A stretch of 64,000 bases of DNA. Source: a virus. The notes beneath the pieces are model-generated. The model worked only from the letters and a program-made list of their open reading frames with translations. It had not been told where the DNA came from and made no database searches. The DNA is taken from the IMG/VR virus record IMGVR_UViG_3300043409_001491, positions 32,001 to 96,000 of that record. The stretch is one strand, 5' to 3'. Every line of letters starts with the position of its first letter. Position 1 is the stretch's first letter. This document shows, piece after piece, positions 1 to 64,000 of this stretch. Both the position numbers and the translations under genes were made by a program.

Positions 1-211
1 TTACGACCTTTCGTCCTTCACGATAGAAAGTGGTGGTGTGCATTTTTCCATTAGGCTCTGATAGATTAACTGTTGCGTATTCATCAGCCATTCCCCAATC
101 AGTAAACGATAGATAAGACTTTACTGCATCAAGTGCGTTGTCATAGCGACCAATCCAATGAGGCGACCTATCTCCGTCATAGGTGTTTGTTACTGAATAT
201 AGATATTCCAT
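1..211 (-). CDS. Early hypothetical protein, partial (runs off window)
   Basis: Hand-translated open frame MEYLYSVTNTYDGDRSPHWIGRYDNALDAV..., AAGGAG RBS, abuts next ORF. Confidence 0.7.
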   Translation of the reverse strand, partial: MEYLYSVTNTYDGDRSPHWIGRYDNALDAVKSYLSFTDWGMADEYATVNLSEPNGKMHTTTFYREGRKVV

Positions 212-393
212 TATGCATTCTCCTTAGTGTATTCATTCATTTCATTCTCAGCATACCATAGGGTGTATTCAATCGCAATCGCTGTACCCTTTTCACAATC
301 GTTGCAAAAATCTGTAATAAACTCATTCTTCATTATGAGTCCTTCATCATAGCAAGTGTAGCAAGTGCCAATCTCATCAAATAAGTTTCCCAT
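211..393 (-). CDS. Small Zn-ribbon-like early protein
   Basis: CYTC..G...CNDC motif; AAGGAG RBS; coupled to neighbours. Confidence 0.7.
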   Translation of the reverse strand: MGNLFDEIGTCYTCYDEGLIMKNEFITDFCNDCEKGTAIAIEYTLWYAENEMNEYTKENA

Positions 394-503
394 TATTTAT
401 ACTCCTTAACGCAATTAGTGCAAATAGAATAGTTAGTGCAATAGCATGATTTCGCATTAGGGCGAAGCATATCTGTTTCATAGTAGTCATCATAGAAATC
501 CAT
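393..503 (-). CDS. 36-aa Cys-rich early peptide
   Basis: Hand-translated MDFYDDYYETDMLRPNAKSCYCTNYSICTNCVKEYK; fills the gap between ORFs exactly. Confidence 0.6.
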   Translation of the reverse strand: MDFYDDYYETDMLRPNAKSCYCTNYSICTNCVKEYK

Positions 504-504
504 A

Positions 505-735
505 TTAGTCCCCTACCTTTACTGCAATCGTAGCATAAAAATCTTCCTTGGGCAAATCAGGGAACCCACGATAGGTAGGGCGTACTGTTACAAGATAGGC
601 TTCAGCATTATGAAAATAAATATTTTCACGCTTTTCTGCATACTGTATAATTCCTTCCAAGCCTCTACGCTTTAGAGAGTGTGAGCGATAATACTTACCT
701 TCAAGTAAATCTGTTATTGTGTATTCTGTAGCCAT
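505..735 (-). CDS. Early hypothetical protein
   Basis: ORF track; AAAGAGG RBS; first gene after the promoter at 778-799. Confidence 0.75.
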   Translation of the reverse strand: MATEYTITDLLEGKYYRSHSLKRRGLEGIIQYAEKRENIYFHNAEAYLVTVRPTYRGFPDLPKEDFYATIAVKVGD

Positions 736-777
736 AGGGGCGACCTCTTTCTTTAGTTAATTTATTATTACTCTGTA

Positions 778-799
778 ATCCTACCATGGCAGGCTGACA
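778..799 (-). promoter_or_regulatory. Class A early promoter TGTCAG-N7-TGn-TAGGAT
   Basis: Same architecture at 1876-1897, 2845-2866 and 3528-3549. Confidence 0.7.
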
Positions 800-848
800 A
801 AAATCTAATTACTAGCCAGTAGTCTTAAATAATGAGACGCTCAAGGAT

Positions 849-864
849 TGTGAGAAAAATCACA
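849..864. promoter_or_regulatory. CRP/GlxR-type site TGTGA-gaaaaa-TCACA
   Basis: Perfect CRP-family consensus; recurs in each early spacer. Confidence 0.7.
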
Positions 865-876
865 TCGTACGTAAAG

Positions 877-897
877 TTATCCACAGCCTGTGGAAAA
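877..897. promoter_or_regulatory. Inverted DnaA-box pair TTATCCACA-gcc-TGTGGAAAA
   Basis: Perfect box plus 1-mismatch inverted box with 3-bp spacer; repeated at 2065-2085. Confidence 0.65.
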
Positions 898-906
898 CCC
901 CCCGAG

Positions 907-950
907 AAAATATTGAGCAGTTTTATATCTTGCTCAGGATTTTATTTTAT
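907..950 (-). terminator. Hairpin terminator at cassette end
   Basis: TGAGCA/TGCTCA stem (914-936) flanked by A and T tracts, directly after the stop of the last cassette gene. Confidence 0.6.
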
Positions 951-1096
951 TTGTTGCGTTCATCTCGCAATTTAAGTTGCAGCCTGCGAATTTCTTTCTG
1001 TTGTTCAATGTTGTGTTTCCAAAATACAAGCATCATTGAAAGAGATCCAGCAAGTGCAATTACAATTGCAATAAGTGTTCCAGTGTCAAGAATCAT
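947..1096 (-). CDS. 49-aa membrane-anchored early protein
   Basis: Hand-translated MILDTGTLIAIVIALAGSLSMMLVFWKHNIEQQKEIRRLQLKLRDERNK; TM helix plus coiled coil; ATGA overlap. Confidence 0.7.
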   Translation of the reverse strand: MILDTGTLIAIVIALAGSLSMMLVFWKHNIEQQKEIRRLQLKLRDERNK

Positions 1097-1275
1097 ACTG
1101 TTTCCATCTCCTTAACGCAAGCATCCCAAAATCTTGTTTCATCAAATCTTGGATTGTCTGCACTAAACCACTCGCTGAATTCAAAAACTAAATCTTGAAA
1201 TACGTGTGAGTCAATAGTATCTGCAAACTGGTTTAGAATTTTTGCAGTTTCTACATAGTCTTTGCGTGTCATCAT
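1093..1275 (-). CDS. Early hypothetical protein (MTRKDY...DNPRFD type)
   Basis: ORF track; motif typical of small phage proteins. Confidence 0.75.
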   Translation of the reverse strand: MMTRKDYVETAKILNQFADTIDSHVFQDLVFEFSEWFSADNPRFDETRFWDACVKEMETV

Positions 1276-1481
1276 TAGTTGGCCACCTTTAGAATTGCAT
1301 AAGAGCCATTTTCATTTATTTCATCAAGGGCTGGCTGAATTCTTGGCGCAAGTAAATCTTTTAGCATTGACTCTAGCATTTGAATTTGCATTGACTCTGA
1401 AAGTCTAAGCAGTTGCATTCCTACTGGGTGAGTTTCGTCAACCTCTGTTACGAAGTGAAGTGAGTGAGGTATTTTTACCAT
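1275..1481 (-). CDS. Early hypothetical protein
   Basis: ORF track; coupled to neighbours. Confidence 0.7.
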   Translation of the reverse strand: MVKIPHSLHFVTEVDETHPVGMQLLRLSESMQIQMLESMLKDLLAPRIQPALDEINENGSYAILKVAN

Positions 1482-1501
1482 GTTTTTTATTTCCTATTCT
1501 T

Positions 1502-1657
1502 TTAGTTGGATTCAGGGGTATTGAATAAATTAAGGTCTTGCTCTAGTGAAAAATCACATTCGCAAGTTTCTACATCAAAATCATTAGCGTTACCAAAAAA
1601 TAGTAACCCTGTTGAATTGCATTCCTCGCAAGGAATTGTTAGGACTGAGTTTATCAT
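1502..1657 (-). CDS. 51-aa Zn-ribbon-like peptide
   Basis: Hand-translated MINSVLTIPCEECNSTGLLFFGNANDFDVETCECD... Confidence 0.65.
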   Translation of the reverse strand: MINSVLTIPCEECNSTGLLFFGNANDFDVETCECDFSLEQDLNLFNTPESN

Positions 1658-1842
1658 TATACTAAGGCCTTCCCTCTAAGTGTTCCACGAATACCAAGCA
1701 AGTCGCATGATACTTTTACAGATACGCCAACAGGTAGCGCATTAGGATAGTTAGAGATAAAATCTGCAACCTGTCCTCTAGTTGATAGGGGAATTGTTTT
1801 TACTGAACCTGAATAGGTTTCTAGTTTTATAGTGTAAGTCAT
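1657..1842 (-). CDS. Early hypothetical protein
   Basis: ORF track; GAAAGGAAG RBS. Confidence 0.75.
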   Translation of the reverse strand: MTYTIKLETYSGSVKTIPLSTRGQVADFISNYPNALPVGVSVKVSCDLLGIRGTLRGKALV

Positions 1843-1875
1843 TTGGTGACTTCCTTTCGTTTTAGTGATAAGACT

Positions 1876-1897
1876 ATCTTACCATTAGGGGCTGACA
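1876..1897 (-). promoter_or_regulatory. Class A early promoter TGTCAG-N7-TGn-TAAGAT
   Basis: Repeated architecture. Confidence 0.7.
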
Positions 1898-1899
1898 TT

Positions 1900-1980
1900 T
1901 TAGGGCATTTATTCGCTAGGCTCATTGTGATACTGGTCACACTTATTTGCTAGGCTCATGCCCTTATTTAATTGTTATAA
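1900..1980 (-). ncRNA. Candidate structured leader RNA with two UGAGCCUAGCRAAUAA modules
   Basis: AGGGCAU/AUGCCCU closing stem, tandem motif flanking a TGTGA-N6-TCACA palindrome (1926-1941); related element at 3961-4050. Confidence 0.45.
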
Positions 1981-1984
1981 GGCA

Positions 1985-2025
1985 AGTATAGCAAAAAAAT
2001 ATCAAGAAAGCAAATCGACACGCCG
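1985..2025 (-). promoter_or_regulatory. Class B early promoter CGGCGTGTCG-N2-TTGCTT-N17-TATACT
   Basis: Same upstream decamer at 3695 and 3912. Confidence 0.7.
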
Positions 2026-2044
2026 TAAATCAGGGGAATAGTAG

Positions 2045-2092
2045 TGTGATCTTAACCACATAAGTTATACACAGGCTGTGGAAAACCCCGAG
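2045..2092. promoter_or_regulatory. CRP-like site (2045-2060), DnaA-box pair (2065-2085) and CCCGAG
   Basis: TGTGAtcttaaCCACA; TTATACACA-ggc-TGTGGAAAA. Confidence 0.6.
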
Positions 2093-2093
2093 C

Positions 2094-2130
2094 AAAAATT
2101 GCAGAGTTTTTATTTCTGCAATCTTTTTTA
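2094..2130 (-). terminator. Hairpin terminator
   Basis: TTGCAGA/TCTGCAA stem with A/T tracts. Confidence 0.6.
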
Positions 2131-2197
2131 TTTATGCTCCGTTATGAAACCAAACTACAAGAGCAGTGCAAGTCATAGCAATAAGAATAACTATCAT

Positions 2198-2287
2198 TTA
2201 TTTATTCTCAATCTCATCTAATAGTTCCCAAAGTATTGGCTCTAATTCTTTAGCAGCCAAATCTAATTTATCTTGTAAGGTTTTCAT
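2198..2287 (-). CDS. 29-aa early peptide
   Basis: MKTLQDKLDLAAKELEPILWELLDEIENK; AAGGGAG RBS; followed by a 21-aa hydrophobic ORF at 2132-2197. Confidence 0.55.
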   Translation of the reverse strand: MKTLQDKLDLAAKELEPILWELLDEIENK

Positions 2288-2452
2288 TTATTTAACTCCC
2301 TTGTATAGAAAATCCCAAGCCTTACGGCAGATTAAAATTGAACGGCAGTTATCACAACAGATAACACCATGGGGGTTAAGGTCTAAGTCATAGACATCAA
2401 CAGAGGCAGAAGACTTACCACATACAGAAGCAAGGTTTAGAAATGTACTCAT
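2288..2452 (-). CDS. 54-aa Cys-rich early protein
   Basis: MSTFLNLASVCGKS...VICCDNC...; ATGA overlap. Confidence 0.65.
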   Translation of the reverse strand: MSTFLNLASVCGKSSASVDVYDLDLNPHGVICCDNCRSILICRKAWDFLYKGVK

Positions 2453-2622
2453 TTAGTTAAATACCAATCTGTCCACATAGGTAGACGCTCAGGGTCATGG
2501 TCGCCATAGTAGCGCTCAATATTTTGTTCACAATCTTGGCAGAAAGTAAATTGCTCATCTCCTACTGAGGAGATAGCGGAAAGCATAGGATTATGCTCTT
2601 TACATATTGTTGAGATAGTCAT
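2449..2622 (-). CDS. 57-aa Zn-binding-like early protein
   Basis: MTISTICKEHNP...FCQDCEQNIERY...; coupled to neighbours. Confidence 0.65.
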   Translation of the reverse strand: MTISTICKEHNPMLSAISSVGDEQFTFCQDCEQNIERYYGDHDPERLPMWTDWYLTK

Positions 2623-2789
2623 TACTTGACCCCCTCAAACAATTCTTTACACTTGTTAGGATTTTCCCACCAAGTGAAACCTGCGTGATACTTAGCAGGG
2701 GCGAGGACAACCTGTCCACAAGGGCAGAGGTTCATTACACCTCTAGGGTAATCGCTAACAGTAGCGAACTTTTCAAACAATGAATTCAT
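2622..2789 (-). CDS. 55-aa early protein
   Basis: MNSLFEKFATVSDYPRGVMNLCPCG...; AAAGAAAGGA RBS. Confidence 0.65.
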   Translation of the reverse strand: MNSLFEKFATVSDYPRGVMNLCPCGQVVLAPAKYHAGFTWWENPNKCKELFEGVK

Positions 2790-2844
2790 TTTGAATTCCT
2801 TTCTTTAGAGGATTTCTTTACCTCTTGTTTTTCTTTATACTGTA

Positions 2845-2930
2845 ATTGTAGCAGGGGGGACTGACAAATTGGGGGGTTACTGGCCAGTATTTTAAAACTA
2901 TTTTTGTGATACTCGTCACATTTACCCGAG
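2845..2930 (-). promoter_or_regulatory. Class A promoter (2845-2866), TACTGGCCAGTA palindrome, CRP site (2905-2920) and CCCGAG
   Basis: TGTCAG-N7-TGc-TACAAT; TGTGAtactcgTCACA. Confidence 0.7.
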
Positions 2931-2931
2931 C

Positions 2932-2968
2932 AAAAAATCGTAGGTTTTATTCTACGATCTTTTTTTTA
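2932..2968 (-). terminator. Hairpin terminator
   Basis: ATCGTAG/CTACGAT stem with A/T tracts. Confidence 0.6.
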
Positions 2969-3079
2969 TTTAGAATAACTTCCAGATTTTATTAGCAAGT
3001 CTAACTTTTTTGCTAGTGGGTCAATGTATTCATCTTCCCAAAAGTTTTCTATTTCTAGTTTTTCTACATAGTCTCTCAT
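2966..3079 (-). CDS. 37-aa acidic early peptide
   Basis: MRDYVEKLEIENFWEDEYIDPLAKKLDLLIKSGSYSK; GAGGAG RBS. Confidence 0.6.
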   Translation of the reverse strand: MRDYVEKLEIENFWEDEYIDPLAKKLDLLIKSGSYSK

Positions 3080-3247
3080 TTAGTTCTCCTCTCTTTCTAG
3101 TAGGAATAAATTGTTTAGTGTTTGATTAGCACGATTAAGAGTGTTGAGCAATTCACGATTAGCGAACGCTTGGCGTTCCTCAGCATACTTAGCCTGTTGG
3201 GCTAGTCGCAATTCCTCTAAGCGAGGGGATAGTTTAGGGTTAGTCAT
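3080..3247 (-). CDS. 55-aa helical early protein
   Basis: MTNPKLSPRLEELRLAQQAKYAEERQAFANRELL... Confidence 0.6.
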   Translation of the reverse strand: MTNPKLSPRLEELRLAQQAKYAEERQAFANRELLNTLNRANQTLNNLFLLEREEN

Positions 3248-3251
3248 TTAC

Positions 3252-3476
3252 TTATTCCCAACTTCTACTAGTAGCGTACACCTTGCGATTGCTAGGTGTG
3301 TAGTTAGGTAACTCAGTTAGAGCAACCTCTAGGATAGTACCTTGTAAGGCTACTATGTCTAAGTATTCGTTAGCGTAGACTTCGCTAGGTACTACTAGAG
3401 TAGTTGTACTAAACTCTCTTGAGAGAGGATAGTTTGGGTTAGAGTTATACTCTACCTTGTATTTTAGTGAAAACAT
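3252..3476 (-). CDS. Early hypothetical protein
   Basis: ORF track; AAAGAAAGGA RBS. Confidence 0.75.
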   Translation of the reverse strand: MFSLKYKVEYNSNPNYPLSREFSTTTLVVPSEVYANEYLDIVALQGTILEVALTELPNYTPSNRKVYATSRSWE

Positions 3477-3527
3477 TTTGTTTTCCTTTCTTTATCAAGA
3501 ACCTTTCTTGATTTTCTTTATACTAGT

Positions 3528-3735
3528 ATTATAACACCTACCACTGACATTTAGGGGTGTACAAAACGGACATATGGTACATATGCCACTGTGACATACA
3601 TCATGTGGATAACTTGAGCGTGTTTTAAGGGTGTGATGTGCGTCATGTGGATAACTACCCGAGCCAAAATGTGAGGTAGATCACATGCAGGATACGGCGT
3701 GTCGCCTTGACTTTTAGGGGTATCTATGTTATACT
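3528..3735. promoter_or_regulatory. Divergent early control region: leftward class A promoter, two CRP-like/DnaA composites, CCCGAG, CRP site, rightward class B promoter
   Basis: TGTCAG-N7-TGt-TATAAT (3528-3549, -); TGTGGATAA at 3604-3612 and 3646-3654; TGTGAggtagaTCACA 3670-3685; CGGCGTGTCG-cc-TTGACT-N17-TATACT 3695-3735. Confidence 0.75.
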
Positions 3736-3780
3736 TCTAGTATTAGATAGTTAAAGTATAACTATAAAGAAAGGTTCAAA

Positions 3781-3891
3781 ATGAACACTATAGAAAAAAA
3801 TGAGGCTCTCGCTCAGACACCTGAGCAGACCCTAGCAGACTATGCTAGATTAGACGCACTTATCGCTAAGGGTACCTACTCAGATAAGTGA
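3781..3891 (+). CDS. 36-aa early peptide
   Basis: MNTIEKNEALAQTPEQTLADYARLDALIAKGTYSDK; AAAGAAAGG RBS. Confidence 0.6.
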   Translation: MNTIEKNEALAQTPEQTLADYARLDALIAKGTYSDK

Positions 3892-3952
3892 CCTATATCA
3901 CACCACGCCAACGGCGTGTCGCCTTGACTTTTCAGGGGATATAGGATACCCT
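3887..3952 (+). promoter_or_regulatory. CRP-like site plus class B promoter
   Basis: AGTGAcctataTCACA 3887-3902; CGGCGTGTCGccTTGACT 3912-3929; TACCCT at 17 bp. Confidence 0.6.
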
Positions 3953-4072
3953 TACAGGTATAACAATTAAATAGTAACACAAATCCTAGTGAGCCCTACA
4001 TAGTAGGCAAATAACTTAGGTCAGCAAAAAGGTTAGCAAATCGCTAACAGTTAAAAACGAAAGGTGTTCACA

Positions 4073-4246
4073 ATGAATACACTAAACAGAATAAAAGCAG
4101 AGCAAGACCTTGCTCGCTCAATCGCTCATGAGAAAGCAATCGCTAAGTCTCCATGGATACGTGAAAGCGTAGAAGCCTATCGCTCAGCAGATGAGGCACA
4201 GATAGCCACAGTAGAGGCTATACGCAAGCAATGGTATGGTTTCTAA
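4073..4246 (+). CDS. Early hypothetical protein
   Basis: ORF track (start moved to the ATG after GAAAGG). Confidence 0.7.
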   Translation: MNTLNRIKAEQDLARSIAHEKAIAKSPWIRESVEAYRSADEAQIATVEAIRKQWYGF

Positions 4247-4247
4247 C

Positions 4248-4331
4248 ATGACTATACTACTCATCATCTCTCTAGTATCTTTTATCTTTATCCCTATTGG
4301 AATCTACCTAACTAACGAAGGACACATCTAA
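4248..4331 (+). CDS. 27-aa membrane peptide
   Basis: MTILLIISLVSFIFIPIGIYLTNEGHI; tightly packed between ORFs. Confidence 0.5.
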   Translation: MTILLIISLVSFIFIPIGIYLTNEGHI

Positions 4332-4333
4332 AA

Positions 4334-4501
4334 ATGACTATCACATACTCAATTTGGCAAGGCTCAAAACTTATCTCTATCGACAACGTTGCACATGAGG
4401 TTAAAGCAATAGACCACCTCATTGCATCACTCAACGCCAGTGAATTAGGCAAGGTAAAAAAGTTTACTGCTAACGTTATGCACATCAAGGCAGGTGAATA
4501 A
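4334..4501 (+). CDS. 55-aa early protein
   Basis: MTITYSIWQGSKLISIDNVAHEVKAIDHLI...; GAAGGA RBS. Confidence 0.65.
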   Translation: MTITYSIWQGSKLISIDNVAHEVKAIDHLIASLNASELGKVKKFTANVMHIKAGE

Positions 4502-4606
4502 ATGTTATCAGCGATGTATGCACACACATGCGAGACCTGTGGAGATACAGGTATTATTATATTTGATGAAAGCAATACACATATAGACCCTTGCAGGTGT
4601 GTATAA
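4502..4606 (+). CDS. 34-aa Zn-ribbon-like peptide
   Basis: MLSAMYAHTCETCGDTGIIIFDESNTHIDPCRCV; same Cys pattern as 1502-1657. Confidence 0.6.
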   Translation: MLSAMYAHTCETCGDTGIIIFDESNTHIDPCRCV

Positions 4607-4777
4607 AAAATATTTGTCAATAGTATAAGATCTTTAGCGGGTACCGTGTGCTCACTGTTTTATCTATATTTATTTTATTTATCTATGTATCATACACGTA
4701 TAGAAAATATTCAGATTTTGGTCAAACCTCAAATACAAAATTTTTCAGATTTTCACGGGATATGATAGAATAATACT

Positions 4778-4915
4778 ATGGCTATATTAAACAACCTAGA
4801 TAACGACAAACCACTATTTGAAACAGAATCATCTTCTCTGGCTATAAAGGTTTTTTCAGAAACCTGTTGCAATGGATGTTCTTGCAAATCTGAATCAGAT
4901 CACAAACCAGTATAA
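4778..4915 (+). CDS. 45-aa Cys-rich peptide
   Basis: MAILNNLDND...ETCCNGCSCKSESDHKPV; TGATAGAAT extended -10 just upstream. Confidence 0.5.
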   Translation: MAILNNLDNDKPLFETESSSLAIKVFSETCCNGCSCKSESDHKPV

Positions 4916-4954
4916 CTATTTGTTACATTCAAATAAATAACATATAATTAAACT

Positions 4955-5176
4955 ATGAATTCTGAAACGGTATTGGTTCAAGACAAATCTAGACCTATCC
5001 TGGCTATTAACAGATGTGATTACTGTGATGCTCCAGCAATGGTCAGAGCAACTCTTATAAACGGAGAACTATATTTTTGTGGTCATCATGCTAGAAAAAC
5101 AGGGAATAAACTCGTTATACAATCAATAAATGTTTTTGATCCTGAAGGCGTATTTAATTTCGGTAAACAAGGATAA
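4955..5176 (+). CDS. Small Zn-binding protein of actinobacterial type
   Basis: RCDYCDAPA...GELYFCGHH motif resembles a conserved small actinobacterial family. Confidence 0.7.
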   Translation: MNSETVLVQDKSRPILAINRCDYCDAPAMVRATLINGELYFCGHHARKTGNKLVIQSINVFDPEGVFNFGKQG

Positions 5177-5177
5177 A

Positions 5178-5384
5178 TCACCATTTCCCAACGGGACACT
5201 TAGCATTTTGTAACATAGACTTAGCAGCCATAAAGCAACCACACTTCTGACATGTTTGTGTTCTTGGTCTAAAAAATTCACAGGTTTTACAAATTTCTAG
5301 TCTTGCTGCTGCTACTTCCTCTGGTGATCTGGGGGAACCATTAAATAAGTCCCAAGGCCTAACATCTTTTTCTTTATCACTCAT
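5178..5384 (-). CDS. Small Cys-rich protein (RLxICxxC...CxKCGCFMxAK...CPxGKW)
   Basis: ORF track; paralogue of 10267-10494. Confidence 0.75.
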   Translation of the reverse strand: MSDKEKDVRPWDLFNGSPRSPEEVAAARLEICKTCEFFRPRTQTCQKCGCFMAAKSMLQNAKCPVGKW

Positions 5385-5537
5385 ATATCTATTATAGCCC
5401 ATACGGAGATATCATTCCAGTACTTGACACTAGTAGAGTATATTACTCTTATGTTGTCAGGTGGAGGTTTGTACTCTATTTTCGGCTTAATTCGTATCCC
5501 GCCGAATTTGAAATAAAAATAATGTATAATGGGATAC

Positions 5538-5804
5538 ATGACGATTCAAGACTGGGCTGCGCTAATTCTTTCGATTCTTTCAATTATCGCAGTACTCGCG
5601 GGTGGCATCAAATGGTTAGTAAAACATTATTTGAGCGAACTTAAACCAAATTCTGGATCATCGATGAAAGATCAAATTTCAAGATTAGAAACCGCTTTAG
5701 AAGATCAAAGAGTTGACTCTATAAATTCTAGAAATCGACAAGAGAAAAAACTTGATGAGATGTATAAAATTCTACTTGATCATATTGCTAAATTAACTAA
5801 ATAG
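5538..5804 (+). CDS. Membrane protein (holin-like/actinophage type)
   Basis: N-terminal TM helix then LKPNSGSSMKDQISRLE and coiled coil. Confidence 0.65.
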   Translation: MTIQDWAALILSILSIIAVLAGGIKWLVKHYLSELKPNSGSSMKDQISRLETALEDQRVDSINSRNRQEKKLDEMYKILLDHIAKLTK

Positions 5805-6048
5805 TATTTACTATATATAAACTATCTTTAAAAACCTTAACTACAGTATTCTCTCTTCTTATATATATTTAGTATACACTATTCAATACCTGGCATATTG
5901 GACTTATAGTTACAAAACGGACATAGGTAATTATAACGATTTGATAACTCTTTTTATATACCTGGTGTTATATGCTTAATTATGGCTTATATAACCTTTT
6001 GTTATAAACTTTTATATACTGGCATAAAATAATGTTATAATGTTTTTG

Positions 6049-6097
6049 CTGGCACTCTAGGTTGCTACCCCCACCCTACGGCGCCTAGGGTGTCCAG
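6049..6097 (+). ncRNA. Candidate small hairpin RNA with C-rich loop
   Basis: TGTTATAAT at 6033-6041; CTGGCACTCTAGG/CCTAGGGTGTCCAG imperfect stem. Confidence 0.35.
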
Positions 6098-6124
6098 TTA
6101 TGAAATTATGGTATAATCAATATT

Positions 6125-6541
6125 ATGTGTACTCCTACAACCGAAAAACTTGGTGCCACACCTGCCAACATTCAATGGAACGTTGTTCGTGGAGATACGG
6201 CAACGCTTAAGGTAGAGTTTTTTGAAGATGACGAAGTTACCCCATATGAGACTACGGCTTGGACATTTATAGCAACTTCTTATGATCCAGTAGCCGATGC
6301 TTTAGATTTATTAACGGTAGAGTCCTATGAAGACGGTGTTATTTATATTATTGCAAAAGCAAACATTACAGCAAACTGGGGACTTGGAAAATACAAGCCA
6401 GTAGTTTCAGAGTTAAGGTTTGACCTTCAAGCCACACTTCCTGGAGATGGAGTATCTGGCGGTGGCGGAGATGAAGTTACTAAGTGGACTCCAGTTATTG
6501 GAACAATTTGCGTAATGGGTGATGTGAGCGGTACGCTATGA
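6125..6541 (+). CDS. Putative virion structural protein (Ig/BppU-like)
   Basis: VVRGDT...DLQ...WT..GTI.V.GDV pattern shared with 7405 and 16752. Confidence 0.65.
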   Translation: MCTPTTEKLGATPANIQWNVVRGDTATLKVEFFEDDEVTPYETTAWTFIATSYDPVADALDLLTVESYEDGVIYIIAKANITANWGLGKYKPVVSELRFDLQATLPGDGVSGGGGDEVTKWTPVIGTICVMGDVSGTL

Positions 6542-6624
6542 TAGTTGTAGTAACTCCAGCCCAAGTAAATATTCCTCCAGTAATTAAAGTTGGAACTAAG
6601 GTTTATAGAACACAGTCTAAGTGA
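6538..6624 (+). CDS. 28-aa peptide
   Basis: MIVVVTPAQVNIPPVIKVGTKVYRTQSK; ATGA overlap. Confidence 0.45.
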   Translation: MIVVVTPAQVNIPPVIKVGTKVYRTQSK

Positions 6625-6635
6625 TAAAATAGTCT

Positions 6636-7379
6636 ATGGCAAAAAGCATGGACTCTCCACAACCCCTTAAAAGAAAAGGGTATTCTCAAGCAATTCAAGA
6701 ATCCTCTGTTCAGCAAACTACAGATTTAAAAGAATATATAGCCGTCCCTGGACTAACAGGAATTCAAGGCGAAAGAGGACACAAAGGGGACAAGGGAGAA
6801 AAGGGTGACCAAGGGCTTGAAGGATTAAAAGGTGATATAGGTAAGACAGGACCGCAAGGGCCCCGTGGAGAACCTGGAAAGGGTGCTGAGGGCTATGATT
6901 CAGTTTCTGGACAATACCCAGGATGGGTTTATTATAAAAATGGATCAGATAGGTCAGTTAATTTAGGTGCTGGTAGAGGAGATGATGGCTGGGTGACTCT
7001 TAATTTCATCCCAGATAAAGAAAAAAGCAATAGGGAATATATGCCAAGAGGATCAGAAGACCTGTGGCTTCCAGAACAAAACTTATTTAATTTTAAATCT
7101 TTAAAGATTGGGACAAAGGTAGACATAAGATATGATTTTTCTATAGCCACAGAGTCAATGAACACGGACCTTTGGATTAGAACATTTAATGAAAAATATT
7201 TAAAATCTCCAATCTCACATGTTGCAAATCTTAAATACCAGTATTCCTACGATATGTCGTTTTCTCAAACCTTATACATAGACGAGTCAAAAATTAAGAG
7301 TCATGGAGCAAGGCCACAAGCCAGAACCGACACACAGGCTTCCTTGTTTTTAAATGGTCTCTACATATCGGTTTCTTAA
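6636..7379 (+). CDS. Collagen-like (Gly-X-Y) virion protein
   Basis: About 14 GXY triplets followed by a globular beta domain. Confidence 0.8.
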   Translation: MAKSMDSPQPLKRKGYSQAIQESSVQQTTDLKEYIAVPGLTGIQGERGHKGDKGEKGDQGLEGLKGDIGKTGPQGPRGEPGKGAEGYDSVSGQYPGWVYYKNGSDRSVNLGAGRGDDGWVTLNFIPDKEKSNREYMPRGSEDLWLPEQNLFNFKSLKIGTKVDIRYDFSIATESMNTDLWIRTFNEKYLKSPISHVANLKYQYSYDMSFSQTLYIDESKIKSHGARPQARTDTQASLFLNGLYISVS

Positions 7380-7404
7380 TGGTATAATAAACTTAGGAGG
7401 AATA

Positions 7405-7767
7405 ATGGCATTTCCAGGTACATATAATTTTAGTTACTACCGTGGTGACACGTATCAATTTATCATCCGTCCAAAAAATGCAAATGGGACAACTTTTTCA
7501 TTAGATGCCTATGATGGCAATGCCTTATTTACAATAGCCAATCGGCGTGGTAGCACGGGTACACAGGTCGCAGCAACAGCAACAATAGATACTTCAACCG
7601 ATATTGTTACATGCACAATTACTCCTGAACAAGGAAGAGAACTTGCTGCTGGAACCACATATGTTTATGACGTTCAAATTACAAATACAACCCCAACACC
7701 AGATGTGATCTTTACGCTACTTACTGGATCGATTACTGTAACTGATGATATTACTGGTGCCGCTTAA
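7405..7767 (+). CDS. Putative virion structural protein (Ig/BppU-like)
   Basis: AGGAGG RBS; YRGDT...YVYDVQI...LLTGSITV. Confidence 0.75.
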   Translation: MAFPGTYNFSYYRGDTYQFIIRPKNANGTTFSLDAYDGNALFTIANRRGSTGTQVAATATIDTSTDIVTCTITPEQGRELAAGTTYVYDVQITNTTPTPDVIFTLLTGSITVTDDITGAA

Positions 7768-8330
7768 TGACAGATGTAGTATTATCCACAGATGACTTAA
7801 CTGTTTTATCTGGACCAGAGACAATTGAACTTCTTGTTGACATTGGCCCAACAGGAACACGTGGTAGTAAATTTTTTGTCGGTATTGGAAACCCAAACTC
7901 AGATGACACTTTAGACCCACTATTAAATGACCTATATGTTAACTCAGCACCTGGATCAGATTACGGATACTTGTATCAATATGTTTCAGAGCCTGGTGGA
8001 GATACTTGGGTAGAGGTTTTAAATATTACCCCTGCAATTTATTCAAAAATACATACTGTGACTTTTGCATCAGGAACAGATGCTGATTATGGAAGCGGAA
8101 CAATTGTAGTTCCAATAACAGACATAACCTCAGTTACTGGTTTAGAGGCAGATAATTTTAGTGTTCAATATTCTATTGTTAATGCAAAACCATTAGCAAC
8201 ATCTCTTTCTTTAGTTTCAGTGTCTGGAACAAACCTTGTTCTAAACCTTCAAGCCTCAGAGTATGATGGAACTTGGGCAGCCCTTGAAACAGAGGCTTCT
8301 GTTCATCTATTTGTTTCGGTTGTGCTATAA
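7767..8330 (+). CDS. Putative virion structural protein
   Basis: GPTGTRGS...GNP...DLYVN motif typical of fibre-associated proteins. Confidence 0.7.
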   Translation: MTDVVLSTDDLTVLSGPETIELLVDIGPTGTRGSKFFVGIGNPNSDDTLDPLLNDLYVNSAPGSDYGYLYQYVSEPGGDTWVEVLNITPAIYSKIHTVTFASGTDADYGSGTIVVPITDITSVTGLEADNFSVQYSIVNAKPLATSLSLVSVSGTNLVLNLQASEYDGTWAALETEASVHLFVSVVL

Positions 8331-8348
8331 TGAATGAGGTGAAATGAC

Positions 8349-8933
8349 ATGGCATCTGAATCTATAGGCTCAATTTATCCCACAGAAATACCTGGGTATG
8401 CAGACAATGCTGACATTCAAGCGGCATTTAGACTCTACCACTATGGTTCTACAACATATAGCACTGCAAATTCAAATACCGCAAACCTTGAACCCACATC
8501 AATTGCCTTTCACCTAAATGCGTTACAAGAACAGATAACAACACTAACATCTCCAAGAGAAACTGCAGCAATATCAGCAACTGCTGCTACTGGAACTGTA
8601 CACCTTAATATAAGTACAGCATCCGTTCATATTTACACATCAAACTCAACTGCAAACTATACTTTAAATATTCGTGGAAATTCATCAACTACCCTAAACT
8701 CATTAATGGAAATTGGTGAATCTATTACAGTTACTTTTGAACATCCAAACGGTTCTACGCCATATTATGCCACTGCATATACTATTGATGGTAATGCCGT
8801 TACTCCTAAATGGCTGGGTGGAACAGCCCCTACAGCAGGAAACGCTAGTGCGACAGATGTGTATATGATCCAGATTAGAAAAACTGCTTCTGCTACCTTC
8901 ACATGTCTGGCATCTCAATCTAAGTTTGCTTAG
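8349..8933 (+). CDS. Virion fibre/adaptor protein
   Basis: Thr/Ala-rich; C-terminal KWLGGTAPT...DVY...LASQSKFA domain. Confidence 0.7.
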
Positions 8934-8941
8934 GGGTTAAC

Positions 8942-9775
8942 GTGCCACTATTTCGTAATCCCAGCGCAATTGGTATATTTTTAAAGTTAGCACCAACACC
9001 AACTCCAACACCAACTCCAACGCCAACACCTACTCCAACTCCGACGCCAACGCCAACACCTACTCCAACACCTACTCCTACTCCAACGCCTACTCCTACA
9101 CCTACTCCTACACCTACACCTACTCCAACGCCAGAGCCAACTCCAACACCAACCCCGACCCCAACTCCGACACCAACCCCGACCCCAACTCCGACACCAA
9201 CTCCGACACCAACTCCGACACCTACACCAACACCTACACCAACTCCAACTCCTACACCGACCCCTACTCCTGCACCTACAGAAGGAATAGTCTATCTTTC
9301 ATACTGCTATAATGGAACACCAACACAAGATGGATTCTTTGTTGATGCTAATAATGCGGTTGTACAAAATATTAACCAAGCCTGTGCTGCCTACACCTCA
9401 CTTCTTCAAGGTCTTACTCCACCAGCCACAAGTATTGTTTGTTCAATAGTATCGATGCCTGATTTGCCAGCAAGTTGTCCTCCTCCACCAACCCCTACTC
9501 CAACACCTACTCCAACACCTACTCCAACCCCTACTCCAACACCTACTCCAACTCCTACTCCAACGCCAACTCCAACACCTACACCAACGCCTACTCCAAC
9601 GCCAGAGCCAACTCCAACACCAACCCCGACCCCAACTCCGACACCAACTCCGACACCAACTCCGACACCTACACCAACACCTACACCAAGTCCAGTACCA
9701 CCAGGCAACTTCTGTGGCTTTGATTGCTTTGGAGAAGAAGTCGAGTCTTCATGTGCAAATCCATGTCCGTTCTAG
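8942..9775 (+). CDS. (Pro-Thr)n mucin/extensin-like protein with two Cys-rich domains
   Basis: Two PT tracts (about 47 and 33 dipeptides); synonymous codon variation indicates selection on the protein. Confidence 0.85.
8993..9690 (+). repeat. CCN-ACN hexamer tandem repeats in two blocks
   Basis: Direct inspection; blocks at about 8993-9279 and 9487-9690 share a duplicated PEPT-containing segment. Confidence 0.9.
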
Positions 9776-9823
9776 TAGTCATGATAAGATATATGCTAAA
9801 CTTAGATATCAAAAGGAGAAATA

Positions 9824-10249
9824 ATGTACGCCTGTGTAGTAAAAAATAGCGAAGGAACTTGGGATGTGTTTGGATTTCTTGCATATCCAGCAAACCAGGA
9901 AAAGCAAGATAGGCTACAGGCTGCAGTGGCAAGCGGTCTTCCAATTACTGGAATGATCTTGACTCCTTATAAGTGGTCAGCAACAAATGGTGCAACTTTT
10001 AACGGTACAGAATTTACTGGAGGAAGCCAATCTCCTGTTCCACAAGACAATGATTGGTCATCAGTTAATACATTTGGGTATATTTGTGATAATGTGATTA
10101 TTGGTGCATTTATAACAAGCACTGGCACTGTAATGTGTAATCAATATAATGCAATATTTGATGATGAAACAACAATAATTAAAGTTCCAGAAAGCCAGAC
10201 AGCCAACATTGGCGATATCTGGGATGGCGAAAACATAATTAATAGATAG
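9824..10249 (+). CDS. Hypothetical protein, fibre-assembly/chaperone-like
   Basis: AAAAGGAG RBS; repeated GATFNGTEF / IGDIWDGEN motifs. Confidence 0.65.
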   Translation: MYACVVKNSEGTWDVFGFLAYPANQEKQDRLQAAVASGLPITGMILTPYKWSATNGATFNGTEFTGGSQSPVPQDNDWSSVNTFGYICDNVIIGAFITSTGTVMCNQYNAIFDDETTIIKVPESQTANIGDIWDGENIINR

Positions 10250-10266
10250 TAAAAGTGGGGGTAGAT

Positions 10267-10494
10267 ATGTCAAAGTGGGAAGAATGGAAAGAAAGTCTTG
10301 GGGAAACAAGACCTTGGCATTTATTAGATCATAGCAAGTTGGTAGACGACAAGTCTATATCTGATGCTAGACTAAACATATGTAAAACATGTCCAGAGTT
10401 AATTAAACTTACAACAACATGTAAAAAATGTGGATGCTTTATGGCAGCAAAAACAAAACTACAAGGGGCAGCATGTCCAATAGGGAAATGGTAA
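10267..10494 (+). CDS. Small Cys-rich protein, paralogue of 5178-5384
   Basis: RPW...ARLNICKTC...CKKCGCFMAAK...CPIGKW. Confidence 0.75.
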   Translation: MSKWEEWKESLGETRPWHLLDHSKLVDDKSISDARLNICKTCPELIKLTTTCKKCGCFMAAKTKLQGAACPIGKW

Positions 10495-10504
10495 AGGGGC
10501 CAAA

Positions 10505-11104
10505 ATGATAAAAGAAGAAATAGCACCAGGAATAGCCGTATATAGCGATGTAATTCCAAATAGTAATACACTATATCAAGACATTGAAGAAGGAATGGCT
10601 TCTGCGGGACTAAAATGGAATGAAGCAAGTGTTAAAGAATCAACAGATCCAATGGTAAACAAAAATACAAGAGACACAAGTACTTTTGGAGTTCAATATG
10701 CAGGACAAATAAAAGATCTAACAACAACAGATCCAAGAGAAGTTTTTGGCTTAAGCCTAAATAATATCTTCTTTGAGCATTTTGACCCAGTAGAAAAAGA
10801 CTACATGGCAACATATGGAATAGGCTCAGACTGGCATGATGTTTACGGAATTTTAAAATATGGAGCAGGCCAGCAATTTACTAACCACATTGATGACCAT
10901 CCAAGTTATCACAGACGAGTATCTACTGTCTACTATTTAAATGATAACTACACGGGTGGAGAAATTAACTTTCCTCGTTTTGGAATTACCTTTAAACCAA
11001 AGGCTAATCAAATGATTGTGTTTCCTTCAACATATGTTTATAATCACTCAGTGTCTCCAGTTATTGAAGGTGAAAGATATGCCGTAGTTAGTTGGTTACG
11101 ATGA
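10505..11104 (+). CDS. 2OG-Fe(II) oxygenase, prolyl 4-hydroxylase-like
   Basis: HxD (HID), YLNDNYTGGEINF, FPS...H, RYAVVSW. Confidence 0.9.
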   Translation: MIKEEIAPGIAVYSDVIPNSNTLYQDIEEGMASAGLKWNEASVKESTDPMVNKNTRDTSTFGVQYAGQIKDLTTTDPREVFGLSLNNIFFEHFDPVEKDYMATYGIGSDWHDVYGILKYGAGQQFTNHIDDHPSYHRRVSTVYYLNDNYTGGEINFPRFGITFKPKANQMIVFPSTYVYNHSVSPVIEGERYAVVSWLR

Positions 11105-11661
11105 AAGAGCCATTGCTAGTTAATGATGTTTTAAGTCCAGAAGACTATGCAATTCTTACTAGTGCCGTTTCAAATCCAAAATCTTTTGAATATCAAGAAG
11201 GTTTTTCAAGATATGTTGTTGCAGATAATAATCTTGCAATACTGGCAGAACTTGCAAATAAATTAATTCCTACCGCAAGAGAAGCATTTGGAAGCGATAC
11301 TTTACTTCCAACATATACATTATTTGCACACTATGAAGGACAGAACCCTGCTCCAAGTCTTTATAAGCACAAGGATGATAATGCTTGCACATACACTTTA
11401 GACATGTGTGTTTATCAGAATGAGTCTTGGGATCTGTTTGTTGAAGATAAGGCTTACACGCTTTATCCTAATCAAGCCCTTGCATACTATGGTAATGATC
11501 AGATGCACTGGAGAGAAGAATTTCCTAATCCAGAAACAAATCATGTTGCAATGGTCTTTTTTCATTTTGCAGAACCAGACCACTGGTACTTTACAGAAGG
11601 TCCAGAGTATCTTCACACTCATATTCGTGCAAATAAAGATTCTATGGCTAAAGTCATGTAA
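11101..11661 (+). CDS. 2OG-Fe(II) oxygenase (second family)
   Basis: LYKHKD, YYG...HWRE, VFFHF. Confidence 0.8.
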   Translation: MKEPLLVNDVLSPEDYAILTSAVSNPKSFEYQEGFSRYVVADNNLAILAELANKLIPTAREAFGSDTLLPTYTLFAHYEGQNPAPSLYKHKDDNACTYTLDMCVYQNESWDLFVEDKAYTLYPNQALAYYGNDQMHWREEFPNPETNHVAMVFFHFAEPDHWYFTEGPEYLHTHIRANKDSMAKVM

Positions 11662-12680
11662 TGAAACCTATCTTTTTTAAACTTTGGAATGCTGGATTGT
11701 TTAACCAAGTGCTAAGTTTAGAGTTAGCAGCAGGGCTTGCTCACGAAACTAAAAAACCAATAATAGTTCATTTTTTTTGTCATGATCCAAATAGAAAAAT
11801 ATATATCTCTACACCAAGTATACATTTTAATGATCAAAGAAATAATTTTACAGATCGCTCTTTTAAAAATAACCCTCACCTTTTAGACTTGTTTGATGTT
11901 AGTGCAGATCTAATTATTGTTAATGAAAAAATAGATTCATTTAAACAAGAAGAATTTGTTATAGATGAATTAGCAACTAAATATTATTATAGCAAAGAAA
12001 AAGAAATATCTGATGATGAATTATTGTTTGCAGAAGGCAGAGAAAGACTTACTTTTAATAAAAATATACATTTAAAAGGTACTTTAGGAGTCTATTCAAG
12101 ATTTTTTTATAATAGAAGTCCTGAGTTAAATGAAGTTTTGTCTTCAGTTAAGCCTAAGCAGATCTATCGGGATTTGGCTAAAAAAATATCAGAATCTCTT
12201 GGTAATTTCCAAGGAATGCATTTAAGGTTGTCAGATCATCTTGTAAGCACAGACTATCACAAAGAAGAAATAGTCAATGAATGGATAACAAAATATGAAA
12301 ATAATGGTATTCCTATTGTTTTATCTACAGATGAACCAAGTCACCGATTAGTAAATAAAAATAAGCATAGGTTTATTTTATTGGATGAATACATAGTCAA
12401 TAATTTTAAAGATGATTTTATGTCTTTGCCGTTTCAGGATGAGGTAGTTTTTGGCCTTATTTGTAATTTAGTTTTACATGACTCAGTAAATTTTGTAGGA
12501 AAATCAGGAACTACTTACACATCATATATTCACAGAAACAGGAATCAAAAAAATATTGAAACTTGGGATTTCTTTGATAATCCACCAAAAGCAGAAGGTC
12601 TTCCATATTCTTGGAATAATTATCCTAGACCAAATGATCAAAAAATGTGGTGGAGAGAGTGGCCAGAATCAAAATGCTAA
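11661..12680 (+). CDS. Protein O-fucosyltransferase-like glycosyltransferase (GT65/GT68 fold)
   Basis: GLFNQ, GMHLRLSD, LSTDE, FVGKSGTTYTSYI motifs. Confidence 0.75.
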   Translation: MKPIFFKLWNAGLFNQVLSLELAAGLAHETKKPIIVHFFCHDPNRKIYISTPSIHFNDQRNNFTDRSFKNNPHLLDLFDVSADLIIVNEKIDSFKQEEFVIDELATKYYYSKEKEISDDELLFAEGRERLTFNKNIHLKGTLGVYSRFFYNRSPELNEVLSSVKPKQIYRDLAKKISESLGNFQGMHLRLSDHLVSTDYHKEEIVNEWITKYENNGIPIVLSTDEPSHRLVNKNKHRFILLDEYIVNNFKDDFMSLPFQDEVVFGLICNLVLHDSVNFVGKSGTTYTSYIHRNRNQKNIETWDFFDNPPKAEGLPYSWNNYPRPNDQKMWWREWPESKC

Positions 12681-13618
12681 GAAACAAAGTAATTATAAAT
12701 GCCTGGACAGGAATGTTTGGAATTAGAATGCACGAATATGCATTTGCTAAAACTTATGCACACAAAAACAATATGGACCTTGAATTATTGTCAAACTGGG
12801 AAGGTTCTGTTATGTTTAAAAATGCAACAGAGTCCTTGATAGAGTTTCCAGAGTTACAAGAATATTTAAAAAATGGCGGAAGACCATTAGAAGAAAGAAA
12901 TAATGAAACATTAAAGTATTATCCAGGATCAATATACTGGAACGGTAATTGGCATCCAGAAGATCCGTATAAAAATAATAACTGCTCGATTGTTACTAAT
13001 GACACCAACGCATATCAGGAGTCTATATTTGACCAAATGGAACTTTCCTATATAAAACATATTTTTGAGTTAAGCGATTTAATAAAAGAATCAGAAGTTT
13101 ACAAGCATTGGGAATCAAAAGCAGGAACATACGATGTTGCTCATCTTCGTAGAGGAGATATTGCAGATATTAATTATAATCTTAATAATGAACAAGGCTA
13201 TTCTGTGGTATCAAAAGATTCTTATTTTTCTGCTTTTGAAAAGTTTGGGTATGACAAAGATAAAATTGAATGGATATCAAATGATCATACTAAGAAGTGG
13301 CATCAAGATAGACCAGACATGATCTTTTTGCCATGGTCTTATCCACAGGGTGCTCAGTTTGATGAAAAACTAGGCTTTGATTTTCTTGATGATTGGTTAA
13401 AGATGTATTTTGCTAGAACAATATTTAGAGGAAATAGCAGTTTTTCTTTCTGGGCAGGACTACTGTCTCCAACAGCAAAGGTTTATTCTCCAGTAGTTGA
13501 TAAACAACTAATCTATGGCCGTGATGGTTTAACAGAAGAATTATTCTTAGATTTTACTGAGGGCAATGAAAATCATTGGATGTATTCTGGCACAGATAGA
13601 AAGATAAGGATAAGATAA
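12674..13618 (+). CDS. GT11-like (alpha-1,2-fucosyltransferase fold) glycosyltransferase
   Basis: GMFGIRM, HLRRGD, GNSSFSFWAG motifs. Confidence 0.75.
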   Translation: MLRNKVIINAWTGMFGIRMHEYAFAKTYAHKNNMDLELLSNWEGSVMFKNATESLIEFPELQEYLKNGGRPLEERNNETLKYYPGSIYWNGNWHPEDPYKNNNCSIVTNDTNAYQESIFDQMELSYIKHIFELSDLIKESEVYKHWESKAGTYDVAHLRRGDIADINYNLNNEQGYSVVSKDSYFSAFEKFGYDKDKIEWISNDHTKKWHQDRPDMIFLPWSYPQGAQFDEKLGFDFLDDWLKMYFARTIFRGNSSFSFWAGLLSPTAKVYSPVVDKQLIYGRDGLTEELFLDFTEGNENHWMYSGTDRKIRIR

Positions 13619-13619
13619 A

Positions 13620-14642
13620 ATGAAAACAGCACTAGTTTTAGGAGCAGGAGGCTTCATAGGAAGCCATATGGTAAATAGGCTTAAGTCAGAAGGATATTGG
13701 GTTAGAGGTGTTGACTTAAAACATCCTGATTTTTCTAATACACAGGCAGACGAATTTATTGAGAGAGATCTATCTGTATATGAAAATGTTGAAAAAGTTA
13801 TTAAGTTTAAAGGATATCAAGGAAACTTTTACCACGAGATTCCATATCGTTCCATAGATTCATTTGATGAAATATATCAGTTCGCTGCAGATATGGGTGG
13901 AGCAGGATATATTTTTACTGGTTTAAATGATTCTCAGATTATGGAAAACTCTGCTCTAATAAACCTTAATCTTTTAAGAGCACAGTCAAGACTTAATGAA
14001 AAATATGATATAAACAAAACCAAAATATTCTATTCAAGTTCTGCCTGCATGTATCCTGACTATAAGCAGTTAGATGTTAACAATCCTGGATTGAAAGAGT
14101 CTGATGCATACCCTGCAGATCCTGACAGCGAGTATGGCTGGGAAAAACTCTTTAGCGAAAGAATGTTCTTAGCATTTAACAGAAACAATAAGATTCCTGT
14201 AGCAATTGCCAGATACCATAATATTTATGGACCAGAAGGAACTTGGGACGGTGGAAAAGAAAAGGCTCCTGCTGCAATGTGTAGAAAAGTTATACAAGCA
14301 GATGGTTTTATAGAAATTTGGGGGGACGGAGAACAAACCCGCTCATTCCTATATATAGACGAATGCATAGAAGCAACAAGAAGACTTATGGAGTCAGACT
14401 TTACTGGACCTGTTAATATTGGATCTGAGGAAATGGTTACTATCAATCAGTTGGTAGACATTGCTTGTAGTATTGAAGGCAAGGTTTTAAGCAAGATGCC
14501 TATTCCTGGACCTTTAGGAGTTAGAGGCAGAAACTCTAATAACGATTTGGTTAGAGAAAAGTTAGACTGGGACTATTCAATGTCTCTTAAGGATGGAATT
14601 CAAAAAACTTATGATTGGATTAAAAATCAAATAAATGAATAA
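13620..14642 (+). CDS. GDP-mannose 3,5-epimerase (extended SDR)
   Basis: GAGGFIG, AADMGGAGYI, SSACMYP, YGWEKL, EKAPAAMCRK, GVRGRNS are GME signature motifs. Confidence 0.88.
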   Translation: MKTALVLGAGGFIGSHMVNRLKSEGYWVRGVDLKHPDFSNTQADEFIERDLSVYENVEKVIKFKGYQGNFYHEIPYRSIDSFDEIYQFAADMGGAGYIFTGLNDSQIMENSALINLNLLRAQSRLNEKYDINKTKIFYSSSACMYPDYKQLDVNNPGLKESDAYPADPDSEYGWEKLFSERMFLAFNRNNKIPVAIARYHNIYGPEGTWDGGKEKAPAAMCRKVIQADGFIEIWGDGEQTRSFLYIDECIEATRRLMESDFTGPVNIGSEEMVTINQLVDIACSIEGKVLSKMPIPGPLGVRGRNSNNDLVREKLDWDYSMSLKDGIQKTYDWIKNQINE

Positions 14643-15471
14643 AACTGAAGTTGTAAAAGAATGTTTTATGCCAGATGGAATTGGCGCACAACTTTGGAGA
14701 AAAATTTATGTAATGTCATATGCAAAATATTATAATCTATTGTTTGAAGACACACCAATTACAGATTTTTTAATTCATGAATCTGATAAAGTTTACAGCG
14801 AAGAGGAAAAAATTAAATTTATTGACAAGTTTAATACAATATTAAAAAATCCTTGGAAAGGTATAGATTTTTCTAATAAGGATCATTTTTTTCTTTCTGA
14901 AAAGGTAGGCTTGGGCTATTCTAACCTATATGGACACGCAGGGCTAATAAACCCCCCACATCCATTTTTAGAAGTTGCAAAAGAGTTTAGCACTATAGAA
15001 AAAACTGAAAATAATGTAATTATTCATATACGAAGAGGAAACGTGATTCCAGAAAACCCCAGGTGGGTAGAAGAATCTGTCTATATTGATATGTTACAAC
15101 TTTTGCCACATTTTTTAAACAAGTTAAAAATTGTACCAGACAGAGTAATAATTTTTACAGATGCTTCAGATACAAATAAAAGATATAAACCCATAAATCA
15201 AACCCAATTAGATAAATGGCAACAGGGGCATTTGTATAAAGACGAAAACGATTCTTTTGAAACTACTTCTATAAATTTTGAATTATTTAGAAATTCGTAT
15301 CCAGGTATTGAGATTTTAAATAATTTAGATACTTATACGGCTTTTAATATGATGGTTATGGCAAAAGTGCTAATAACATCAAAATCTGCATTTAGCCAGG
15401 CTGCTGGATTGCTATCAAAAAACACTGTTGTGCCAATTGATAACTATGACAGTTGTTTTAAAAATATATAA
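14635..15471 (+). CDS. GT11-like glycosyltransferase
   Basis: DGIGAQL, IHIRRGN, FTD, SKSAFS motifs. Confidence 0.7.
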   Translation: MNKTEVVKECFMPDGIGAQLWRKIYVMSYAKYYNLLFEDTPITDFLIHESDKVYSEEEKIKFIDKFNTILKNPWKGIDFSNKDHFFLSEKVGLGYSNLYGHAGLINPPHPFLEVAKEFSTIEKTENNVIIHIRRGNVIPENPRWVEESVYIDMLQLLPHFLNKLKIVPDRVIIFTDASDTNKRYKPINQTQLDKWQQGHLYKDENDSFETTSINFELFRNSYPGIEILNNLDTYTAFNMMVMAKVLITSKSAFSQAAGLLSKNTVVPIDNYDSCFKNI

Positions 15472-15507
15472 AAAATACCCCCAAGGATTTCTCCAAAGGG
15501 GTATTTT
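15472..15507. terminator. Bidirectional terminator
   Basis: AAAATACCCC...GGGGTATTTT between convergent genes. Confidence 0.75.
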
Positions 15508-15518
15508 ATTACCTAAAA

Positions 15519-16064
15519 TTACTTAGGAAATTTGCTCATCCACATTCTGGTCTTAGGCGTAATGCCTTTCCAAGAAGACCAGTCGTTTCCACCATTGGAC
15601 ATGTAGTATGCAATCTCCGCATTTTTGACGGGATTGAATAGTTCAGCGTTAGAGTCAAGATCAAACTTATCTCGTCTATCTGGACCCAGTGTATCAATCA
15701 TATTAATTTGGAACATCCCGTAGGAGGAGTCCCCAGTCTTATGGTTTCCGTTAAATGCTAAGGGACGACCATTAGATTCTTTCTTAGCAATAGCCCATGC
15801 TACTACTAAGTCGTTGCCTTTGAATCCCACCAAAGAAAGCAACTTCTTTAATTCAATATCTGTAAGATTTGTTTTGTTTTCATAACGTTCTAACATTTTT
15901 GCTTTAGAAACAACAAAAGCCACCTTGTGGGTGGCAGCAGAGTTTTCAGCGTGTTTAGTTAGTAAGTTGTTTTCCGTAGTTGATGCATTGGCAAAGTTGC
16001 TAAAGGGTGCTACAACTCCGACCATTGCGAGGATTCCAATCCAAGCCTTCTTGTCTCTTCTCAT
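15519..16064 (-). CDS. Lytic transglycosylase/lysozyme-like (SLT) protein with N-terminal signal/anchor
   Basis: AIAKKES catalytic Glu, SYGMFQIN, NP..N, WSSW; hydrophobic N-terminus. Confidence 0.85.
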   Translation of the reverse strand: MRRDKKAWIGILAMVGVVAPFSNFANASTTENNLLTKHAENSAATHKVAFVVSKAKMLERYENKTNLTDIELKKLLSLVGFKGNDLVVAWAIAKKESNGRPLAFNGNHKTGDSSYGMFQINMIDTLGPDRRDKFDLDSNAELFNPVKNAEIAYYMSNGGNDWSSWKGITPKTRMWMSKFPK

Positions 16065-16087
16065 AATAGTAACCTCCTAGAGAACAA

Positions 16088-16143
16088 ATGCTACCTGTTG
16101 GTAGCATGTATTAATTATAACACGAATTTGCCATCAAAGTCAA
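16088..16143 (-). promoter_or_regulatory. Sigma70/SigA promoter and 5' hairpin for the SLT gene
   Basis: TTGACT-N18-TATAAT with TG extension; ATGCTACC/GGTAGCAT hairpin at 16088-16107. Confidence 0.65.
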
Positions 16144-16208
16144 ACTTTAGATAACATTTTGGTAAACTTTTAGTTTTTACGGGGGAAAGTGGTATAATAA
16201 TAAGTACT

Positions 16209-16736
16209 ATGGCTACTGGTGCAACTACAACTTATGATCTTCCTTATCCCGTTTTAAGTGACCCTGTAAATGTCCACGAGGATATTCAATCACTTGCAGA
16301 ACGCATAGAAGATGTTATTTCAAACATTGGACTTCCTTTTATTTCACTAGAAGTTAGAAATATAACTGTATCAACAATTGCAAAAGGAACACCAGTTTAT
16401 ATTTCAGGGTATACATCAAAACCAACAGTTGCAAAATGTGATTCAAATGACCTAACAACATTTCCAGTAGTTGGAATAACACAAGCAGCAATGACAAGTA
16501 ATTCTGATGGTGTAATAATTATCTCTGGCGTATTTGAAAATATAAATACTGCATCCTACACTGCTGGAGATATACTTTATGTTGCTGATGGTGGAGGTTT
16601 GACAGATACAGTTCCTACTGATGGATCAGGTGCTGTAGCAGTGGTTGCTAAATCAAATGCCTCAACTGGTGTTATTATTGTTGGACAGCCAAAAGGTAAT
16701 GGATCTTGGGGGGCATTGAAAAATGGACTTGCTTAA
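16209..16736 (+). CDS. Virion structural protein
   Basis: LPYP N-terminus; GTPVY...G..LYV beta-clip-like domain. Confidence 0.7.
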   Translation: MATGATTTYDLPYPVLSDPVNVHEDIQSLAERIEDVISNIGLPFISLEVRNITVSTIAKGTPVYISGYTSKPTVAKCDSNDLTTFPVVGITQAAMTSNSDGVIIISGVFENINTASYTAGDILYVADGGGLTDTVPTDGSGAVAVVAKSNASTGVIIVGQPKGNGSWGALKNGLA

Positions 16737-16751
16737 TGGTATAATTTAACA

Positions 16752-17210
16752 ATGGCCGTATATAGAAACCCTAATGAAACCCCCCTAGAAGGAGTAACTG
16801 CTCCATCTACCTATAACATTGGAAATAAACCTCCACTTGTTAACTGGACCGTTGTAATTGGAGATAGTGCTTCTTTTAGAATTTATGTTGAAGATGATCT
16901 TGGAAATGAATTAGATTATACATTCCCTGTTAGTGGTGACGATGCTGGTTGGGATATTTCTGGAGAGTTTAGACGATACTCTGATAATACTGGAGATGAT
17001 CTGTTGTTTACGATTTATCCAAATCAAGTACCAGGGCTTGATGAGCCTGGAGAGTTTACAGTTACAGTATCACCTGCACAGTCTAAGATTTTAAGAACAG
17101 GCGATGTCTTTGATATTCAATTAAGAGATGGTGCCACTCGTGTTTGGACTGTTTGTCAGGGTGAGATGACTATGATTGGCGAAGTCACAGAGCAAGATAC
17201 AGTAAGTTAA
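16752..17210 (+). CDS. Putative virion structural protein (paralogue of 6125/7405)
   Basis: WTVVIGDSA...FDIQL...WTVCQG. Confidence 0.7.
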   Translation: MAVYRNPNETPLEGVTAPSTYNIGNKPPLVNWTVVIGDSASFRIYVEDDLGNELDYTFPVSGDDAGWDISGEFRRYSDNTGDDLLFTIYPNQVPGLDEPGEFTVTVSPAQSKILRTGDVFDIQLRDGATRVWTVCQGEMTMIGEVTEQDTVS

Positions 17211-17212
17211 TT

Positions 17213-17548
17213 ATGGCAACAACCAATATAACCAATATTGGCAGAAGCCAAACCATCTCTGATATAAAACCAACAATAACAGCAGAAAATATATCTACCC
17301 ACTCTTCAATAATTTCAAGCATTGCTTTTTTAGTTACAGCAGCAACAATTGCAATCTCTCCAACAATTGAAGACATATCAGGCTCTGTCGGATCTTTGGT
17401 AACTGCAGACTATCCTAAAATAACAACGGTAACAGAGATACTACCATTTAGACTAACCATAACTAATATTGGCATTGAGGGGTACAGTCCTTCAAATCCC
17501 CCAGGAATTGGAATTCAAATGATTGGTTTTTCTAACTATATACTTTAA
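17213..17548 (+). CDS. Hypothetical virion protein
   Basis: ORF track; operon context. Confidence 0.6.
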   Translation: MATTNITNIGRSQTISDIKPTITAENISTHSSIISSIAFLVTAATIAISPTIEDISGSVGSLVTADYPKITTVTEILPFRLTITNIGIEGYSPSNPPGIGIQMIGFSNYIL

Positions 17549-17568
17549 CAATATGATATAATTCAAAC

Positions 17569-18021
17569 ATGGCGAAAATATCATTATCAAGCGTAAAAGC
17601 CCTGTTTCAGACAGGCGACAGACCAACTCAAGAAAACTATGTTGATTTAATTGATACGGCGTCTGCTCAGGCAACAGATTTGGGTAGTGCAGGTAGCAAC
17701 GAAGACACAAATGAAATAACCGTAACAGGTATTGAGAACAGCACACTCTTTGATAGTTTTTCAGCCACAGAGTGGAGATCCATTAAGTATGTGGTCTCAT
17801 TAAAAAAGAATAGTGGAGATAAGTTCTTTACAACAGAATTGACCATAGTCCCTGACGGTACAAATGATAATGTTAGTGAATATGGAACAGTAGACAATAA
17901 TGGGAATATTGGCACCATTAACGTCTCTAGAACAGGAAGCACAGTCTCACTAACTGTAGTTCCTGTGTCAGGTCAGACCCCCATCACCTTACGCTATATG
18001 CGTACAGGCTTGAAGGCTTAA
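17569..18021 (+). CDS. Virion protein sharing its C-terminal domain with the 18037 fibre
   Basis: FQTGDRPTQ N-terminus; DSF....S.KY.V....EY domain. Confidence 0.7.
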   Translation: MAKISLSSVKALFQTGDRPTQENYVDLIDTASAQATDLGSAGSNEDTNEITVTGIENSTLFDSFSATEWRSIKYVVSLKKNSGDKFFTTELTIVPDGTNDNVSEYGTVDNNGNIGTINVSRTGSTVSLTVVPVSGQTPITLRYMRTGLKA

Positions 18022-18036
18022 CCAAGGAGATAACAA

Positions 18037-20157
18037 ATGGCAACAATAACAAAAGATTTTAGAGTAAAGGCAGGACTGGTAGTTGAAGGATCAACTGCGA
18101 CTGTCAACACACATGATATAGTTACAAAAGAAATTTTTGATGCAAAAGGTGATTTGCTGGTTGGAACAGGTTCTAATGCTGGAACAAGAGTTGCCGTTGG
18201 AACAAACGGACATATTCTCATGGCAGATTCCAATGAAACAAATGGACTTAAATGGACATCACCACCTGCAGTCGGTGTATTCGATACACAGATTAGTTTT
18301 GAAGGTTCTACAGTAGATACTGCTGAGACAACACTTACAATAGTAGACCCAACAGAAGACCGCACAATTACACTTCCTAATGCAACTGGAACAGTTGTTC
18401 TTAAAGATTCAACTGATACACTAACAAATAAATCAATTTCACTAACAACAAATACTATTACTGGCACAAAAGCAGAGTTTAACTCAGCAATGTCAGATGC
18501 AGATTTTGCATCACTTGCTGGTAGCGAAACACTAACTAACAAAACAATTAACTTATCAGATAATAGCCTAAGTGGAACGGTTGCACAATTTAATACTGCT
18601 CTTAGTGATGACAACTTTGCTACCCTCACAGGTTCAGAGACTCTTACAAATAAGACACTTACATCACCAACAATGACTTCTCCAGCACTTGGTACTCCAG
18701 CATCAGGAACTTTAACTAACGCAACAGGTCTTCCAGTTAGTGGAATCGTTGACTCAACATCTGAGGCTCTTGGCGTTGGAAGTATTGAATTAGGCCATGC
18801 ATCTGATACAACTATTGCTAGATCTGGCGCTGGTGTTGTAACTATTGAAGGTGTTGAGGTTACTACAAATACCGCAACTCAAACCTTAACAAACAAAACT
18901 TTAACAAGTCCAACAATGACTACTCCAGCACTTGGAACCCCCGCTTCTGGTGTTTTAACCAACGTAACAGGTCTTCCAATCTCAACTGGTGTAGACGGAC
19001 TTGGATCAGGGGTTGCAACTTTCTTAGCAACACCTTCTTCAGCAAACCTTGCAGCAGCATTAACCGATGAGGCAGGATCTGGAACAGTAGCATTTACTAC
19101 TAGCCCAACTTTTGTTACACCAGTTCTTGGTGTGGCTACTGCTACATCTGTTAATGGTACAACTATCCCGTCATCAAAAACACTTGTTGTAACAACAGAT
19201 ACCTTAGCAGTTCACGCTGCTACAACTTCTGCTGAATTAGCAGGAGTTATCTCAGACGAGACTGGTACTGGAGCACTTGTTTTTGCTAATACCCCAACAC
19301 TTGTAACACCAAACATTGGTGCAGCAACTGGAACATCTTTGGTTCTTTCAGGGGACCTAACAGTTAACGGTACAACAACTACAATTAACTCAACAGAAAT
19401 TACAATTGATGACAAGAACCTTGTTCTTGGTGCAGTAACATCTCCAACAGATGCAGGCGCAGACGGTGGTGGTATTACTCTTAAGGGTGATTCAGACAAG
19501 ACTTTCTCATGGATAGATGCAACTGATGCATGGACTTCTTCAGAACACCTTAATCTTGCTTCTGCCAAGGTATTAAAGATTGCTGGAACTGAAGTTCTAT
19601 CAGCAACACAGTACACTGGAAATGCTGCAACAGTAACAAATGGTGTTTATACAACAAGCAAGATTTCAGCACTCGCTGCAACATCTTCTGCAGAACTTGC
19701 AGGAGTTATCTCAGATGAGACGGGAACTGGTGCTCTAGTATTTGCTAACACACCAACTCTTGTTACTCCAGTAATCGGAGCAGCAACTGGTACATCTTTA
19801 GTTCTTTCAGGCGTACTAACTGCAACAGCAATCACACTAAATGATTCATCAGTAGGTTCTGCAACAGCAACTGCTGGAACATCAGCAACTACAATTGACT
19901 CATTCCCATCAGCAACATATTCTTCTGCTAAATACATTGTTCAGATGAAAAAGGGAACTGACATTGAAGTAATTGAAGTTCTTGTTACAGTTAACTCAGC
20001 AAATGACGTATATCTAACAGAGTATGCTAACGTACAAAGCAATGTACAACTTGGAACAACAAATGCTGTCCATGACGGAACAAACGTTCTTCTTCAGGTA
20101 ACTGCTGCAGCAGCAGATACTGCTGTTAAGATACACAGAACTTATATTGAAGCATAA
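18037..20157 (+). CDS. Tail fibre protein
   Basis: TLTNKT repeats, [16 protein letters not shown], [19 protein letters not shown] repeats. Confidence 0.85.
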
Positions 20158-20178
20158 CTAATAGAATAGAGTCTGGGA

Positions 20179-20820
20179 ATGGCAACTGTAAATAAAGACT
20201 TCAGAGTAAAGCATGGGCTCGCCGTAGCCGAAGGCGCTACTTTTGGAGGAACTGTTACAGTTGCCGCCCCTACTGAAAACCTACATGCTGCTACTAAAGC
20301 ATATGTAGATAGCCAATCAAATGCATTGGAAGTTTCAGCAACTGCTCCAGTATCTCCAAGCAATGGAGATTTATGGTTTGACACAGTAACAACTAGAGTC
20401 TATGTTTATTATAGTTCTGAGTGGATTGCTTTGGCTACCCTTGCAGATGCAGAGGTTTTACAAGAGCATATTCACGATACTACTCCTGGCGGAACAGGCA
20501 AAATTGCAACTATATTTGTAGATGCAGAATATTATTATAGTGCAGGAAATCTTGTAAGTGCTGGATTTTATAATACAGCAAGTTGGGATTCCACCTTTAA
20601 TGATGAAGATTGGTACATACTAGAACTGCAATCTGAAACTGTTGAGATTGCTCAACACATCCACAATACATCAATTGATGGAACTGGGCTTATTGTAACT
20701 ACGTTTGTTGATGCTGGATATTATTATGAGATCAGCCCATTAGAAGACGCGGGTTCTTATAGTACAGAAAGTTGGAGTTCAACGTATAACGGTGGGCTTT
20801 CATATGACCTGTATAATTAA
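20179..20820 (+). CDS. Fibre-associated virion protein
   Basis: N-terminus like 18037; AATKAYVD and GDLWFD motifs; internal repeat. Confidence 0.75.
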   Translation: MATVNKDFRVKHGLAVAEGATFGGTVTVAAPTENLHAATKAYVDSQSNALEVSATAPVSPSNGDLWFDTVTTRVYVYYSSEWIALATLADAEVLQEHIHDTTPGGTGKIATIFVDAEYYYSAGNLVSAGFYNTASWDSTFNDEDWYILELQSETVEIAQHIHNTSIDGTGLIVTTFVDAGYYYEISPLEDAGSYSTESWSSTYNGGLSYDLYN

Positions 20821-20863
20821 AGATATGATATAATTTGTTTATAATGCTACCGAAGGAGCAAAA

Positions 20864-23800
20864 ATGGCAACAAGAATGCAACAGCGTAGAGGCACTGCAG
20901 CGCAGTGGACCTCTACAAATAGCGGCGCTGGTCCAATCCTAAATGCTGGAGAAATCGGCTGGGAATCAGACACCAATAAATTTAAAATAGGTGATGGAAC
21001 AAACACTTGGGCTGCCCTTGACTACTTTATAGACGCCGACTCAACTGTAAGTCCATCCTTTGGAACAAGTATTACCTTTGAAGGTAGCACTAACGACGGT
21101 AATGAAACAACGCTAATTGTTGTTGATCCAACAGCCGATAGAACAATCTATCTTCCAAACGCATCAGGTACAGTTATTACAACTGGTAATCTTTCAGATA
21201 TTACAGACATTGGAGTGTTTACTTCAACAATCGTAATGGAAGGCTCTAGCGCAGACGCCTCTGAACTTACGCTATCAGCAGGAAACCCAACAGCAGACCG
21301 CACAATTACATTCCCTGACGTAACAGGAACTGTTGCTTTAGCAGAAACAGTAGCCTCTTCTCTTTCAACGGCTTTAGAATCTTATGTTTTAACATCAAAG
21401 GTTGGTGCGTCAACAGATGGCGTTGCAGGTCTAAATTCAGACTCTAACTTGCTTGTTCCAGGAACAAAGATTATTTTTGAAGGTACTGTAGATGGATTTG
21501 AAACTGAATTTTCAGTAACAAACCCTACAGCAGATGTAACTTTAAGTTTTCCAAATGCTACAGATACAATAGTTGGAAGAATAACAACCGACACACTTAC
21601 AAACAAAACTCTAACATCGCCAAAAATTAATGAAGATGTTATTATGTCGGCAACCGCCACAGAACTTAATATTCTTGATGGAGCAACACTATCAACAACA
21701 GAACTTAACTATGTTGATGGAGTAACTTCTGCAATTCAAACTCAAATAGATTTAAAATCTCCTCTTGCATCACCTACTTTTACAGGAACAGTAAATGCAG
21801 CAGCAATTACTACTTCTGGAGATGTAGTAGTTGGAGACCAAGCATTTGTAGGTACAGGGGCTTCAACATTCTCAGGTGCTGGAGATGGAAATTTAACAAA
21901 TCCAGCAATGGTAGTTAGATTTGCTAATGGAGCAAGTGAAGCCTCATTTGCCCAAATGGCATTTCAAAACAATGACCCAACATCTTCTACTGACATAATT
22001 GCTTATGCAGATAATGGAAATGACACTTCTGGTTGGACCGATATGGGTATGACTGGAAGTACTTTTAGTTCTGCAGACTATACAATTACAGCCGCAAACG
22101 ATGGATACATGTTTGTTCAAGCACCACTTGGAAACTTAAGGTCTATTAATAACAAAGTACTTGCTAGCAACGTAGCAACACTTACAACATCTGCTGCTCA
22201 CGGATATGCTATTGGAGATGAAGTTGTTGTAAGTGAAGTAGATGCTACATTTAACGGTACCTTCATAATTACAGCAGTAACTTCAACTACTTTTAGTTAT
22301 GCAAAATCAGCAGGAAACGTTGCTTCAGCAGCAGTTTCTCCAGTTGGATCAGCAAAGGTTGCAACAGGTAATGGAAACCTTGTTTTAGCAACAGGTGAGA
22401 ATGGTACAAGAAATAAGATTGTATTTGCTGCTGGAGGTCTTTCTACTAGCAACACGCAAATGGAAATTACACCAGATGAAAGTGTGCACATTGAAATAGC
22501 AACACCATCAACATCACCCACAACAGGAGCACTAACAGTAGTTGGTGGAGTTGGTATTACTGGAGATATGAATCTTCAAGGAGACCTAGATGTAAACGGA
22601 ACTGTAGACTTCTCTGGAGTTACAACTCTTCCAATTGGTACAAATGCTAATACATTCTTAGCAACCCTTACTAACCCAGTCGTAGTTGTTGATACAACAG
22701 CAAACGACTTTGCACAAATTGCTTTCCAGAACCGTAGCGCACACGCAGATGCCTCTACAGACATCATTGCTTATTCAAATACTGGAAGTGATACCGCTGG
22801 TTATATTGACATGGGTATTACATCTTCAGCATTTTCTGATGTGGACTTTACAATCACTGGACCTGGTGACGGATATATATTCGTAACTGGTGCAACTGGT
22901 GGATCAGATGGAGGTAACTTAGTCTTAGCAACAGGTGATACAGGTTCAACAAATAAAATCATCTTTGCTGCAGGTGGATTAGCATCTAATAATGAACAGA
23001 TGACAATTACTCCAGATGACAACGTTAAGATTTCTATTGCTACTCCATCAACTTCTGCTACTACTGGTGCTTTACAAGTAGTCGGCGGCGTAGGTATTCA
23101 AGGAGACATGAACGTTGATGGTAATGTTAATATTGAAGGAACAATCACATTTGGTGGAGCAGGAACTACTGTAGAAACCGCAAACCTTAATGTTACAGAT
23201 CCTGCAGTCTTTGTTGGAACTAACAACCAATCAGATATTGTTGACCTTGCTTTTATCGGAGAGTATGCAACAACAATTGGTACAATTACAAAGACTGTTT
23301 CAAATAAGGCTCTTACATCAAATGTTGCAACACTTACAACATCAACAACACATACTTATCTTGCTGGAGACGTTGTAGTTGTTTCTGGTGTAGACGCTAC
23401 ATTTAACGGTACTTATAACATTATTGCAGTACCAACTACAACAACATTTACATATGCTAAGACAGCAACAAATGTATCCTCAGCAGCAGCCTCTGGCTCT
23501 GCAGCGGTATCAGCCAGACGTAAATTTGCTGGTATTGCAAGAGATGCATCAGATGGGGTAATCAAAGCATTCAAGGATGCAACAACTAAGCCAACTAGCA
23601 CAGTTAACTTCTCTGAGGCTGGATTAGCATACTCTGATCTACAGGTTGCTGGAATTACAGCATCATCAATTACTGTTGGAGATGTAACTAATACAGAGTT
23701 TGGATACTTAGATGGAGTAACTTCATCAATCCAGACTCAAATTGGTACAAAGTTAGACTCAACAACTGCTGCTACTACATATGCTCCTATTGCAAGCCCA

Positions 23801-24535
23801 GTCTTTACTGGAATTGTGTCTGTTGCAACTTCAATTGAATTTGAAGGCTCAACAGCAGATTCTTTTGAGACAACGTTAACTCTAACAGATCCAACTGCTG
23901 ATCGTACAATAACTTTGCCAAATGCTACTGGAACAGTATCTTTGGTTTCAAATGCCGAAACTCTTACTAACAAGACTATGGCATTTTCTTCAAACACAAT
24001 TACTGGAACAATCTCAGACTTTAATACAGCGCTAACAGATCAAGATTTTGCAACATTAGCAGGTACAGAAACTCTTACAAACAAGACTCTTACACTTGGA
24101 AATAATACTATAAGCGGTACTATTGCACAATTTAATACCGCAGTAACAGATCAAGATCTTGCAACTCTTGCAGGCACTGAAACATTAACTAACAAAACCA
24201 TAACAGCACCAGTAGTCAATTTGGCTATTAATGCTCAGACTGGAACAACATATACATTTGTCCTAACAGATAACGGAAAGTTTGTTACTGCATCTAATGC
24301 ATCGTCTCAGACTTACACTATACCGCCTGCTGCCTCAGTTGCCTATGCTATTGGTGCACAGATCAACTTAGTCCGTAAGGGTGCAGGAGCGGTTGCTTTT
24401 GCTGCAGGCGCAGGTGTAACTATTCGTTCTACTGGTGCAACGCCTGCCGCACCAACATTGCGTGTACAATATTCAACTGCTACTTGTATCTATGAAGGTT
24501 CAGATATTTGGTATGTAGTAGGAGATATTTCATAA
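20864..24535 (+). CDS. Long tail fibre with Mtd/hyaluronidase-type N-terminal domain
   Basis: MATRMQQRRGTAAQW...GEIGWESDTNKFKIGDG; TLTNKT repeats; C-terminal WYVVGDIS. Confidence 0.85.
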   Translation: MATRMQQRRGTAAQWTSTNSGAGPILNAGEIGWESDTNKFKIGDGTNTWAALDYFIDADSTVSPSFGTSITFEGSTNDGNETTLIVVDPTADRTIYLPNASGTVITTGNLSDITDIGVFTSTIVMEGSSADASELTLSAGNPTADRTITFPDVTGTVALAETVASSLSTALESYVLTSKVGASTDGVAGLNSDSNLLVPGTKIIFEGTVDGFETEFSVTNPTADVTLSFPNATDTIVGRITTDTLTNKTLTSPKINEDVIMSATATELNILDGATLSTTELNYVDGVTSAIQTQIDLKSPLASPTFTGTVNAAAITTSGDVVVGDQAFVGTGASTFSGAGDGNLTNPAMVVRFANGASEASFAQMAFQNNDPTSSTDIIAYADNGNDTSGWTDMGMTGSTFSSADYTITAANDGYMFVQAPLGNLRSINNKVLASNVATLTTSAAHGYAIGDEVVVSEVDATFNGTFIITAVTSTTFSYAKSAGNVASAAVSPVGSAKVATGNGNLVLATGENGTRNKIVFAAGGLSTSNTQMEITPDESVHIEIATPSTSPTTGALTVVGGVGITGDMNLQGDLDVNGTVDFSGVTTLPIGTNANTFLATLTNPVVVVDTTANDFAQIAFQNRSAHADASTDIIAYSNTGSDTAGYIDMGITSSAFSDVDFTITGPGDGYIFVTGATGGSDGGNLVLATGDTGSTNKIIFAAGGLASNNEQMTITPDDNVKISIATPSTSATTGALQVVGGVGIQGDMNVDGNVNIEGTITFGGAGTTVETANLNVTDPAVFVGTNNQSDIVDLAFIGEYATTIGTITKTVSNKALTSNVATLTTSTTHTYLAGDVVVVSGVDATFNGTYNIIAVPTTTTFTYAKTATNVSSAAASGSAAVSARRKFAGIARDASDGVIKAFKDATTKPTSTVNFSEAGLAYSDLQVAGITASSITVGDVTNTEFGYLDGVTSSIQTQIGTKLDSTTAATTYAPIASPVFTGIVSVATSIEFEGSTADSFETTLTLTDPTADRTITLPNATGTVSLVSNAETLTNKTMAFSSNTITGTISDFNTALTDQDFATLAGTETLTNKTLTLGNNTISGTIAQFNTAVTDQDLATLAGTETLTNKTITAPVVNLAINAQTGTTYTFVLTDNGKFVTASNASSQTYTIPPAASVAYAIGAQINLVRKGAGAVAFAAGAGVTIRSTGATPAAPTLRVQYSTATCIYEGSDIWYVVGDIS

Positions 24536-24584
24536 ATATAGCGTTTTAACACATGCTATAATTATATAAGAAAAGGAGTCTTAG

Positions 24585-25895
24585 ATGCCAGTACTTGGAA
24601 TTGTTTCATCATCAGCCAAAGGTGCACCTGGAACACCAATATCTGTATCTGCTACAAATGTCGGTTCTGGTCGTGCTTTCAATGATGGCAGAGCAGATGT
24701 TTCCTTTACTACAGGCCCAGGCGGATTGGCCACTTCCTTTACTGTTACTTCTAGTCCAGGCGGATACACTGGCACTGGTTCTTCATCTCCAATAACCGTT
24801 ACAGGCCTACAAAGTGCCACTGCTTATACATTTACAGTTGTGGCAACTAACGCTGCTGGATCATCGGCTGCATCTTCAGCATCTGCCGCTATTACAGCAA
24901 CAACCGTTCCAAATGCGCCTACTGTTGGAACATTTAGTAGATCAAGCAACACCGTAGGTTCACTTACATTTACTGCACCTTCTACGGGCGGTACTGCAAT
25001 TACTTCTTACGTAGCATCAACAAATCCATCTATTGCTATAACTACAGCCAATTCATCTAGCCCAGTGACCCTTACTGGTTCGTATGTTCAAGGCACGACA
25101 TATACAGCACGTCTCCTTGCGGTCAATGCAAATGGTTCATCTGCAAACTCTTCTTATTCTAACGGAGTTATTATAAGTCCTACTCCTGTTACCGTATCAT
25201 ATGTAATAGTTGGCAGCGGCGGCGGCGGCGGCACTGGCGGCGGCGGAGCAGGCGGACGAGTTGCATCATCATTCACAGCATCTGGAAGTTATGCAATTAG
25301 CATCGGCGGCGGTGGCGGTGGCGGCACTGGCGGCACTGGAGGTGCAAACGGTGGCACAGGAAGCGCAGCCAGTATTGCAGGAATTAACACTGGCAACGGC
25401 GGAGGCGGAGGCGCCTCTGGCGGATCAGGCGTAGGTGGAGGTTGCGGCGGCGGCGGAGGTTACACTTATCCAGGCTCCACATCAGGAGGCGCAGGTAATC
25501 AAGGCGGCAACGGCGGCACTGGTACTGGAAATGATGGCCGAGGAGGCGGTGGTGGTGGTGTTGGCGGAAACGGAACAAACGCTGGTGGATCAAATGCTGG
25601 CAACGGCGGTGCTGGCATAAGCGGTGTTGGCGGCGGTGGCGCTGGAGGCGCTGTTTGGAATCCTGGTAGCCCTGGCCCAGGCGGAGGCAGTGGAGGCAGC
25701 AGAAACATTGGCGGAGGCGGCGCTGGCTCTGGCGGAACTGGCGGCGGCGGCGGTGGCGGCGGCGAGAACGGCGGCGGTTCAGGAGGAAGTGGAATAATTA
25801 TTTTAACGGCATCGGCTGCAGCAACAAGTTCAAGCGGTGCATCGGTATCAGGAACAACTTACACATTCACAGGAAGCGGGAGTATAACTTTCTAA
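24585..25895 (+). CDS. Fn3 plus glycine-rich virion protein (fibre tip/decoration)
   Basis: Two Fn3 domains (YTFTVVATNAAG; LAVNANG) then a Gly-rich domain ending GSGIIIL...TFTGSGSITF. Confidence 0.85.
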   Translation: MPVLGIVSSSAKGAPGTPISVSATNVGSGRAFNDGRADVSFTTGPGGLATSFTVTSSPGGYTGTGSSSPITVTGLQSATAYTFTVVATNAAGSSAASSASAAITATTVPNAPTVGTFSRSSNTVGSLTFTAPSTGGTAITSYVASTNPSIAITTANSSSPVTLTGSYVQGTTYTARLLAVNANGSSANSSYSNGVIISPTPVTVSYVIVGSGGGGGTGGGGAGGRVASSFTASGSYAISIGGGGGGGTGGTGGANGGTGSAASIAGINTGNGGGGGASGGSGVGGGCGGGGGYTYPGSTSGGAGNQGGNGGTGTGNDGRGGGGGGVGGNGTNAGGSNAGNGGAGISGVGGGGAGGAVWNPGSPGPGGGSGGSRNIGGGGAGSGGTGGGGGGGGENGGGSGGSGIIILTASAAATSSSGASVSGTTYTFTGSGSITF

Positions 25896-26263
25896 TGGCA
25901 CACTTTGCACAACTAGATGAAAACAACAATGTACTTCAAGTGCTTGTTGTTAGAAACGAAGATATTGATTCTTCAAACGAAGAAGCCTCTGGTATCGCAT
26001 ATCTGACCGATATATTTGGTGGTATTTGGAAACAAACCTCTTATAATAATAACATTCGTAAAAACTATGCAAACATTGGATCTACATATAATCAAGATCT
26101 TGATGCATTTATTTCTCCACAACCCTATCCTTCTTGGATATTAAATGAAATTACTTGTAAATGGGAAGCCCCCATCCCTATGCCAACAATTGAATATGAT
26201 GATAGATTTACCTATGTGTGGAAAGAAGAAACTGTTTCTTGGTTTAAAGTTAATTTTGAATAA
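25895..26263 (+). CDS. Conserved small protein following Gly-rich fibre genes
   Basis: MAHFAQLDENN...WKQTSYN...RKNYA...PYPSW motif. Confidence 0.8.
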   Translation: MAHFAQLDENNNVLQVLVVRNEDIDSSNEEASGIAYLTDIFGGIWKQTSYNNNIRKNYANIGSTYNQDLDAFISPQPYPSWILNEITCKWEAPIPMPTIEYDDRFTYVWKEETVSWFKVNFE

Positions 26264-26415
26264 ATACAGTAGACTAAACAAAAAACAAAGCACTTAACCA
26301 TAAACCTAACGGTTAGTGTACGTTTTATGCGTATTTATATTTTATAAAGTTGTGATACACTAGTACTACTTCCGATTTTCTGAAGTACTCACTTAATTTT
26401 ATGAAAGGTAAATAA

Positions 26416-28446
26416 ATGTCAGATGTTTTTTCGTTTCGCTTGCTAGAAGATTTTGTAAATAAATATAACAATGTTCCAGCACCCTTTGGTTTCTCAGATG
26501 CTGGATCTAACTCTTTGGGAGAGGTTACATTTATACGCACATACTCACGCATGAAGGAAGACGGTACAAAAGAACGTTGGCACGAAGTTTGTCGTCGTGT
26601 AATTGAGGGTATGTATTCAGTACAAAAAAACCATGCTAAAGATAATCGTCTACCATGGAATGATAACAAGGCTCAGAAATCTGCACAAGAGGCATTCCAA
26701 AGAATGTTTGAATTAAAGTGGACACCACCAGGCCGTGGTCTATGGGCATTTGGAACTCCTATGACTATGGAGAAACGTAATTCTGCTTCCCTTCAAAATT
26801 GTGCAATGGTTTCAACTCGTGACATTGATCGCAATGATCCAGGTGCTTTATTTGCTTGGGTAATGGATGCATTAATGCTGGGTATTGGGGTTGGATTTGA
26901 TACCCTTGGAAAAGACAAGCAGATGTCAATTTATGCACCTACAGAGCCAGCAATAGTTTATGAGATACCAGATACTCGTGAGGGTTGGGTTGAATCTGTT
27001 AGACTTTTAATAAATTCATACCTTCGTCAAAACCAGCCTATTCAAGAGTTTAACTATGACCTTATCCGTCCTCTAGGAGCACCCATTAAAGGCTTTGGAG
27101 GGGTTGCCAGCGGTCCAGCACCATTAATTGAACTACATATACGTATTAGAAATGTAATTGGCTCTAGAGCAGGGCAAGAATTTGATTCTCGTGCAATAGT
27201 AGACATTGTTAATCTTATTGGTACCTGTGTTGTTTCTGGAAATGTTCGTCGTTCTGCTACCCTTGCACTTGGGGCACCAGAAGATGAAGGTTTTATTAAT
27301 TTAAAAAATCCAGAAGTATTCCCAGAACGTAACTCCTATGATCCAGAAAAACCAGGATGGGCTTGGATGTCTAATAATTCTATTTCAGCAACAGTTGGAA
27401 CAAAATATGAAGACTATGTAGATTTAATTGCAGACAATGGAGAGCCAGGATTTATTTGGTTAGATGTTGCAAGAGAATACGGAAGATTAAAAGATGCACC
27501 AGATTATAAAGATTCAAGAATTATGGGATTTAATCCATGCGCTGAGCAACCCTTAGAGTCTTATGAATTATGCACACTAGTAGAAGTTCATTTAAACCGT
27601 CACGAATCTAAAGAAGATTTTTTGCGTACACTTAAGTTTGCATATCTTTACGGAAAAACCGTTACTCTTATGCCTACACACTGGCCACAAACAAATGGCA
27701 TTATGCAACGTAATCGTCGCATTGGCACATCTCTTACTGGTATTGCATCTTTTGCAGATACTAGCGGTCTTCCAGCATTGCGTGAGTGGATGGATGAGGG
27801 ATATACTAAAATTCGTCACTATGATCATAAATATTCAGAGTGGCTTTGTGTTCGTGAATCAGTTCGTGTAACTACCGTCAAACCTTCAGGATCTGTTTCT
27901 CTTCTATCAGGTGCAACTCCTGGAGTTCACTGGGGACCTGGTGGAGAATTTTATCTTCGTGCTATTCGTTTCGGTAATACCGATCCAATGATGTATTTAT
28001 TTAAAGCAGCGGGATATAAAATTGAAGACGATGTTGTATCAGCAAATACCTCAGTGGTTTATTTCCCAGTTGCATCAGGACACAAACGTTCTGAAAAGCA
28101 GGTTAGTTTATTTGAAAAAATTGGTTTGGCAGCAACAGCCCAAAAGTATTGGTCTGATAATGGCGTTTCCGTTACTCTTTCATTTGATAAAGAAGAAGAG
28201 ACAAAGTTTATTGCTCCAGCCCTAAACATGTATGAGGGTCAACTAAAGGCAGTCTCATTTCTCCCAATGGGTAACAAGACTTATCTTCAACAGCCATATA
28301 CAGAGATTACAAGAGAAGAGTACAACTCTTACGTTGGGACAATTGGCAAGATTGACTGGTCTGCAATTTATGATGGCAAAGATAATTTAGATGCAGAATC
28401 TGAGAAGTACTGCTCAACAGATGCTTGTGAGATTAAATTATATTAG
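26416..28446 (+). CDS. nrdJ: Class II (AdoCbl-dependent, monomeric RTPR-type) ribonucleotide reductase
   Basis: PPGRGLW, LQNC, GNVRRSA, NPCAE, TTVKPSG, C-terminal CSTDAC. Confidence 0.95.
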   Translation: MSDVFSFRLLEDFVNKYNNVPAPFGFSDAGSNSLGEVTFIRTYSRMKEDGTKERWHEVCRRVIEGMYSVQKNHAKDNRLPWNDNKAQKSAQEAFQRMFELKWTPPGRGLWAFGTPMTMEKRNSASLQNCAMVSTRDIDRNDPGALFAWVMDALMLGIGVGFDTLGKDKQMSIYAPTEPAIVYEIPDTREGWVESVRLLINSYLRQNQPIQEFNYDLIRPLGAPIKGFGGVASGPAPLIELHIRIRNVIGSRAGQEFDSRAIVDIVNLIGTCVVSGNVRRSATLALGAPEDEGFINLKNPEVFPERNSYDPEKPGWAWMSNNSISATVGTKYEDYVDLIADNGEPGFIWLDVAREYGRLKDAPDYKDSRIMGFNPCAEQPLESYELCTLVEVHLNRHESKEDFLRTLKFAYLYGKTVTLMPTHWPQTNGIMQRNRRIGTSLTGIASFADTSGLPALREWMDEGYTKIRHYDHKYSEWLCVRESVRVTTVKPSGSVSLLSGATPGVHWGPGGEFYLRAIRFGNTDPMMYLFKAAGYKIEDDVVSANTSVVYFPVASGHKRSEKQVSLFEKIGLAATAQKYWSDNGVSVTLSFDKEEETKFIAPALNMYEGQLKAVSFLPMGNKTYLQQPYTEITREEYNSYVGTIGKIDWSAIYDGKDNLDAESEKYCSTDACEIKLY

Positions 28447-28481
28447 GCCGTATCCTGCTATAATAAGGGGATAGGAGAACC

Positions 28482-31400
28482 ATGTCTAACCCATCCAATT
28501 TGTATGCAGAGAAGATCTTTAGTGAACACCCTCTGGTTCTTTGGGCACTAGACGATAAACTTGATTATATAAGTTTAATCTCAGAGGCACAAAGAAATAT
28601 TCTTGGTCTTTGGTCTGCAACAAATTGCACCGCTTACTCTGGCACCTCTTTTGCAGGGGAGCCATTTCCAGCCAGTTATAATACAAAGATTAGATGTACC
28701 GTACCAGTAGGACTAACAAATGAGGCAACATTAATAAGTCCTGACATTATAAATTTTCAAGATCTAGATTCAAGCCTTAAAACATTTTCTATAGGTACTC
28801 ATTTTTATTCAAATAGTCCATACCTTGAATCAGTCTCTATTGGATACGAATACACAGATACAACAACTTCTCAAATAATTCAAAATTTAAAAACATTTCA
28901 AACATCTATATTCCAGCAATGGGGTTTTGTGTCAGAAACATTTCAAATTCCAGATGAAAGTACAGGTTTAAGAATAATCATAAAACTTGTAACAACTGAT
29001 GGAGGGGCTGTTGCAGCAGACTACGAATTTTATTTAAATGGAATAACCCTTGGTCAGTGGTCTGAAGAGTTTAATGTTTCATCTTTAGGTGTTGACTCAC
29101 AGCCTTTCCCAGATGATATCACTTTAGAAACAACAAGCAGAGTTGTTCCTGCATCAGCCTATGGAATTTCATCAGACACTGGCTACTACCTTGTAAACAA
29201 TAAATCCTTGGTTGCAAAAAATACTGGCATCCCACTAGTCTTTGGTGCATCTGGAATTACAAAACTTACACCAAATAATGGTAGTCCGTCAGTTATTTTT
29301 CCTGGAAAAGGATTCTTGCATGAAGTTGGAAGATACAATAACTACACTGTTGAGTTTTGGACAAGAATAAGTTCAGAGTCCACTACGGCTAAAAAAATAT
29401 TTGGTCCAATTGGAAGTAGCGATGGCTTGTATGTAGAAGATGGATTCTTGACACTTTTAATTGGTGAAAGTTTTAATTCTCATTTTGTTTCTGAGTGGTT
29501 TAGGCCAATGTTGATACACATTGCAGTAGTAAATAACAGTGCAGTTGTTATGATAAATGGAGAGCAGGTTATTTCTTTAGATTTTAGCACTGCTTCTATG
29601 AGCCTTCCAGATGGAGTTGATGAAGATTGGGTTGGGTTCTATTCTTATGAAGATGTTACACCAATTGAGATTGATTGTTTTGCCATTTACTCTTATCGCG
29701 TTCCAGATGTTGTTGCAAAAAGAAGATGGGTATATGGTCAGGGAGTCGGATCATCAGAATCAATTGACTCTGCATATTCAGGAACCTCTGCTGCAATTGA
29801 CTATACATTTGCAGACTATACAGCCAACTATACTTATCCAAGTTTTGCACAATGGCAACAGGGAAGTTTTGATAATTTAGCAACTACAGAAAAATACTTA
29901 AAAACCCCAGACTACTCCTTGCCAACAATTTTTACTGGAACAAAAACATTACAAGACATGTACGACGAATCAGAAACACTGTTTGATAACCTTACTAGTG
30001 GAAACATAGGAACTGATTATAGGTTTATATCTTTAAATCCTAATTCGACTTGGGATAATGAAGGAGCCTATATATATTTTACAAACTTTAATGTTTTAAA
30101 TGATCAAGTCGCATCTCTCTATGGAGTTTTTGAAATAGGAAATGAAGGAAGCGGAACAGATCAAGAAGAAAAAATATTATTTAAGGTTTACAGTCAAAGT
30201 ACTGGAAACTATTTTATAGTTAAAGTTGATGGACTTGAGATTGTATACTCTTTAAATTATGGAGGAACCGAAGAAGAAATTTATCGTGTAGAGAATATTT
30301 CTTTAAATGAACCATTTCCAGCAGGGTTTAATATTGAAACACTTGTAGGAGCGTTTGGAGGAAATCTTTCAACATTCTTTGGTAATCAAAACTCTTTAAG
30401 CCTTTATGTTGGAGGCGACAATAATGGAGATAAGACATTTAATGGATACATATATTCAGTTGGATTTTCAACAAAGTCAAATTTAAATTTAATATCAGGT
30501 GTCTTTAATTCTTCTGGCGTTATAGTTAATGAAAATGATACAACATTAAGTGATATAGTAACAGCAGGGCTTTATAATCAAGATGGGGACCTAGTTGATG
30601 CTGAATTTTATAACACTGAATTTTGGGCTTACCTCTACGATGGCGGAACAGTAAAATCAAATTCTACAATTCTACTGGAGCATATGGCAAGTTATACACT
30701 CCTGCCAACATTTTCATATAACAAACTATTCTTAGATATTGGTATTGCTGGTCATTGGGAAGATTATCTGCCGTTGTCTTATTTTGGACAATATGTTGAA
30801 AATGAGGCTGGAAATTCTTTTTATGATTTAGATTTTTTACAGTTTAACTTGGGATATCCATCACCAGATACATTGCTAGAATCAACGGCACAAGGAACAA
30901 TAACTTATGAAGACTTAATGAATAGTTATAAAACACCAGTCAGTAAAACGTATGCTCAACTGCAAAATATAATCCTTACTGGATGGAATAACTATGTAGA
31001 TATGCTAGAAAATTCTTTAAAATATTATGAATACAATACCGAAAATGAATCTATTAGAAGTTATGTAACTTTCCAGTATGTGGATGAAGGTGCAAATGCT
31101 TTGTCAAGTTATTTCACAGAGACTGTTTCTCCACAAGAAAGTTCTGTTATTGATGTGTCCGATTACCCCTCTTGGCAAAGTACAAAGTTTGAAATTATTG
31201 ATAATACATTAGTTTATCCAAGAAAAGATATAGATTTCAATAAACTGGCAGTTGTTTATAGCATTGATTTTAATGTTAGTGGAATAATTAAAAAACCAGT
31301 CATTCTAAAAAAGTTAGAGATTGCCTCTCAATCACTTAATGATAACTCCTTTAATCCAATTGGAACAAGATTCGGTTCTGACCTTTTCCCATACAAGAGG

Positions 31401-32216
31401 TCTGGACTTTACTATGATTATAAATCAAAGAATCCATTTAGCATTTATAAAGGAAGCACACCTTACTTATATACAAACCGTACATCTGGAATCCAGGTTC
31501 GTGGAGATTTTGATTTAAACGAAGATCGTGGTATCTCTATGCCAGTAAATCAGTCTGTTGCAGATAACTATAGAGTAAGCGCCTTTCAATCATGGGTCAA
31601 GTATGAGCAAAGGGTTTTTCCACTAACCCCAATAGCATTATTTGAGGTTGAAAATAAAAATAATACAATTGTATTTTATGTTGTTGCAAATGACAAATTT
31701 GGTAAAAGAGGGGTTGTTTATGCAAAAAACAAAAATGATAACTCTGATTTCAATGAAATTGCATATTTTATAAATGGAAAGGCTGTTCGTGAACCAGTAT
31801 TAACAGTTAAAGAGTGGTCTGTCTTGGGAATTAATTTTACAACAGATTTAAACTTTGACTTGTTCTTAGGCTCTATAAATTTAAAGGGGCCAGCAATCTT
31901 TAATAATATCTCATATTATCAAGCAAATAATCTTCAACAGTTACAATCAAAGATTAATAGACCATGGAACAAGGTTAAGCAAGATGGTGCTATAGATTAT
32001 GATTGGTCATACTGGCTAAATAACTATACTTGGGATGGAGTCTTGTCGGTATCTTCTTCTCCTCTATATGGCGTAAACTCCCAAGATGTTTATAATAATT
32101 ACATGGGAACTAATAAGATTATCATTGATGACGAAGAAGGTATGGTATTTGATGCCGATAAGATGAGAGTATATAATGACACTACTTGGTCAGTATCAGT
32201 GGGGGCTCCAGTATGA
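28482..32216 (+). CDS. Large virion structural protein with LamG-like segment
   Basis: 1244 aa beta-rich; YTVEFW...HIAVV...INGEQV. Confidence 0.7.
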   Translation: MSNPSNLYAEKIFSEHPLVLWALDDKLDYISLISEAQRNILGLWSATNCTAYSGTSFAGEPFPASYNTKIRCTVPVGLTNEATLISPDIINFQDLDSSLKTFSIGTHFYSNSPYLESVSIGYEYTDTTTSQIIQNLKTFQTSIFQQWGFVSETFQIPDESTGLRIIIKLVTTDGGAVAADYEFYLNGITLGQWSEEFNVSSLGVDSQPFPDDITLETTSRVVPASAYGISSDTGYYLVNNKSLVAKNTGIPLVFGASGITKLTPNNGSPSVIFPGKGFLHEVGRYNNYTVEFWTRISSESTTAKKIFGPIGSSDGLYVEDGFLTLLIGESFNSHFVSEWFRPMLIHIAVVNNSAVVMINGEQVISLDFSTASMSLPDGVDEDWVGFYSYEDVTPIEIDCFAIYSYRVPDVVAKRRWVYGQGVGSSESIDSAYSGTSAAIDYTFADYTANYTYPSFAQWQQGSFDNLATTEKYLKTPDYSLPTIFTGTKTLQDMYDESETLFDNLTSGNIGTDYRFISLNPNSTWDNEGAYIYFTNFNVLNDQVASLYGVFEIGNEGSGTDQEEKILFKVYSQSTGNYFIVKVDGLEIVYSLNYGGTEEEIYRVENISLNEPFPAGFNIETLVGAFGGNLSTFFGNQNSLSLYVGGDNNGDKTFNGYIYSVGFSTKSNLNLISGVFNSSGVIVNENDTTLSDIVTAGLYNQDGDLVDAEFYNTEFWAYLYDGGTVKSNSTILLEHMASYTLLPTFSYNKLFLDIGIAGHWEDYLPLSYFGQYVENEAGNSFYDLDFLQFNLGYPSPDTLLESTAQGTITYEDLMNSYKTPVSKTYAQLQNIILTGWNNYVDMLENSLKYYEYNTENESIRSYVTFQYVDEGANALSSYFTETVSPQESSVIDVSDYPSWQSTKFEIIDNTLVYPRKDIDFNKLAVVYSIDFNVSGIIKKPVILKKLEIASQSLNDNSFNPIGTRFGSDLFPYKRSGLYYDYKSKNPFSIYKGSTPYLYTNRTSGIQVRGDFDLNEDRGISMPVNQSVADNYRVSAFQSWVKYEQRVFPLTPIALFEVENKNNTIVFYVVANDKFGKRGVVYAKNKNDNSDFNEIAYFINGKAVREPVLTVKEWSVLGINFTTDLNFDLFLGSINLKGPAIFNNISYYQANNLQQLQSKINRPWNKVKQDGAIDYDWSYWLNNYTWDGVLSVSSSPLYGVNSQDVYNNYMGTNKIIIDDEEGMVFDADKMRVYNDTTWSVSVGAPV

Positions 32217-32234
32217 TCTGGTATACTTATGGTT

Positions 32235-32633
32235 ATGGATTCTCTATTTAGCCCAAAAACTGGCAAACCAATTGTTGAAAATGTACGACGTAAGGTCATT
32301 GATAAGCATTATGACTGGGGTCTGTACGTATACAAGAAGTCAAACGGAAAGTGGTTTACTGATGGAACTGGTTCTGTATTAAACATTCCCGCTCAAAAAG
32401 GTGACATCTCAAAGATTGCAGAACTTAAAAGGGCTGCAGTATTTAATGGTGACGATGGAGAAGGCACAGCACATTTTGTTGCTGGATTAACAAGGATATC
32501 TGAAGAAGAATACTCAGAACAAAAAGACAGAATGATCCAAGGATTAATTCCAAACGTGAATGATCTAGGAGCAATTGCAGATGCACAGAAAACATTAAAA
32601 ACATATGGAAAGGATGCGTACGAAAGTGACTGA
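32235..32633 (+). CDS. Hypothetical protein upstream of portal
   Basis: ORF track; TGGTATACT promoter 7 nt upstream. Confidence 0.7.
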   Translation: MDSLFSPKTGKPIVENVRRKVIDKHYDWGLYVYKKSNGKWFTDGTGSVLNIPAQKGDISKIAELKRAAVFNGDDGEGTAHFVAGLTRISEEEYSEQKDRMIQGLIPNVNDLGAIADAQKTLKTYGKDAYESD

Positions 32634-34233
32634 TGATGATAACTTCCAGTATGTTAGGGCAAGTCTAAACACTCAAGAACAAGAGGATAGCCAGTTTAAG
32701 GGCAGCGACCCATTTAATAAAAACTGGGAAGAGTTAAAAGAATACTCTGGCCTAGATCAAAACTTTCGCCGTCGCATAGTAAGACAGATTAGCAAAGCGG
32801 TATCTCCAACAGCAGCATATCTAGACTCTGCAAATGCAGTGCCTGCTGGAGTAGACGATGCTGGATCAAAGGCTCTTAATCCTGGAACTGTATACAGAAA
32901 TGGATACGGTCTATTTGATGTAATTACACCACCATACAACATGTATGAACTAGCAAATTTTTATGACACATGTTTTTCAAACCACGCTGCAATTGATGCA
33001 AAGGTAGAAAACATTGTAGGTCTTGGTTATAGGTTTGATGTTACAGATAGAACTTCACTAAGACTAGAAACTTCAGAAGATGAGGGCGCAACTGGTAGAG
33101 CAAGAAGTAGAATTGAAAGAGCAAAGATTGAACTTCGTGATTGGCTAGAAAACCTAAACGATGATGATAGTTTTACAAAAATCATGGAAAAGGTTTATAC
33201 CGATGTTGAGGCAACAGGTAACGGGTTTATTGAAGTAGGTAGAACACTTAAGGGCGACATAGGTTACATTGGTCATATACCAGCAACAACTGTTCGTGTT
33301 CGTAGACTTAACGATGGCTACCTTCAAATTATTGGTCAGGCCGTTGTTTACTTTAGAAATTTTGGTGCAACCAATCCAAACCCAGTAACAGCAGATGGCC
33401 GTGCAAATGAGATTATTCACCTCAAGTCATACTCTCCATTAAATACTTATTATGGAATTCCAGATATTGTTTCTGCAATGCCGTCATTGATTGGTGATCA
33501 ACTAGCATCAAGATATAACATTGATTATTTTGAAAACAAGGCTGTACCACGATATATCATTACCTTAAAAGGTGCAAAACTTTCTGGAGACGCAGAAGAT
33601 AAAATGTTTAGATTTTTACAGACTGGGCTTAAGTCACAGTCTCACAGAACCCTTTATATTCCACTTCCTGGAGATACAGACCAGAACAAGGTTGAGTTTA
33701 AGATGGAGCCAATTGAAAACGGTATCCAAGAAGGATCTTTCAAGGAGTATCGTAAACAAAATCGTGACGACATTCTGATTGCTCATCAGGTTCCTATATC
33801 TAAACTTGGTGGTTCAGATTCTGGTTTGGCAGCAGCACTCTCTCAAGATCGTACATTTAAGGAGCAGGTTGCTAGACCAGCACAACATCATTTAGAGAAG
33901 GTCGTTAATAAGATTATTAAAGAAAAAACAGATGTCCTTGAACTTAAGTTTAATGAACTAACTCTTACAGATGAAATTGCTCAATCACAGATTCTTGAAA
34001 GACTTGTTAAGACTCAGATTATGATGCCAAACGAGGCTCGTCAGGCTCTTGATTTGCCACAACGTAAAGATGGAGATGAACCATTTGTAATGACTCCAAG
34101 AGAAGCAACTGATGCTAGAGCAAACGCTTCTGGCAACAGAGAAAGAGATACAGAAAGAACAAACAACAATTCTGACTCCCCAAGTACAGTTGCTGGACGC
34201 AATCCTGCGGGTGAGGGTAGATCGTCTCAGTAA
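32605..34233 (+). CDS. Portal protein (start may be 32614 or 32626)
   Basis: GNGFIEV.R, EIIH, YYGIP, YFEN.AVP, NEARQAL motifs. Confidence 0.92.
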   Translation: MERMRTKVTDDDNFQYVRASLNTQEQEDSQFKGSDPFNKNWEELKEYSGLDQNFRRRIVRQISKAVSPTAAYLDSANAVPAGVDDAGSKALNPGTVYRNGYGLFDVITPPYNMYELANFYDTCFSNHAAIDAKVENIVGLGYRFDVTDRTSLRLETSEDEGATGRARSRIERAKIELRDWLENLNDDDSFTKIMEKVYTDVEATGNGFIEVGRTLKGDIGYIGHIPATTVRVRRLNDGYLQIIGQAVVYFRNFGATNPNPVTADGRANEIIHLKSYSPLNTYYGIPDIVSAMPSLIGDQLASRYNIDYFENKAVPRYIITLKGAKLSGDAEDKMFRFLQTGLKSQSHRTLYIPLPGDTDQNKVEFKMEPIENGIQEGSFKEYRKQNRDDILIAHQVPISKLGGSDSGLAAALSQDRTFKEQVARPAQHHLEKVVNKIIKEKTDVLELKFNELTLTDEIAQSQILERLVKTQIMMPNEARQALDLPQRKDGDEPFVMTPREATDARANASGNRERDTERTNNNSDSPSTVAGRNPAGEGRSSQ

Positions 34234-34274
34234 TTGAGAAATCTAATAAAACATTTGGTATAATGGACTCTGAT

Positions 34275-35573
34275 ATGATAATAAATAAGGCAAACTGGAC
34301 AACAGACAAGGATAGCCTACGTCTGTCAATGCCTATTGGCAAGGTAGACGTAGAACGCCGTATGGTTTCTGGTTTTGCATCTTTGGATAATATTGACAAG
34401 CAAGATGACATTGTTACAGCAGAAGCAAGTGTTCAGGCATTTAAAAATTTCAAGGGTAACCTAAGAGAAATGCATCAGCCATCAGCAGTAGGAAAGATGA
34501 TCTCATTTAAAGAAGATCGCTATTTTGACCCAAATTCAAAAAAGTTTTATAACGGAGTTTATGTCTCTGCTTATGTTTCAAAGGGTGCACAAAATGCCTG
34601 GGAGAAAGTCCTAGATGGCACATACACTGGTTTTTCTATTGGTGGCAATATCAAGGTTTGGGATGATGCATATAATGCAGACTTAGACAAGTCAATTCGC
34701 ATTATTAAAGATTATGACCTTTATGAATTGTCATTAGTTGATAGCCCAGCAAATCAATTTGCAAGCATCATATCTGTTGAAAAAGTAAATGGTCAGAGTG
34801 TTGTAACTGGAACATCCGCAGACACTGTTATTGAAAATGTTTTTTACGATTCCGAAAACGGTATTGTATTAGTTTCTGACTCAGAAACAGAAGCAAGCCC
34901 AGTCAGTGGTAAGAACATGGAAAACATTGGTTTCGTAGAAAAGAATGATGAAGAAAAAGCAAACATGATAAAGTTCTTAGTTGATAGTGCTAAAGGCATT
35001 AGTACAATTAAGATTACCAAGGAGGTAAATAAAATGACAGAAGCAACAGAAGCAGCAGTAGATGCTGTAGTTGAAAATGTTGAAATTACTCCAGAGGCAC
35101 AGCCAGCAGAAGTAGAAACTCCTGCAGTCGTTGAAGCAGCAGCAACAGATACTGTTGTTGAAAAGTCAGACGATGGTGGTGCAGTTCCTTCTGCTCCAGT
35201 AGTAGAAGAAGAGAGCGTTGCTCCAGCAGTTGAAGCCGAACTTGCTGTAGCAAAGTCAGATGAATCAGTTGCAGATGCAGTTGCTGAAATCAAGAACTCT
35301 CTTACTAATGCCTTTGGCGATCTCGCTACAACCATTAAGTCTCTTAATGAGCAGGTTGCAGCACTTAGCAAGTCCGTTGAAACTGTGTCTACAGAAGTAA
35401 CACAGGTCAAGGGTCAGTTCAATGAGTTTGGAAAGAGAGTAGATGCCGTAGAGCAAGATACCGCTTTCCGCAAGTCTGGCGATCTAGGCGAGATCGTGCA
35501 GTTTGAGCCTGTAAAGGTTCAGAAATCCCTATGGGGCGGACGTTTCCTCAAAAATTCCGACCTATTTAATTAA
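34275..35573 (+). CDS. Prohead protease fused to scaffold
   Basis: REMH, TGFSIGG, ELSLVDSPAN; acidic Ala/Glu-rich coiled-coil C-terminus. Confidence 0.92.
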   Translation: MIINKANWTTDKDSLRLSMPIGKVDVERRMVSGFASLDNIDKQDDIVTAEASVQAFKNFKGNLREMHQPSAVGKMISFKEDRYFDPNSKKFYNGVYVSAYVSKGAQNAWEKVLDGTYTGFSIGGNIKVWDDAYNADLDKSIRIIKDYDLYELSLVDSPANQFASIISVEKVNGQSVVTGTSADTVIENVFYDSENGIVLVSDSETEASPVSGKNMENIGFVEKNDEEKANMIKFLVDSAKGISTIKITKEVNKMTEATEAAVDAVVENVEITPEAQPAEVETPAVVEAAATDTVVEKSDDGGAVPSAPVVEEESVAPAVEAELAVAKSDESVADAVAEIKNSLTNAFGDLATTIKSLNEQVAALSKSVETVSTEVTQVKGQFNEFGKRVDAVEQDTAFRKSGDLGEIVQFEPVKVQKSLWGGRFLKNSDLFN

Positions 35574-35599
35574 CAATATATTCACTAGGAGGTGAAATA

Positions 35600-36766
35600 A
35601 TGTCAGAACAAGATAAAGATATAGCCAAGAACTATCCAGGTTCAGGTGGCTCAGGAGCAGAACTTAACTCCCAGGGCTCACTCGTATCAGGTGGTGTTGG
35701 TAGTGCTACAGGTCTAGACTCAGCAGCAGCGTCTGTTGGATCACAACTTGGTAACACAGCAACAGCAAACTTTGGTGTAACAACTGGAGCAAATGCTGTA
35801 AACCCAACTGGGGCAGCAGGTGGTATTCTTGCACCAGAACAGGCTCGTCGCTTCATCGACTACGTGTGGGATGCAACAGTACTCGCCAAAGATGGTCGTA
35901 AAGTTACAATGAGAGCAAACACAATGGAAATCGAAAAGGTTAACGTTGGAGAGCGTGTCATTCGTGCAGCAGCGCAGGGTAGTCCAAACTACACAAACGC
36001 TGGTGCAACATTTACAAAGGTAGAACTTACTACAAAGAAGATTCGTCTTGATTGGGAAGTTTCTACAGAATCATTAGAAGACAATATTGAAGGTGGAGCA
36101 CTTGAAGATCATCTAGTTCGCTTGATGACAAATGCATTCGCAAACGATATTGAAGACCTTGCCATTAATGGTGATGGTGCTACAGGTGATTTCCTTTCAA
36201 TCATGAACGGTTTCGTAAAGCAGACTACAGATTCTGTATACACAGGTGGACAGTATGTAAACGATGCTCATGAGTCAGTTGTTACTGTAACAAGTGATGC
36301 TTGGACACCAACGGTAATGCAGAATATTATTCTTGCAATGCCACGTAAGTATCGTGCAGTTAAGTCGAACCTAAAGTTCTACGCTGGTACAGATGCTTTC
36401 CAGGGTATCGTTGCAAACAACGGTACACTTGGCGACGCAATTGCAGAAGCATTTGCTGGTCGTCCAGCAGGTACACCTGCAAACCGTCAAGACTACCTTG
36501 ATGGAAACGCACAGACAATTGGTAATGCACGTACAACTCGTGTATTAGGAATTGATGTAATGGAAGTTCCTTACTACCCAGATGGTTTCGTCGACTTGAC
36601 ATTCCCATCAAACCGTGTATGGGGATTCCAGCGTGATATTACTGTAAACCGTGAATACAAGCCAAAGAAGGATACAATTGAATACACAGTATTCGTCCGC
36701 TTTGGTATTCAATGGGAAGAACTAGATGCAGTTGCTTATGCAGATGCAAACTCTACTTCTGAGTAA
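35600..36766 (+). CDS. Major capsid protein (HK97 fold)
   Basis: GGILAPEQARRFID, ESLEDNIEG, LAINGD; strong RBS; position. Confidence 0.93.
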   Translation: MSEQDKDIAKNYPGSGGSGAELNSQGSLVSGGVGSATGLDSAAASVGSQLGNTATANFGVTTGANAVNPTGAAGGILAPEQARRFIDYVWDATVLAKDGRKVTMRANTMEIEKVNVGERVIRAAAQGSPNYTNAGATFTKVELTTKKIRLDWEVSTESLEDNIEGGALEDHLVRLMTNAFANDIEDLAINGDGATGDFLSIMNGFVKQTTDSVYTGGQYVNDAHESVVTVTSDAWTPTVMQNIILAMPRKYRAVKSNLKFYAGTDAFQGIVANNGTLGDAIAEAFAGRPAGTPANRQDYLDGNAQTIGNARTTRVLGIDVMEVPYYPDGFVDLTFPSNRVWGFQRDITVNREYKPKKDTIEYTVFVRFGIQWEELDAVAYADANSTSE

Positions 36767-36786
36767 TACTCATAACTAGTTGATTT

Positions 36787-36819
36787 GGGGGGGCGGTGTA
36801 ACAACTGCCCCCCTTCTTC
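36787..36819 (+). terminator. Terminator after capsid gene
   Basis: GGGGGGCGGT/ACTGCCCCCC stem followed by TTCTT. Confidence 0.75.
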
Positions 36820-36847
36820 ACATTCTGGTATAATAACTTAGGAGGAT

Positions 36848-37186
36848 ATGATGATTACAATTGAGGAATTAGTTACAAAAACAGTTTTTGAGTTAAAGTC
36901 CTATGCCAAAAAGAATAATATTAATCTAGATGGGGCAACAACAAAAATACAGATATTGGAAACAATAGGAAGTTTTATTCCAGATCCCAACAAAGAGGTT
37001 ATTGAGCCAAGCAAAACAAATGAGAAAATTGCAATACATTCAAGTAAAAGTATGCATTGGGTAAAGGTTGGCCAACTAACCCCAGGTTATAATATTGTAA
37101 CCAAAGAAGCATCAGAAAAATGGCTAACACGTAAGCAGGTCCGCCTTGCGACACCTGAAGAATTAGCGAATTATTACGGTAAATAA
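36848..37186 (+). CDS. Hypothetical protein with Rho-N/HeH-like N-terminus
   Basis: KTVFELKSYAKKNNI...TKIQILE. Confidence 0.65.
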   Translation: MMITIEELVTKTVFELKSYAKKNNINLDGATTKIQILETIGSFIPDPNKEVIEPSKTNEKIAIHSSKSMHWVKVGQLTPGYNIVTKEASEKWLTRKQVRLATPEELANYYGK

Positions 37187-38163
37187 TGCAAATACTTAGA
37201 CTTCCCCCATATCCATTAACCCTTTCTTATACAGTTCCAGATGCATCTACAGAGTATATTATTGTAATTGATGATCTATTGGAACAGACAGAACTTGAGG
37301 TTATTCGTGTTTCTAATGCTCAAAAGGTTTTAACTTATACCCTTACTGACAATTTTCTTAAATATGACAAGTCTTATCCCGTTACAATTTACGAAAGCAT
37401 TACAGTATCTGGAGTTCAAGATATTCGTGGAGATATTGTTCTAGAAGACAATCTAGACATTGTAAGACCATATGTAGATCCAGCAACACTTGGAACAACT
37501 CCAACAGAAATTACAGAATATACAGAGTATGAGAATCTTGCAAGAGCAATAATTGATTCAGTTGTGGGTGGCTTTTATTATAAGAGAACCTACCTAGAAG
37601 TTGTTGGCCAAGGAACTGACTACATTCCGCTATGGGATAAAGTACATAAAATTTTAACGGTACACGAAAATGCAGAACTGGTATATGACTCATCAGAAAC
37701 TCCAGCAGCATTAACTACATATAACTATTTAATAACAAAAGACAAGACTGCAATTACAAAGGATCCTGTAGAAACAGTAGATGCTTTAAACCGTGCAGAA
37801 AGAAAACCCGCAAGAATACCATTAGGATACTCAGACTCAATCTCTTTATTTGATACAGAAGACAGCGGAAACGTTCAAACGGTTAGTGGTGGAGTAGCAT
37901 TTTCTGAGGGAACAGATTATATTATTCTTCTAGAAACTGGATATAAGGTAGTACCATATGATATTCAAGACGCAACAAAGATGTTAATAAATGATATTAA
38001 GTGTGGAAGACTTGATTATTATAAGAGATACGTAAAAGCCTATAGCACAGAGCAATTTAAGATTGAATATGATAAGAGATTGCTTGATGGAACTGGTAAC
38101 ATTCTAGTAGATAAGATTTTAAACAAGTACCTTAATAACATTGTCAAGCCTGGGATTTTATAA
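37186..38163 (+). CDS. Head-to-tail adaptor
   Basis: Position; ARAIID...GY..VP.DIQ.A...L. Confidence 0.75.
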   Translation: MQILRLPPYPLTLSYTVPDASTEYIIVIDDLLEQTELEVIRVSNAQKVLTYTLTDNFLKYDKSYPVTIYESITVSGVQDIRGDIVLEDNLDIVRPYVDPATLGTTPTEITEYTEYENLARAIIDSVVGGFYYKRTYLEVVGQGTDYIPLWDKVHKILTVHENAELVYDSSETPAALTTYNYLITKDKTAITKDPVETVDALNRAERKPARIPLGYSDSISLFDTEDSGNVQTVSGGVAFSEGTDYIILLETGYKVVPYDIQDATKMLINDIKCGRLDYYKRYVKAYSTEQFKIEYDKRLLDGTGNILVDKILNKYLNNIVKPGIL

Positions 38164-38609
38164 TGGAATCATGCGAAGATACAGACTTCATGTATCCCAT
38201 GAAAGCAGATGTCTACTATCCAATAGTTGAACAAGGTGCTTATGGCAATGTTCAAAAAACTTGGGTTTTTAATAAAACAATAATTTGTAATTTTTCTAAA
38301 GATGGAACGGTAGACGAAGAAGTAAAGCCAAATGTAAACATAACATTAAAAAAAGTCTTAATGGGAAGAACAAAAAAAGACATTAGATTCTCACAAGAAA
38401 ACAATGCAGACGCAATAACAAACGTAGTCATAACAAACATTAGAACAAGAACAGATGTTCCCCTGTATATAGAGACTTCTGGAGTTAGGGCTGGTAAATC
38501 AACAATATACGAGATAGAGTCTCAGTCTCCAATCATAGGACCATTTGGAGATCCAGACTATTATGCTTTGGCTATCCGCCGTTCAGAGAATCAGGCATCG
38601 GACATATAA
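38163..38609 (+). CDS. Head-tail stopper/closure protein
   Basis: Position, size and beta-rich pattern. Confidence 0.6.
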   Translation: MESCEDTDFMYPMKADVYYPIVEQGAYGNVQKTWVFNKTIICNFSKDGTVDEEVKPNVNITLKKVLMGRTKKDIRFSQENNADAITNVVITNIRTRTDVPLYIETSGVRAGKSTIYEIESQSPIIGPFGDPDYYALAIRRSENQASDI

Positions 38610-39286
38610 TGAGAGTATCCGTAAACACTAAGCAATTTACAAAAGAAATGAACAACATTGTTGAATATTCTTTAGGATATCTAGATGGAGTAAAAGCAGG
38701 GAAGTCAGTGTTTTTTAAAAACCTTGGACTAAATGTAAAAGAAGTATTAGAAAAGTATATTGACTCAAATGCAAGGGTAAACCCTCAAGCACTCCACCAC
38801 ATATATGAGTGGTCTAAAGTTGGAAGTCCAGAAGCAAGATTATATGATATAAACTATACAGTAAGCAATTTAGGATTATCATTTATGACAAACTTTAAAC
38901 AATCTTCATCAATTAAGAATGGGTCAAATGTTCCATTCTATGATAAGGCAAGAATTATGGAGCAAGGCATTTCAGTTGTGATTACTCCAAAAGATTCTAA
39001 TGTTTTGGTTTTTGAAGAAAATGGAGAAACGGTTTTTACTAAAGGTAGCGTTACGGTTGATAGTCCAGGAGGAGATGCAACCACTGGTGGTTTTGAAAAT
39101 GTAGTTGATTCTTTCTTTACAAAGTATTTTACTCAAGCATTTTTAAGATCAAGCGGAGTAGCCGCATATTTAGAAAATCCAGTATTATACAAAAACAATA
39201 TTCGTGCAGGCAAAACTTCTGGAAGATCAAAGGGAGTGTCCGTAGGATATAAATGGATAACAAATGCGGGGCTAATAAATGGCTGA
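38609..39286 (+). CDS. Neck/tail completion protein
   Basis: Position in siphovirus gene order. Confidence 0.55.
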   Translation: MRVSVNTKQFTKEMNNIVEYSLGYLDGVKAGKSVFFKNLGLNVKEVLEKYIDSNARVNPQALHHIYEWSKVGSPEARLYDINYTVSNLGLSFMTNFKQSSSIKNGSNVPFYDKARIMEQGISVVITPKDSNVLVFEENGETVFTKGSVTVDSPGGDATTGGFENVVDSFFTKYFTQAFLRSSGVAAYLENPVLYKNNIRAGKTSGRSKGVSVGYKWITNAGLING

Positions 39287-39866
39287 TACAAACATATTAA
39301 ATACTCCATTAATTTGGATTAATAAATACTTACAGGCAAAAGTTTCTGATGCTGCTGATTTAGATATGATTCCATTTTTCCCAACAGCGCCAACAGCAAT
39401 TGATGATTTAACTGAGTCGTTTCCAGAAGGCGCACTGTGCGTATATGACAGATTGTCAAGAATGAATAAGAGTAAATTTCCACATATAAAAACAGAACAA
39501 GTTTTATATTATTTTTATGCTACAGCAGCAGACTCAGTAGTAACTATGATAAAAATACAAGAGGCTGTTTTAAGGTTAATGGATAGACTAGATGAGACAG
39601 CAGAAGAAGTAAATAATTGGTGCTCTATCCGTAAAGTTAACCTAGGTACAGCAGACAATCCCGACTTTATAAATAACATGTTCTATTTCCATAGATTTAG
39701 GGTTTACCAACTAGAAGAGGCAAGAGACATTATTGACTTTGGTACAGCAAGAACCTATGGCGGCAATAAGTTTATTATTGAGTTTGATTATCACCAAATG
39801 CCAGGGATAAATACACATACCTGGACCCCAGAAGGACTTCCAGTAGGCGGAAAAATTACTATATAA
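39279..39866 (+). CDS. Tail terminator-like protein
   Basis: Position before the tail tube gene. Confidence 0.55.
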   Translation: MADTNILNTPLIWINKYLQAKVSDAADLDMIPFFPTAPTAIDDLTESFPEGALCVYDRLSRMNKSKFPHIKTEQVLYYFYATAADSVVTMIKIQEAVLRLMDRLDETAEEVNNWCSIRKVNLGTADNPDFINNMFYFHRFRVYQLEEARDIIDFGTARTYGGNKFIIEFDYHQMPGINTHTWTPEGLPVGGKITI

Positions 39867-39942
39867 AAAGATGTTATAATTGTGTCTGAGGAAACAAAAA
39901 CGCCAAAATAACTTAATATCTATTTAAGAAAGAGGTGAATAA

Positions 39943-40578
39943 ATGGCTTATAGTCGTGGAACATCAACCAACATTATCGTTGGTGCTGCAGCATTCTTTA
40001 TGGCAGACTCAACTTTAGTACCAACAGTAACTCCATCATTCGTATCATCAGACTCATATAGAGAGACTCTATCTGCATCTGCAACATATGACAATGTGGG
40101 CTACACAACCAACGGACTTGAAATGCAGTTCCAACCAGACTTCGGTGAAGTCCAGGTAGACCAGATTCTTGACGTTGCGAAACTTTACAAGCAGGGAATG
40201 CAAGTTAGCGTTGCAACTGCTTTTGCTGAAGCCACTCTAGAGAACCTTCTATTGGCTCTAGCAGGCAGCAATGATGATTTGACTGGAACAAAGTCTTCAT
40301 CTACTGGACGTATCTTGAACCTTTCTGCAGGAGACTTGGGCGAATGTCCAGTTGAGCGTGGTATCGTTGCGGTAGGACCAGGAACAGGCGACTGTGAAGA
40401 TTCTGCTGCAGTAGAGCGTGTATACATTGGATACCGTGCTCTATCAATTGAAAACGTAACAGTTTCAGCAAAGCGTGATGAGGCTTCAATGTTTGAAGTA
40501 TCATTCCGTCTTCTACCAGAAGACACATCAGGTGCATACGGCAAGATCATTGACCGTACACACACAGTTACATCATAA
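39943..40578 (+). CDS. Major tail tube protein
   Basis: NIIVGAA, VGYTTNG, V.VDQ, AEATLENL; strong RBS; followed by terminator. Confidence 0.85.
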   Translation: MAYSRGTSTNIIVGAAAFFMADSTLVPTVTPSFVSSDSYRETLSASATYDNVGYTTNGLEMQFQPDFGEVQVDQILDVAKLYKQGMQVSVATAFAEATLENLLLALAGSNDDLTGTKSSSTGRILNLSAGDLGECPVERGIVAVGPGTGDCEDSAAVERVYIGYRALSIENVTVSAKRDEASMFEVSFRLLPEDTSGAYGKIIDRTHTVTS

Positions 40579-40612
40579 TAATGTTGTAATAATCTAGTTT
40601 TAGATTACAACT

Positions 40613-40648
40613 AGCCCACTTCCTTAATTGGAGGTGGGTTTTTTGTTT
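40613..40648 (+). terminator. Terminator after tail tube gene
   Basis: CCCACTTCC/GGAGGTGGG stem plus T run. Confidence 0.8.
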
Positions 40649-40666
40649 GTGGTAGAATTAAGTATA

Positions 40667-41377
40667 ATGGCAACCAGAATATACAAAAATCAAACAATAT
40701 CTTTGTTTAATGGGAAAGAATTAGAAATCATACCATTAAAGATAAGATATCTTCGTGAATTTATGGAAGTATTTAAAGATATCAAACAGGCCAAAGATGA
40801 TGATGAATCTATTGCTGTATTAGTAGAGTGTGTTCGTATATGCATGAAACAATATTACCCAGAAATATCATCTAGCACTGCAGACATAGAAGATAATTTT
40901 GATATGCCCACCATCTATAAAATACTAGATACCTCTGCTGGAATTAATATTAATGAAAAATCAGAGGAGCCCGTAAAAAATCAAGCAGAAAAAAGTGGGG
41001 AAACCTGGGAAACATTAGATTTAGCAAAACTTGAGGCAGAGGTATTTTTGCTGGGTATCTGGAAAGATTATCAAGAACTAGAAACGTCTTTATCAATGCC
41101 AGAACTAATGATGACCCTTGAAGTAATTAGAGAGTTAGATTACTCAGAAAAGAAGTTTCTTGCAGCAATTCAAGGCGTGGATTTAGACGGGGATAAAAAT
41201 CAAAATAAAGGTCAAAAAGAATGGGAAGACATGAAAGCAAGAGTCTTTAGTGGTGGTAAAGCAACAGATAGCAATGATGTCTTGGCTTTACAAGGAGTTA
41301 ATGCTCAAAAAGCAGGGTTTGGAATTGGCATGGGGCTAGACTATGGCGATCAAAGAGACCCTAATGTGATGAAGTAA
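40667..41377 (+). CDS. Tail assembly chaperone, long (gpGT-like) form
   Basis: Between tube and TMP; N-terminal half paralogous to 41443. Confidence 0.75.
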   Translation: MATRIYKNQTISLFNGKELEIIPLKIRYLREFMEVFKDIKQAKDDDESIAVLVECVRICMKQYYPEISSSTADIEDNFDMPTIYKILDTSAGININEKSEEPVKNQAEKSGETWETLDLAKLEAEVFLLGIWKDYQELETSLSMPELMMTLEVIRELDYSEKKFLAAIQGVDLDGDKNQNKGQKEWEDMKARVFSGGKATDSNDVLALQGVNAQKAGFGIGMGLDYGDQRDPNVMK

Positions 41378-41442
41378 AAAAATGAAACAACTTAAAAATA
41401 GCCTATTTGTGCTATAATTAACATAACTTATAGGAGGAACAA

Positions 41443-41760
41443 ATGTCAACAACCGTACATGAGACTGAAAAAGTCAAACTCATTGATGGAACAGAGATAA
41501 CCGTTCGCCCCCTTAAGATCTCACTTCTTCGTCCTTTCATGAAGAAGTTTGAAGGGGTGGCAAAAGTTGCGGAAGATAACGAGAAGTCTATGACTCTTCT
41601 TGTTGAGTGCGTCCAGATTGCTATGCAGCAATACAAGCCAGAATTGGCTGGAGACGTAGCAAAGTTGGAAGATCTACTTGATTTACCAACAGTTTACAAA
41701 ATTGTAGAAGCAGCATCAGGTATTAACCTGACAGCAGTTTCTGATATTCTGGCAAACTAG
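41443..41760 (+). CDS. Tail assembly chaperone, short (gpG-like) form
   Basis: Own TGCTATAAT promoter and AGGAGG RBS; paralogue of 40667. Confidence 0.75.
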   Translation: MSTTVHETEKVKLIDGTEITVRPLKISLLRPFMKKFEGVAKVAEDNEKSMTLLVECVQIAMQQYKPELAGDVAKLEDLLDLPTVYKIVEAASGINLTAVSDILAN

Positions 41761-41791
41761 TCATATAGGCATACTAGAAGAGGTGTGAAGC

Positions 41792-44700
41792 GTGGCTGAT
41801 GTCAATGCTAATATTGATATAAACATTGACTCGTCCAATGCGATATCGCAACTTAAGTCTTTACAAAGACAGATATCTCAGTTTCACACCTCTATTGCAA
41901 AATCTAGCGAGTCGGCAGCATTAGCCCAAAGAGGTCTAGAAAAAAATCTACTTAATAGCATAAACTCTATTGGGTCTTTTTCTGCAGAATTACGCACAGT
42001 AAAAACAACTGCGGAGTCTTTTACTACAGCCCTTGAAGGAAACAAATTCTCAATGCGAGAATACTTCCGTTATGCGGGGGGATCAACTAAAACTTTTGGT
42101 AAATTATTTAGATCAGAATTTGACACAATTGGCAAGGTAGCAGAAGAGCGAGTAAAGAAACTACAAACCCAGTATATTAAAATGGGGCGTGACACTACTG
42201 GAGCAATGAAGGCAATTGCAGTAATGCCAAAATCTTTGGACATGTCAGATTACAATACAAAGATACAGGTAGCAGCACAAAAACAAGCATTATTTAATCA
42301 ATTAATGAAACAAGGTTCTACCAACCTATTGAACTTTGGTAAGAATACACAGTGGGCAGGCCGCCAGTTAATGGTTGGTTTTACAATTCCTTTGACTATT
42401 CTTGGAAGCACTGCATCAAAAACATTTATGGAGATGGAAGCCCAGGCACTTAAATTTAAAAAGGTTTATGGAGATCTCTTTACCCCACAAGCAGAAACTC
42501 AAGCAGCATTAGATGGCATTACAGAACTTGGGCAGATGTTTACAAAGTATGGGGTGGCAGTATCTTCTACTGTTGGCTTAGCAGCAGAAGCCGCTGCCGC
42601 TGGTTTCCAGGGATTAGACTTACAACGTCAAACAACAGAAGCAACAAGACTTTCTATCCTGGGTCAAATAGAAAATACCAAAGCCCTTGAAACAACCATA
42701 TCACTTCAAAATGCCTTTGGCATGTCCTCTGATAAACTTGCAGACTCAATTAACTTTCTTAACGCAGTAGAAAACCAGACAGTTGTATCACTTGATGATA
42801 TTACAACTGCAATTCCAAAAGTTGCTCCAGTTATTCAGCAACTTGGTGGAGACGTAAAAGATTTAACATTCTTTATTGCAGCAATGAAAGAGGGTGGAAT
42901 TAATGCATCAGAGGGCGCTAACGCACTTAAGTCTGGCCTTGCAGCATTAATTAATCCAACCAGAAAAGCCAATGCAATGCTTTCTCAATTTGGAATTAAC
43001 GCTAGAGAGATTGTTGTAAAAAATAAAGGTAACTTAAAGGCAACAGTCGTTGAATTTGCAACAGCATTAAATCAACTTGATCCACTCAATAGAGCACAGG
43101 CAATTGAACAGATGTTTGGTAAGTTCCAGTTTGCTCGTTTATCAACTCTGTTTGCAAACGTGGCTAAAGATGGAAACCAGGCTTCTCGCGTTCTTGATTT
43201 GGCAAACTCATCTGTAGAGGAACTTTCAGCCTTATCTGAAAGAGAATTAGGCATGACCGCTGAATCTTCAATGAACAAATTTAAAAAGGCTGTTGAAGAT
43301 TTAAAGTTTGCTCTTATCCCAGTTGGCAAGGCATTCCTAGAAGCCGTAACCCCAATTGCAGAATTTGTTGGAAACATACTAAGTAAATTTAATGACTTGT
43401 CTGCTGGATCAAAAAAAGCAATCACACTTCTTGTTACAGTAATTGGTGGTTTAGGTCCAGTACTCCTTATGACATTTGGTTTGCTTGCAAATGGTGTTGC
43501 TAATATAATTAAACTATTCTTGACTCTTCGTCAAGGGTATCAAAGGTTAACTGGACAGTCTCAAGTACTTGGTGAACAAACACAATACTTAACAATGGAG
43601 CAATTAGATGCTGCCGCCGTTGCTCACTCACTTGATCAGGCACATGCTAAATTAACTCAAAGATTTACTCTTGAAGCAGAGGCTTTAAATAAATTAATTA
43701 TTGCTTATCAGTCTGCAGCAACAGCGGGACAAAGATTTGCAATGAACAACCCAGGCATGATGTTGCCACCTAGAGCCCCAAAGAAATTAGCAAGCGGTAT
43801 TGTAAGTGTTCCAGGCAGCGGTAATAAAGATACAGTTCCTGCAATGCTTGCTCCAGGAGAAGCAGTTATCCCATCAAAATTTGCAAAGAAGTATGCTCCA
43901 CTAATTCAAGGAATGGTTGCTGGAAACATACCTGGGTACAAAGAGGGAGTCGTAAGAGACCCTGGATCTGGATCAGCAGGAAGAGTTGGAAAAGTTGTTC
44001 CAACAGTTGTTCGTCCATATTCTTCAAACGTTGGAGCCACTAAAGGTTTGGTTGACTTTTTAAATATTGATCCAGGAAATACAGCAGACGTTGTTAGTCT
44101 TTATACAAAACAAATATTAGAAGAAGCAAAAGTATCAGCACAATCTGTAGTTGTTGAAATTAACAAATGGAGACAAAACAACATGGCTGCTTTACAAAAA
44201 GCAGCAGCAGCAGTAAATGCTGGAGCAGATGCAACAACAGAGTTTGGACCATTGGTAAGCAAATTTAATCAAGATATGGAAACCGCACAGGGCCCATTTA
44301 GTCAATTTGCTAAAACTGCACAAACAATGGCTCCTAAATTATCAAAAGATTTAGTTGAAGCACAACAAAAAGCAAAAGAATTAAATTTAAATGTTAAAAA
44401 TGCTGCAGATGCTGTCAAACTTTCACAAGAATTACCAAACAATGTAATTGCTTCTAATTTGTCAAAACCAGGAAATTTTTCACAATACTCAAAAATTAGA
44501 GCAGGAGCAGGTTCTAGATTTGGAGATGACAAAGGCATTGAGTCTATGGGAATTCCTAGATTTATGTTGCCAGATATGCACCCTAGCGAAAGAGCATACA
44601 AGTTGGGAACATCTCAAGAACACGTAAGTTCTTCTGTTCAACAACAAGAGCAAGCCATAAGATTAAAAGCAGAAAGAAGCGCAAGAAAAAATGCTAGTGT

Positions 44701-47700
44701 GTATCAATCAGAAGTTGAAAAAAATACAACAGATATTTATCCTGCAACAAGAGAAAGAACTAGCCCACACAAACTTGCAGCACAAGACGGCAAAGATGAT
44801 GCAAATGCCTATGAGAATGCAAAACAAACTGCAACCAAACAAAGACGACGTTCTGATAGACCACAGGGACCACCATCAATAGGTCTTGGAGCAATTGGAC
44901 CTGGAGCAACAATTAGCCCAGCAGGATTGCAATCAGTTGTAAATGAAACAAGAGCAAGACAGACTGCTACAGAAAAACTTGGTAAACTTAATGGCGCAAT
45001 TATGGGCGGTACCTTTGCATTAACATCCCTTGCCAGCGCGGGATCAATGGCTTCAGGACCACTAGGAGACTTATCTCAACAGGTAATGAAATATTCAGGA
45101 TTGCTTTTTGGATTAATGTCTATAACTCAGTTACTTACTCAAGCAAAGGTTACAGACTTAGTTGCAACAAGAGCAGGCACTGTTGCAACAGCAATGGGCG
45201 GAACTGGTTTTAAATCCTTGTTTTCTAAAGGCGGAGGCCTTGCTGGATTTGGTAAAAACTTATTAACTGCTGGCAAATTTCTTTTAAGATTCCTTGGACC
45301 AATTGGACTTGTAACAACAGGATTACTTGCTGCATATTCAGTTATTAAAATGGTAAATGCCGCTAGAGAGCGTGAAAGATTAGCGATTGAGGGCCTTGGC
45401 GATGCCATGGCTACAACAACCTCTCAAGTAAAAACACTTGGAGAGTTTTTTGGTGTGCTTCCCAAAAAGTTACCATTTGATCTTCGTCAAACAGAAATAG
45501 TTTCCGCACCCGTTAGAACACAAAGAGAAAACTTAAAAGCAAGTCCAGAATTTCAAAAAGAGTTTAAGTCAACGATTGAGTCATTAAGAAAAGCAACTAA
45601 TGAAGAAGCAAAGATTGTTTTTTCTAGTTTAGCACTTAACCTTCAAGCACAAGGATTTGCAAAAGATCAAGTTCAAGTAATTGTTGATGCTCTTCGTGAA
45701 GAGTCATCGCAAACCGATGTAACCTTAGATGTAAAATCTTTAAATCTTTCTAAAGAATCTCTTGATAAATTAAAGAAAGATTTTGATCCACTGCTAGTTA
45801 GTTTAAATAAAGCATTAAGTGATGGTATAACTAAAAAACTTGTAGGTGGCGGTGGTGCTAAAGGTGCTTCAGCGCCTCTTCAAGAGATTATACTATTAAA
45901 TAAAAACGCACAAAAACAACTTGAAACTACATCTCAGTTTATATCCGAGACATCAAAGTCTGCATCAGGAATGTTTCAACTTGGATTAATTGATGGAAAA
46001 ACATATGAAGCAACTATAAGTGCAATTTTAGAAAGAACAAATGGACTAGACGAAGCACAAAGAAAAATTCTTTTAAATGATGTTTTTAAAAAACTTGGAG
46101 TATCAGCAACTGCGCTTAATGGTGTTTTAGGGGACACTGTAAAAGAAATGAGACTTCTTGCCTTAATGTCTTCTGGAATCCTTGGTAAAGATAGTCCAGT
46201 ATTAAAAGGACTTCAAGCACCAAAAGGAACAAAAGAATACCAAAATGCTTTAATTCAAATAACAAGATTATACGATAAAATGTTTGGAGCAATTGAAAAG
46301 GCTTCTAAGGTAGAACCTAAACCCTTTAATCCAAATGCTGGAGGGGCAGCAGGTGAACTATCTGAAATACAAAAAGCAATCAATAGCCTTAAAGAAAAAA
46401 CTAAACAAATTCTTGATCAATCAGCAGCATATAAGATTCTTAGGGATAACAACTATGATGCAGCAACAGCAGCAGAGTTAGCAGCAGACTCTTTAGTTGC
46501 TGCAGCCCTTGCTTCAGGCGCAATCAAGGCTGGAACAGAAAAATGGAAAGAATTTTTAGAAGCAATTAAAAAAGCAAAGAATGCCCTAGCCGTAGAGCCA
46601 GCAAACAAAGCAAGTCAAAAATTTGATACAGACAAACTAGCAATAGAGGCACAGACAAAGGCAATGAGAACCTTGCTTGCTGCTGGGTATGATGCAGCAG
46701 AAGCATTAGACATTGTTGGAGATGCAGACCTTGTAGCGTTAATAAATAATTCAGAAGCAGCGGGTCTTACATTTGATCAGGTAAAAGAAAAAATTGACAG
46801 TGCTGCAGAAGCCATTAAGAATCTTAAAAACCTTGGTAATCCATTTGCCGCAATTGAAGAACAAACTGAAAAATTTGAAAAAGCCTTTGCTGCAGCCATG
46901 GAAAAATTTAGAATTGAAGAAGAAAAGGCTAAAAAGAAATTTCAGCCAGGCATTGATCGAGCACAGGCTGAAGTTGATAGAATACAAAAAATAATTGATG
47001 GCATTAATAAAACAATTGATGGATTACAAACAAAAATTAAAGACAAACAACGCGGCATTGAAGAAAATATAACTAGAGAAGTTGAAAAATTTGAAGATAG
47101 TATTAAGGTAATTGAAGATAAGATTAAAGCAGAATTTGATTCCCCACTTGAAAAACTTTCTAGTGAGTCAGAGGTTTTATCTCACAACCTTGAATTAATA
47201 GACCATCAATCAGAAGCAATTAACTCTAAGTATGACCTGCAAGCAGAAGCCCTACAAAAAGTCTCTGACATTAATTCAGATATAGCAGATCAACAACAGA
47301 AACAACTTGGCCTTGCAGATGCTTTATCTCGTGGAGACATTTCTGCAGCAGCAGCAGCAGCGCAAGATATGAGGGCAGGATCTGCTGCAAGGGCTGCATC
47401 TGCTCAAAGCGGATTCCTTGATTCTGGACGTAAAGCAGAGTTGGCTGCCCTTACTGCTGGCGGTATGACAAGACTAAAAATTGAAGAGCGTCAATATCAA
47501 ATAGGACAAGAGCAATATAAACTTGAACAAGGTCGCAAACTTTTACAAAAAGAAATTTCAGATATTCAAGAATTTAAAATAGAGCCATTACTTGAAGAGC
47601 AAAAAAGAATAGAACTTGATATTCGTGATATTGAAGATGAAATCTATAAATTAGAAAATGCTCAAACAAACAGTTTAAGATCAAATAACATTGAATTAGA

Positions 47701-48535
47701 TGCTGCAAAGATTGCATTAGATGAAGCAAATGGAAAACTTCAAGAGGCTCTTGATAAAATTGCTGATCAAAAAAAGGTTTGGGAAGATGCTAAGTTTGGA
47801 ATTGATGAAGCAAAAAATTCTGTTGATATTTTAAATACATCTTTAGAAGAAACACTTAGGCTTGCAGAGGCAATCGCTGCAGCGTATGCAAGTATGGGCA
47901 GTGGAGATTTCTCAACAAGTGGATCATTTACTTCAGACGATAAAGCATTTGAAAGTTTTATAAGTATAGTTGAAGCACTTGATGCAGCACAAGCAGCATT
48001 TGATGCAGCAGTTGAAAGTGGAAACATGTATGCAGTTAGAAATGCTGGAGTAAGACTTGCAGCAGCACAAGCGGCCTACGACGCAACCCTTCCAACTGGA
48101 GGCGGTGGTGGTGGCGGTGGCAACAGTTTGCTTATGATGTCTTCTGGCGGTATGGTTCCAAAATATATGGCATATGGTGGAATGTCTATGGGGTCAGACA
48201 CAGTTCCAGCAATGCTAACTCCTGGCGAGTTTGTAATGAATAAAAAAGCAACTAAGGCTTTTGGCCCAGCACTTGCTGCCATGAATTCTTCTAAATACCC
48301 ATCAATGATGACTAAAGGTTTAAGTTCCCCTACCTATCAAACCTCAGCAACTAATATTAGTGCCCCCTCAAATGTATCAAACTCAACTTCTGTAAACAAC
48401 AACTCCAGTTCAGTGTATAATTATAGTGTAGGAATTAATGTTGGTGGATCTAATGCAAACCCTCAAGATATTGCAAGGGCCGTTATGACACAGATTAAAA
48501 ATGTTGATTCACAGAGAATTAGGACGCAGAGGTAA
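41792..48535 (+). CDS. Tape measure protein
   Basis: 2247 aa, helical Ala/Leu-rich; TP901-like core (ASEGANALKS); DTVPAML.PGE motif twice. Confidence 0.95.
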   Translation: MADVNANIDINIDSSNAISQLKSLQRQISQFHTSIAKSSESAALAQRGLEKNLLNSINSIGSFSAELRTVKTTAESFTTALEGNKFSMREYFRYAGGSTKTFGKLFRSEFDTIGKVAEERVKKLQTQYIKMGRDTTGAMKAIAVMPKSLDMSDYNTKIQVAAQKQALFNQLMKQGSTNLLNFGKNTQWAGRQLMVGFTIPLTILGSTASKTFMEMEAQALKFKKVYGDLFTPQAETQAALDGITELGQMFTKYGVAVSSTVGLAAEAAAAGFQGLDLQRQTTEATRLSILGQIENTKALETTISLQNAFGMSSDKLADSINFLNAVENQTVVSLDDITTAIPKVAPVIQQLGGDVKDLTFFIAAMKEGGINASEGANALKSGLAALINPTRKANAMLSQFGINAREIVVKNKGNLKATVVEFATALNQLDPLNRAQAIEQMFGKFQFARLSTLFANVAKDGNQASRVLDLANSSVEELSALSERELGMTAESSMNKFKKAVEDLKFALIPVGKAFLEAVTPIAEFVGNILSKFNDLSAGSKKAITLLVTVIGGLGPVLLMTFGLLANGVANIIKLFLTLRQGYQRLTGQSQVLGEQTQYLTMEQLDAAAVAHSLDQAHAKLTQRFTLEAEALNKLIIAYQSAATAGQRFAMNNPGMMLPPRAPKKLASGIVSVPGSGNKDTVPAMLAPGEAVIPSKFAKKYAPLIQGMVAGNIPGYKEGVVRDPGSGSAGRVGKVVPTVVRPYSSNVGATKGLVDFLNIDPGNTADVVSLYTKQILEEAKVSAQSVVVEINKWRQNNMAALQKAAAAVNAGADATTEFGPLVSKFNQDMETAQGPFSQFAKTAQTMAPKLSKDLVEAQQKAKELNLNVKNAADAVKLSQELPNNVIASNLSKPGNFSQYSKIRAGAGSRFGDDKGIESMGIPRFMLPDMHPSERAYKLGTSQEHVSSSVQQQEQAIRLKAERSARKNASVYQSEVEKNTTDIYPATRERTSPHKLAAQDGKDDANAYENAKQTATKQRRRSDRPQGPPSIGLGAIGPGATISPAGLQSVVNETRARQTATEKLGKLNGAIMGGTFALTSLASAGSMASGPLGDLSQQVMKYSGLLFGLMSITQLLTQAKVTDLVATRAGTVATAMGGTGFKSLFSKGGGLAGFGKNLLTAGKFLLRFLGPIGLVTTGLLAAYSVIKMVNAARERERLAIEGLGDAMATTTSQVKTLGEFFGVLPKKLPFDLRQTEIVSAPVRTQRENLKASPEFQKEFKSTIESLRKATNEEAKIVFSSLALNLQAQGFAKDQVQVIVDALREESSQTDVTLDVKSLNLSKESLDKLKKDFDPLLVSLNKALSDGITKKLVGGGGAKGASAPLQEIILLNKNAQKQLETTSQFISETSKSASGMFQLGLIDGKTYEATISAILERTNGLDEAQRKILLNDVFKKLGVSATALNGVLGDTVKEMRLLALMSSGILGKDSPVLKGLQAPKGTKEYQNALIQITRLYDKMFGAIEKASKVEPKPFNPNAGGAAGELSEIQKAINSLKEKTKQILDQSAAYKILRDNNYDAATAAELAADSLVAAALASGAIKAGTEKWKEFLEAIKKAKNALAVEPANKASQKFDTDKLAIEAQTKAMRTLLAAGYDAAEALDIVGDADLVALINNSEAAGLTFDQVKEKIDSAAEAIKNLKNLGNPFAAIEEQTEKFEKAFAAAMEKFRIEEEKAKKKFQPGIDRAQAEVDRIQKIIDGINKTIDGLQTKIKDKQRGIEENITREVEKFEDSIKVIEDKIKAEFDSPLEKLSSESEVLSHNLELIDHQSEAINSKYDLQAEALQKVSDINSDIADQQQKQLGLADALSRGDISAAAAAAQDMRAGSAARAASAQSGFLDSGRKAELAALTAGGMTRLKIEERQYQIGQEQYKLEQGRKLLQKEISDIQEFKIEPLLEEQKRIELDIRDIEDEIYKLENAQTNSLRSNNIELDAAKIALDEANGKLQEALDKIADQKKVWEDAKFGIDEAKNSVDILNTSLEETLRLAEAIAAAYASMGSGDFSTSGSFTSDDKAFESFISIVEALDAAQAAFDAAVESGNMYAVRNAGVRLAAAQAAYDATLPTGGGGGGGGNSLLMMSSGGMVPKYMAYGGMSMGSDTVPAMLTPGEFVMNKKATKAFGPALAAMNSSKYPSMMTKGLSSPTYQTSATNISAPSNVSNSTSVNNNSSSVYNYSVGINVGGSNANPQDIARAVMTQIKNVDSQRIRTQR

Positions 48536-48537
48536 AA

Positions 48538-49182
48538 ATGGCCACAGCAGGGTATTTAACAGGTAGACGTAGGTATGAACGCCCCCAGGCCCTGTTGTGG
48601 TCTGAGAACCCTGGTACGCTCTCCAATGGGGTATACCTGCCCACTGGCTATGAAGTACAAGGTAACTTTGCTGCATCTACAGATCCAGATCTAATTAATC
48701 AATTTATAATTCTTTCAGACCATAATCGTGGGGAATTAAATTTTACACCAACAAGAATAGAACAAAGACAAAGAACCATTAATGGACGTATGCGTTCATA
48801 TCACATAGCAGACAAACTAACAATGTCCGTTTCCTGGAATAATCTTCCATCAAGGTCATACTCTCAGGATGCAGGGTTTTTGGCTACTGGTTTGTCCCCT
48901 GATAAAAATACTCCAGGTGAATTTACAACAGATGGTGGAGCAGGCGGAGTAGAACTGCTTGACTGGTATGAAAACCATACAGGACCTTTTTGGATGTTTT
49001 TAGCATACGACAAGTACTCAAACTTTGGTGAAGAACTTACCAGTGGTGGAGACTATGGGCATCTTGCTCAATACAATCAAATCATTCAGGTTTATATTGC
49101 AGATTTTAATTATTCTGTTGTCAAACGTGGTGGCTCAAACCACGATCTTTGGAATATTTCGGTAACACTGGAAGAGGTCTAA
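48538..49182 (+). CDS. Distal tail (Dit-like) protein
   Basis: Follows TMP; RTINGRMR...WNISVTLEEV. Confidence 0.75.
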   Translation: MATAGYLTGRRRYERPQALLWSENPGTLSNGVYLPTGYEVQGNFAASTDPDLINQFIILSDHNRGELNFTPTRIEQRQRTINGRMRSYHIADKLTMSVSWNNLPSRSYSQDAGFLATGLSPDKNTPGEFTTDGGAGGVELLDWYENHTGPFWMFLAYDKYSNFGEELTSGGDYGHLAQYNQIIQVYIADFNYSVVKRGGSNHDLWNISVTLEEV

Positions 49183-52100
49183 ATGTTTGTTAGTGAAACA
49201 TTAAAGACACATTTAGAAACATCGTCAACGATAAGTCTTCAGTCATTAGTTTTGGCTGAGTGGAATATGAATATGCCAGATAATATTTATAAACTTGGCA
49301 ACTATAGATATAGACCTCTAGACTCAGATGTTACATATAAGACACTTCCTTTAGCATTTGATAACTTGGATGCTGGAAATTATTATACTGGTGCAACAGA
49401 TGCAGACGTCGTTATTGATGGCGGATATACAAATTTAGAAGTCCCACAACTTTTTACATCAACTAAAGAAAAAGTTAAAATACTTTATTCTTTAGAAGAT
49501 TGCGTAAAACCTTTTAGACCTAGATCTGGAATTAACAAAGCCTCCTATTTTAATAACAGATACCTTGCAAACTCTGGAGCATCAATGACTCTTAGACCAA
49601 GGTATTACATGCCATCACGATATGATGAATTTAAATATTGGTCATCCTTTAGAACTGAAGATAATATTGAAAGAGGAGTTGCAAAAAATATATTAAACTC
49701 CCTAAACTATATTGACGATGCAGTTCCTTTTGTTGTTTATAAAAATGCTGTTCCAGCAAATAGGCTTGTTGTAAAAATGCAAACAAATGTTGGAACTGTA
49801 AACATGGGAACTATGATAACCCAGGCTGGATCTTTGGGTGATCCACTATACGGAGTAACAAATAAGACAACTCCAGTTAGGTGGAAGATTCAATATTTAA
49901 GGGGTAATGACTGGAGTGATGCTTACTCATTTGATGAAAACTCTCTTAGAGATGATGATACAGCAATTATTCCAGAAGATGGCTATGTTGAGTTAGAGTA
50001 TGGACTCAAGATTCCAGATCAATATAAAACAAACTTTACATTTGCAGAAAAACTATCATCTAGTACCCTGCTTCCAGAAGATTCAATTAATGGATACGCA
50101 TATCTTGTAGTTGAAAATGAAAACGAACGTGGTTTATTTTATATTTGGGATGAAGCAAATACAGAATATGATACATTTATTCCAGAATACGGATGGATCC
50201 TTGGGGCTGGAGTTTTAAATCGTTCAACAAAACTAGTTACAGACCTAACAAACCCAGAATTATTCACTAACGACTCAAACAATTTAACAACATACAGAGA
50301 GTTTGCTTATATTCGTGGCATTAGAGTTGTTGTAGAAACTATGAATAAGTTTGATTGTACTTTTGATTTAATTGAAATGTCCCCTAGACTTGTTGTAGAT
50401 ATTTCAAATAAAGTAATTGATTTTAATATAAAGAAAATTTTATCAGACATAGGCACGACATCTTTGCCAGTAGGACAACTACTTGCCTCAACTGGATCCT
50501 TGTCTTTATTTGATGATGACCAAGCGTTTAATGAAAATAACACGGCTAGTATTGTATCTAGTTATATTAGAAAAAATATTAAGTTTCTTTTTTATGAGTC
50601 AATTTTTAATGTTCAAGGAGATGAATACTCAGTTCCTATTAAAACATTATACTCAGAAGGATTTCCACAGGCAGATGTTACTGGTGCAACTCTTTCTTTA
50701 GAGTTAAGAGATTTTTATTTTTTCTTAGAGTCAATGCCTGCTCCAAGGCTTTTGACTACTCAAACATCTTTAAGTTATGCAATATCGCTTTTACTTGATT
50801 ATATTGGATTTAGCAACTACACTTTTAAGAGAGTTGACGAAGAGAATGATCCAATTATTCCGTACTTCTTTATTGCTCCAGACCAAAACGTTGCAGAGGT
50901 TTTAAATCAACTAGCCGTTTCAACACAAACAGCAATGTTCTTTGATGAGTACAATAATTTTGTTGTAATGAGCAAAGACTACTTAATGCCTACTTTAGCA
51001 CAAAGAGCAACAGACTTTGTTGTTTCTGGATCAAATAACCAAACAGACTCTGGCATAACAGAAAATGCTACATCTGGTAAACTTCCAAACATTTTATCTA
51101 TTGCATCACAAGATAAGAAAATTTATAATGATGGGAAAATTAACTACACAACAAGATATATTCAAAGATCCTATGGTTCAATAAAGCAGTCAAGCATGAT
51201 TGATAAAGAAAAAACATGGATATATAAACCATCACTTTTGTGGGAAGTTGCTGGAACAGATTCTACAAAAACTATAAATGAGTTAGCATCAAAGCAGGGT
51301 AGTTATGTTCTTGGAGCCATGCCTTTAAACTCAAATATTCCTGCTGTGGCTCCTACAGTTTTAGGGAATGTAGTAATAAACAATATCATTGATCTTGGAG
51401 AAAACATTTATTGGCTAACACGATATAACGGATACCTGTATTCTAATGGCGAGATTATTAAATACGATGCCGCACAATTTAGCGTAACAGGTGTGGGAAA
51501 TGTATGGATTAGTAGTAACCAAGAGTATCAAAAATATTTTGCATCTATTCCCTTTAATGGAAAAATATATCCAACGGGATTGGTAAGAATATACTCAACC
51601 CCATACTATGAAACAGTTAATGGAATAACTAGACTTCAAAATGGAGCGGTTGTTGACCATGGTCGCGGTCAGTTTGGAACAAAGATAACAGATCACTATG
51701 CTGGAATAAATACTTATTGGACTGATAACAGTAATGTCCGTGGTGTTGACATGAAAACTCAGTACTTGTTTACAACTACGCTAGATGAAGACATAAGTTT
51801 GCCAGCAACAACAACAGGTGCAGCAGGCGTTAACAATACAGTTGCAGGCCAGTCAACAAGAAATAGCATAATTAAAAACTTTATGGCAACAAGCGACTTA
51901 ACAGACACAGACATTAATGGTTTACTATCAACACAAACTGGAACAATCCAGTCATCTGCTTTGGTCTTTAACGGACCGTCATTTAAAACTACAGAAACAC
52001 CATTAAACTTTGTTTCATATGTTTATAAAAATCTAGACAATGCTTATAGACATTTTGGAACAAGAATGCGTATTGTGGGTAAAATTGAAAACAATATTTC

Positions 52101-53499
52101 ATCAACGCAAACAGCACTGGGCAGCATTCCTTACTATCAGGTTAGTGGAAGCCAGCCAGACCAAAACGTAAACATCGGCGGAGGCTCTGGAGGTCTTGCA
52201 GTTTTATTAAATCCAGAAACAAATAATGGATATTATTTTGAAATAATTGCTTTAACTGAAGATAACATTACTCCTTATTTAAAATTAAATAAAGAGAATC
52301 AGGCAGAGGTATCAATTAACAATGTTGTGTTTTATAAAATTAAAAAAGATTCTAGCAACACCAATGCAATCCCAGTTAAACTTTGGGGGGGCTTGGCAAA
52401 AATACTTGTAGATGATGGTAAATTTTCTGGACAACAAAGAATGGCTTCTGAAGAAAACTCAACGGTTTATGATTTATCAGTAGAGTATCAAGACATTGGA
52501 AAAACTAGAAGGTTCTATTTATATATAAATAATCAACTAATTAAGATAGTAGATGACAAAGATCCTCTTCCAGTCTATAACAATATGGCTTTATTTGTTC
52601 GTGGATCTTCTAAGTGTATGTTTGAAAACATTTATGCTTTATCACAAAACTATAGCCAAAATACATCTTTCGTTGTAGGAGAAACATTATCAAAGCAGTT
52701 TGGTGACTCCCAGGTTGATGTCAATGAGTCTTTTAGAAAATATGCAATGAGCGGCGTTGTCCAATCAACATACCTATCGGGTATAAGTTCTCAGCAGCCA
52801 CCAAACTACAATATGTATTTTGAAGAGTTTGGTTCTATTATGCGTGAGTGTGCATATTTTGATATTAAATATGATCGTGCATACCCAGCACTTTATGCAC
52901 AACTATCTCCAACGTTTAGCAACACAAAGGGCTACACAACTTCTGGGTTTTACGCAGACTCTTATGGTGCTGAGTTCTTAATTTTTAACTCAACAGACAA
53001 AGCCTTAAACTTAGATGAGACAACTGGAAACTTTTTAAGAATTCAAGGCATTACATTTACACAAGACACAACGCATGAACTAACTGTAGATGAGTTTTTT
53101 AAAAAACGTGGCAATTTATCCGATCCAGAATTAGTAGGTAGCACTCTCACGTACTCACCTCTGGTTGAAAAATCAAGGTATGACGAAATTAGATTAAGTA
53201 GATCAACCTATGGTAAAAACGAATTTAGCATTGATAGCATATACATACAAACACAAGATGATGCAGAAGCAATGATGAATTGGATTATAAATAAAGTTAT
53301 GGTTCCCAAAAAGTCTATGGGTATTAATTTATTTAGCATACCAACCCTACAACTTGGAGATATTGTAACGGTAGACTACAAGGATTCATCAGGTCTTGAT
53401 TTAGTGACATCAGATTCTTCAAGGTTTGTTGTTTATAATATAGAGTACTCTAGGTCTGGTTCTGGACCAAGCATGACTGTTTATTTGAGTGAGGTATAA
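49183..53499 (+). CDS. Large tail tip/baseplate hub protein
   Basis: Position; MFFDEYNNFVV and LQLGDIVTV hub motifs. Confidence 0.8.
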   Translation: MFVSETLKTHLETSSTISLQSLVLAEWNMNMPDNIYKLGNYRYRPLDSDVTYKTLPLAFDNLDAGNYYTGATDADVVIDGGYTNLEVPQLFTSTKEKVKILYSLEDCVKPFRPRSGINKASYFNNRYLANSGASMTLRPRYYMPSRYDEFKYWSSFRTEDNIERGVAKNILNSLNYIDDAVPFVVYKNAVPANRLVVKMQTNVGTVNMGTMITQAGSLGDPLYGVTNKTTPVRWKIQYLRGNDWSDAYSFDENSLRDDDTAIIPEDGYVELEYGLKIPDQYKTNFTFAEKLSSSTLLPEDSINGYAYLVVENENERGLFYIWDEANTEYDTFIPEYGWILGAGVLNRSTKLVTDLTNPELFTNDSNNLTTYREFAYIRGIRVVVETMNKFDCTFDLIEMSPRLVVDISNKVIDFNIKKILSDIGTTSLPVGQLLASTGSLSLFDDDQAFNENNTASIVSSYIRKNIKFLFYESIFNVQGDEYSVPIKTLYSEGFPQADVTGATLSLELRDFYFFLESMPAPRLLTTQTSLSYAISLLLDYIGFSNYTFKRVDEENDPIIPYFFIAPDQNVAEVLNQLAVSTQTAMFFDEYNNFVVMSKDYLMPTLAQRATDFVVSGSNNQTDSGITENATSGKLPNILSIASQDKKIYNDGKINYTTRYIQRSYGSIKQSSMIDKEKTWIYKPSLLWEVAGTDSTKTINELASKQGSYVLGAMPLNSNIPAVAPTVLGNVVINNIIDLGENIYWLTRYNGYLYSNGEIIKYDAAQFSVTGVGNVWISSNQEYQKYFASIPFNGKIYPTGLVRIYSTPYYETVNGITRLQNGAVVDHGRGQFGTKITDHYAGINTYWTDNSNVRGVDMKTQYLFTTTLDEDISLPATTTGAAGVNNTVAGQSTRNSIIKNFMATSDLTDTDINGLLSTQTGTIQSSALVFNGPSFKTTETPLNFVSYVYKNLDNAYRHFGTRMRIVGKIENNISSTQTALGSIPYYQVSGSQPDQNVNIGGGSGGLAVLLNPETNNGYYFEIIALTEDNITPYLKLNKENQAEVSINNVVFYKIKKDSSNTNAIPVKLWGGLAKILVDDGKFSGQQRMASEENSTVYDLSVEYQDIGKTRRFYLYINNQLIKIVDDKDPLPVYNNMALFVRGSSKCMFENIYALSQNYSQNTSFVVGETLSKQFGDSQVDVNESFRKYAMSGVVQSTYLSGISSQQPPNYNMYFEEFGSIMRECAYFDIKYDRAYPALYAQLSPTFSNTKGYTTSGFYADSYGAEFLIFNSTDKALNLDETTGNFLRIQGITFTQDTTHELTVDEFFKKRGNLSDPELVGSTLTYSPLVEKSRYDEIRLSRSTYGKNEFSIDSIYIQTQDDAEAMMNWIINKVMVPKKSMGINLFSIPTLQLGDIVTVDYKDSSGLDLVTSDSSRFVVYNIEYSRSGSGPSMTVYLSEV

Positions 53500-53500
53500 T

Positions 53501-54337
53501 ATGAGATTTAATCCAGATCGCATGTCTACTGATGATGGAAGTTATATTGAACCAACGCAAACTGTAGCAACTCAAACAAATGACATGCAAACATCAAAAG
53601 TAGTAGATGAAACAGATGAGCGCCAAACATCAATATTAGAAGCAAAGACTAGCAATGGGAATTTAATTAAAGCCCTTGAGGCTTTAGCAACAAAAGATAT
53701 TACCCCTACACCCACTCCAACCCCCACTCCAACCCCCACTCCAACCCCTAAGCCGCTCACCAAGCCAGCCACCCCCACACCAAAAGTAGTTAAACAAATA
53801 ATTTCAACTTCTGATTTAATAACATCAAACCCTTCAACTCCAAGGCCTATTCCAATAACACCAAACCCATCTCCTGTTGTAAAAACACCACCACCTCCTC
53901 CAGTAAAAACAGCACCAATAGACACAGTTTTATTTAATGATGACTCCATGTCTATTGAAATAATGGCTGATTTAATTTTTGAAGATATTGGGGGACATGA
54001 ATTAATAAACATTGCTAGAAACGACATTATTAATGGACAGCAAATATCTTATACACCAATCAAAAACCTAGGCTTAATTCAGCAAAAGTATAACCCAAAC
54101 AATATTCTTGGATTACAGGCTACCTCTGAAAAGTACTTTGCTAACTTTCCTATAAAGTTTGAAGAGAAGGTGCCTATTGAGGGCAATGGTCCCAACGGGT
54201 TAAATGTTTATTTTGAAGATGCAACTGGAGATCTAATTATTGAGGGAGTTAATTTAAATAAAGATGAACTTTTTGAGGTTGAAGTGTCGTTAAATGGTAC
54301 AATATATGAAGCAGACTTTGGAGCAACTACATCATGA
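53501..54337 (+). CDS. Minor tail protein with Pro/Thr-rich linker
   Basis: (TP)8 and further Pro-rich segments before a globular C-terminus. Confidence 0.7.
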   Translation: MRFNPDRMSTDDGSYIEPTQTVATQTNDMQTSKVVDETDERQTSILEAKTSNGNLIKALEALATKDITPTPTPTPTPTPTPTPKPLTKPATPTPKVVKQIISTSDLITSNPSTPRPIPITPNPSPVVKTPPPPPVKTAPIDTVLFNDDSMSIEIMADLIFEDIGGHELINIARNDIINGQQISYTPIKNLGLIQQKYNPNNILGLQATSEKYFANFPIKFEEKVPIEGNGPNGLNVYFEDATGDLIIEGVNLNKDELFEVEVSLNGTIYEADFGATTS

Positions 54338-55491
54338 TAACTAATAAAGGCAAGGGCATTATTGGAAAATATATGCTTGGTCAGGCACCAGCCTATGCCT
54401 CATATTTAGCCGTTGGCTGCGGACCTACCCCGCTTCAAACAGAAGATGTTGCCGATAACTTTGCAACAAAAGAAAACCTTGACTTTGAGATGTTTAGAGT
54501 TCCAATTTCTTCAAGAGGTTTTGTAAACGAAAACGGTATTGATAAAATTGTACTTACCGCAGAACTACCTACAGAAGAAAGATATGAAATAACAGAGGTA
54601 GGATTATACTCAGCAGGATCTAACCCATCTGCTGGAGCACAAGACAGCAAAACAGTTTTTGCATTTACACAGGGAGAAAACTGGGAATACCATACGGCCA
54701 CTTCTTCAGTAGCAATTCCAGTAATTTCTGTACCACTAGATGCCAACGATGACGATATAATAAACGCAACAGGAACGGCAAATGGTGTATTTCAGACTAA
54801 TGCAGATAACTCTATTTTTTATAATACAGACCGTGTAGACAGATACGAGAGACCAAGGTTTTTAAACAATACAATTTTAATGCAAGGAGATGACTCAGAC
54901 TTAAGCATAGGTGGCGGAGGCTCTGGAGGAGTTGATCACTTTGTTGTTGATTCTGGAAATCATATACACCTTACTTCTCCAAATGTTGACTTTTCACAAA
55001 ACTCTCCTTTAGATGAGTTAAGGTTTGCATTTTCTTTAGTAAACAGAGATGGCACATCAGCAGCAAATCCAGATACAGTAAGAATCCTAATTGACTTTGC
55101 AGCAACTGACAGCAACAATCCATCAACATATGCTAGGTTTGAAATTAATATTGAAGATGGCGTTGATGGCTATGACTTTTCAACAAACAGATACTTTGTT
55201 GTTTCAAAACAATTACAAGAATTATATAAGAGTCAAAACTTTACTTGGAATGCAGTCACTGTAGTAAAAATATATGTTTCTATTTTTGATAGTGGAAGTG
55301 GTATTTATTTCCCAACATCAGATTATTACATTGCCTTAGATGCGTTAAGACTTGAAAATATAGCAACCGTTAATCCGCTATATGGTTTAACAGGATACTC
55401 TGTCATTAAAAATGATGATGCTACAACAATCATTAAATCTCCTAATACAAACAATTATGTTGAATTTAGATTTTCTATTGGGGTAACCTAA
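54334..55491 (+). CDS. Minor tail protein
   Basis: MITNKGK...YLAVGCG...L.FE.FR...ITEVGLY. Confidence 0.75.
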   Translation: MITNKGKGIIGKYMLGQAPAYASYLAVGCGPTPLQTEDVADNFATKENLDFEMFRVPISSRGFVNENGIDKIVLTAELPTEERYEITEVGLYSAGSNPSAGAQDSKTVFAFTQGENWEYHTATSSVAIPVISVPLDANDDDIINATGTANGVFQTNADNSIFYNTDRVDRYERPRFLNNTILMQGDDSDLSIGGGGSGGVDHFVVDSGNHIHLTSPNVDFSQNSPLDELRFAFSLVNRDGTSAANPDTVRILIDFAATDSNNPSTYARFEINIEDGVDGYDFSTNRYFVVSKQLQELYKSQNFTWNAVTVVKIYVSIFDSGSGIYFPTSDYYIALDALRLENIATVNPLYGLTGYSVIKNDDATTIIKSPNTNNYVEFRFSIGVT

Positions 55492-55916
55492 TGGTTGATG
55501 CAAACATAAAGAAATTCCGTATTTTAAAGTCATCCCTTCCACCAATTGATCACGATACGTTAAAGTATAATTTAAGATATAGAATTGTTTCTGACGATAG
55601 AAACAGAACTTCTCATTGGTCTCCAATTTATAACATTTCTGGAGAGTCAATAACGTCAGTCAGCGGCGCAGTTTCCAAGACGGGGAACGTTGTTACAGCA
55701 GTGTGGGGAGACACAAATAATTTTCCAGAATACGACGTTTTTGTTAAATTTGACTCAGGCCAATTTTTCTATCACGGGACATCAAAAGTACACTCATATT
55801 CATTTTTAAAAACTGGTACTACATCAGTTACAGTAAAGGTTCAAATAGTTTCATCAAAAAAAGAAATCAAGGCAGCACTAAATATCTTTGACTCTGGTTC
55901 AGTGTCTTTGGTATAA
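55491..55916 (+). CDS. Minor tail protein
   Basis: Operon context; RYRIVSDDRNRTSHWS. Confidence 0.65.
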   Translation: MVDANIKKFRILKSSLPPIDHDTLKYNLRYRIVSDDRNRTSHWSPIYNISGESITSVSGAVSKTGNVVTAVWGDTNNFPEYDVFVKFDSGQFFYHGTSKVHSYSFLKTGTTSVTVKVQIVSSKKEIKAALNIFDSGSVSLV

Positions 55917-55934
55917 TTAAATAGGAGGAATAAC

Positions 55935-56375
55935 ATGGCAAAAATACCATTACCCGAAAGAGGGCAGCCGCTTGATGTAACATACATCTATCAGGTAGTC
56001 GATGCTTTAAACAGTCTATCAACACAGGTTTCTGATGCAACCTATAATTATACTGATATTGATGTAGTCGGAGCAGAGAAGCAGAGTCTAAAAACTTCTA
56101 ACACAAAGTTTATTGGAAGGTTTAAGTCAATTGCAAATAACGAAACTGTAACTGCTGGACAGGAAAAGTCTTATTCTATTGATTATTCTAACTTTAAATA
56201 TCCGCCAATTATAACTTTGTCAGTTGTAAATACTAGCGGAACAACTGCTGGATCTAACACTACGGTAGTTTTAACATCAGTAACGACTACACAGGCTGGA
56301 TTTACAGTAAGGTATGGGGTTTCTGGAACTGCAACCATTGGCGTAAATCTTATTGCTATTGGTGTTCCAAATTAA
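55935..56375 (+). CDS. Minor tail protein (H-type lectin/gp53-like C-terminus)
   Basis: FKYPPII...VTTTQAGF...NLIAIG. Confidence 0.65.
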   Translation: MAKIPLPERGQPLDVTYIYQVVDALNSLSTQVSDATYNYTDIDVVGAEKQSLKTSNTKFIGRFKSIANNETVTAGQEKSYSIDYSNFKYPPIITLSVVNTSGTTAGSNTTVVLTSVTTTQAGFTVRYGVSGTATIGVNLIAIGVPN

Positions 56376-56376
56376 T

Positions 56377-56565
56377 ATGACATGTAAAAGATGCGAAGGA
56401 AAAATGTTTGTAGATAGGATTCATTCAAATATAGATCATCTAGAAACATACTGTGTTAAGTGTGGGAACAGAAAGTTTTATCATCCACCTAGCGAGTCTG
56501 CGGAGGGAAAATGGTTACTGCAAAAGGAAAAATTCAGAGCGAAGAGTATAATAGCGAGCCTATAA
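56377..56565 (+). CDS. Zn-finger protein
   Basis: CKRCEGKMF...YCVKCG. Confidence 0.7.
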   Translation: MTCKRCEGKMFVDRIHSNIDHLETYCVKCGNRKFYHPPSESAEGKWLLQKEKFRAKSIIASL

Positions 56566-57053
56566 TTCCTGGTGGTAAAAAAATATGGTTTCTTAATGGA
56601 GACTTGGTAAGACTTCATCATAGTTCTAGATCAACAGGAATGGTAACAGTTTATAATATTAACAAAGATAGACTAGAAACATGCCTGCGTTCTGACTTTA
56701 GAAGAAATAGAAAAAAGGCTTACACTGTTGCAGAGACTGCTAAGTTAGTTAATCGTCATAGAAAGTATATGCCAAGATTAATAAAACGAGGAGTCATTCC
56801 TGCACCAGTTGGATCAAGTATTGACGGTAAAACTGGGTGGCAAATTAGATCTTATTATTCAGAAGACCATGTTAAAGAGATTTGTGCTATACTTGCAACT
56901 ATACATATTGGACAACCAAGAAAAGACAAATTAATAACAAATAACATGACTCCTACAAGCCAAGAGTTGACAAGGCGAATGGGAGACGGTATACTTACAT
57001 ATACAAAGACAGAAGATGGACGATTTATTCCAGTGTGGAGTGAGTCTATTTAA
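56511..57053 (+). CDS. HTH (MerR/excisionase-like) DNA-binding protein
   Basis: AYTVAETAKLVNRH...GVIPAP...RSYYSEDHV. Confidence 0.75.
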   Translation: MVTAKGKIQSEEYNSEPIIPGGKKIWFLNGDLVRLHHSSRSTGMVTVYNINKDRLETCLRSDFRRNRKKAYTVAETAKLVNRHRKYMPRLIKRGVIPAPVGSSIDGKTGWQIRSYYSEDHVKEICAILATIHIGQPRKDKLITNNMTPTSQELTRRMGDGILTYTKTEDGRFIPVWSESI

Positions 57054-57071
57054 TTATTGAATGGGTGGATA

Positions 57072-57278
57072 ATGGAAAACGATAATACAAAGGTATCTGT
57101 AACACTTGGATATACTCTCAATCTAGGAAATTTTCAATCACTACGCCTTGATTTAGGAATTGTAGATTCAAAGCGTGATGGCGAAAATGTAGATGAGGCT
57201 TTTAGTCGTGTCTATAAGTTTGTAGAAGATAAACTTACAGAAAAGATTCAAGAAGCAAAGTCTGAAATAAACGAATAG
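57072..57278 (+). CDS. Conserved phage hypothetical protein
   Basis: TLNLGNFQSLRLD motif. Confidence 0.7.
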   Translation: MENDNTKVSVTLGYTLNLGNFQSLRLDLGIVDSKRDGENVDEAFSRVYKFVEDKLTEKIQEAKSEINE

Positions 57279-57280
57279 CA

Positions 57281-57589
57281 ATGGCTGATCGCAAAGACCG
57301 AATGGCTTTGCTTAGCAGGTTTAATAAGTTTTACCTGCAGAAGTACGGTCAGAAGTCTAACATGAACCTAAACGTTGAGCAGTGGGCTGCTGACGGCCTT
57401 GTAGAGTCATATGGAGTTGCTCAATGCTATGACCTGCTAGAGTATTACTTTTCTATTGCACAAGAGCCTTCTTGGAATTATTTTTCATATAATGCAGAAA
57501 AAATATTAAACGGTAAGGCAGAAGTAGAACAAGATATTAAAGATAGAATAGTCCGTAGGCAATTAGCAAAGGAGTGGTTGAGTGAATAA
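57281..57589 (+). CDS. Hypothetical protein upstream of helicase
   Basis: ORF track; coupled to helicase. Confidence 0.7.
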   Translation: MADRKDRMALLSRFNKFYLQKYGQKSNMNLNVEQWAADGLVESYGVAQCYDLLEYYFSIAQEPSWNYFSYNAEKILNGKAEVEQDIKDRIVRRQLAKEWLSE

Positions 57590-58802
57590 TACAGAGGCAA
57601 AGGTTATTTCTGCATTATTACAAGACAAGCAGATTCACGTTTTGCTACAGGCCAATGTTGAAAACCTTTTAAGAACCCACAACGATGTCTGGAATTTTAT
57701 TCGGCTTTATTCAGAAAACAATCAATGCATTCCACCAGCAGATTTAGTAAGAGAAAAGTTTAGAGACTTTGAGCCAGTTGCTGGGGTTGGAGCAACTAAG
57801 CATCATCTAGCAGAGTTACAGGTAGAATATCTTAACGATAGCCTAAAAGATATTTTACGTAATGCCGCAGGGGAAGTTCAAAGCGGTAATGGCGGAGAAG
57901 CACTTGAACACCTTATAACAAAGACATCTGAATTAAAAAAGAATACATCTGCTATTCGTGATATTGATGCAACAGATCTTGACTCTGCCGTTGCATACTT
58001 TGAAAATGTACAGAAGCAAAAAGAACTTGGGCATGTTGGTATTAAGACTGGTCTTCCAGGGTTTGATAATTATCTACCTTCTGGAATTATGCCAGGGCAG
58101 TTGGGTGTATTCCTTGCATATCCAGGAATTGGAAAGTCTTGGCTTGCACTTTATTTTGCGGTTCAAGCATGGAAGCAAGGTAAGTCGCCAATGATTATTT
58201 CACTTGAAATGAGTGAGACAGAAGTTCGTAATCGTGTTCTTGCTATTATGGGTGAAGGTCTTTGGTCACATAGAAAATTATCTAATGGCGAAGTAGAGAT
58301 TGATATGCTAAAGAAATGGCATCACAACAAGGTTGAGGGTCGTCCAGAGTTTCATATTATTTCTAATGATAGTGGTGGAGAAGTAACACCCTCTGTTATT
58401 CGTGGAAAGATTGATCAATACCGTCCAGACTTTGTGGTTGTTGACTACCTACAACTTATGTCACCAAACCAAAAGGCTGATTCCGAAACGGTACGAATGA
58501 AAAACCTTTCAAGAGAACTTAAACTAATGTCCATTAGCGAAGAGGTGCCCATCATTGCTATATCTTCTGCTACACCTGATGATGTAAAAGATCTTTCAAG
58601 TCCTCCAACACTTGGACAAACCGCTTGGTCAAGACAGATTGCCTACGATGCTGACTGGGTCATGGCTTTAGGTCGTGCAACTAATAGTGATATTATTGAA
58701 TGTGTATTTCGCAAGAACCGTAATGGTTACATGGGTGATTTCTTAGTTCAAGTAGATTTTGACAAAGGATACTACAGGTATAAAGACTATGAAGACAAGT
58801 AA
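57582..58802 (+). CDS. dnaB: Replicative DnaB-like helicase
   Basis: AYPGIGKS Walker A, SLEM, VVDYLQLM, DAD, KNRNG. Confidence 0.93.
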   Translation: MNNTEAKVISALLQDKQIHVLLQANVENLLRTHNDVWNFIRLYSENNQCIPPADLVREKFRDFEPVAGVGATKHHLAELQVEYLNDSLKDILRNAAGEVQSGNGGEALEHLITKTSELKKNTSAIRDIDATDLDSAVAYFENVQKQKELGHVGIKTGLPGFDNYLPSGIMPGQLGVFLAYPGIGKSWLALYFAVQAWKQGKSPMIISLEMSETEVRNRVLAIMGEGLWSHRKLSNGEVEIDMLKKWHHNKVEGRPEFHIISNDSGGEVTPSVIRGKIDQYRPDFVVVDYLQLMSPNQKADSETVRMKNLSRELKLMSISEEVPIIAISSATPDDVKDLSSPPTLGQTAWSRQIAYDADWVMALGRATNSDIIECVFRKNRNGYMGDFLVQVDFDKGYYRYKDYEDK

Positions 58803-59715
58803 TATCTATACACAAGAACAGATCAAGCGTGTTCTTGTAGGTGCAGGGGTAGATATTGAGGCAGAGTTTGGTAATGACTACATAATCTTTTGCCCATATC
58901 ACAACAACAACAGAACCCCTGCTGGAGAAGTTGCAAAGGATAGCGGACTATTCTTTTGTTTTGGATGCCAGACAACAAAGAACCTAGAAGAGTTTATTAT
59001 GCACATGTCTGGACGAACATATTTTGAAGCAGTTAGATATATTAAAAGCAAAGAAACAGAAAACGATATTGAAAAACTTGTCAACAAAACATTAGTTGCA
59101 CCACCAGAATTTGTTCCATATGATGAACTAATCTTAAAACGTTTATATAATCAATTGGTAGCATCAGATAAGGCAAAGAATTATCTTAGATATAGAAAAA
59201 TTGAAATGGCATCATGGTCAAAGTTTTCTTTAGGATATTCAGAAAAACAAGATTCCGTTACAGTACCAATGCATTCTCCAGATGGAATGTGTCTTGGTTT
59301 TGTTGCAAGAACTATTGAAGGAAAAGATTTTAAAAATACTCCAGGATTACCAAAGGGTAAGATATTATTTAATTTACACAGAGTTAAATCATCTGGTACA
59401 GTATATGTAGTTGAATCATCTTTTGATGCAATTCGGCTAGACCAAATAGGATTCCCAGCAGTTGCAACTCTTGGGGCTAATGTATCTAATTCACAAACTA
59501 GATTATTAGAAAAGTACTTCACAAATGTTGTACTAATTGCAGACAACGATGAGGCTGGTGGCATAATGAAAGATAAGTTAATTGAAAAACTTGGATCTTT
59601 GATTACTGTCATTAGACTTGATAAAAACTATAAAGACATAGGCGATATGGAAGATGCAGAAATAAAGAAACTTGAGTTTCAATTTGACAAATCTATATCA
59701 TCTATGCTAAACTAA
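58789..59715 (+). CDS. dnaG: DNA primase (CHC2 Zn finger plus TOPRIM)
   Basis: CPYH...FCFGC; VVESSFD; ADNDEAG. Confidence 0.92.
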   Translation: MKTSNIYTQEQIKRVLVGAGVDIEAEFGNDYIIFCPYHNNNRTPAGEVAKDSGLFFCFGCQTTKNLEEFIMHMSGRTYFEAVRYIKSKETENDIEKLVNKTLVAPPEFVPYDELILKRLYNQLVASDKAKNYLRYRKIEMASWSKFSLGYSEKQDSVTVPMHSPDGMCLGFVARTIEGKDFKNTPGLPKGKILFNLHRVKSSGTVYVVESSFDAIRLDQIGFPAVATLGANVSNSQTRLLEKYFTNVVLIADNDEAGGIMKDKLIEKLGSLITVIRLDKNYKDIGDMEDAEIKKLEFQFDKSISSMLN

Positions 59716-59741
59716 TATAAACAACACGAAGGAGATAAAAT

Positions 59742-60398
59742 ATGAGCATTGTAAAGGGATTAAAGAATATAGAAACCCTGCTCGAAAAGCCAAAGTATGA
59801 AAACGATGGACCAAAAGTAAAGTGGTTAAAACTTGCAGACGGTCAATCAGTAAAGATCCGATTTGTTGAGGAGTTAGATGAAGACTCAGCAAACTATAGC
59901 GAAAAACGTGGCTTGGCCCTAGTCGTCAAGGAACACACAAATCCAAAAGACTATAAGCGCAAGGCTGTAGACACAATGGAATCAGAAGGTCGTGACTGGG
60001 CAGAAGAAATGCACCGCAAAGACATGAAGGCTGGCTGGAGGGCCCGTCTACGTTTCTATTGCAACGTACTTGTTGATGATGGAATTGAGGCACCATATGT
60101 TGCAATTTGGAATATGGGAATTAGCAAGCAATCATCATTTAATACTATTCGTGAGTATGCCCTTGAAACAGGAAGCATCTCAAATGTATTGTGGAAGTTA
60201 AAGCGTAATGGTCAGGGTACTGAAACAAATTACACATTAATTCCTTCAGCACCAGACAAAGAGCCATTCAACTGGGGAACAGTTGAACCATATCCATTGG
60301 AGTCAGCACTAAAGAAGATTCCATATGCGGAACAAGAAGCGTTCTACTTGGGCTTTGATGGCCCTTCTACCACCTCAGCAACCAACGCTGATTGGTAG
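59742..60398 (+). CDS. Single-stranded DNA-binding protein (gp32-like)
   Basis: WLKL.DG..VKIRF, KRNGQGTETNY, short acidic/aromatic tail; position. Confidence 0.65.
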   Translation: MSIVKGLKNIETLLEKPKYENDGPKVKWLKLADGQSVKIRFVEELDEDSANYSEKRGLALVVKEHTNPKDYKRKAVDTMESEGRDWAEEMHRKDMKAGWRARLRFYCNVLVDDGIEAPYVAIWNMGISKQSSFNTIREYALETGSISNVLWKLKRNGQGTETNYTLIPSAPDKEPFNWGTVEPYPLESALKKIPYAEQEAFYLGFDGPSTTSATNADW

Positions 60399-60399
60399 T

Positions 60400-63300
60400 A
60401 TGAATTACGTAGGCTTACATGTCCATACCCATTTTAGTTTGTTTGATGGGATTGCTACTCCAGAAGAATATATAGACCGAGCAGTTGAACTTGGTATGCC
60501 AGCATTGGCTATTACAGATCACGGGACACTATCTGGGCATCGGGAACTGTACCGAGTTGCAAAAGCAAAGGGCATTAAGCCAATTCTAGGTCTAGAAGGA
60601 TACATGTGTGCAGACATCTCTGATACAAGAGATAAGTCTGAAAGAGAAGGTCAACAAGATCTTGTCTATAACCACATTATCCTTCTAGCCAAGAATAAAA
60701 TAGGTCTAGAAAACCTTAACAAGATTAGCGAACTATCTTGGACAGATGGATTCTTTAAGAAACCAAGATTTGACTTTGCTATATTGGAAAAGTATAAAGA
60801 AGGAATTATTGTTTCTTCTGCATGTCCAAGCAGCGTTCTTGTAAAAGCGTTAGAAGAAGAAGAGTTTGCTCTTGCCAAAAAATATATTACTTGGTTTAAA
60901 GAACGCTTTGGCAGTGATTATTATATTGAGGTAATGCCACACACAGAAGCACACATTAATAAATATCTTATAGAACTTGCAGATGAGTTTGATATTAAAG
61001 TTATTGTTACTCCAGATTGTCACCATTCTGATCCATCACAAAAAGAAATTCAAGAGTTTAAACTTTTAATGAATACACACGCTAAAGTTGTTAAAGAAAC
61101 AACATTTGCAAAGGCATCAAAGCATTCTTCTATGATGGATAGACTTGATTACCTTTATGGTGAAGACCGCCAGATAACATTTAATAAGTTTGATATTCAC
61201 CTTCTTTCCTATGAAGAGATTAAAACAGCCATGGAATTGCAGGGTATTGATCGACCAGACATCTACTCAAACACTTTATTACTAGCAGACACAGTAGAAG
61301 ACTATGACATTCAAGAAGGCCTAAACCTTTTGCCAGTACAGTACAAGAGCCCTGACAAAGAACTTGCAAAGGTTGCACTGGAAGGTTTGGTAGAGAGAGG
61401 TTTGTCAGAAAATCAAGAATACCTTGACAGACTTCAGGAAGAGTTGCAGATTATTAAAGATAAAAAGTTTGCACCATACTTCCTTGTTGTAAGCAATATG
61501 ATTAACTGGGCAAAGAAAGAAGGCATTATGGTTGGGCCAGGTAGAGGCTCTTCTGCTGGATCTCTTGTTTGTTATGCTTTAAAGATTACAGATATTGATC
61601 CAATTAAGCATGGACTTTTGTTTTTCCGTTTTATTAATCCAGATCGTAATGACTTTCCCGATATTGACACTGATATTCAAGATACTCGCCGTGATGAAGT
61701 TAAAGATTATTTAGTTAGACAGTACAGACATGTTGCATCTATCGCCACGTTCTTACAATTTAAAGATAAAGGAGTTGTACGAGATGTTGCACGAGTTTTA
61801 GATATTCCGCTAACGGATGTTAACAAAGTTTTAAAGTTAGTAGATACTTGGGAAGATTTTTGTAGTTCTAAGTCAACAAGAGAGTTTAGGGAAAAATATC
61901 CAGAGGTGGAGGTTTATGGTGAACAGTTACGTGGTCGTATTCGTGGTACTGGTATACACGCTGCTGGTGTGGTCACTAGCAAAGATCCGATTTTTAGGTT
62001 TGCGCCGTTGGAGACGAGATCTTCTCCTGGGTCTGATGAACGTATACCTGTGGTTGGTGTCGACATGGAAGAGGCTGAACGCATCGGGCTTATAAAAATT
62101 GATGCACTAGGACTTAAGACTCTTAGTGTTATTCAAGATGCAGTTGCTATGATTAAAGAAAATCATTATAAAGATATCGAATTGTTATCTATTGATATGG
62201 CAGATCCAAAAGTTTATGAAATGCTTTCTGATGGTTACACAAAAGGTGTCTTTCAGTGTGAAGCAACTCCATACACAAACCTTTTAGTTAAAATGGGTGT
62301 AAAGAATTTTGATGAACTTGCTGCATCAAATGCATTAGTTCGTCCAGGTGCAATGAATACAATTGGTAAAGACTATATTGCTCGTAAACATGGAAAACAA
62401 AATGTTTCATATAGTCACCAGATTATGAAGCCATTTACTTCTGATACCTATGGATGTATTTTATATCAGGAACAAGTTATGCAGGCTTGCGTACACCTTG
62501 GTGGTATGTCAATGTCGGATGCAGATAAAGTTAGAAAGATTATTGGTAAAAAGAAAAATGCAAAAGAGTTTGATGCATACCAAGAACAGTTTGTTTCTGG
62601 TGCCTCTGCTTATATTGCACCAAATGATGCTCGTGATCTATGGCATGACTTTGAGGCTCACGCAGGGTATTCATTCAACAAGTCTCACGCAGTAGCATAT
62701 TCAACCCTATCATATTGGACAGCATGGCTAAAGTATTATTATCCACTTGAGTTTATGTTTGCCCTTTTAAAAAATGAAAAGGACAAGGATGCAAGAACAG
62801 AGTATTTAATTGAAGCAAAGAGAATGAACATTCCAATTAAACTGCCACACATTAATGATTCTGATTTAGATTTTAAGATTGAAGGCAAAGGCATTCGTTT
62901 TGGCTTGACTGGTATTAAGTTTATATCAACAAACATTGCAGAAAAATATATTGCTGCTCGTCCATTTACATCTTATAAACAACTTGAAGAGTTTACCTTT
63001 ACAAAAGGCAATGGTGTCAATAGCCGTGCATTAAATGCATTGCGTGTTATTGGTGGAGCAACATTCTCAGATCAACCACGAAATGATGCAGAGATTAAAG
63101 AAAACCTGTATGAGTTCTTAAATCTTCCAGAGTTTAACATTAGTATACCTTCCCACTATTATGCATTTATACAAGACGTTGATTCTTTTGAAGAGAAGGG
63201 GTCTTTTATTTTAATGGGAATGGTTAAGGCAATTAAAAGAGGAAAGGGTTGGTCACGAGTTGAAATTTTGGACAAGACTGGTAGTGTTGGTATATTTGAT

Positions 63301-63672
63301 GAAGAGTCTACGACTATTGAGACTGGTCGTACTTATCTTATTCTTGCAAATGATAATAGGATTGTTTCTGCAATACCTGTTGATGAAATAAAAGCATCTT
63401 CAAACGCTCTTGTTAGATTCTTAGGATATAAACAATTACCGTATAAAGATGATGAAATGTTTGTAGTTTCTTTTAAGCCTAGAATTACAAAGGCTGGCAA
63501 GAAGATGGCTTCATTAACCTTAGCAGATACCAGCAGAGACTTGCACTCTATCACTGTATTCCCAACGGCATTTCCAAAAGCATACATGAATATTGAAGAA
63601 GGTAAGGCATATAAGTTTAGTTTTGGTAAAACAAAAGATGGAACAATAACACTGGAGGATGTAAATGGTTAG
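60400..63672 (+). CDS. dnaE: DNA polymerase III alpha subunit
   Basis: LHVHTHFSLFDG PHP domain, GPGRGSSAGS, FPDIDTD, HAAGVV, KIDALGL, YSFNKSH. Confidence 0.97.
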   Translation: MNYVGLHVHTHFSLFDGIATPEEYIDRAVELGMPALAITDHGTLSGHRELYRVAKAKGIKPILGLEGYMCADISDTRDKSEREGQQDLVYNHIILLAKNKIGLENLNKISELSWTDGFFKKPRFDFAILEKYKEGIIVSSACPSSVLVKALEEEEFALAKKYITWFKERFGSDYYIEVMPHTEAHINKYLIELADEFDIKVIVTPDCHHSDPSQKEIQEFKLLMNTHAKVVKETTFAKASKHSSMMDRLDYLYGEDRQITFNKFDIHLLSYEEIKTAMELQGIDRPDIYSNTLLLADTVEDYDIQEGLNLLPVQYKSPDKELAKVALEGLVERGLSENQEYLDRLQEELQIIKDKKFAPYFLVVSNMINWAKKEGIMVGPGRGSSAGSLVCYALKITDIDPIKHGLLFFRFINPDRNDFPDIDTDIQDTRRDEVKDYLVRQYRHVASIATFLQFKDKGVVRDVARVLDIPLTDVNKVLKLVDTWEDFCSSKSTREFREKYPEVEVYGEQLRGRIRGTGIHAAGVVTSKDPIFRFAPLETRSSPGSDERIPVVGVDMEEAERIGLIKIDALGLKTLSVIQDAVAMIKENHYKDIELLSIDMADPKVYEMLSDGYTKGVFQCEATPYTNLLVKMGVKNFDELAASNALVRPGAMNTIGKDYIARKHGKQNVSYSHQIMKPFTSDTYGCILYQEQVMQACVHLGGMSMSDADKVRKIIGKKKNAKEFDAYQEQFVSGASAYIAPNDARDLWHDFEAHAGYSFNKSHAVAYSTLSYWTAWLKYYYPLEFMFALLKNEKDKDARTEYLIEAKRMNIPIKLPHINDSDLDFKIEGKGIRFGLTGIKFISTNIAEKYIAARPFTSYKQLEEFTFTKGNGVNSRALNALRVIGGATFSDQPRNDAEIKENLYEFLNLPEFNISIPSHYYAFIQDVDSFEEKGSFILMGMVKAIKRGKGWSRVEILDKTGSVGIFDEESTTIETGRTYLILANDNRIVSAIPVDEIKASSNALVRFLGYKQLPYKDDEMFVVSFKPRITKAGKKMASLTLADTSRDLHSITVFPTAFPKAYMNIEEGKAYKFSFGKTKDGTITLEDVNG

Positions 63673-64000
63673 CATGGAAGAAGCATTAGCACAACTTGAC
63701 CCAAAGTTAAGAAAAAAACTTGGTAACGGAGTTGGTATTAATTATGAGTACCAAGCAACACCTAGTTTTGGTTTAAACCGTGCACTAGGAGGAGGCCTTC
63801 CTTATGGTAGGCAAGTTCTTATCTGGGGCTCCAAGTCCTCTGCAAAGTCCTCTATGTGCCTTCAGATGATTGCTCTAGCACAAGCAGAAGGAAAACTATG
63901 TGCTTGGATTGATTCAGAAATGTCATACTCAGAAGACTGGGCTAGAACTCTTGGGGTAGATCCAGAAAAACTAATTTATTCACAAGCAAGAACTATTAGC
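63665..64000 (+). CDS. recA: RecA-like recombinase, partial
   Basis: Hand-translated TPSFGLNRALGGGLPYGRQVLIWGSKSSAKSS...CAWIDSE...LGVD. Confidence 0.9.
   Translation, partial: MVSMEEALAQLDPKLRKKLGNGVGINYEYQATPSFGLNRALGGGLPYGRQVLIWGSKSSAKSSMCLQMIALAQAEGKLCAWIDSEMSYSEDWARTLGVDPEKLIYSQARTIS

Follow-up and report, generated by a model that had tools for sequence, protein, structure and literature searches.

The window analyzed here, a 64-kb stretch of DNA (64,000 nucleotides), belongs to the 105.9-kb genome (~106 kb) of an uncultured phage. Small genes make up an arm that runs leftward for ~23 kb, and the region studied is its promoter-proximal 3.5 kb. Four spacers (window positions 736-946, 1843-2131, 2790-2965, and 3477-3780) part runs of three to five conserved genes that encode 21 to 76 amino acids. 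Read in the leftward sense, the order of elements in the spacers is a hairpin with a U-run, the word CTCGGG (CCCGAG on the plus strand), DnaA-type boxes, the palindrome TGTGA-N6-TCACA, and a promoter without a -35 box. A preliminary description of this DNA had reported four such spacers between micro-gene cassettes; we recovered all of its elements in place and in that order, and the three complete cassettes hold five, five, and three open reading frames, which encode 21 to 74 amino acids. The features are listed below in window coordinates.

2..735, minus strand: start of the next cassette; genes 505-735, 393-503, 211-393, 2-211
736..946, minus strand: spacer 1, alignable with the orthologous spacer in 6 relatives
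Spacer 1 parts: promoter 778-799; CRP-type palindrome 849-864; CCCGAG 901-906; K pseudoknot 909-946
Spacer 1 DnaA-type boxes: 877-885, 889-897
947..1842, minus strand: cassette 1, five genes of 49-68 aa, order fixed in near relatives
Cassette 1 genes, minus strand: 1657-1842, 1502-1657, 1275-1481, 1093-1275, 947-1096
1843..2131, minus strand: spacer 2
Spacer 2 promoters: main 1876-1897; decayed consensus-type ~1985-2014
Spacer 2 palindromes: 1926-1941, with a 20-nt direct repeat on either side; imperfect 2045-2060
Spacer 2 DnaA-type boxes: 2065-2073, 2077-2085
Spacer 2 word and hairpin: CCCGAG 2087-2092; bidirectional terminator 2098-2122
2132..2789, minus strand: cassette 2, five genes of 21-57 aa, content mosaic among relatives
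Cassette 2 genes, minus strand: 2622-2789, 2449-2622, 2288-2452, 2198-2287, 2132-2197
2790..2965, minus strand: spacer 3
Spacer 3 parts: promoter 2845-2866; 5' UTR hairpin; palindrome 2905-2920; CCCGAG 2925-2930; bidirectional terminator 2937-2958
2966..3476, minus strand: cassette 3, three genes of 37-74 aa; many relatives lack it or have it fused to other genes
Cassette 3 genes, minus strand: 3252-3476, 3080-3247, 2966-3079
3477..3780, unstranded: spacer 4, the divergent control region
Divergent region promoters: leftward 3528-3549; rightward consensus 3707-3735
Divergent region 25-nt repeats, each with half a palindrome and a DnaA-type box: 3590-3614, 3632-3656
Divergent region word and palindrome: CCCGAG 3658-3663; palindrome 3670-3685

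Outside the spacers, these motifs are nearly absent from the 106-kb genome. The window holds four promoter-terminator units, and at least three more lie leftward of it. The cassette that begins at window position 735 runs left to a terminator at genome position ~31,445, and the array itself reaches further left than the window does, as far as genome position ~26.8 kb. The ends of the genome share a 127-bp overlap that resembles an assembly overlap.

Nearly all of the micro-genes have homologues in relatives, at 45 to 88% identity, and are thus real genes. Scans of the 13 micro-genes against Pfam, PHROGs, and PADLOC returned nothing usable and no known family. The phage encodes a WhiB-like gene in which four Cys and GVWGG are present; whiB serves as an actinophage marker (PMC10914622). 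Its capsid protein is closest to those of Streptomyces phages, although the matches are distant (43%). Together, the WhiB-like gene and the capsid protein point to a host among the actinobacteria, probably a freshwater species of low GC content. A DNA search of cultured phage records gave no match, nor did a search of the genome for a tyrosine integrase (PF00589). On this architecture, the region is likely a series of operons of tiny genes, in which a composite boundary separates one short transcription unit from the next.

Promoters, palindromes, and DnaA-type boxes

The pattern TGTCAG-N10-TAnnAT occurs four times on the minus strand of the window, once per spacer, versus 0.17 expected, and none of 100 shuffles reached four. 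These leftward promoters have an extended -10 box, preceded at 10 bp by a conserved TGTCAG, and no usable -35 box; the hairpin sits 100 to 250 bp upstream of the -10 box. We rejected TGTCAG as the -35 box of a plus-strand promoter, as no -10 box lies at 16 to 18 bp. No sigma region 4 domain or phage sigma factor was found in the genome.

The perfect palindrome TGTGA-N6-TCACA, the sequence recognized by actinobacterial CRP/GlxR, is likewise present once per spacer (4 in the 64-kb window versus 0.18 expected; 0 of 100 shuffles reached 4). The whole genome contains five, the fifth in a spacer further leftward, and allowing up to one mismatch yields seven sites, all within window positions 849-4904. 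Thus, the leftward promoters possess the 16-bp palindrome typical of class I CRP/GlxR-dependent promoters. A search of the phage genome for Crp helix-turn-helix (HTH) and cNMP-binding domains found none, and no Crp-family protein is encoded. Six of the nine DnaA-type 9-mers in the window fall within three spacers, where two or more TTATNCACA-type 9-mers lie close together, as in a DnaA box cluster. Three more tandem boxes are located at genome positions 23,693-23,755.

Among 162 distinct promoter contexts of the same type, 85 have a perfect palindrome upstream, and the other half have none. The distance from palindrome to -10 box peaks at 52 bp (21 contexts), 62 bp (16 contexts), and 73 bp (19 contexts), placing the palindrome on one face of the helix. 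In a minor, out-of-phase class, it lies 57 to 58 bp from the -10 box. For the rightward promoter, the distance between its -10 box and the palindrome at 3670 is 52 bp. If the -10 hexamer spans -12 to -7, the palindromes are centered at about -64.5, -74.5, and -85.5; with the phage start site assumed in this way, they miss the class I positions of E. coli (near -61.5, -71.5, and -82.5) by ~3 bp.

Hairpins, a pseudoknot, and a GC-rich word

The hairpins of spacers 1 to 3 fold at -11.7 to -12.7 kcal/mol, with z scores of -2.4 to -4.3. The spacer 2 and spacer 3 hairpins are classed as terminator-like and fold well on both strands, each strand combining a stable stem-loop with a U-run, as expected for bidirectional intrinsic terminators. 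These two are paralogous and differ by two compensatory base pairs, and the wider terminator family (nine members) shows compensatory stem exchanges, T:A to C:G and C:G to T:A. The hairpin of spacer 1 is unlike these two and forms part of an H-type pseudoknot followed by a short U-run. Both helices of the pseudoknot covary, and hundreds of contigs from phages and bacteria contain it. Of the three covarying hairpins reported in the preliminary description, the pair in spacers 2 and 3 therefore stands, while a single covarying family in three copies was rejected, as the pseudoknot covariance model misses the spacer 2 and 3 hairpins. Rfam returned no family for any hairpin (20 kb scanned; 91-nt spacer piece, E up to 10), and a literature search with the pseudoknot sequence matched only unrelated primers.

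The word CCCGAG is not enriched in the window (4 copies versus 4.9 expected). All four copies are on the plus strand and in the four spacers, and genome-wide, 7 of 7 plus-strand copies lie in leftward spacers. In relatives, the same position is occupied by a GC-rich word that is particular to each lineage and uniform within a genome. This lineage specificity led us to discard CCCGAG as a conserved recombination site or as a restriction-type site. Pairing of CTCGGG with CCUGAG of the pseudoknot appeared in one minimum-energy fold and was rejected, as most CTCGGG copies are without such a partner.

Conservation and mosaicism among relatives

In about 20 distinct metagenomic relatives, palindrome, boxes, and promoter type are all retained. 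Even where the flanking proteins of a relative share only 54 to 67% identity, its spacers are orthologous and can be aligned. Palindrome half-sites and DnaA-type boxes are invariant across relatives at 52 to 88% protein identity, and the arrangement of the retained boxes shifts from inverted to tandem. Together with the helical phasing of the -10 distances, this invariance makes the proposed wiring to host global regulators plausible at the level of sequence.

Gene order is more variable toward the divergent region. Window 2132-3476, which holds the two promoter-proximal cassettes, takes four architectural forms across the relatives, an order swap among them, while cassette 947-1842 and its left neighbor keep their order in 14 near relatives. 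Gains and losses of single genes within cassettes are frequent. Order breakpoints were found at 34% of spacer junctions versus 19% of plain junctions, a ~1.8-fold difference drawn from non-independent genome pairs. One of 300 shuffles matched this enrichment. Many breaks lie inside cassettes; at one junction (window ~2400), half of the breaks are within a cassette. In spacer 3, a homology block begins precisely at the palindrome edge. Between spacers, blocks of 14 to 55 nt are repeated in the same orientation at 70 to 90% identity, suggesting that the boundary may act as a homologous-exchange site. The preliminary description had proposed that cassettes may be shuffled at the spacers, to be checked by whether breakpoints among relatives map to spacers or CCCGAG. 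The two promoter-proximal cassettes and the excess of breakpoints at spacers speak for this; the order-stable distal cassettes, the many indels inside cassettes, and the unconserved word speak against it.

Interpretation and comparison with known systems

We favor a reading, which we judge fairly probable from the arrangement and conservation of the motifs, in which the early transcription units are gated by a host regulator of the CRP/GlxR type and the repeated boundaries double as recombination points. A leftward RNA polymerase would reach the intrinsic terminator or, in spacer 1, the pseudoknot and its short U-run. Since an A-run and a U-run flank the hairpin, the terminator could stop transcription in both directions. 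Transcription would restart 100 to 250 bp further on, at the extended -10 promoter with TGTCAG and without a usable -35 box. There, a dimeric host CRP/GlxR-type regulator would bind the palindrome, whose center precedes the -10 box by 52, 62, or 73 bp, and from the same helix face would assist polymerase as a class I activator does, rather than repress it. DnaA-type boxes further upstream would supply a second host input, presumably through DnaA. The micro-genes would be expressed early, and host takeover is a putative role for them. The boundary would also serve as a site of homologous exchange, by which the cassettes nearest the divergent region may be reshuffled.

The palindromes and DnaA-type boxes could instead be operators for a phage regulator, or decoys that titrate host CRP and DnaA during phage DNA replication. 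The five to seven near-perfect palindromes per genome, clustered with DnaA boxes, fit such a role, as do the three extra tandem boxes and the many small early proteins without assigned function. However, the half-sites are constant across lineages with differing spacer words, a pattern that fits a conserved host factor more readily than a repressor specific to the phage, and a decoy has no need of fixed, phased -10 distances; we therefore regard this explanation as unlikely. Equally doubtful is that the spacers are primarily mobile recombination cassettes (PeSL-like or integron-like), with CCCGAG as the crossover site and the regulatory motifs secondary. The four head-cassette architectures (including a swapped order), the breakpoint enrichment, the homology block starting in spacer 3, and the short repeated blocks all agree with mobility. 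Yet other words replace CCCGAG in relatives with equal mosaicism, no tyrosine integrase was found in the genome, and each cassette has its own promoter; the stability of the distal cassettes in 14 relatives and the placing of half the breaks at one junction (window ~2400) inside a cassette also speak against it. Chance resemblance, or convergence of AT-rich intergenic sequence of low complexity, would account for the CCCGAG count and for the A- and U-runs, but not for palindrome and promoter-motif counts that 0 of 100 shuffles matched. These counts and the conservation of the spacers in more than 20 relatives already refute it, and we give it almost no credence.

Host-gated units with exchangeable boundaries remain our preferred reading. 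A more far-reaching version, which we offer as speculation and do not expect to hold in full, is that the spacer is a portable boundary that builds and rebuilds the early micro-operons of freshwater actinophages, coupling their expression to the cAMP/CRP and DnaA state of the host. The lineage word would then be the site of a phage-specific factor, and the pseudoknot an undescribed, very widespread RNA element that processes or protects phage transcripts. Leads for further work are this word, uniform per genome yet variable between lineages, and the widespread covarying pseudoknot without an Rfam family. If the palindromes are real CRP/GlxR sites, they would offer a clear example of a lytic phage whose early micro-operons are each tied to a global metabolic regulator in the host, here abundant and hardly cultivable freshwater actinobacteria.

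As in E. coli lac P1-type class I promoters and actinobacterial CRP/GlxR regulons, a perfect palindrome stands upstream of a promoter whose -35 box is weak or missing, and its distances are mostly whole helical turns apart; unlike in those systems, the sites are phage-borne, and their absolute positions are displaced from the E. coli optimum. Stoperators of cluster A mycobacteriophages are 13 to 14 bp, asymmetric, intergenic, oriented with transcription, repeated, and lineage-variable. The post-terminator word shares these traits (asymmetric, intergenic, transcription-oriented, repeated in the genome, and different between lineages), but has 6 to 8 bp, and the phage is without an integrase. 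Integron cassette arrays similarly consist of serial small-gene cassettes parted by hairpin-forming sites. Here, however, neither an IntI-type tyrosine recombinase nor attC is present, the hairpins are 22 to 25 nt versus 57 to 141 nt for attC, and every cassette has a promoter.

The host-takeover module of phage SPO1 is reportedly divided into numerous short operons that each have a promoter and a terminator, and these promoters are said to be strong consensus promoters without activator sites (attributed to Stewart et al. 1998). The module contains some two dozen small early genes to which no relatives are known (PMC10531801). Our region resembles it in clustering small genes of no known family in short operons with their own promoters and terminators; it differs in that SPO1 has its module within the terminal redundancy, while the promoters described here carry activator-type sites. 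In T4-type phages, the PeSL (promoter-early stem-loop) is a terminator and early promoter unit repeated between small genes, and recombination between its copies has been implicated in indels and replacements (PMC2839356, PMC4122927). The spacers share with PeSLs a composite, repeated intergenic unit of stem-loop terminator and putative early promoter, set amid small genes without annotated function in plastic regions. They differ in build: PeSLs are compact, with the stem-loop in or beside a consensus sigma-70 -35/-10 promoter, whereas our units span 175 to 290 bp, have no -35 box, and separate hairpin from promoter by DnaA-type boxes and a palindrome of the activator type. Each cassette comprises three to five genes, and the phage group is unrelated to the T4-type phages. 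Thus, the idea of such units as modular exchange points would extend from T4-type myoviruses to unrelated phages, with activator sites added.

Genome setting and layout of the unit boundaries

The IMG/VR virus record is 105,901 bp long, with the window at its positions 32,001-96,000. What the record lists as a "direct terminal repeat" is 127 bp of exact overlap, typical of an assembly k-mer, and the ends of the record need not be the true genome ends. Genes run leftward from ~35.5 kb to ~12.5 kb (genome coordinates) and rightward in all remaining parts. The region described here therefore comprises the initial 3.5 kb of the ~23-kb leftward arm, together with the divergent control region at the arm head. 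We found no DNA-level match to cultured phages. The capsid protein is closest to those of large Streptomyces siphoviruses (43%), and the genome also encodes a GP88-family protein, a DUF932 protein and a WhiB-like protein (genome 10285-10458, left of the window) that scores above the Pfam cut-off and has four Cys and a GVWGG turn. The gene whiB is in use as an actinophage marker (PMC10914622). Because of the WhiB-like gene, a G+C content of 37% and lake-type relatives, we infer that the host is likely a low-GC freshwater actinobacterium. Also left of the window, at genome 23693-23755, three tandem perfect DnaA boxes spaced 21-33 bp apart adjoin a consensus promoter, a candidate origin or DnaA-titrating site.

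The preliminary description had placed four spacers between micro-gene cassettes and given their elements in a fixed order; all four lie where it put them, and the order was borne out. Along the leftward transcript, the last gene of a cassette is followed by a hairpin with a U-run, CTCGGG (plus-strand CCCGAG), DnaA-type boxes, a CRP-type palindrome and the promoter. After the promoter there is often a 5' UTR hairpin, then a ribosome-binding site and the first gene of the next cassette. An order of this kind is that of a boundary between transcription units. Spacer 4, the divergent region, has no terminator, and spacer 2 carries an extra consensus-type promoter, decayed in this genome and intact in relatives. 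The perfect palindrome of spacer 4 lies 52 bp from the -10 box of a rightward consensus promoter, the same distance as in spacer 2.

The motif array is real and well above chance. Perfect TGTGA-N6-TCACA occurs four times in the 64-kb window, once in each spacer, against 0.18 expected (five copies genome-wide), and the three one-mismatch palindromes are likewise confined to the first 5 kb of the window. The minus-strand promoter motif TGTCAG-N10-TAnnAT also occurs once per spacer, four times in the window against 0.17 expected, with seven copies genome-wide in the leftward arm. Most copies have TGn before the -10 hexamer, and nothing similar to a -35 box was found 16-18 bp from it in most of them. 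Six of the window's nine DnaA-type 9-mers sit in three spacers. CCCGAG shows no excess in number; however, each of its seven plus-strand copies in the genome sits inside a leftward spacer, in a single orientation.

Copies of CCCGAG (window coordinates, plus strand)
901-906, spacer 1
2087-2092, spacer 2
2925-2930, spacer 3
3658-3663, spacer 4
three further copies left of the window

Two other repeats were seen in this region. A 20-nt direct repeat (window 1906-1925 and 1940-1959, 90% identical) stands on both sides of the spacer 2 palindrome and is kept in all relatives. Consensus-type promoters of this genome and of relatives carry the 9-mer GGCGTGTCG 2-9 nt upstream of the -35 box, where another regulator may bind.

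Copies of GGCGTGTCG (window coordinates)
3696-3704, plus strand
3913-3921, plus strand
~2018-2026, minus strand

Cassettes 1, 2 and 3 hold five, five and three ORFs. Almost all have homologues in related contigs at 45-88% identity, even those of 21 and 29 aa, and the micro-ORFs are therefore genes. None of the cassette micro-genes matches a known family; several products contain CxxC pairs and two consist of a single hydrophobic helix.

Putative regulator sites in related genomes

Two IMG/VR scans, one via a flanking 247-aa protein (18 loci, 54-67% identity) and one via the first gene of cassette 3 (27 loci, 52-88% identity), together gave ~20 distinct genomes. Orthologous spacers can be aligned end to end, and the promoter motif, DnaA-type boxes and palindrome are retained in all relatives. 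A perfect palindrome lies within 120 nt in 85 of 162 distinct contexts of this promoter type. Measured from palindrome centre to -10 box, the distances peak at 52 bp (21 contexts), 62 bp (16) and 73 bp (19); a smaller class falls at 57-58 bp (10). The 10-11 bp steps between peaks place the palindromes on one helix face, a phasing like that of class I activation. Relative to the E. coli class I optimum the centres are ~3 bp off, assuming a hexamer at -12 to -7 and start sites that are here only predicted.

The preliminary description had proposed wiring to host global regulators. Consistent with this, no phage-encoded Crp-type HTH, cNMP-binding domain or sigma region 4 was found in the genome, and the palindrome is constant while the adjacent DNA diverges, which points to a conserved, predicted host factor. 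The DnaA-type boxes form inverted pairs in this genome versus tandem pairs in relatives, a change that would fit box-by-box recognition, as by DnaA, better than a single palindromic operator.

Spacer hairpins and the word that follows them

Folding energies of the spacer hairpins are ~-12 kcal/mol (z-scores -2.4 to -4.3). In spacers 2 and 3 the stem-loop stands between an A-run and a U-run; both hairpins score as plus-strand terminators, and the minus-strand fold is even better. They form one family of at least nine distinct members from this genome and its relatives, with stems TTGCAG, TCGCAG and TCGTAG, each paired to an exact complement across an A-rich loop whose last bases are AAAAC. Two base pairs are exchanged through double changes, hence real covariation, as expected of a terminator. 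In some relatives the hairpin position is taken by unrelated terminators, and the loop is therefore not essential. Covariation had been proposed for three hairpins; the spacer 1 hairpin is of a different kind, namely helix 2 of an H-type pseudoknot.

The pseudoknot has four variable pairs closed by C:G, a loop with UGAGYA, then AAAAC, then UGCUYA, and occurs five times in the genome.

Pseudoknot copies
window 909-946, minus strand
genome 27610-27647
genome 28823-28862
genome 29507-29544
genome 30107-30147

At least 119 viral contigs matched in a pattern scan; with a stricter pattern, at least 119 bacterial and archaeal genome contigs, spread over many phyla, did so, against ~9 by chance. Helix 1, left out of the scan pattern, covaries strongly in 125 sequences: two pairs show 3-4 pair types with at most one unpaired case, and the score is 0.35, against 0.12 for shuffles and no more than 0.08 for slid controls. 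Divergent copies recovered with a model built without helix 2 carry double substitutions at three helix 2 pairs, with zero unpaired cases. Rfam has no family for it. Copies lie after stop codons. Among 153 viral copies, 30 have a tRNA gene starting 4-14 nt beyond their end, and others are directly upstream of DUF2800 RNA or hammerhead-like cores. A putative role in RNA processing or end protection is most likely. The element, present in hundreds of phage and bacterial contigs, is a lead worth separate follow-up.

At the position of CCCGAG, eight relatives have TTTCGAC, which is absent from the entire genome studied. Further lineages carry GGGCGCCC, GGACGTCC or CATCGGC, and each of these words recurs at several spacers within one genome; CTCGGG is common to a few lineages. 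The GC-rich word after the terminator does not vary within a genome but does between lineages; with CCCGAG so replaced, it is not a conserved recombination site. The word could be a stoperator-like site for a lineage-specific factor. Other possibilities are a GC clamp helping termination and propagated through gene conversion, and a recombination by-product. It, too, merits separate follow-up.

Gene order and known systems

For gene order, forward ORFs were called in 20 distinct arms and clustered, and promoters were marked. The 14 nearer relatives keep the order in cassette 1, in the cassette to its left and in the genes beyond, with only single-gene gains and losses. The arm head (window 2132-3476) has four forms: the two cassettes of this genome, the same two gene blocks in reverse order with a spacer between, and two single-cassette versions, one with each block. 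One homology block starts precisely at the edge of the spacer 3 palindrome; other breaks are at plain gene borders. In more distant relatives, promoter units are far more numerous (one per 1-3 genes) and gene order is scrambled further. The second gene of cassette 3 (window 3080-3247, minus strand) has a paralogue opening the rightward arm (window 4064-4246, plus strand), and the leftward cassette 3 promoter (window 3528-3549) is homologous to a rightward promoter of relatives. Paralogues across the divergent region, with this promoter homology, suggest an inverted duplication.

Over all ordered genome pairs, which are non-independent, shared-gene adjacency is broken at 34% of promoter-spacer junctions versus 19% of plain ones. 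This difference was reached in 1 of 300 shuffles of the spacer labels, and given the non-independence the excess at spacers is an indication rather than proof. Spacers of this genome share 14-55-nt blocks at 70-90% identity, enough for occasional homologous exchange. The proposed interchangeable modules, shuffled at the spacers, are partly supported: blocks occur swapped or singly in the mosaic arm head, and cassette 1 and its leftward neighbour keep their order in the 14 nearer relatives.

An integron reading failed on each defining feature tested. In the best reading, the region consists of early transcription units that a putative host regulator gates and whose repeated boundaries also served as recombination points. 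The boundary organisation is a variant of an already known kind. Of the systems described, the PeSL cassettes of T4-type phages come nearest: small units of a terminator plus an early promoter, located between ORFans, through which modules are shuffled (PMC2839356, PMC4122927). The idea is shared but the build is not: the present units are several times longer, lack a -35 box, and have DnaA-type boxes and an activator-type site in the interval that separates hairpin from promoter. In gene organisation, the array is nearest to the SPO1 host-takeover module, with its 24 small genes in short operons (PMC10531801).

What the first reader, a model, noticed from the sequence alone, without database searches (positions are those of the whole stretch)
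8349..15471. Candidate self-contained virion glycoprotein system: (Pro-Thr)n substrate, hydroxylases, glycosyltransferases and sugar-donor enzyme in one locus
Seen: one co-oriented run of genes. It contains a fibre/adaptor, a protein with about 80 Pro-Thr dipeptides and Cys-rich domains, a chaperone-like protein, a Cys-rich protein, two 2OG-Fe(II) oxygenases (one P4H-like), a POFUT-like GT, two GT11-like GTs and a GDP-mannose 3,5-epimerase, ending at a terminator. Known: P4H hydroxylates Pro-rich repeats, POFUT-type enzymes O-glycosylate Ser/Thr, GT11 adds alpha-1,2-linked sugars, and plant/algal extensins use Pro hydroxylation followed by glycosylation. Inference: the phage builds an extensin/mucin-like bottle-brush on its virion, with substrate, modifying enzymes and donor synthesis linked. 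Possible roles are shielding, receptor mimicry, adhesion or protease resistance.
Basis: partly seen in the sequence, partly recalled or inferred. Interest (0 to 1): 0.9.

Follow-up and report, generated by a model that had tools for sequence, protein, structure and literature searches.

The report
Mobile phage fibre-tip glycosylation module
A complete 106-kb uncultured phage carries, inside its tail-fibre operon, a swappable gene block that pairs a fibre-tip protein built from Pro-Thr linkers with two hydroxylases, three fucosyltransferase-type enzymes and an L-galactose-donor enzyme; comparison with about 90 related loci suggests, but does not prove, that the phage sugar-coats its own fibre.

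Summary
Window 8349-15471 is one tightly packed, co-oriented run of ten genes ending at a real hairpin terminator. It encodes a fibre adaptor, a 277-aa protein with 79 Pro-Thr dipeptides and two 4-Cys modules, a small unknown protein, a DUF6171 six-Cys protein, a P4H-like 2OG oxygenase, a second probable oxygenase (Asp/Asn-hydroxylase-like), three fucosyltransferase-superfamily GTs, and a GDP-mannose 3,5-epimerase with all catalytic residues.

The link between enzymes and substrate is supported by comparison only. Three complete close relatives with the same flanks lack both the PT tip and the whole cassette. Distant-flank relatives carry near-identical cassettes. Oxygenase-less cassettes sit beside Thr-rich, Pro-poor linkers. 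Pro/Thr/Ser-rich ORFs lie near 31 of 47 in-family and 10 of 39 out-of-family GT loci, against 0 of 80 control loci.

"Self-contained" is overstated. GDP-mannose must come from the host, and a second sugar cluster with a GT60-type gene lies elsewhere in the genome. "POFUT-like" and "GT11-like" hold only at superfamily level, and "chaperone-like" is unsupported. Host-envelope remodelling remains the main rival.

Earlier notes of this scan report similar PT-fibre plus hydroxylase/GT cassettes on other DNA. No chemistry has been shown.

The parts
8349..8933 (+). Fibre adaptor (194 aa): a conserved N-terminal attachment part plus a variable C-terminal fibre domain
   Evidence: phrog_5906 at E=1e-29. 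The C-terminal domain is 31-57% identical to the C-terminal ends of cyanophage and roseophage tail-fibre or structural proteins. The N-terminal 1-77 aa is 57-71% identical to the start of the longer fibres of G001-G003. In L011/L013/L020 the homologue is fused to the PT/Cys-rich tip.
8942..9775 (+). Fibre-tip protein (277 aa): N-terminal docking peptide, (PT)n linkers at residues 18-113, 180-221 and 223-254, a central 4-Cys module and a C-terminal 4-Cys module
   Evidence: 79 PT dipeptides and 8 Cys. The N-terminal peptide PLFRNPSxIGIFL is conserved in L003/L006/L009. The central module is 46% identical to part of the fused fibres of L011-L013.
9824..10249 (+). Small protein of unknown role (141 aa), variable among relatives
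   Evidence: No Pfam hit; only a weak hit to phrog_14370. It is 48% identical in L011-L013, and unrelated small ORFs take its place elsewhere. The 'chaperone' label is not supported.
10255..10494 (+). DUF6171 six-Cys protein (79 aa; an alternative ATG start lies at 10267), always the first gene of the enzyme cassette
   Evidence: PF19668 at E=2.9e-7, 31.2 bits against a cut-off of 27. Cys at 43, 46, 56, 59, 61 and 74. Present in nearly all cassettes, including the minimal DUF6171-GT2-GME form.
10505..11104 (+). ox1: prolyl-4-hydroxylase-like Fe(II)/2OG oxygenase (199 aa)
   Evidence: PF13640 at E=1.9e-18. Best PDB match is B. anthracis P4H (3itq/5hv0) at E=7e-6, with HxD, the distal His and the basic 2OG-binding residue aligned. 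Tet_JBP scores only 16 bits against a cut-off of 34.9.
11092..11661 (+). ox2: probable Fe(II)/2OG oxygenase of an uncharacterised family (189 aa; likely ATG start at 11101)
   Evidence: phrog_2954 at E=2e-13. Y81, H93, D95, W113, H139 and R141 are invariant across 33 sequences down to 19% identity. Homologues give borderline PF05118 (Asp/Asn beta-hydroxylase) hits on this domain. 4 of 10 long homologues fuse it to a PF13640 domain.
11661..12680 (+). GT1: fucosyltransferase-superfamily glycosyltransferase (339 aa)
   Evidence: AF2 model with pLDDT 79.6. All leading Foldseek matches are NodZ, AtFUT1, POFUT2, POFUT1 and FUT8, at E from 9e-7 to 5e-5. Some homologues at 61% identity carry PF10250. 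Invariant H187-L-R-L-S motif.
12647..13618 (+). GT2: fucosyltransferase-superfamily glycosyltransferase (323 aa; likely ATG start at 12674); the most widely conserved GT of the cassette
   Evidence: AF2 model with pLDDT 88.9, matching NodZ 3six at E=7e-6, then FUT8, AtFUT1 and POFUT1. Invariant H166-L-R-R-x-D171 and N263-S-x-F-S-x-W-A. One homologue carries PF01531, and the Atlas places it with GT11-like clusters at 0.97.
13620..14642 (+). GDP-mannose 3,5-epimerase (340 aa)
   Evidence: PDB 2c59 at E=2.9e-89. The residues equivalent to S143, C145, Y174, K178, N203, K217, R243 and R306 are all conserved (residue list from PMC8787198).
14635..15471 (+). GT3: probable fucosyltransferase-superfamily glycosyltransferase (278 aa), an optional member of the cassette
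   Evidence: Invariant H131-x-R-R-G-N136 and S251-A-F-S-x-x-A. The full-length hhalign with GT2 puts both motifs in register, but at a probability of only 18%. The Atlas places it with GT11-like clusters at 0.96. One homologue carries PF05830 NodZ. It was not folded.
15472..15510 (.). Hairpin terminator between the convergent operon and the minus-strand gene 15519-16064
   Evidence: The stem AAAUACCCC/GGGGUAUUU has an A-tract before it and a U-tract after it; -19.9 kcal/mol, z=-3.24, and 0 of 200 shuffles fold as well.

Best explanation
The locus is a horizontally exchangeable tail-fibre-tip module that carries its own tailoring enzymes.

Shown by sequence and comparison:
- The run is co-oriented and tightly packed within the structural region.
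- It encodes a fibre adaptor and a tip protein in which (Pro-Thr)n linkers connect small Cys-rich modules.
- It also encodes a DUF6171 zinc-ribbon-like protein, a P4H-like oxygenase, a second probable oxygenase, three GDP-fucose-type fucosyltransferase-fold enzymes, and a bona fide GDP-mannose 3,5-epimerase.

Inferred mechanism:
- Late in infection, in the host cytoplasm, GME converts host GDP-D-mannose to GDP-L-galactose (with GDP-L-gulose as a minor product).
- The GT2-type enzyme, which is the only GT kept in minimal cassettes, transfers the L-sugar to the Thr-rich linkers of the tip protein. POFUTs put L-fucose on Ser/Thr in the same way.
- GT1 and GT3 extend or diversify the glycan.
- ox1 hydroxylates linker prolines. 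ox2 hydroxylates another residue, or cooperates with ox1.
- The product would be a stiff, protease-resistant, mucin/extensin-like glycosylated spacer on the distal fibre.

The whole package (tip plus enzymes) is swapped between phages as one unit. No chemistry has been demonstrated.
For: Enzyme identities.

Operon packing and the terminator place the enzymes in one unit with structural genes.

Module-level gain and loss: complete relatives G001-G003 keep the flanks (g7767 70-75%, m15519 90-95% identical). They lack DUF6171, both oxygenases, all GTs and GME, and their tips at this locus have no PT linkers (Pro fraction 0.02-0.04).

Mosaicism: L003 has distant flanks (g7767 36%, g16209 41%) but a near-identical cassette (GT1 96%, GME 94%, GT3 89%, GT2 88%, ox2 86%).

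Every cassette-bearing family locus that covers the interval encodes a P/T-rich (or, in L011-L013, a PV/PA/PT-rich) Cys-module protein just upstream. In several it is fused to the fibre N-domain.

Linker chemistry tracks enzyme content. Oxygenase-bearing loci mostly have a linker Pro fraction of 0.37-0.44. The five oxygenase-less loci have Pro 0.05-0.16 and Thr 0.44-0.68.

Background rate: 0 of 80 control loci (903 kb) hold a Pro/Thr/Ser-rich ORF, against 31 of 47 in-family and 10 of 39 out-of-family GT2-like loci.

In a distant virus (L072), a 1568-aa Cys/PT-rich ORF is directly followed by GTs, including a GT2 homologue.

Fucosyltransferases accept GDP-L-Gal (PMC8787198). ox2-like and P4H-like domains occur fused in one protein.
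Against: There are no biochemical or proteomic data.

Synteny among relatives is partly inherited, and the independent lineages are few (perhaps 4-6).

Three oxygenase-bearing loci (L025, L030, L051) have Pro-poor linkers.

29 of 39 out-of-family GT2-like loci have no Pro/Thr/Ser-rich ORF within about 10 kb. In T4-like cyanophages, GME lies in sugar islands beside nrd and tRNA genes, and a comparable enzyme set was read as host cell-wall genes (PMC9602691).

PBCV-1 encodes a P4H, yet no hydroxyproline was reported in its particles (PMC7019647, ref 162).

The acceptor could be the Cys-rich modules rather than the linkers.

The phage's GT60-type gene, the family known to glycosylate Thr/Hyp in proteins, is unlinked to the cassette and is present in relatives without PT tips.
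Confidence: 0.55

Rival explanations
1. Host-envelope remodelling. The GTs and GME act on host surface glycans (LPS, S-layer or cell-wall polysaccharide) during infection, for example to mask receptors against superinfection or to stop progeny re-adsorbing. The fibre tip and the enzymes would travel together because both relate to the same receptor glycan, not because one modifies the other.
For: GME homologues (65-69% identical) are common in T4-like cyanophages, inside sugar/LPS-type islands next to nrd genes and tRNAs. [quoted passage not shown] Most out-of-family GT2-like loci (29 of 39) have no Pro/Thr/Ser-rich ORF nearby. This genome has a second, non-structural sugar cluster. Co-swapping of a receptor-binding tip with receptor-modifying enzymes would also explain the module-level gain and loss.
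Against: The enzymes sit inside a tightly packed structural run that ends at a terminator, not in an early or AMG island. No flippase, polymerase, lipid-carrier priming GT or membrane-anchored enzyme was seen in the locus. Oxygenase presence tracks the proline content of the adjacent linkers, which this model does not predict. A P4H-like enzyme has no obvious role on glycans. Fused fibre-PT forms and the 0 of 80 control rate argue for a protein-level link.
Confidence: 0.25
2. The enzymes modify a virion protein, but not the PT linkers. The target would be either the small disulfide-type Cys modules of the tip (as POFUT1/2 fucosylate EGF/TSR modules and AspH hydroxylates EGF domains) or the collagen-like fibre encoded at 6636-7379.
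For: The GT1 fold matches POFUT1/2 as well as it matches NodZ. Homologues of ox2 give borderline Asp/Asn beta-hydroxylase hits. Every tip protein has repeated Cys modules. A collagen-like G-X-Y protein lies 1 kb upstream. In S-SCSM1, 2OG oxygenases are interleaved with fibre genes.
Against: G002 and G003 keep the collagen-like gene (64-65% identical) without the cassette. The collagen repeat has very few Pro residues in hydroxylatable positions. Linker Pro content, not module type, tracks oxygenase presence. The fold matches do not favour POFUT over NodZ or FUT8.
Confidence: 0.12
3. DNA hypermodification. The oxygenase(s) hydroxylate a DNA base (TET/JBP-like) and the GTs glycosylate it, as in phage MT + 5mYOX + GT clusters or base J.
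For: Such clusters exist in phages and can lie near structural genes (bioRxiv 10.1101/2023.12.21.572611). ox1 gives a weak Tet_JBP hit (E=0.007, 16 bits).
Against: The complete genome has no C5 cytosine methyltransferase and no thymidylate-synthase-type hydroxymethylase. The Tet_JBP score is far below its cut-off of 34.9, while PF13640 scores 67.6 bits and the best solved relative is a P4H. The GT folds are GDP-fucose-type enzymes, whose solved relatives found here act on glycans and proteins. Cassette presence tracks a protein feature.
Confidence: 0.03

Closest known systems
Mycobacteriophage virion glycosylation (Freeman et al. 2023, Cell Host Microbe; cited in PMC12582341 and PMC11256854, not readable here)
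   Same: Phage-encoded glycosyltransferases, placed beside structural genes, glycosylate the phage's own virion proteins in the bacterial cytoplasm.
   Different: From my own knowledge of that work, the substrates there are capsid and tail-tube subunits. No hydroxylases, no dedicated L-sugar donor enzyme and no PT-linker tip protein are involved, and the GTs belong to other families. Here the modification itself is unproven.
Chlorovirus PBCV-1 glycosylation machinery and P4H (PMC7019647)
   Same: The virus encodes its own GDP-mannose-derived L-sugar donor pathway (GMD/GMER to GDP-L-fucose), GTs for its capsid glycans, and a prolyl 4-hydroxylase active on Pro-rich repeat peptides.
   Different: PBCV-1 is a eukaryotic giant virus. 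Its genes are scattered, its donor is GDP-L-fucose rather than a GME product, and no hydroxyproline was detected in its particles. Here the genes form one mobile operon together with the putative substrate.
Skp1 prolyl-hydroxylation/glycosylation pathway of Dictyostelium and Toxoplasma (PhyA, Gnt1/GT60, PgtA alpha-1,2-FucT; PMC6939170)
   Same: It is a cytoplasmic sequence: a P4H-type oxygenase, then soluble GTs including a fucosyltransferase step. This phage genome also encodes a GT60-family (PF11397) enzyme.
   Different: That pathway modifies a single Pro in one regulatory protein. The phage's GT60-like gene is about 25 kb away and is kept by relatives that lack the cassette. The cassette GTs are GT11/23/65-like, not GT74/GT77.
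Sugar/'LPS' gene islands of T4-like cyanophages (S-SM2, SynMITS9220M01, S-SCSM1; PMC9602691)
   Same: Their GME is 65-69% identical, and in S-SCSM1 it accompanies POFUT-, alpha-1,2-FucT- and NodZ-annotated genes. Multiple 2OG oxygenases occur in the same genomes.
   Different: Those islands lie beside nrd and tRNA genes and are read as host cell-wall AMGs. tblastn finds no homologue of GT1, GT2 or GT3 in any of 50,697 deposited phage genomes. Here the genes are embedded in the fibre operon and are gained and lost together with the PT tip.
POFUT1/POFUT2, NodZ, FUT8, AtFUT1 (GDP-fucose fucosyltransferase superfamily GT65/68/23/37/11)
   Same: They share the fold and motif I, H-x-R-R/x-x-D. POFUTs transfer an L-sugar directly to protein Ser/Thr. 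FucTs accept GDP-L-Gal (PMC8787198).
   Different: Sequence identity is 8-15%. The window proteins themselves have no Pfam hit, no one subfamily is favoured, and the acceptors are unknown.
Plant/algal extensins and arabinogalactan proteins (own knowledge)
   Same: They have Pro-rich repeats, including Thr-Pro/Ser-Pro dipeptide arrays, that P4H hydroxylates and that are then O-glycosylated to give rigid, protease-resistant rods.
   Different: Those use secretory-pathway enzymes of other GT families (GT31, GT77, GT95) and arabinose/D-galactose. The resemblance is functional, with no homology of the GTs.

Membership tests
GDP-mannose 3,5-epimerase (GM35E, extended SDR) | Strong full-length similarity to characterised GME, as opposed to GalE or GMER | tested here: met
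   2c59 (Arabidopsis GME) at E=2.9e-89 over residues 6-339. The next class (other epimerases) scores E=5e-22, and GDP-fucose synthase E=1.6e-10.
GDP-mannose 3,5-epimerase (GM35E, extended SDR) | Catalytic S143/Y174/K178 triad, C145/K217 acid-base pair, N203, R243, R306 (PMC8787198) | tested here: met
   All eight positions are identical in the phmmer alignment to 2c59 (residue list).
GDP-mannose 3,5-epimerase (GM35E, extended SDR) | [quoted passage not shown] | not testable with these tools
   This needs an enzyme assay.
GDP-fucose fucosyltransferase superfamily (GT11/GT23/GT37/GT65/GT68) | The variant GT-B fold shared by NodZ, FUT8, POFUT1/2 and AtFUT1 | tested here: met
   GT1: 76 Foldseek hits at E<=1e-3, with all of the listed top matches from this superfamily. 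GT2: 34 such hits, with the same families. GT3 was not folded.
GDP-fucose fucosyltransferase superfamily (GT11/GT23/GT37/GT65/GT68) | Motif I H-x-R-R-x-D (GDP-binding Arg), and a C-terminal S-x-F-S/G-x-W-A type motif | tested here: met
   GT2 has invariant H166-L-R-R-x-D171 and N263-S-x-F-S-x-W-A. GT3 has H131-x-R-R-G-N136 and S251-A-F-S. GT1 has H187-L-R-L-S. My knowledge of the motifs comes from the superfamily literature (Martinez-Duncker 2003, cited in PMC9602691).
GT11 (alpha-1,2-fucosyltransferase, PF01531), for GT2 and GT3 | Pfam/CAZy family-level sequence match | tested here: inconclusive
   Neither window protein has a Pfam hit. One of 120 listed GT2 homologues carries PF01531. The nearest Atlas clusters carry PF01531 in only 20-31% of members. 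One GT3 homologue carries PF05830 NodZ instead.
Protein O-fucosyltransferase (POFUT, PF10250/GT65/GT68), for GT1 | Family-level sequence match and a specific structural preference for POFUT | tested here: inconclusive
   The window protein has no Pfam hit. Six of 120 homologues carry PF10250. The profile against PDB finds POFUT2 only at E=0.7. NodZ and AtFUT1 score as well as POFUT1/2 by fold.
Prolyl 4-hydroxylase-type 2OG-Fe(II) oxygenase (PF13640), for ox1 | Pfam match above the curated cut-off, with H-x-D...H and a basic 2OG-binding residue | tested here: met
   67.6 bits against a cut-off of 27. H128-x-D130, the distal His and Arg align with those of B. anthracis P4H, and most are invariant in A5.
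Prolyl 4-hydroxylase-type 2OG-Fe(II) oxygenase (PF13640), for ox1 | Hydroxylates peptidyl proline | not testable with these tools
   PF13640 also holds non-prolyl hydroxylases. The only indirect support is the correlation between linker proline and oxygenase presence.
Fe(II)/2OG oxygenase superfamily, for ox2 | Metal-binding facial triad and a detectable family match | tested here: inconclusive
   H93-x-D95...H139 plus R141 are invariant across 33 diverse members. There is no Pfam or PDB hit for the window protein or its profile. PF05118 scores 22.8 bits against a cut-off of 22.6 on one homologue and 21 bits on another. hhalign against ox1 finds nothing.
Phage-encoded virion protein glycosylation system | GT genes embedded among structural genes and co-varying with a candidate substrate | tested here: met
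Phage-encoded virion protein glycosylation system | Glycan demonstrated on a virion protein | not testable with these tools
   This needs virion glycoproteomics. The phage is uncultured.
Phage DNA glycan hypermodification cluster (MT + 5mYOX/TET + GT) | A cytosine C5-methyltransferase (or hydroxymethylase) and a TET/JBP-type dioxygenase in the genome | tested here: not met
   PF00145 has no match and PF00303 has no match in the complete genome. PF12851 scores only 16 bits, on ox1, below its cut-off of 34.9.
Skp1-type Hyp-glycosylation pathway (P4H + GT60 + FucT) | A GT60 (PF11397) enzyme genetically coupled to the P4H | tested here: not met
   A PF11397 gene is present (E=5e-56; PF11397 corresponds to GT60 per PMC6418280). 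It lies about 25 kb from the cassette and is retained in G001-G003, which lack ox1 and the PT tip.
DUF6171 (PF19668), for cys10255 | Pfam match above the curated cut-off | tested here: met
   31.2 bits against a cut-off of 27. The function of the family is unknown.

The most novel reading that the evidence does not exclude
Phages exchange ready-made 'decorated fibre-tip' cassettes. In these, a hypervariable receptor-binding tip travels with the enzymes that turn its Pro/Thr linkers into a hydroxyproline-containing, L-galactosylated mucin/extensin-like brush. This would be the first protein O-L-galactosylation system and the first P4H-dependent glycoprotein pathway shown for a bacterial virus. 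It would run entirely in the bacterial cytoplasm. The enzyme complement (1-3 FucT-like GTs, 0-2 oxygenases) would tune the glycan to the linker chemistry.
Probability: 0.35. Interest if true: 0.85.

Novelty: new variant of a known kind. Interest (0 to 1): 0.7.

Why it matters
If the tip protein is really hydroxylated and L-galactosylated, several things follow.
- Bacterial viruses would be building extensin/mucin-like glycoproteins with a soluble, cytoplasmic, genetically compact toolkit.
- That would extend phage virion glycosylation, so far shown for mycobacteriophage capsids and tails, to receptor-binding fibres, and to a rare L-sugar.
- It would give a function to some of the many orphan 2OG oxygenases and fucosyltransferase-like genes of aquatic phages.
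- Some genes now booked as host-metabolism 'AMGs' would be re-read as virion-tailoring genes.
- The cassette would offer a small enzyme set (GME plus FucT-like GTs) for making L-galactosylated peptides.
- The natural series of cassette variants, with different GT and oxygenase complements beside different linker chemistries, is a ready-made experiment for assigning each enzyme's role.

Tried and rejected
1. Near-identical or annotated relatives. Megablast of the locus and tblastn of GT1, GT2 and GT3 against 50,697 phage records found nothing. Only GME and the fibre C-terminal domain have deposited relatives.

2. Sequence-profile searches of the GT1, GT2, GT3 and ox2 alignments against PDB sequences were uninformative. 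The best relevant hit was POFUT2 at E=0.7.

3. hhalign gave no support for GT1 vs GT2 (probability 0.2%) or ox1 vs ox2 (0.1%). GT2 vs GT3 reached only 18% probability, although the motifs were in register.

The contexts of distant homologues were obtained through the search for related loci instead.

5. DNA-hypermodification reading: rejected, because the MT, hydroxymethylase and TET genes are absent.

6. GT60 as the initiating enzyme of this cassette: rejected as a linked component, because cassette-less, PT-less relatives keep it.

7. The simple terminator scan missed the terminator. Direct folding found it.

8. Host assignment was not achieved. The portal is 44% identical to those of Streptomyces phages, while GME and the fibre domain are closest to cyanophage genes.

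9. The Freeman 2023 paper could not be read.

Full report
SETTING. The window is bases 32001-96000 of a complete, single-contig virus genome of 105,901 bp with direct terminal repeats and 37.5% G+C. The window encodes a portal, prohead protease, major capsid protein, an Ig-domain major tail protein, a 2247-aa probable tape measure, a class II ribonucleotide reductase, a DnaB-like helicase and a primase. This is a large siphovirus-type phage. Its portal is only about 44% identical to those of Streptomyces phages, and no deposited phage genome resembles the locus at DNA level. The host is unknown.

From 8349 to 15471 there are ten co-oriented ORFs with gaps of -34 to +48 nt. The run ends at a strong hairpin at about 15472-15507, with an A-tract before it and a U-tract after it (-19.9 kcal/mol, z=-3.2). 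That hairpin faces the convergent minus-strand gene 15519-16064. The simple terminator scan had missed it.

The second ORF (GTG start at 8942, 277 aa) contains 79 Pro-Thr dipeptides in three arrays, at residues 18-113, 180-221 and 223-254. These arrays separate a central 4-Cys module from a C-terminal 4-Cys module.

The first ORF is a fibre adaptor. Its first ~80 residues are shared with much longer fibres in relatives. Its C-terminal domain matches the extreme C-terminus of tail-fibre or structural proteins of cyanophages and roseophages, including a 1853-aa S-SCSM1 tail fibre that its record annotates as a virion protein.

The 141-aa ORF at 9824 has no informative match, so 'chaperone-like' is unsupported. 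The 79-aa ORF at 10255 is a DUF6171 protein with six Cys.

THE ENZYMES.

ox1 (10505-11104) matches PF13640 at E=1.9e-18. Its best solved relative is the Bacillus anthracis prolyl 4-hydroxylase (E=7e-6), with the H-x-D, the distal His and the basic 2OG-binding residue aligned. Its Tet_JBP score is 16 bits against a cut-off of 34.9.

ox2 (11092-11661; probable ATG start at 11101) has no Pfam or PDB match. It belongs to a large family of 960 cluster representatives. In that family only Y81, H93, D95, W113, H139 and R141 are invariant down to 19% identity. That is an H-x-D...H triad plus an Arg. On the ox2-like domain of two homologues, PF05118 (Asp/Asn beta-hydroxylase) scores at the cut-off. In 4 of 10 long homologues the domain is fused to a C-terminal PF13640 domain. 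So 'two 2OG oxygenases' is right for ox1 and probable for ox2, and the two are functionally linked by these fusions.

GME (13620-14642) matches Arabidopsis GDP-mannose 3,5-epimerase at E=2.9e-89. It conserves S143, C145, Y174, K178, N203, K217, R243 and R306 (residue list from PMC8787198).

GT1 and GT2 have no Pfam hit. Their AlphaFold models (pLDDT 79.6 and 88.9) match only GDP-fucose-type fucosyltransferases among the top hits: NodZ, FUT8, AtFUT1, POFUT1 and POFUT2, at E from 1e-6 to 1e-3. GT2 has an invariant H-L-R-R-x-D and a C-terminal N-S-x-F-S-x-W-A. GT3 has H-x-R-R-G-N and S-A-F-S. GT1 has H-L-R-L-S. A few homologues reach PF10250 (GT1), PF01531 (GT2) or PF05830 (GT3), and the Atlas places GT2 and GT3 with GT11-like viral clusters. 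'POFUT-like' and 'GT11-like' are therefore correct at superfamily level only.

The pathway logic is sound. GME is the only sugar-nucleotide enzyme in the locus. Its product, GDP-L-galactose, is the 6-hydroxy analogue of GDP-L-fucose, and several fucosyltransferases accept it (PMC8787198).

IS THE PT PROTEIN THE SUBSTRATE? This cannot be shown by computation, but five comparative results bear on it.

(1) Synteny with variation. I analysed about 90 related viral loci. Within the phage family, defined by shared flanking genes, the enzyme block always lies between the fibre gene and the minus-strand gene. It occurs in at least ten architectures:
- DUF6171-ox1-ox2-GT1-GT2-GME-GT3
- the same without GT3
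- the same without GT2
- DUF6171-ox1-ox2-GT2-GME
- DUF6171-ox1-GME-GT2'
- DUF6171-ox2'-GME-GT2'
- DUF6171-GME-GT2'
- DUF6171-GT2-GME
- and others.
DUF6171, one GT (nearly always of the GT2 type) and GME form the core. In every cassette-bearing family locus that covers the interval, the gene just upstream encodes a hypervariable protein in which P/T-rich linkers (PV/PA/PT-rich in L011-L013) alternate with Cys-rich or FN3-like modules. In L011/L013/L020, and in the L033 and L058-L063 types, this protein is fused to the fibre N-domain. The PT protein is therefore a distal fibre part.

(2) Module-level gain and loss. Three complete close relatives (G001-G003) share the flanks (g7767 70-75%, minus-strand gene 90-95% identical). 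They have no GME, no DUF6171, no oxygenase and no FucT-like GT. Their tips at this locus have Pro fractions of 0.02-0.04 and no PT arrays.

(3) Mosaicism. L003 has distant flanks (36-54% identical) but a near-identical cassette (GT1 96%, GME 94%, GT3 89%, GT2 88%, ox2 86%, fibre C-domain 79%). The tip and the enzymes therefore move horizontally as one block.

(4) Chemistry tracks enzymes. Oxygenase-bearing loci mostly have linkers with a Pro fraction of 0.37-0.44. The five loci without any oxygenase have Pro 0.05-0.16 and Thr 0.44-0.68. Three oxygenase-bearing loci are Pro-poor exceptions. Because the minimal cassette works beside Pro-poor poly-Thr linkers, Thr (not Hyp) is the likeliest common acceptor of the GT2-type enzyme, and the oxygenases look like add-ons for Pro-rich linkers.

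(5) Background rate. None of 80 control loci (903 kb around another gene of the same phage family) contains a Pro/Thr/Ser-rich ORF. By contrast, 31 of 47 in-family and 10 of 39 out-of-family GT2-like loci do. In a distant 180-kb virus, a 1568-aa Cys/PT-rich ORF is directly followed by a GT2/GT7C-type GT. A GT2-like homologue and another GT lie close by.

WHAT WEAKENS IT.
- Relatedness inflates these counts. The independent lineages are few.
- 29 of 39 out-of-family loci have no such ORF nearby.
- In T4-like cyanophages, GME lies in sugar islands next to nrd and tRNA genes. S-SCSM1's GME/POFUT/alpha-1,2-FucT/NodZ set was interpreted as host cell-wall genes (PMC9602691).
- PBCV-1 encodes a P4H, but no Hyp was reported in its particles (PMC7019647).
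- The locus is not self-contained. No NTP-transferase for GDP-mannose exists in the genome.
- A second sugar cluster at genome coordinates ~10.5-19.4 kb encodes a PF11397/GT60-type GT (E=5e-56), two more GTs, an FkbM methyltransferase and a UDP-hexose 4-epimerase-like SDR.
- GT60 is the family of the Skp1-Hyp GlcNAc-transferase and of the T. cruzi mucin Thr GlcNAc-transferase (PMC6939170, PMC3769586; PF11397 corresponds to GT60 per PMC6418280). However, this gene is a core gene of the family. The cassette-less, PT-less relatives keep it. The G001 homologue of a second, short (PT)8 tail protein lacks the PT stretch. So the GT60-like gene is not coupled to the cassette.

RIVALS.
- Host-envelope remodelling is the main alternative (about 0.25). 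It would also explain why a receptor-binding tip and glycan enzymes are swapped together. It does not predict the link between proline and oxygenases, or a P4H at all.
- Modification of the Cys modules or of the upstream collagen-like fibre is possible (about 0.12). Against the collagen option, G002 and G003 keep that gene without the cassette.
- DNA hypermodification is unlikely (about 0.03). No cytosine methyltransferase, hydroxymethylase or TET-class enzyme is present.

COMPARISON AND NOVELTY. Phage-encoded virion glycosylation is known for mycobacteriophages. Virus-encoded L-sugar donor synthesis, capsid GTs and a P4H are known for chloroviruses. A cytoplasmic sequence of P4H followed by GTs is known for Skp1. 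This locus works like a combination of these but is a member of none. It is a mobile operon that couples a PT-linker fibre tip with 0-2 oxygenases, 1-3 fucosyltransferase-fold GTs and GME. My full-text search for phage, tail fiber and proline-threonine together returned no paper. Earlier notes of this scan report related cassettes on other DNA, with PT fibre, 2OG oxygenase, GT60 and a six-Cys helper, and in one case GME plus GT11-like genes after a (PT)n protein. Those notes are unchecked leads, not evidence.

VERDICT. I rate this a new variant of a known kind, with interest 0.7.

Noticed in passing
outside the window: G000:C1 ~10,500-19,400 (locus L093:579-9362): A second sugar-gene cluster. 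It holds a PF11397/GT60-type glycosyltransferase (306 aa, E=5e-56) on the + strand. On the - strand it holds a GT4-like GT (343 aa), two unknown ORFs, an FkbM-type methyltransferase, a UDP-hexose/HexNAc 4-epimerase-like SDR (best PDB matches 4zrm and WbgU) and a Glyco_trans_1_2 GT. The GT60-like gene is a conserved core gene of the phage family (the 80 listed matches are 62-96% identical), and relatives without the PT cassette keep it. Its target is unknown.
   Followed up: partly
window 53489-54334 (+): A second protein with a short (PT)8 array and a Pro-rich stretch lies in the tail module, between the 1438-aa ORF and a tail protein. The G001 homologue (80% identical in the C-terminal part) lacks the PT stretch.
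   Followed up: partly
window 15519-16064 (-): The convergent 181-aa gene has an N-terminal hydrophobic segment and an E-S...G-M-F-Q-I-N motif, which to my eye looks like a lytic transglycosylase or lysozyme-like enzyme. It is 90-95% identical in G001-G003 and marks the right border of the swappable module. It has no PHROG hit.
   Followed up: no
window 6636-7379 (+): A collagen-like fibre protein (G-X-Y run at residues ~39-92; many PHROG tail-fibre hits) lies 1 kb upstream of the locus. Paralogous phrog_1084 proteins flank it at 6125, 7354 and 16752.
   Followed up: partly
L181 (G003:C1:12000-20500), positions ~4600-6560: In the cassette-less relative G003, the same slot holds different genes. 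There is a 223-aa protein with a D-S-D motif that looks like a GT-A glycosyltransferase. There are also two related proteins of 175 and 248 aa, one on each strand, that share a THPLNR-x-DLPF motif. This suggests an alternative tailoring set.
   Followed up: no
L072 (IMGVR_UViG_3300030330_006573, 180 kb), positions 2326-12885: A distant virus has a 1568-aa ORF with 93 Cys and PT-rich linkers. It is followed by a GT with PF10111, PF02709 and PF00535 hits, then a RecA-like gene, a GT2 homologue (37% identical) and another GT2-family GT. L071, L075, L077 and L078 have the same giant Cys/PT-rich ORF 2-3 kb upstream of their GT2 homologue; the genes in between were examined only in L072.
   Followed up: partly
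L183 (Synechococcus phage S-SCSM1, NC_070962.1:209,000-220,000): Five annotated 2OG-Fe(II) oxygenase genes and a 453-aa 'ferrochelatase' are interleaved with tail-fibre genes. The 'ferrochelatase' label is the one carried by the PHROG families that ox1 and ox2 hit. This is an independent positional link between these oxygenases and fibres in T4-like cyanophages.
   Followed up: no
phrog_3531 and proteins P0377, P0430, P0447, P0456: ox2-like and P4H-like (PF13640) domains occur fused in single proteins of 450-490 aa. ox1 and ox2 hit different halves of the 362-position phrog_3531 profile, which is labelled 'ferrochelatase' and appears mis-named.
   Followed up: partly
L023:671-877, L017:1900-2106, L009:8166-8618, L015:1223-1615: The small ORF between the tip gene and the DUF6171 gene is replaced by unrelated small proteins in different relatives. 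It behaves like a tip-specific accessory, possibly an assembly factor, but nothing identifies it.
   Followed up: no
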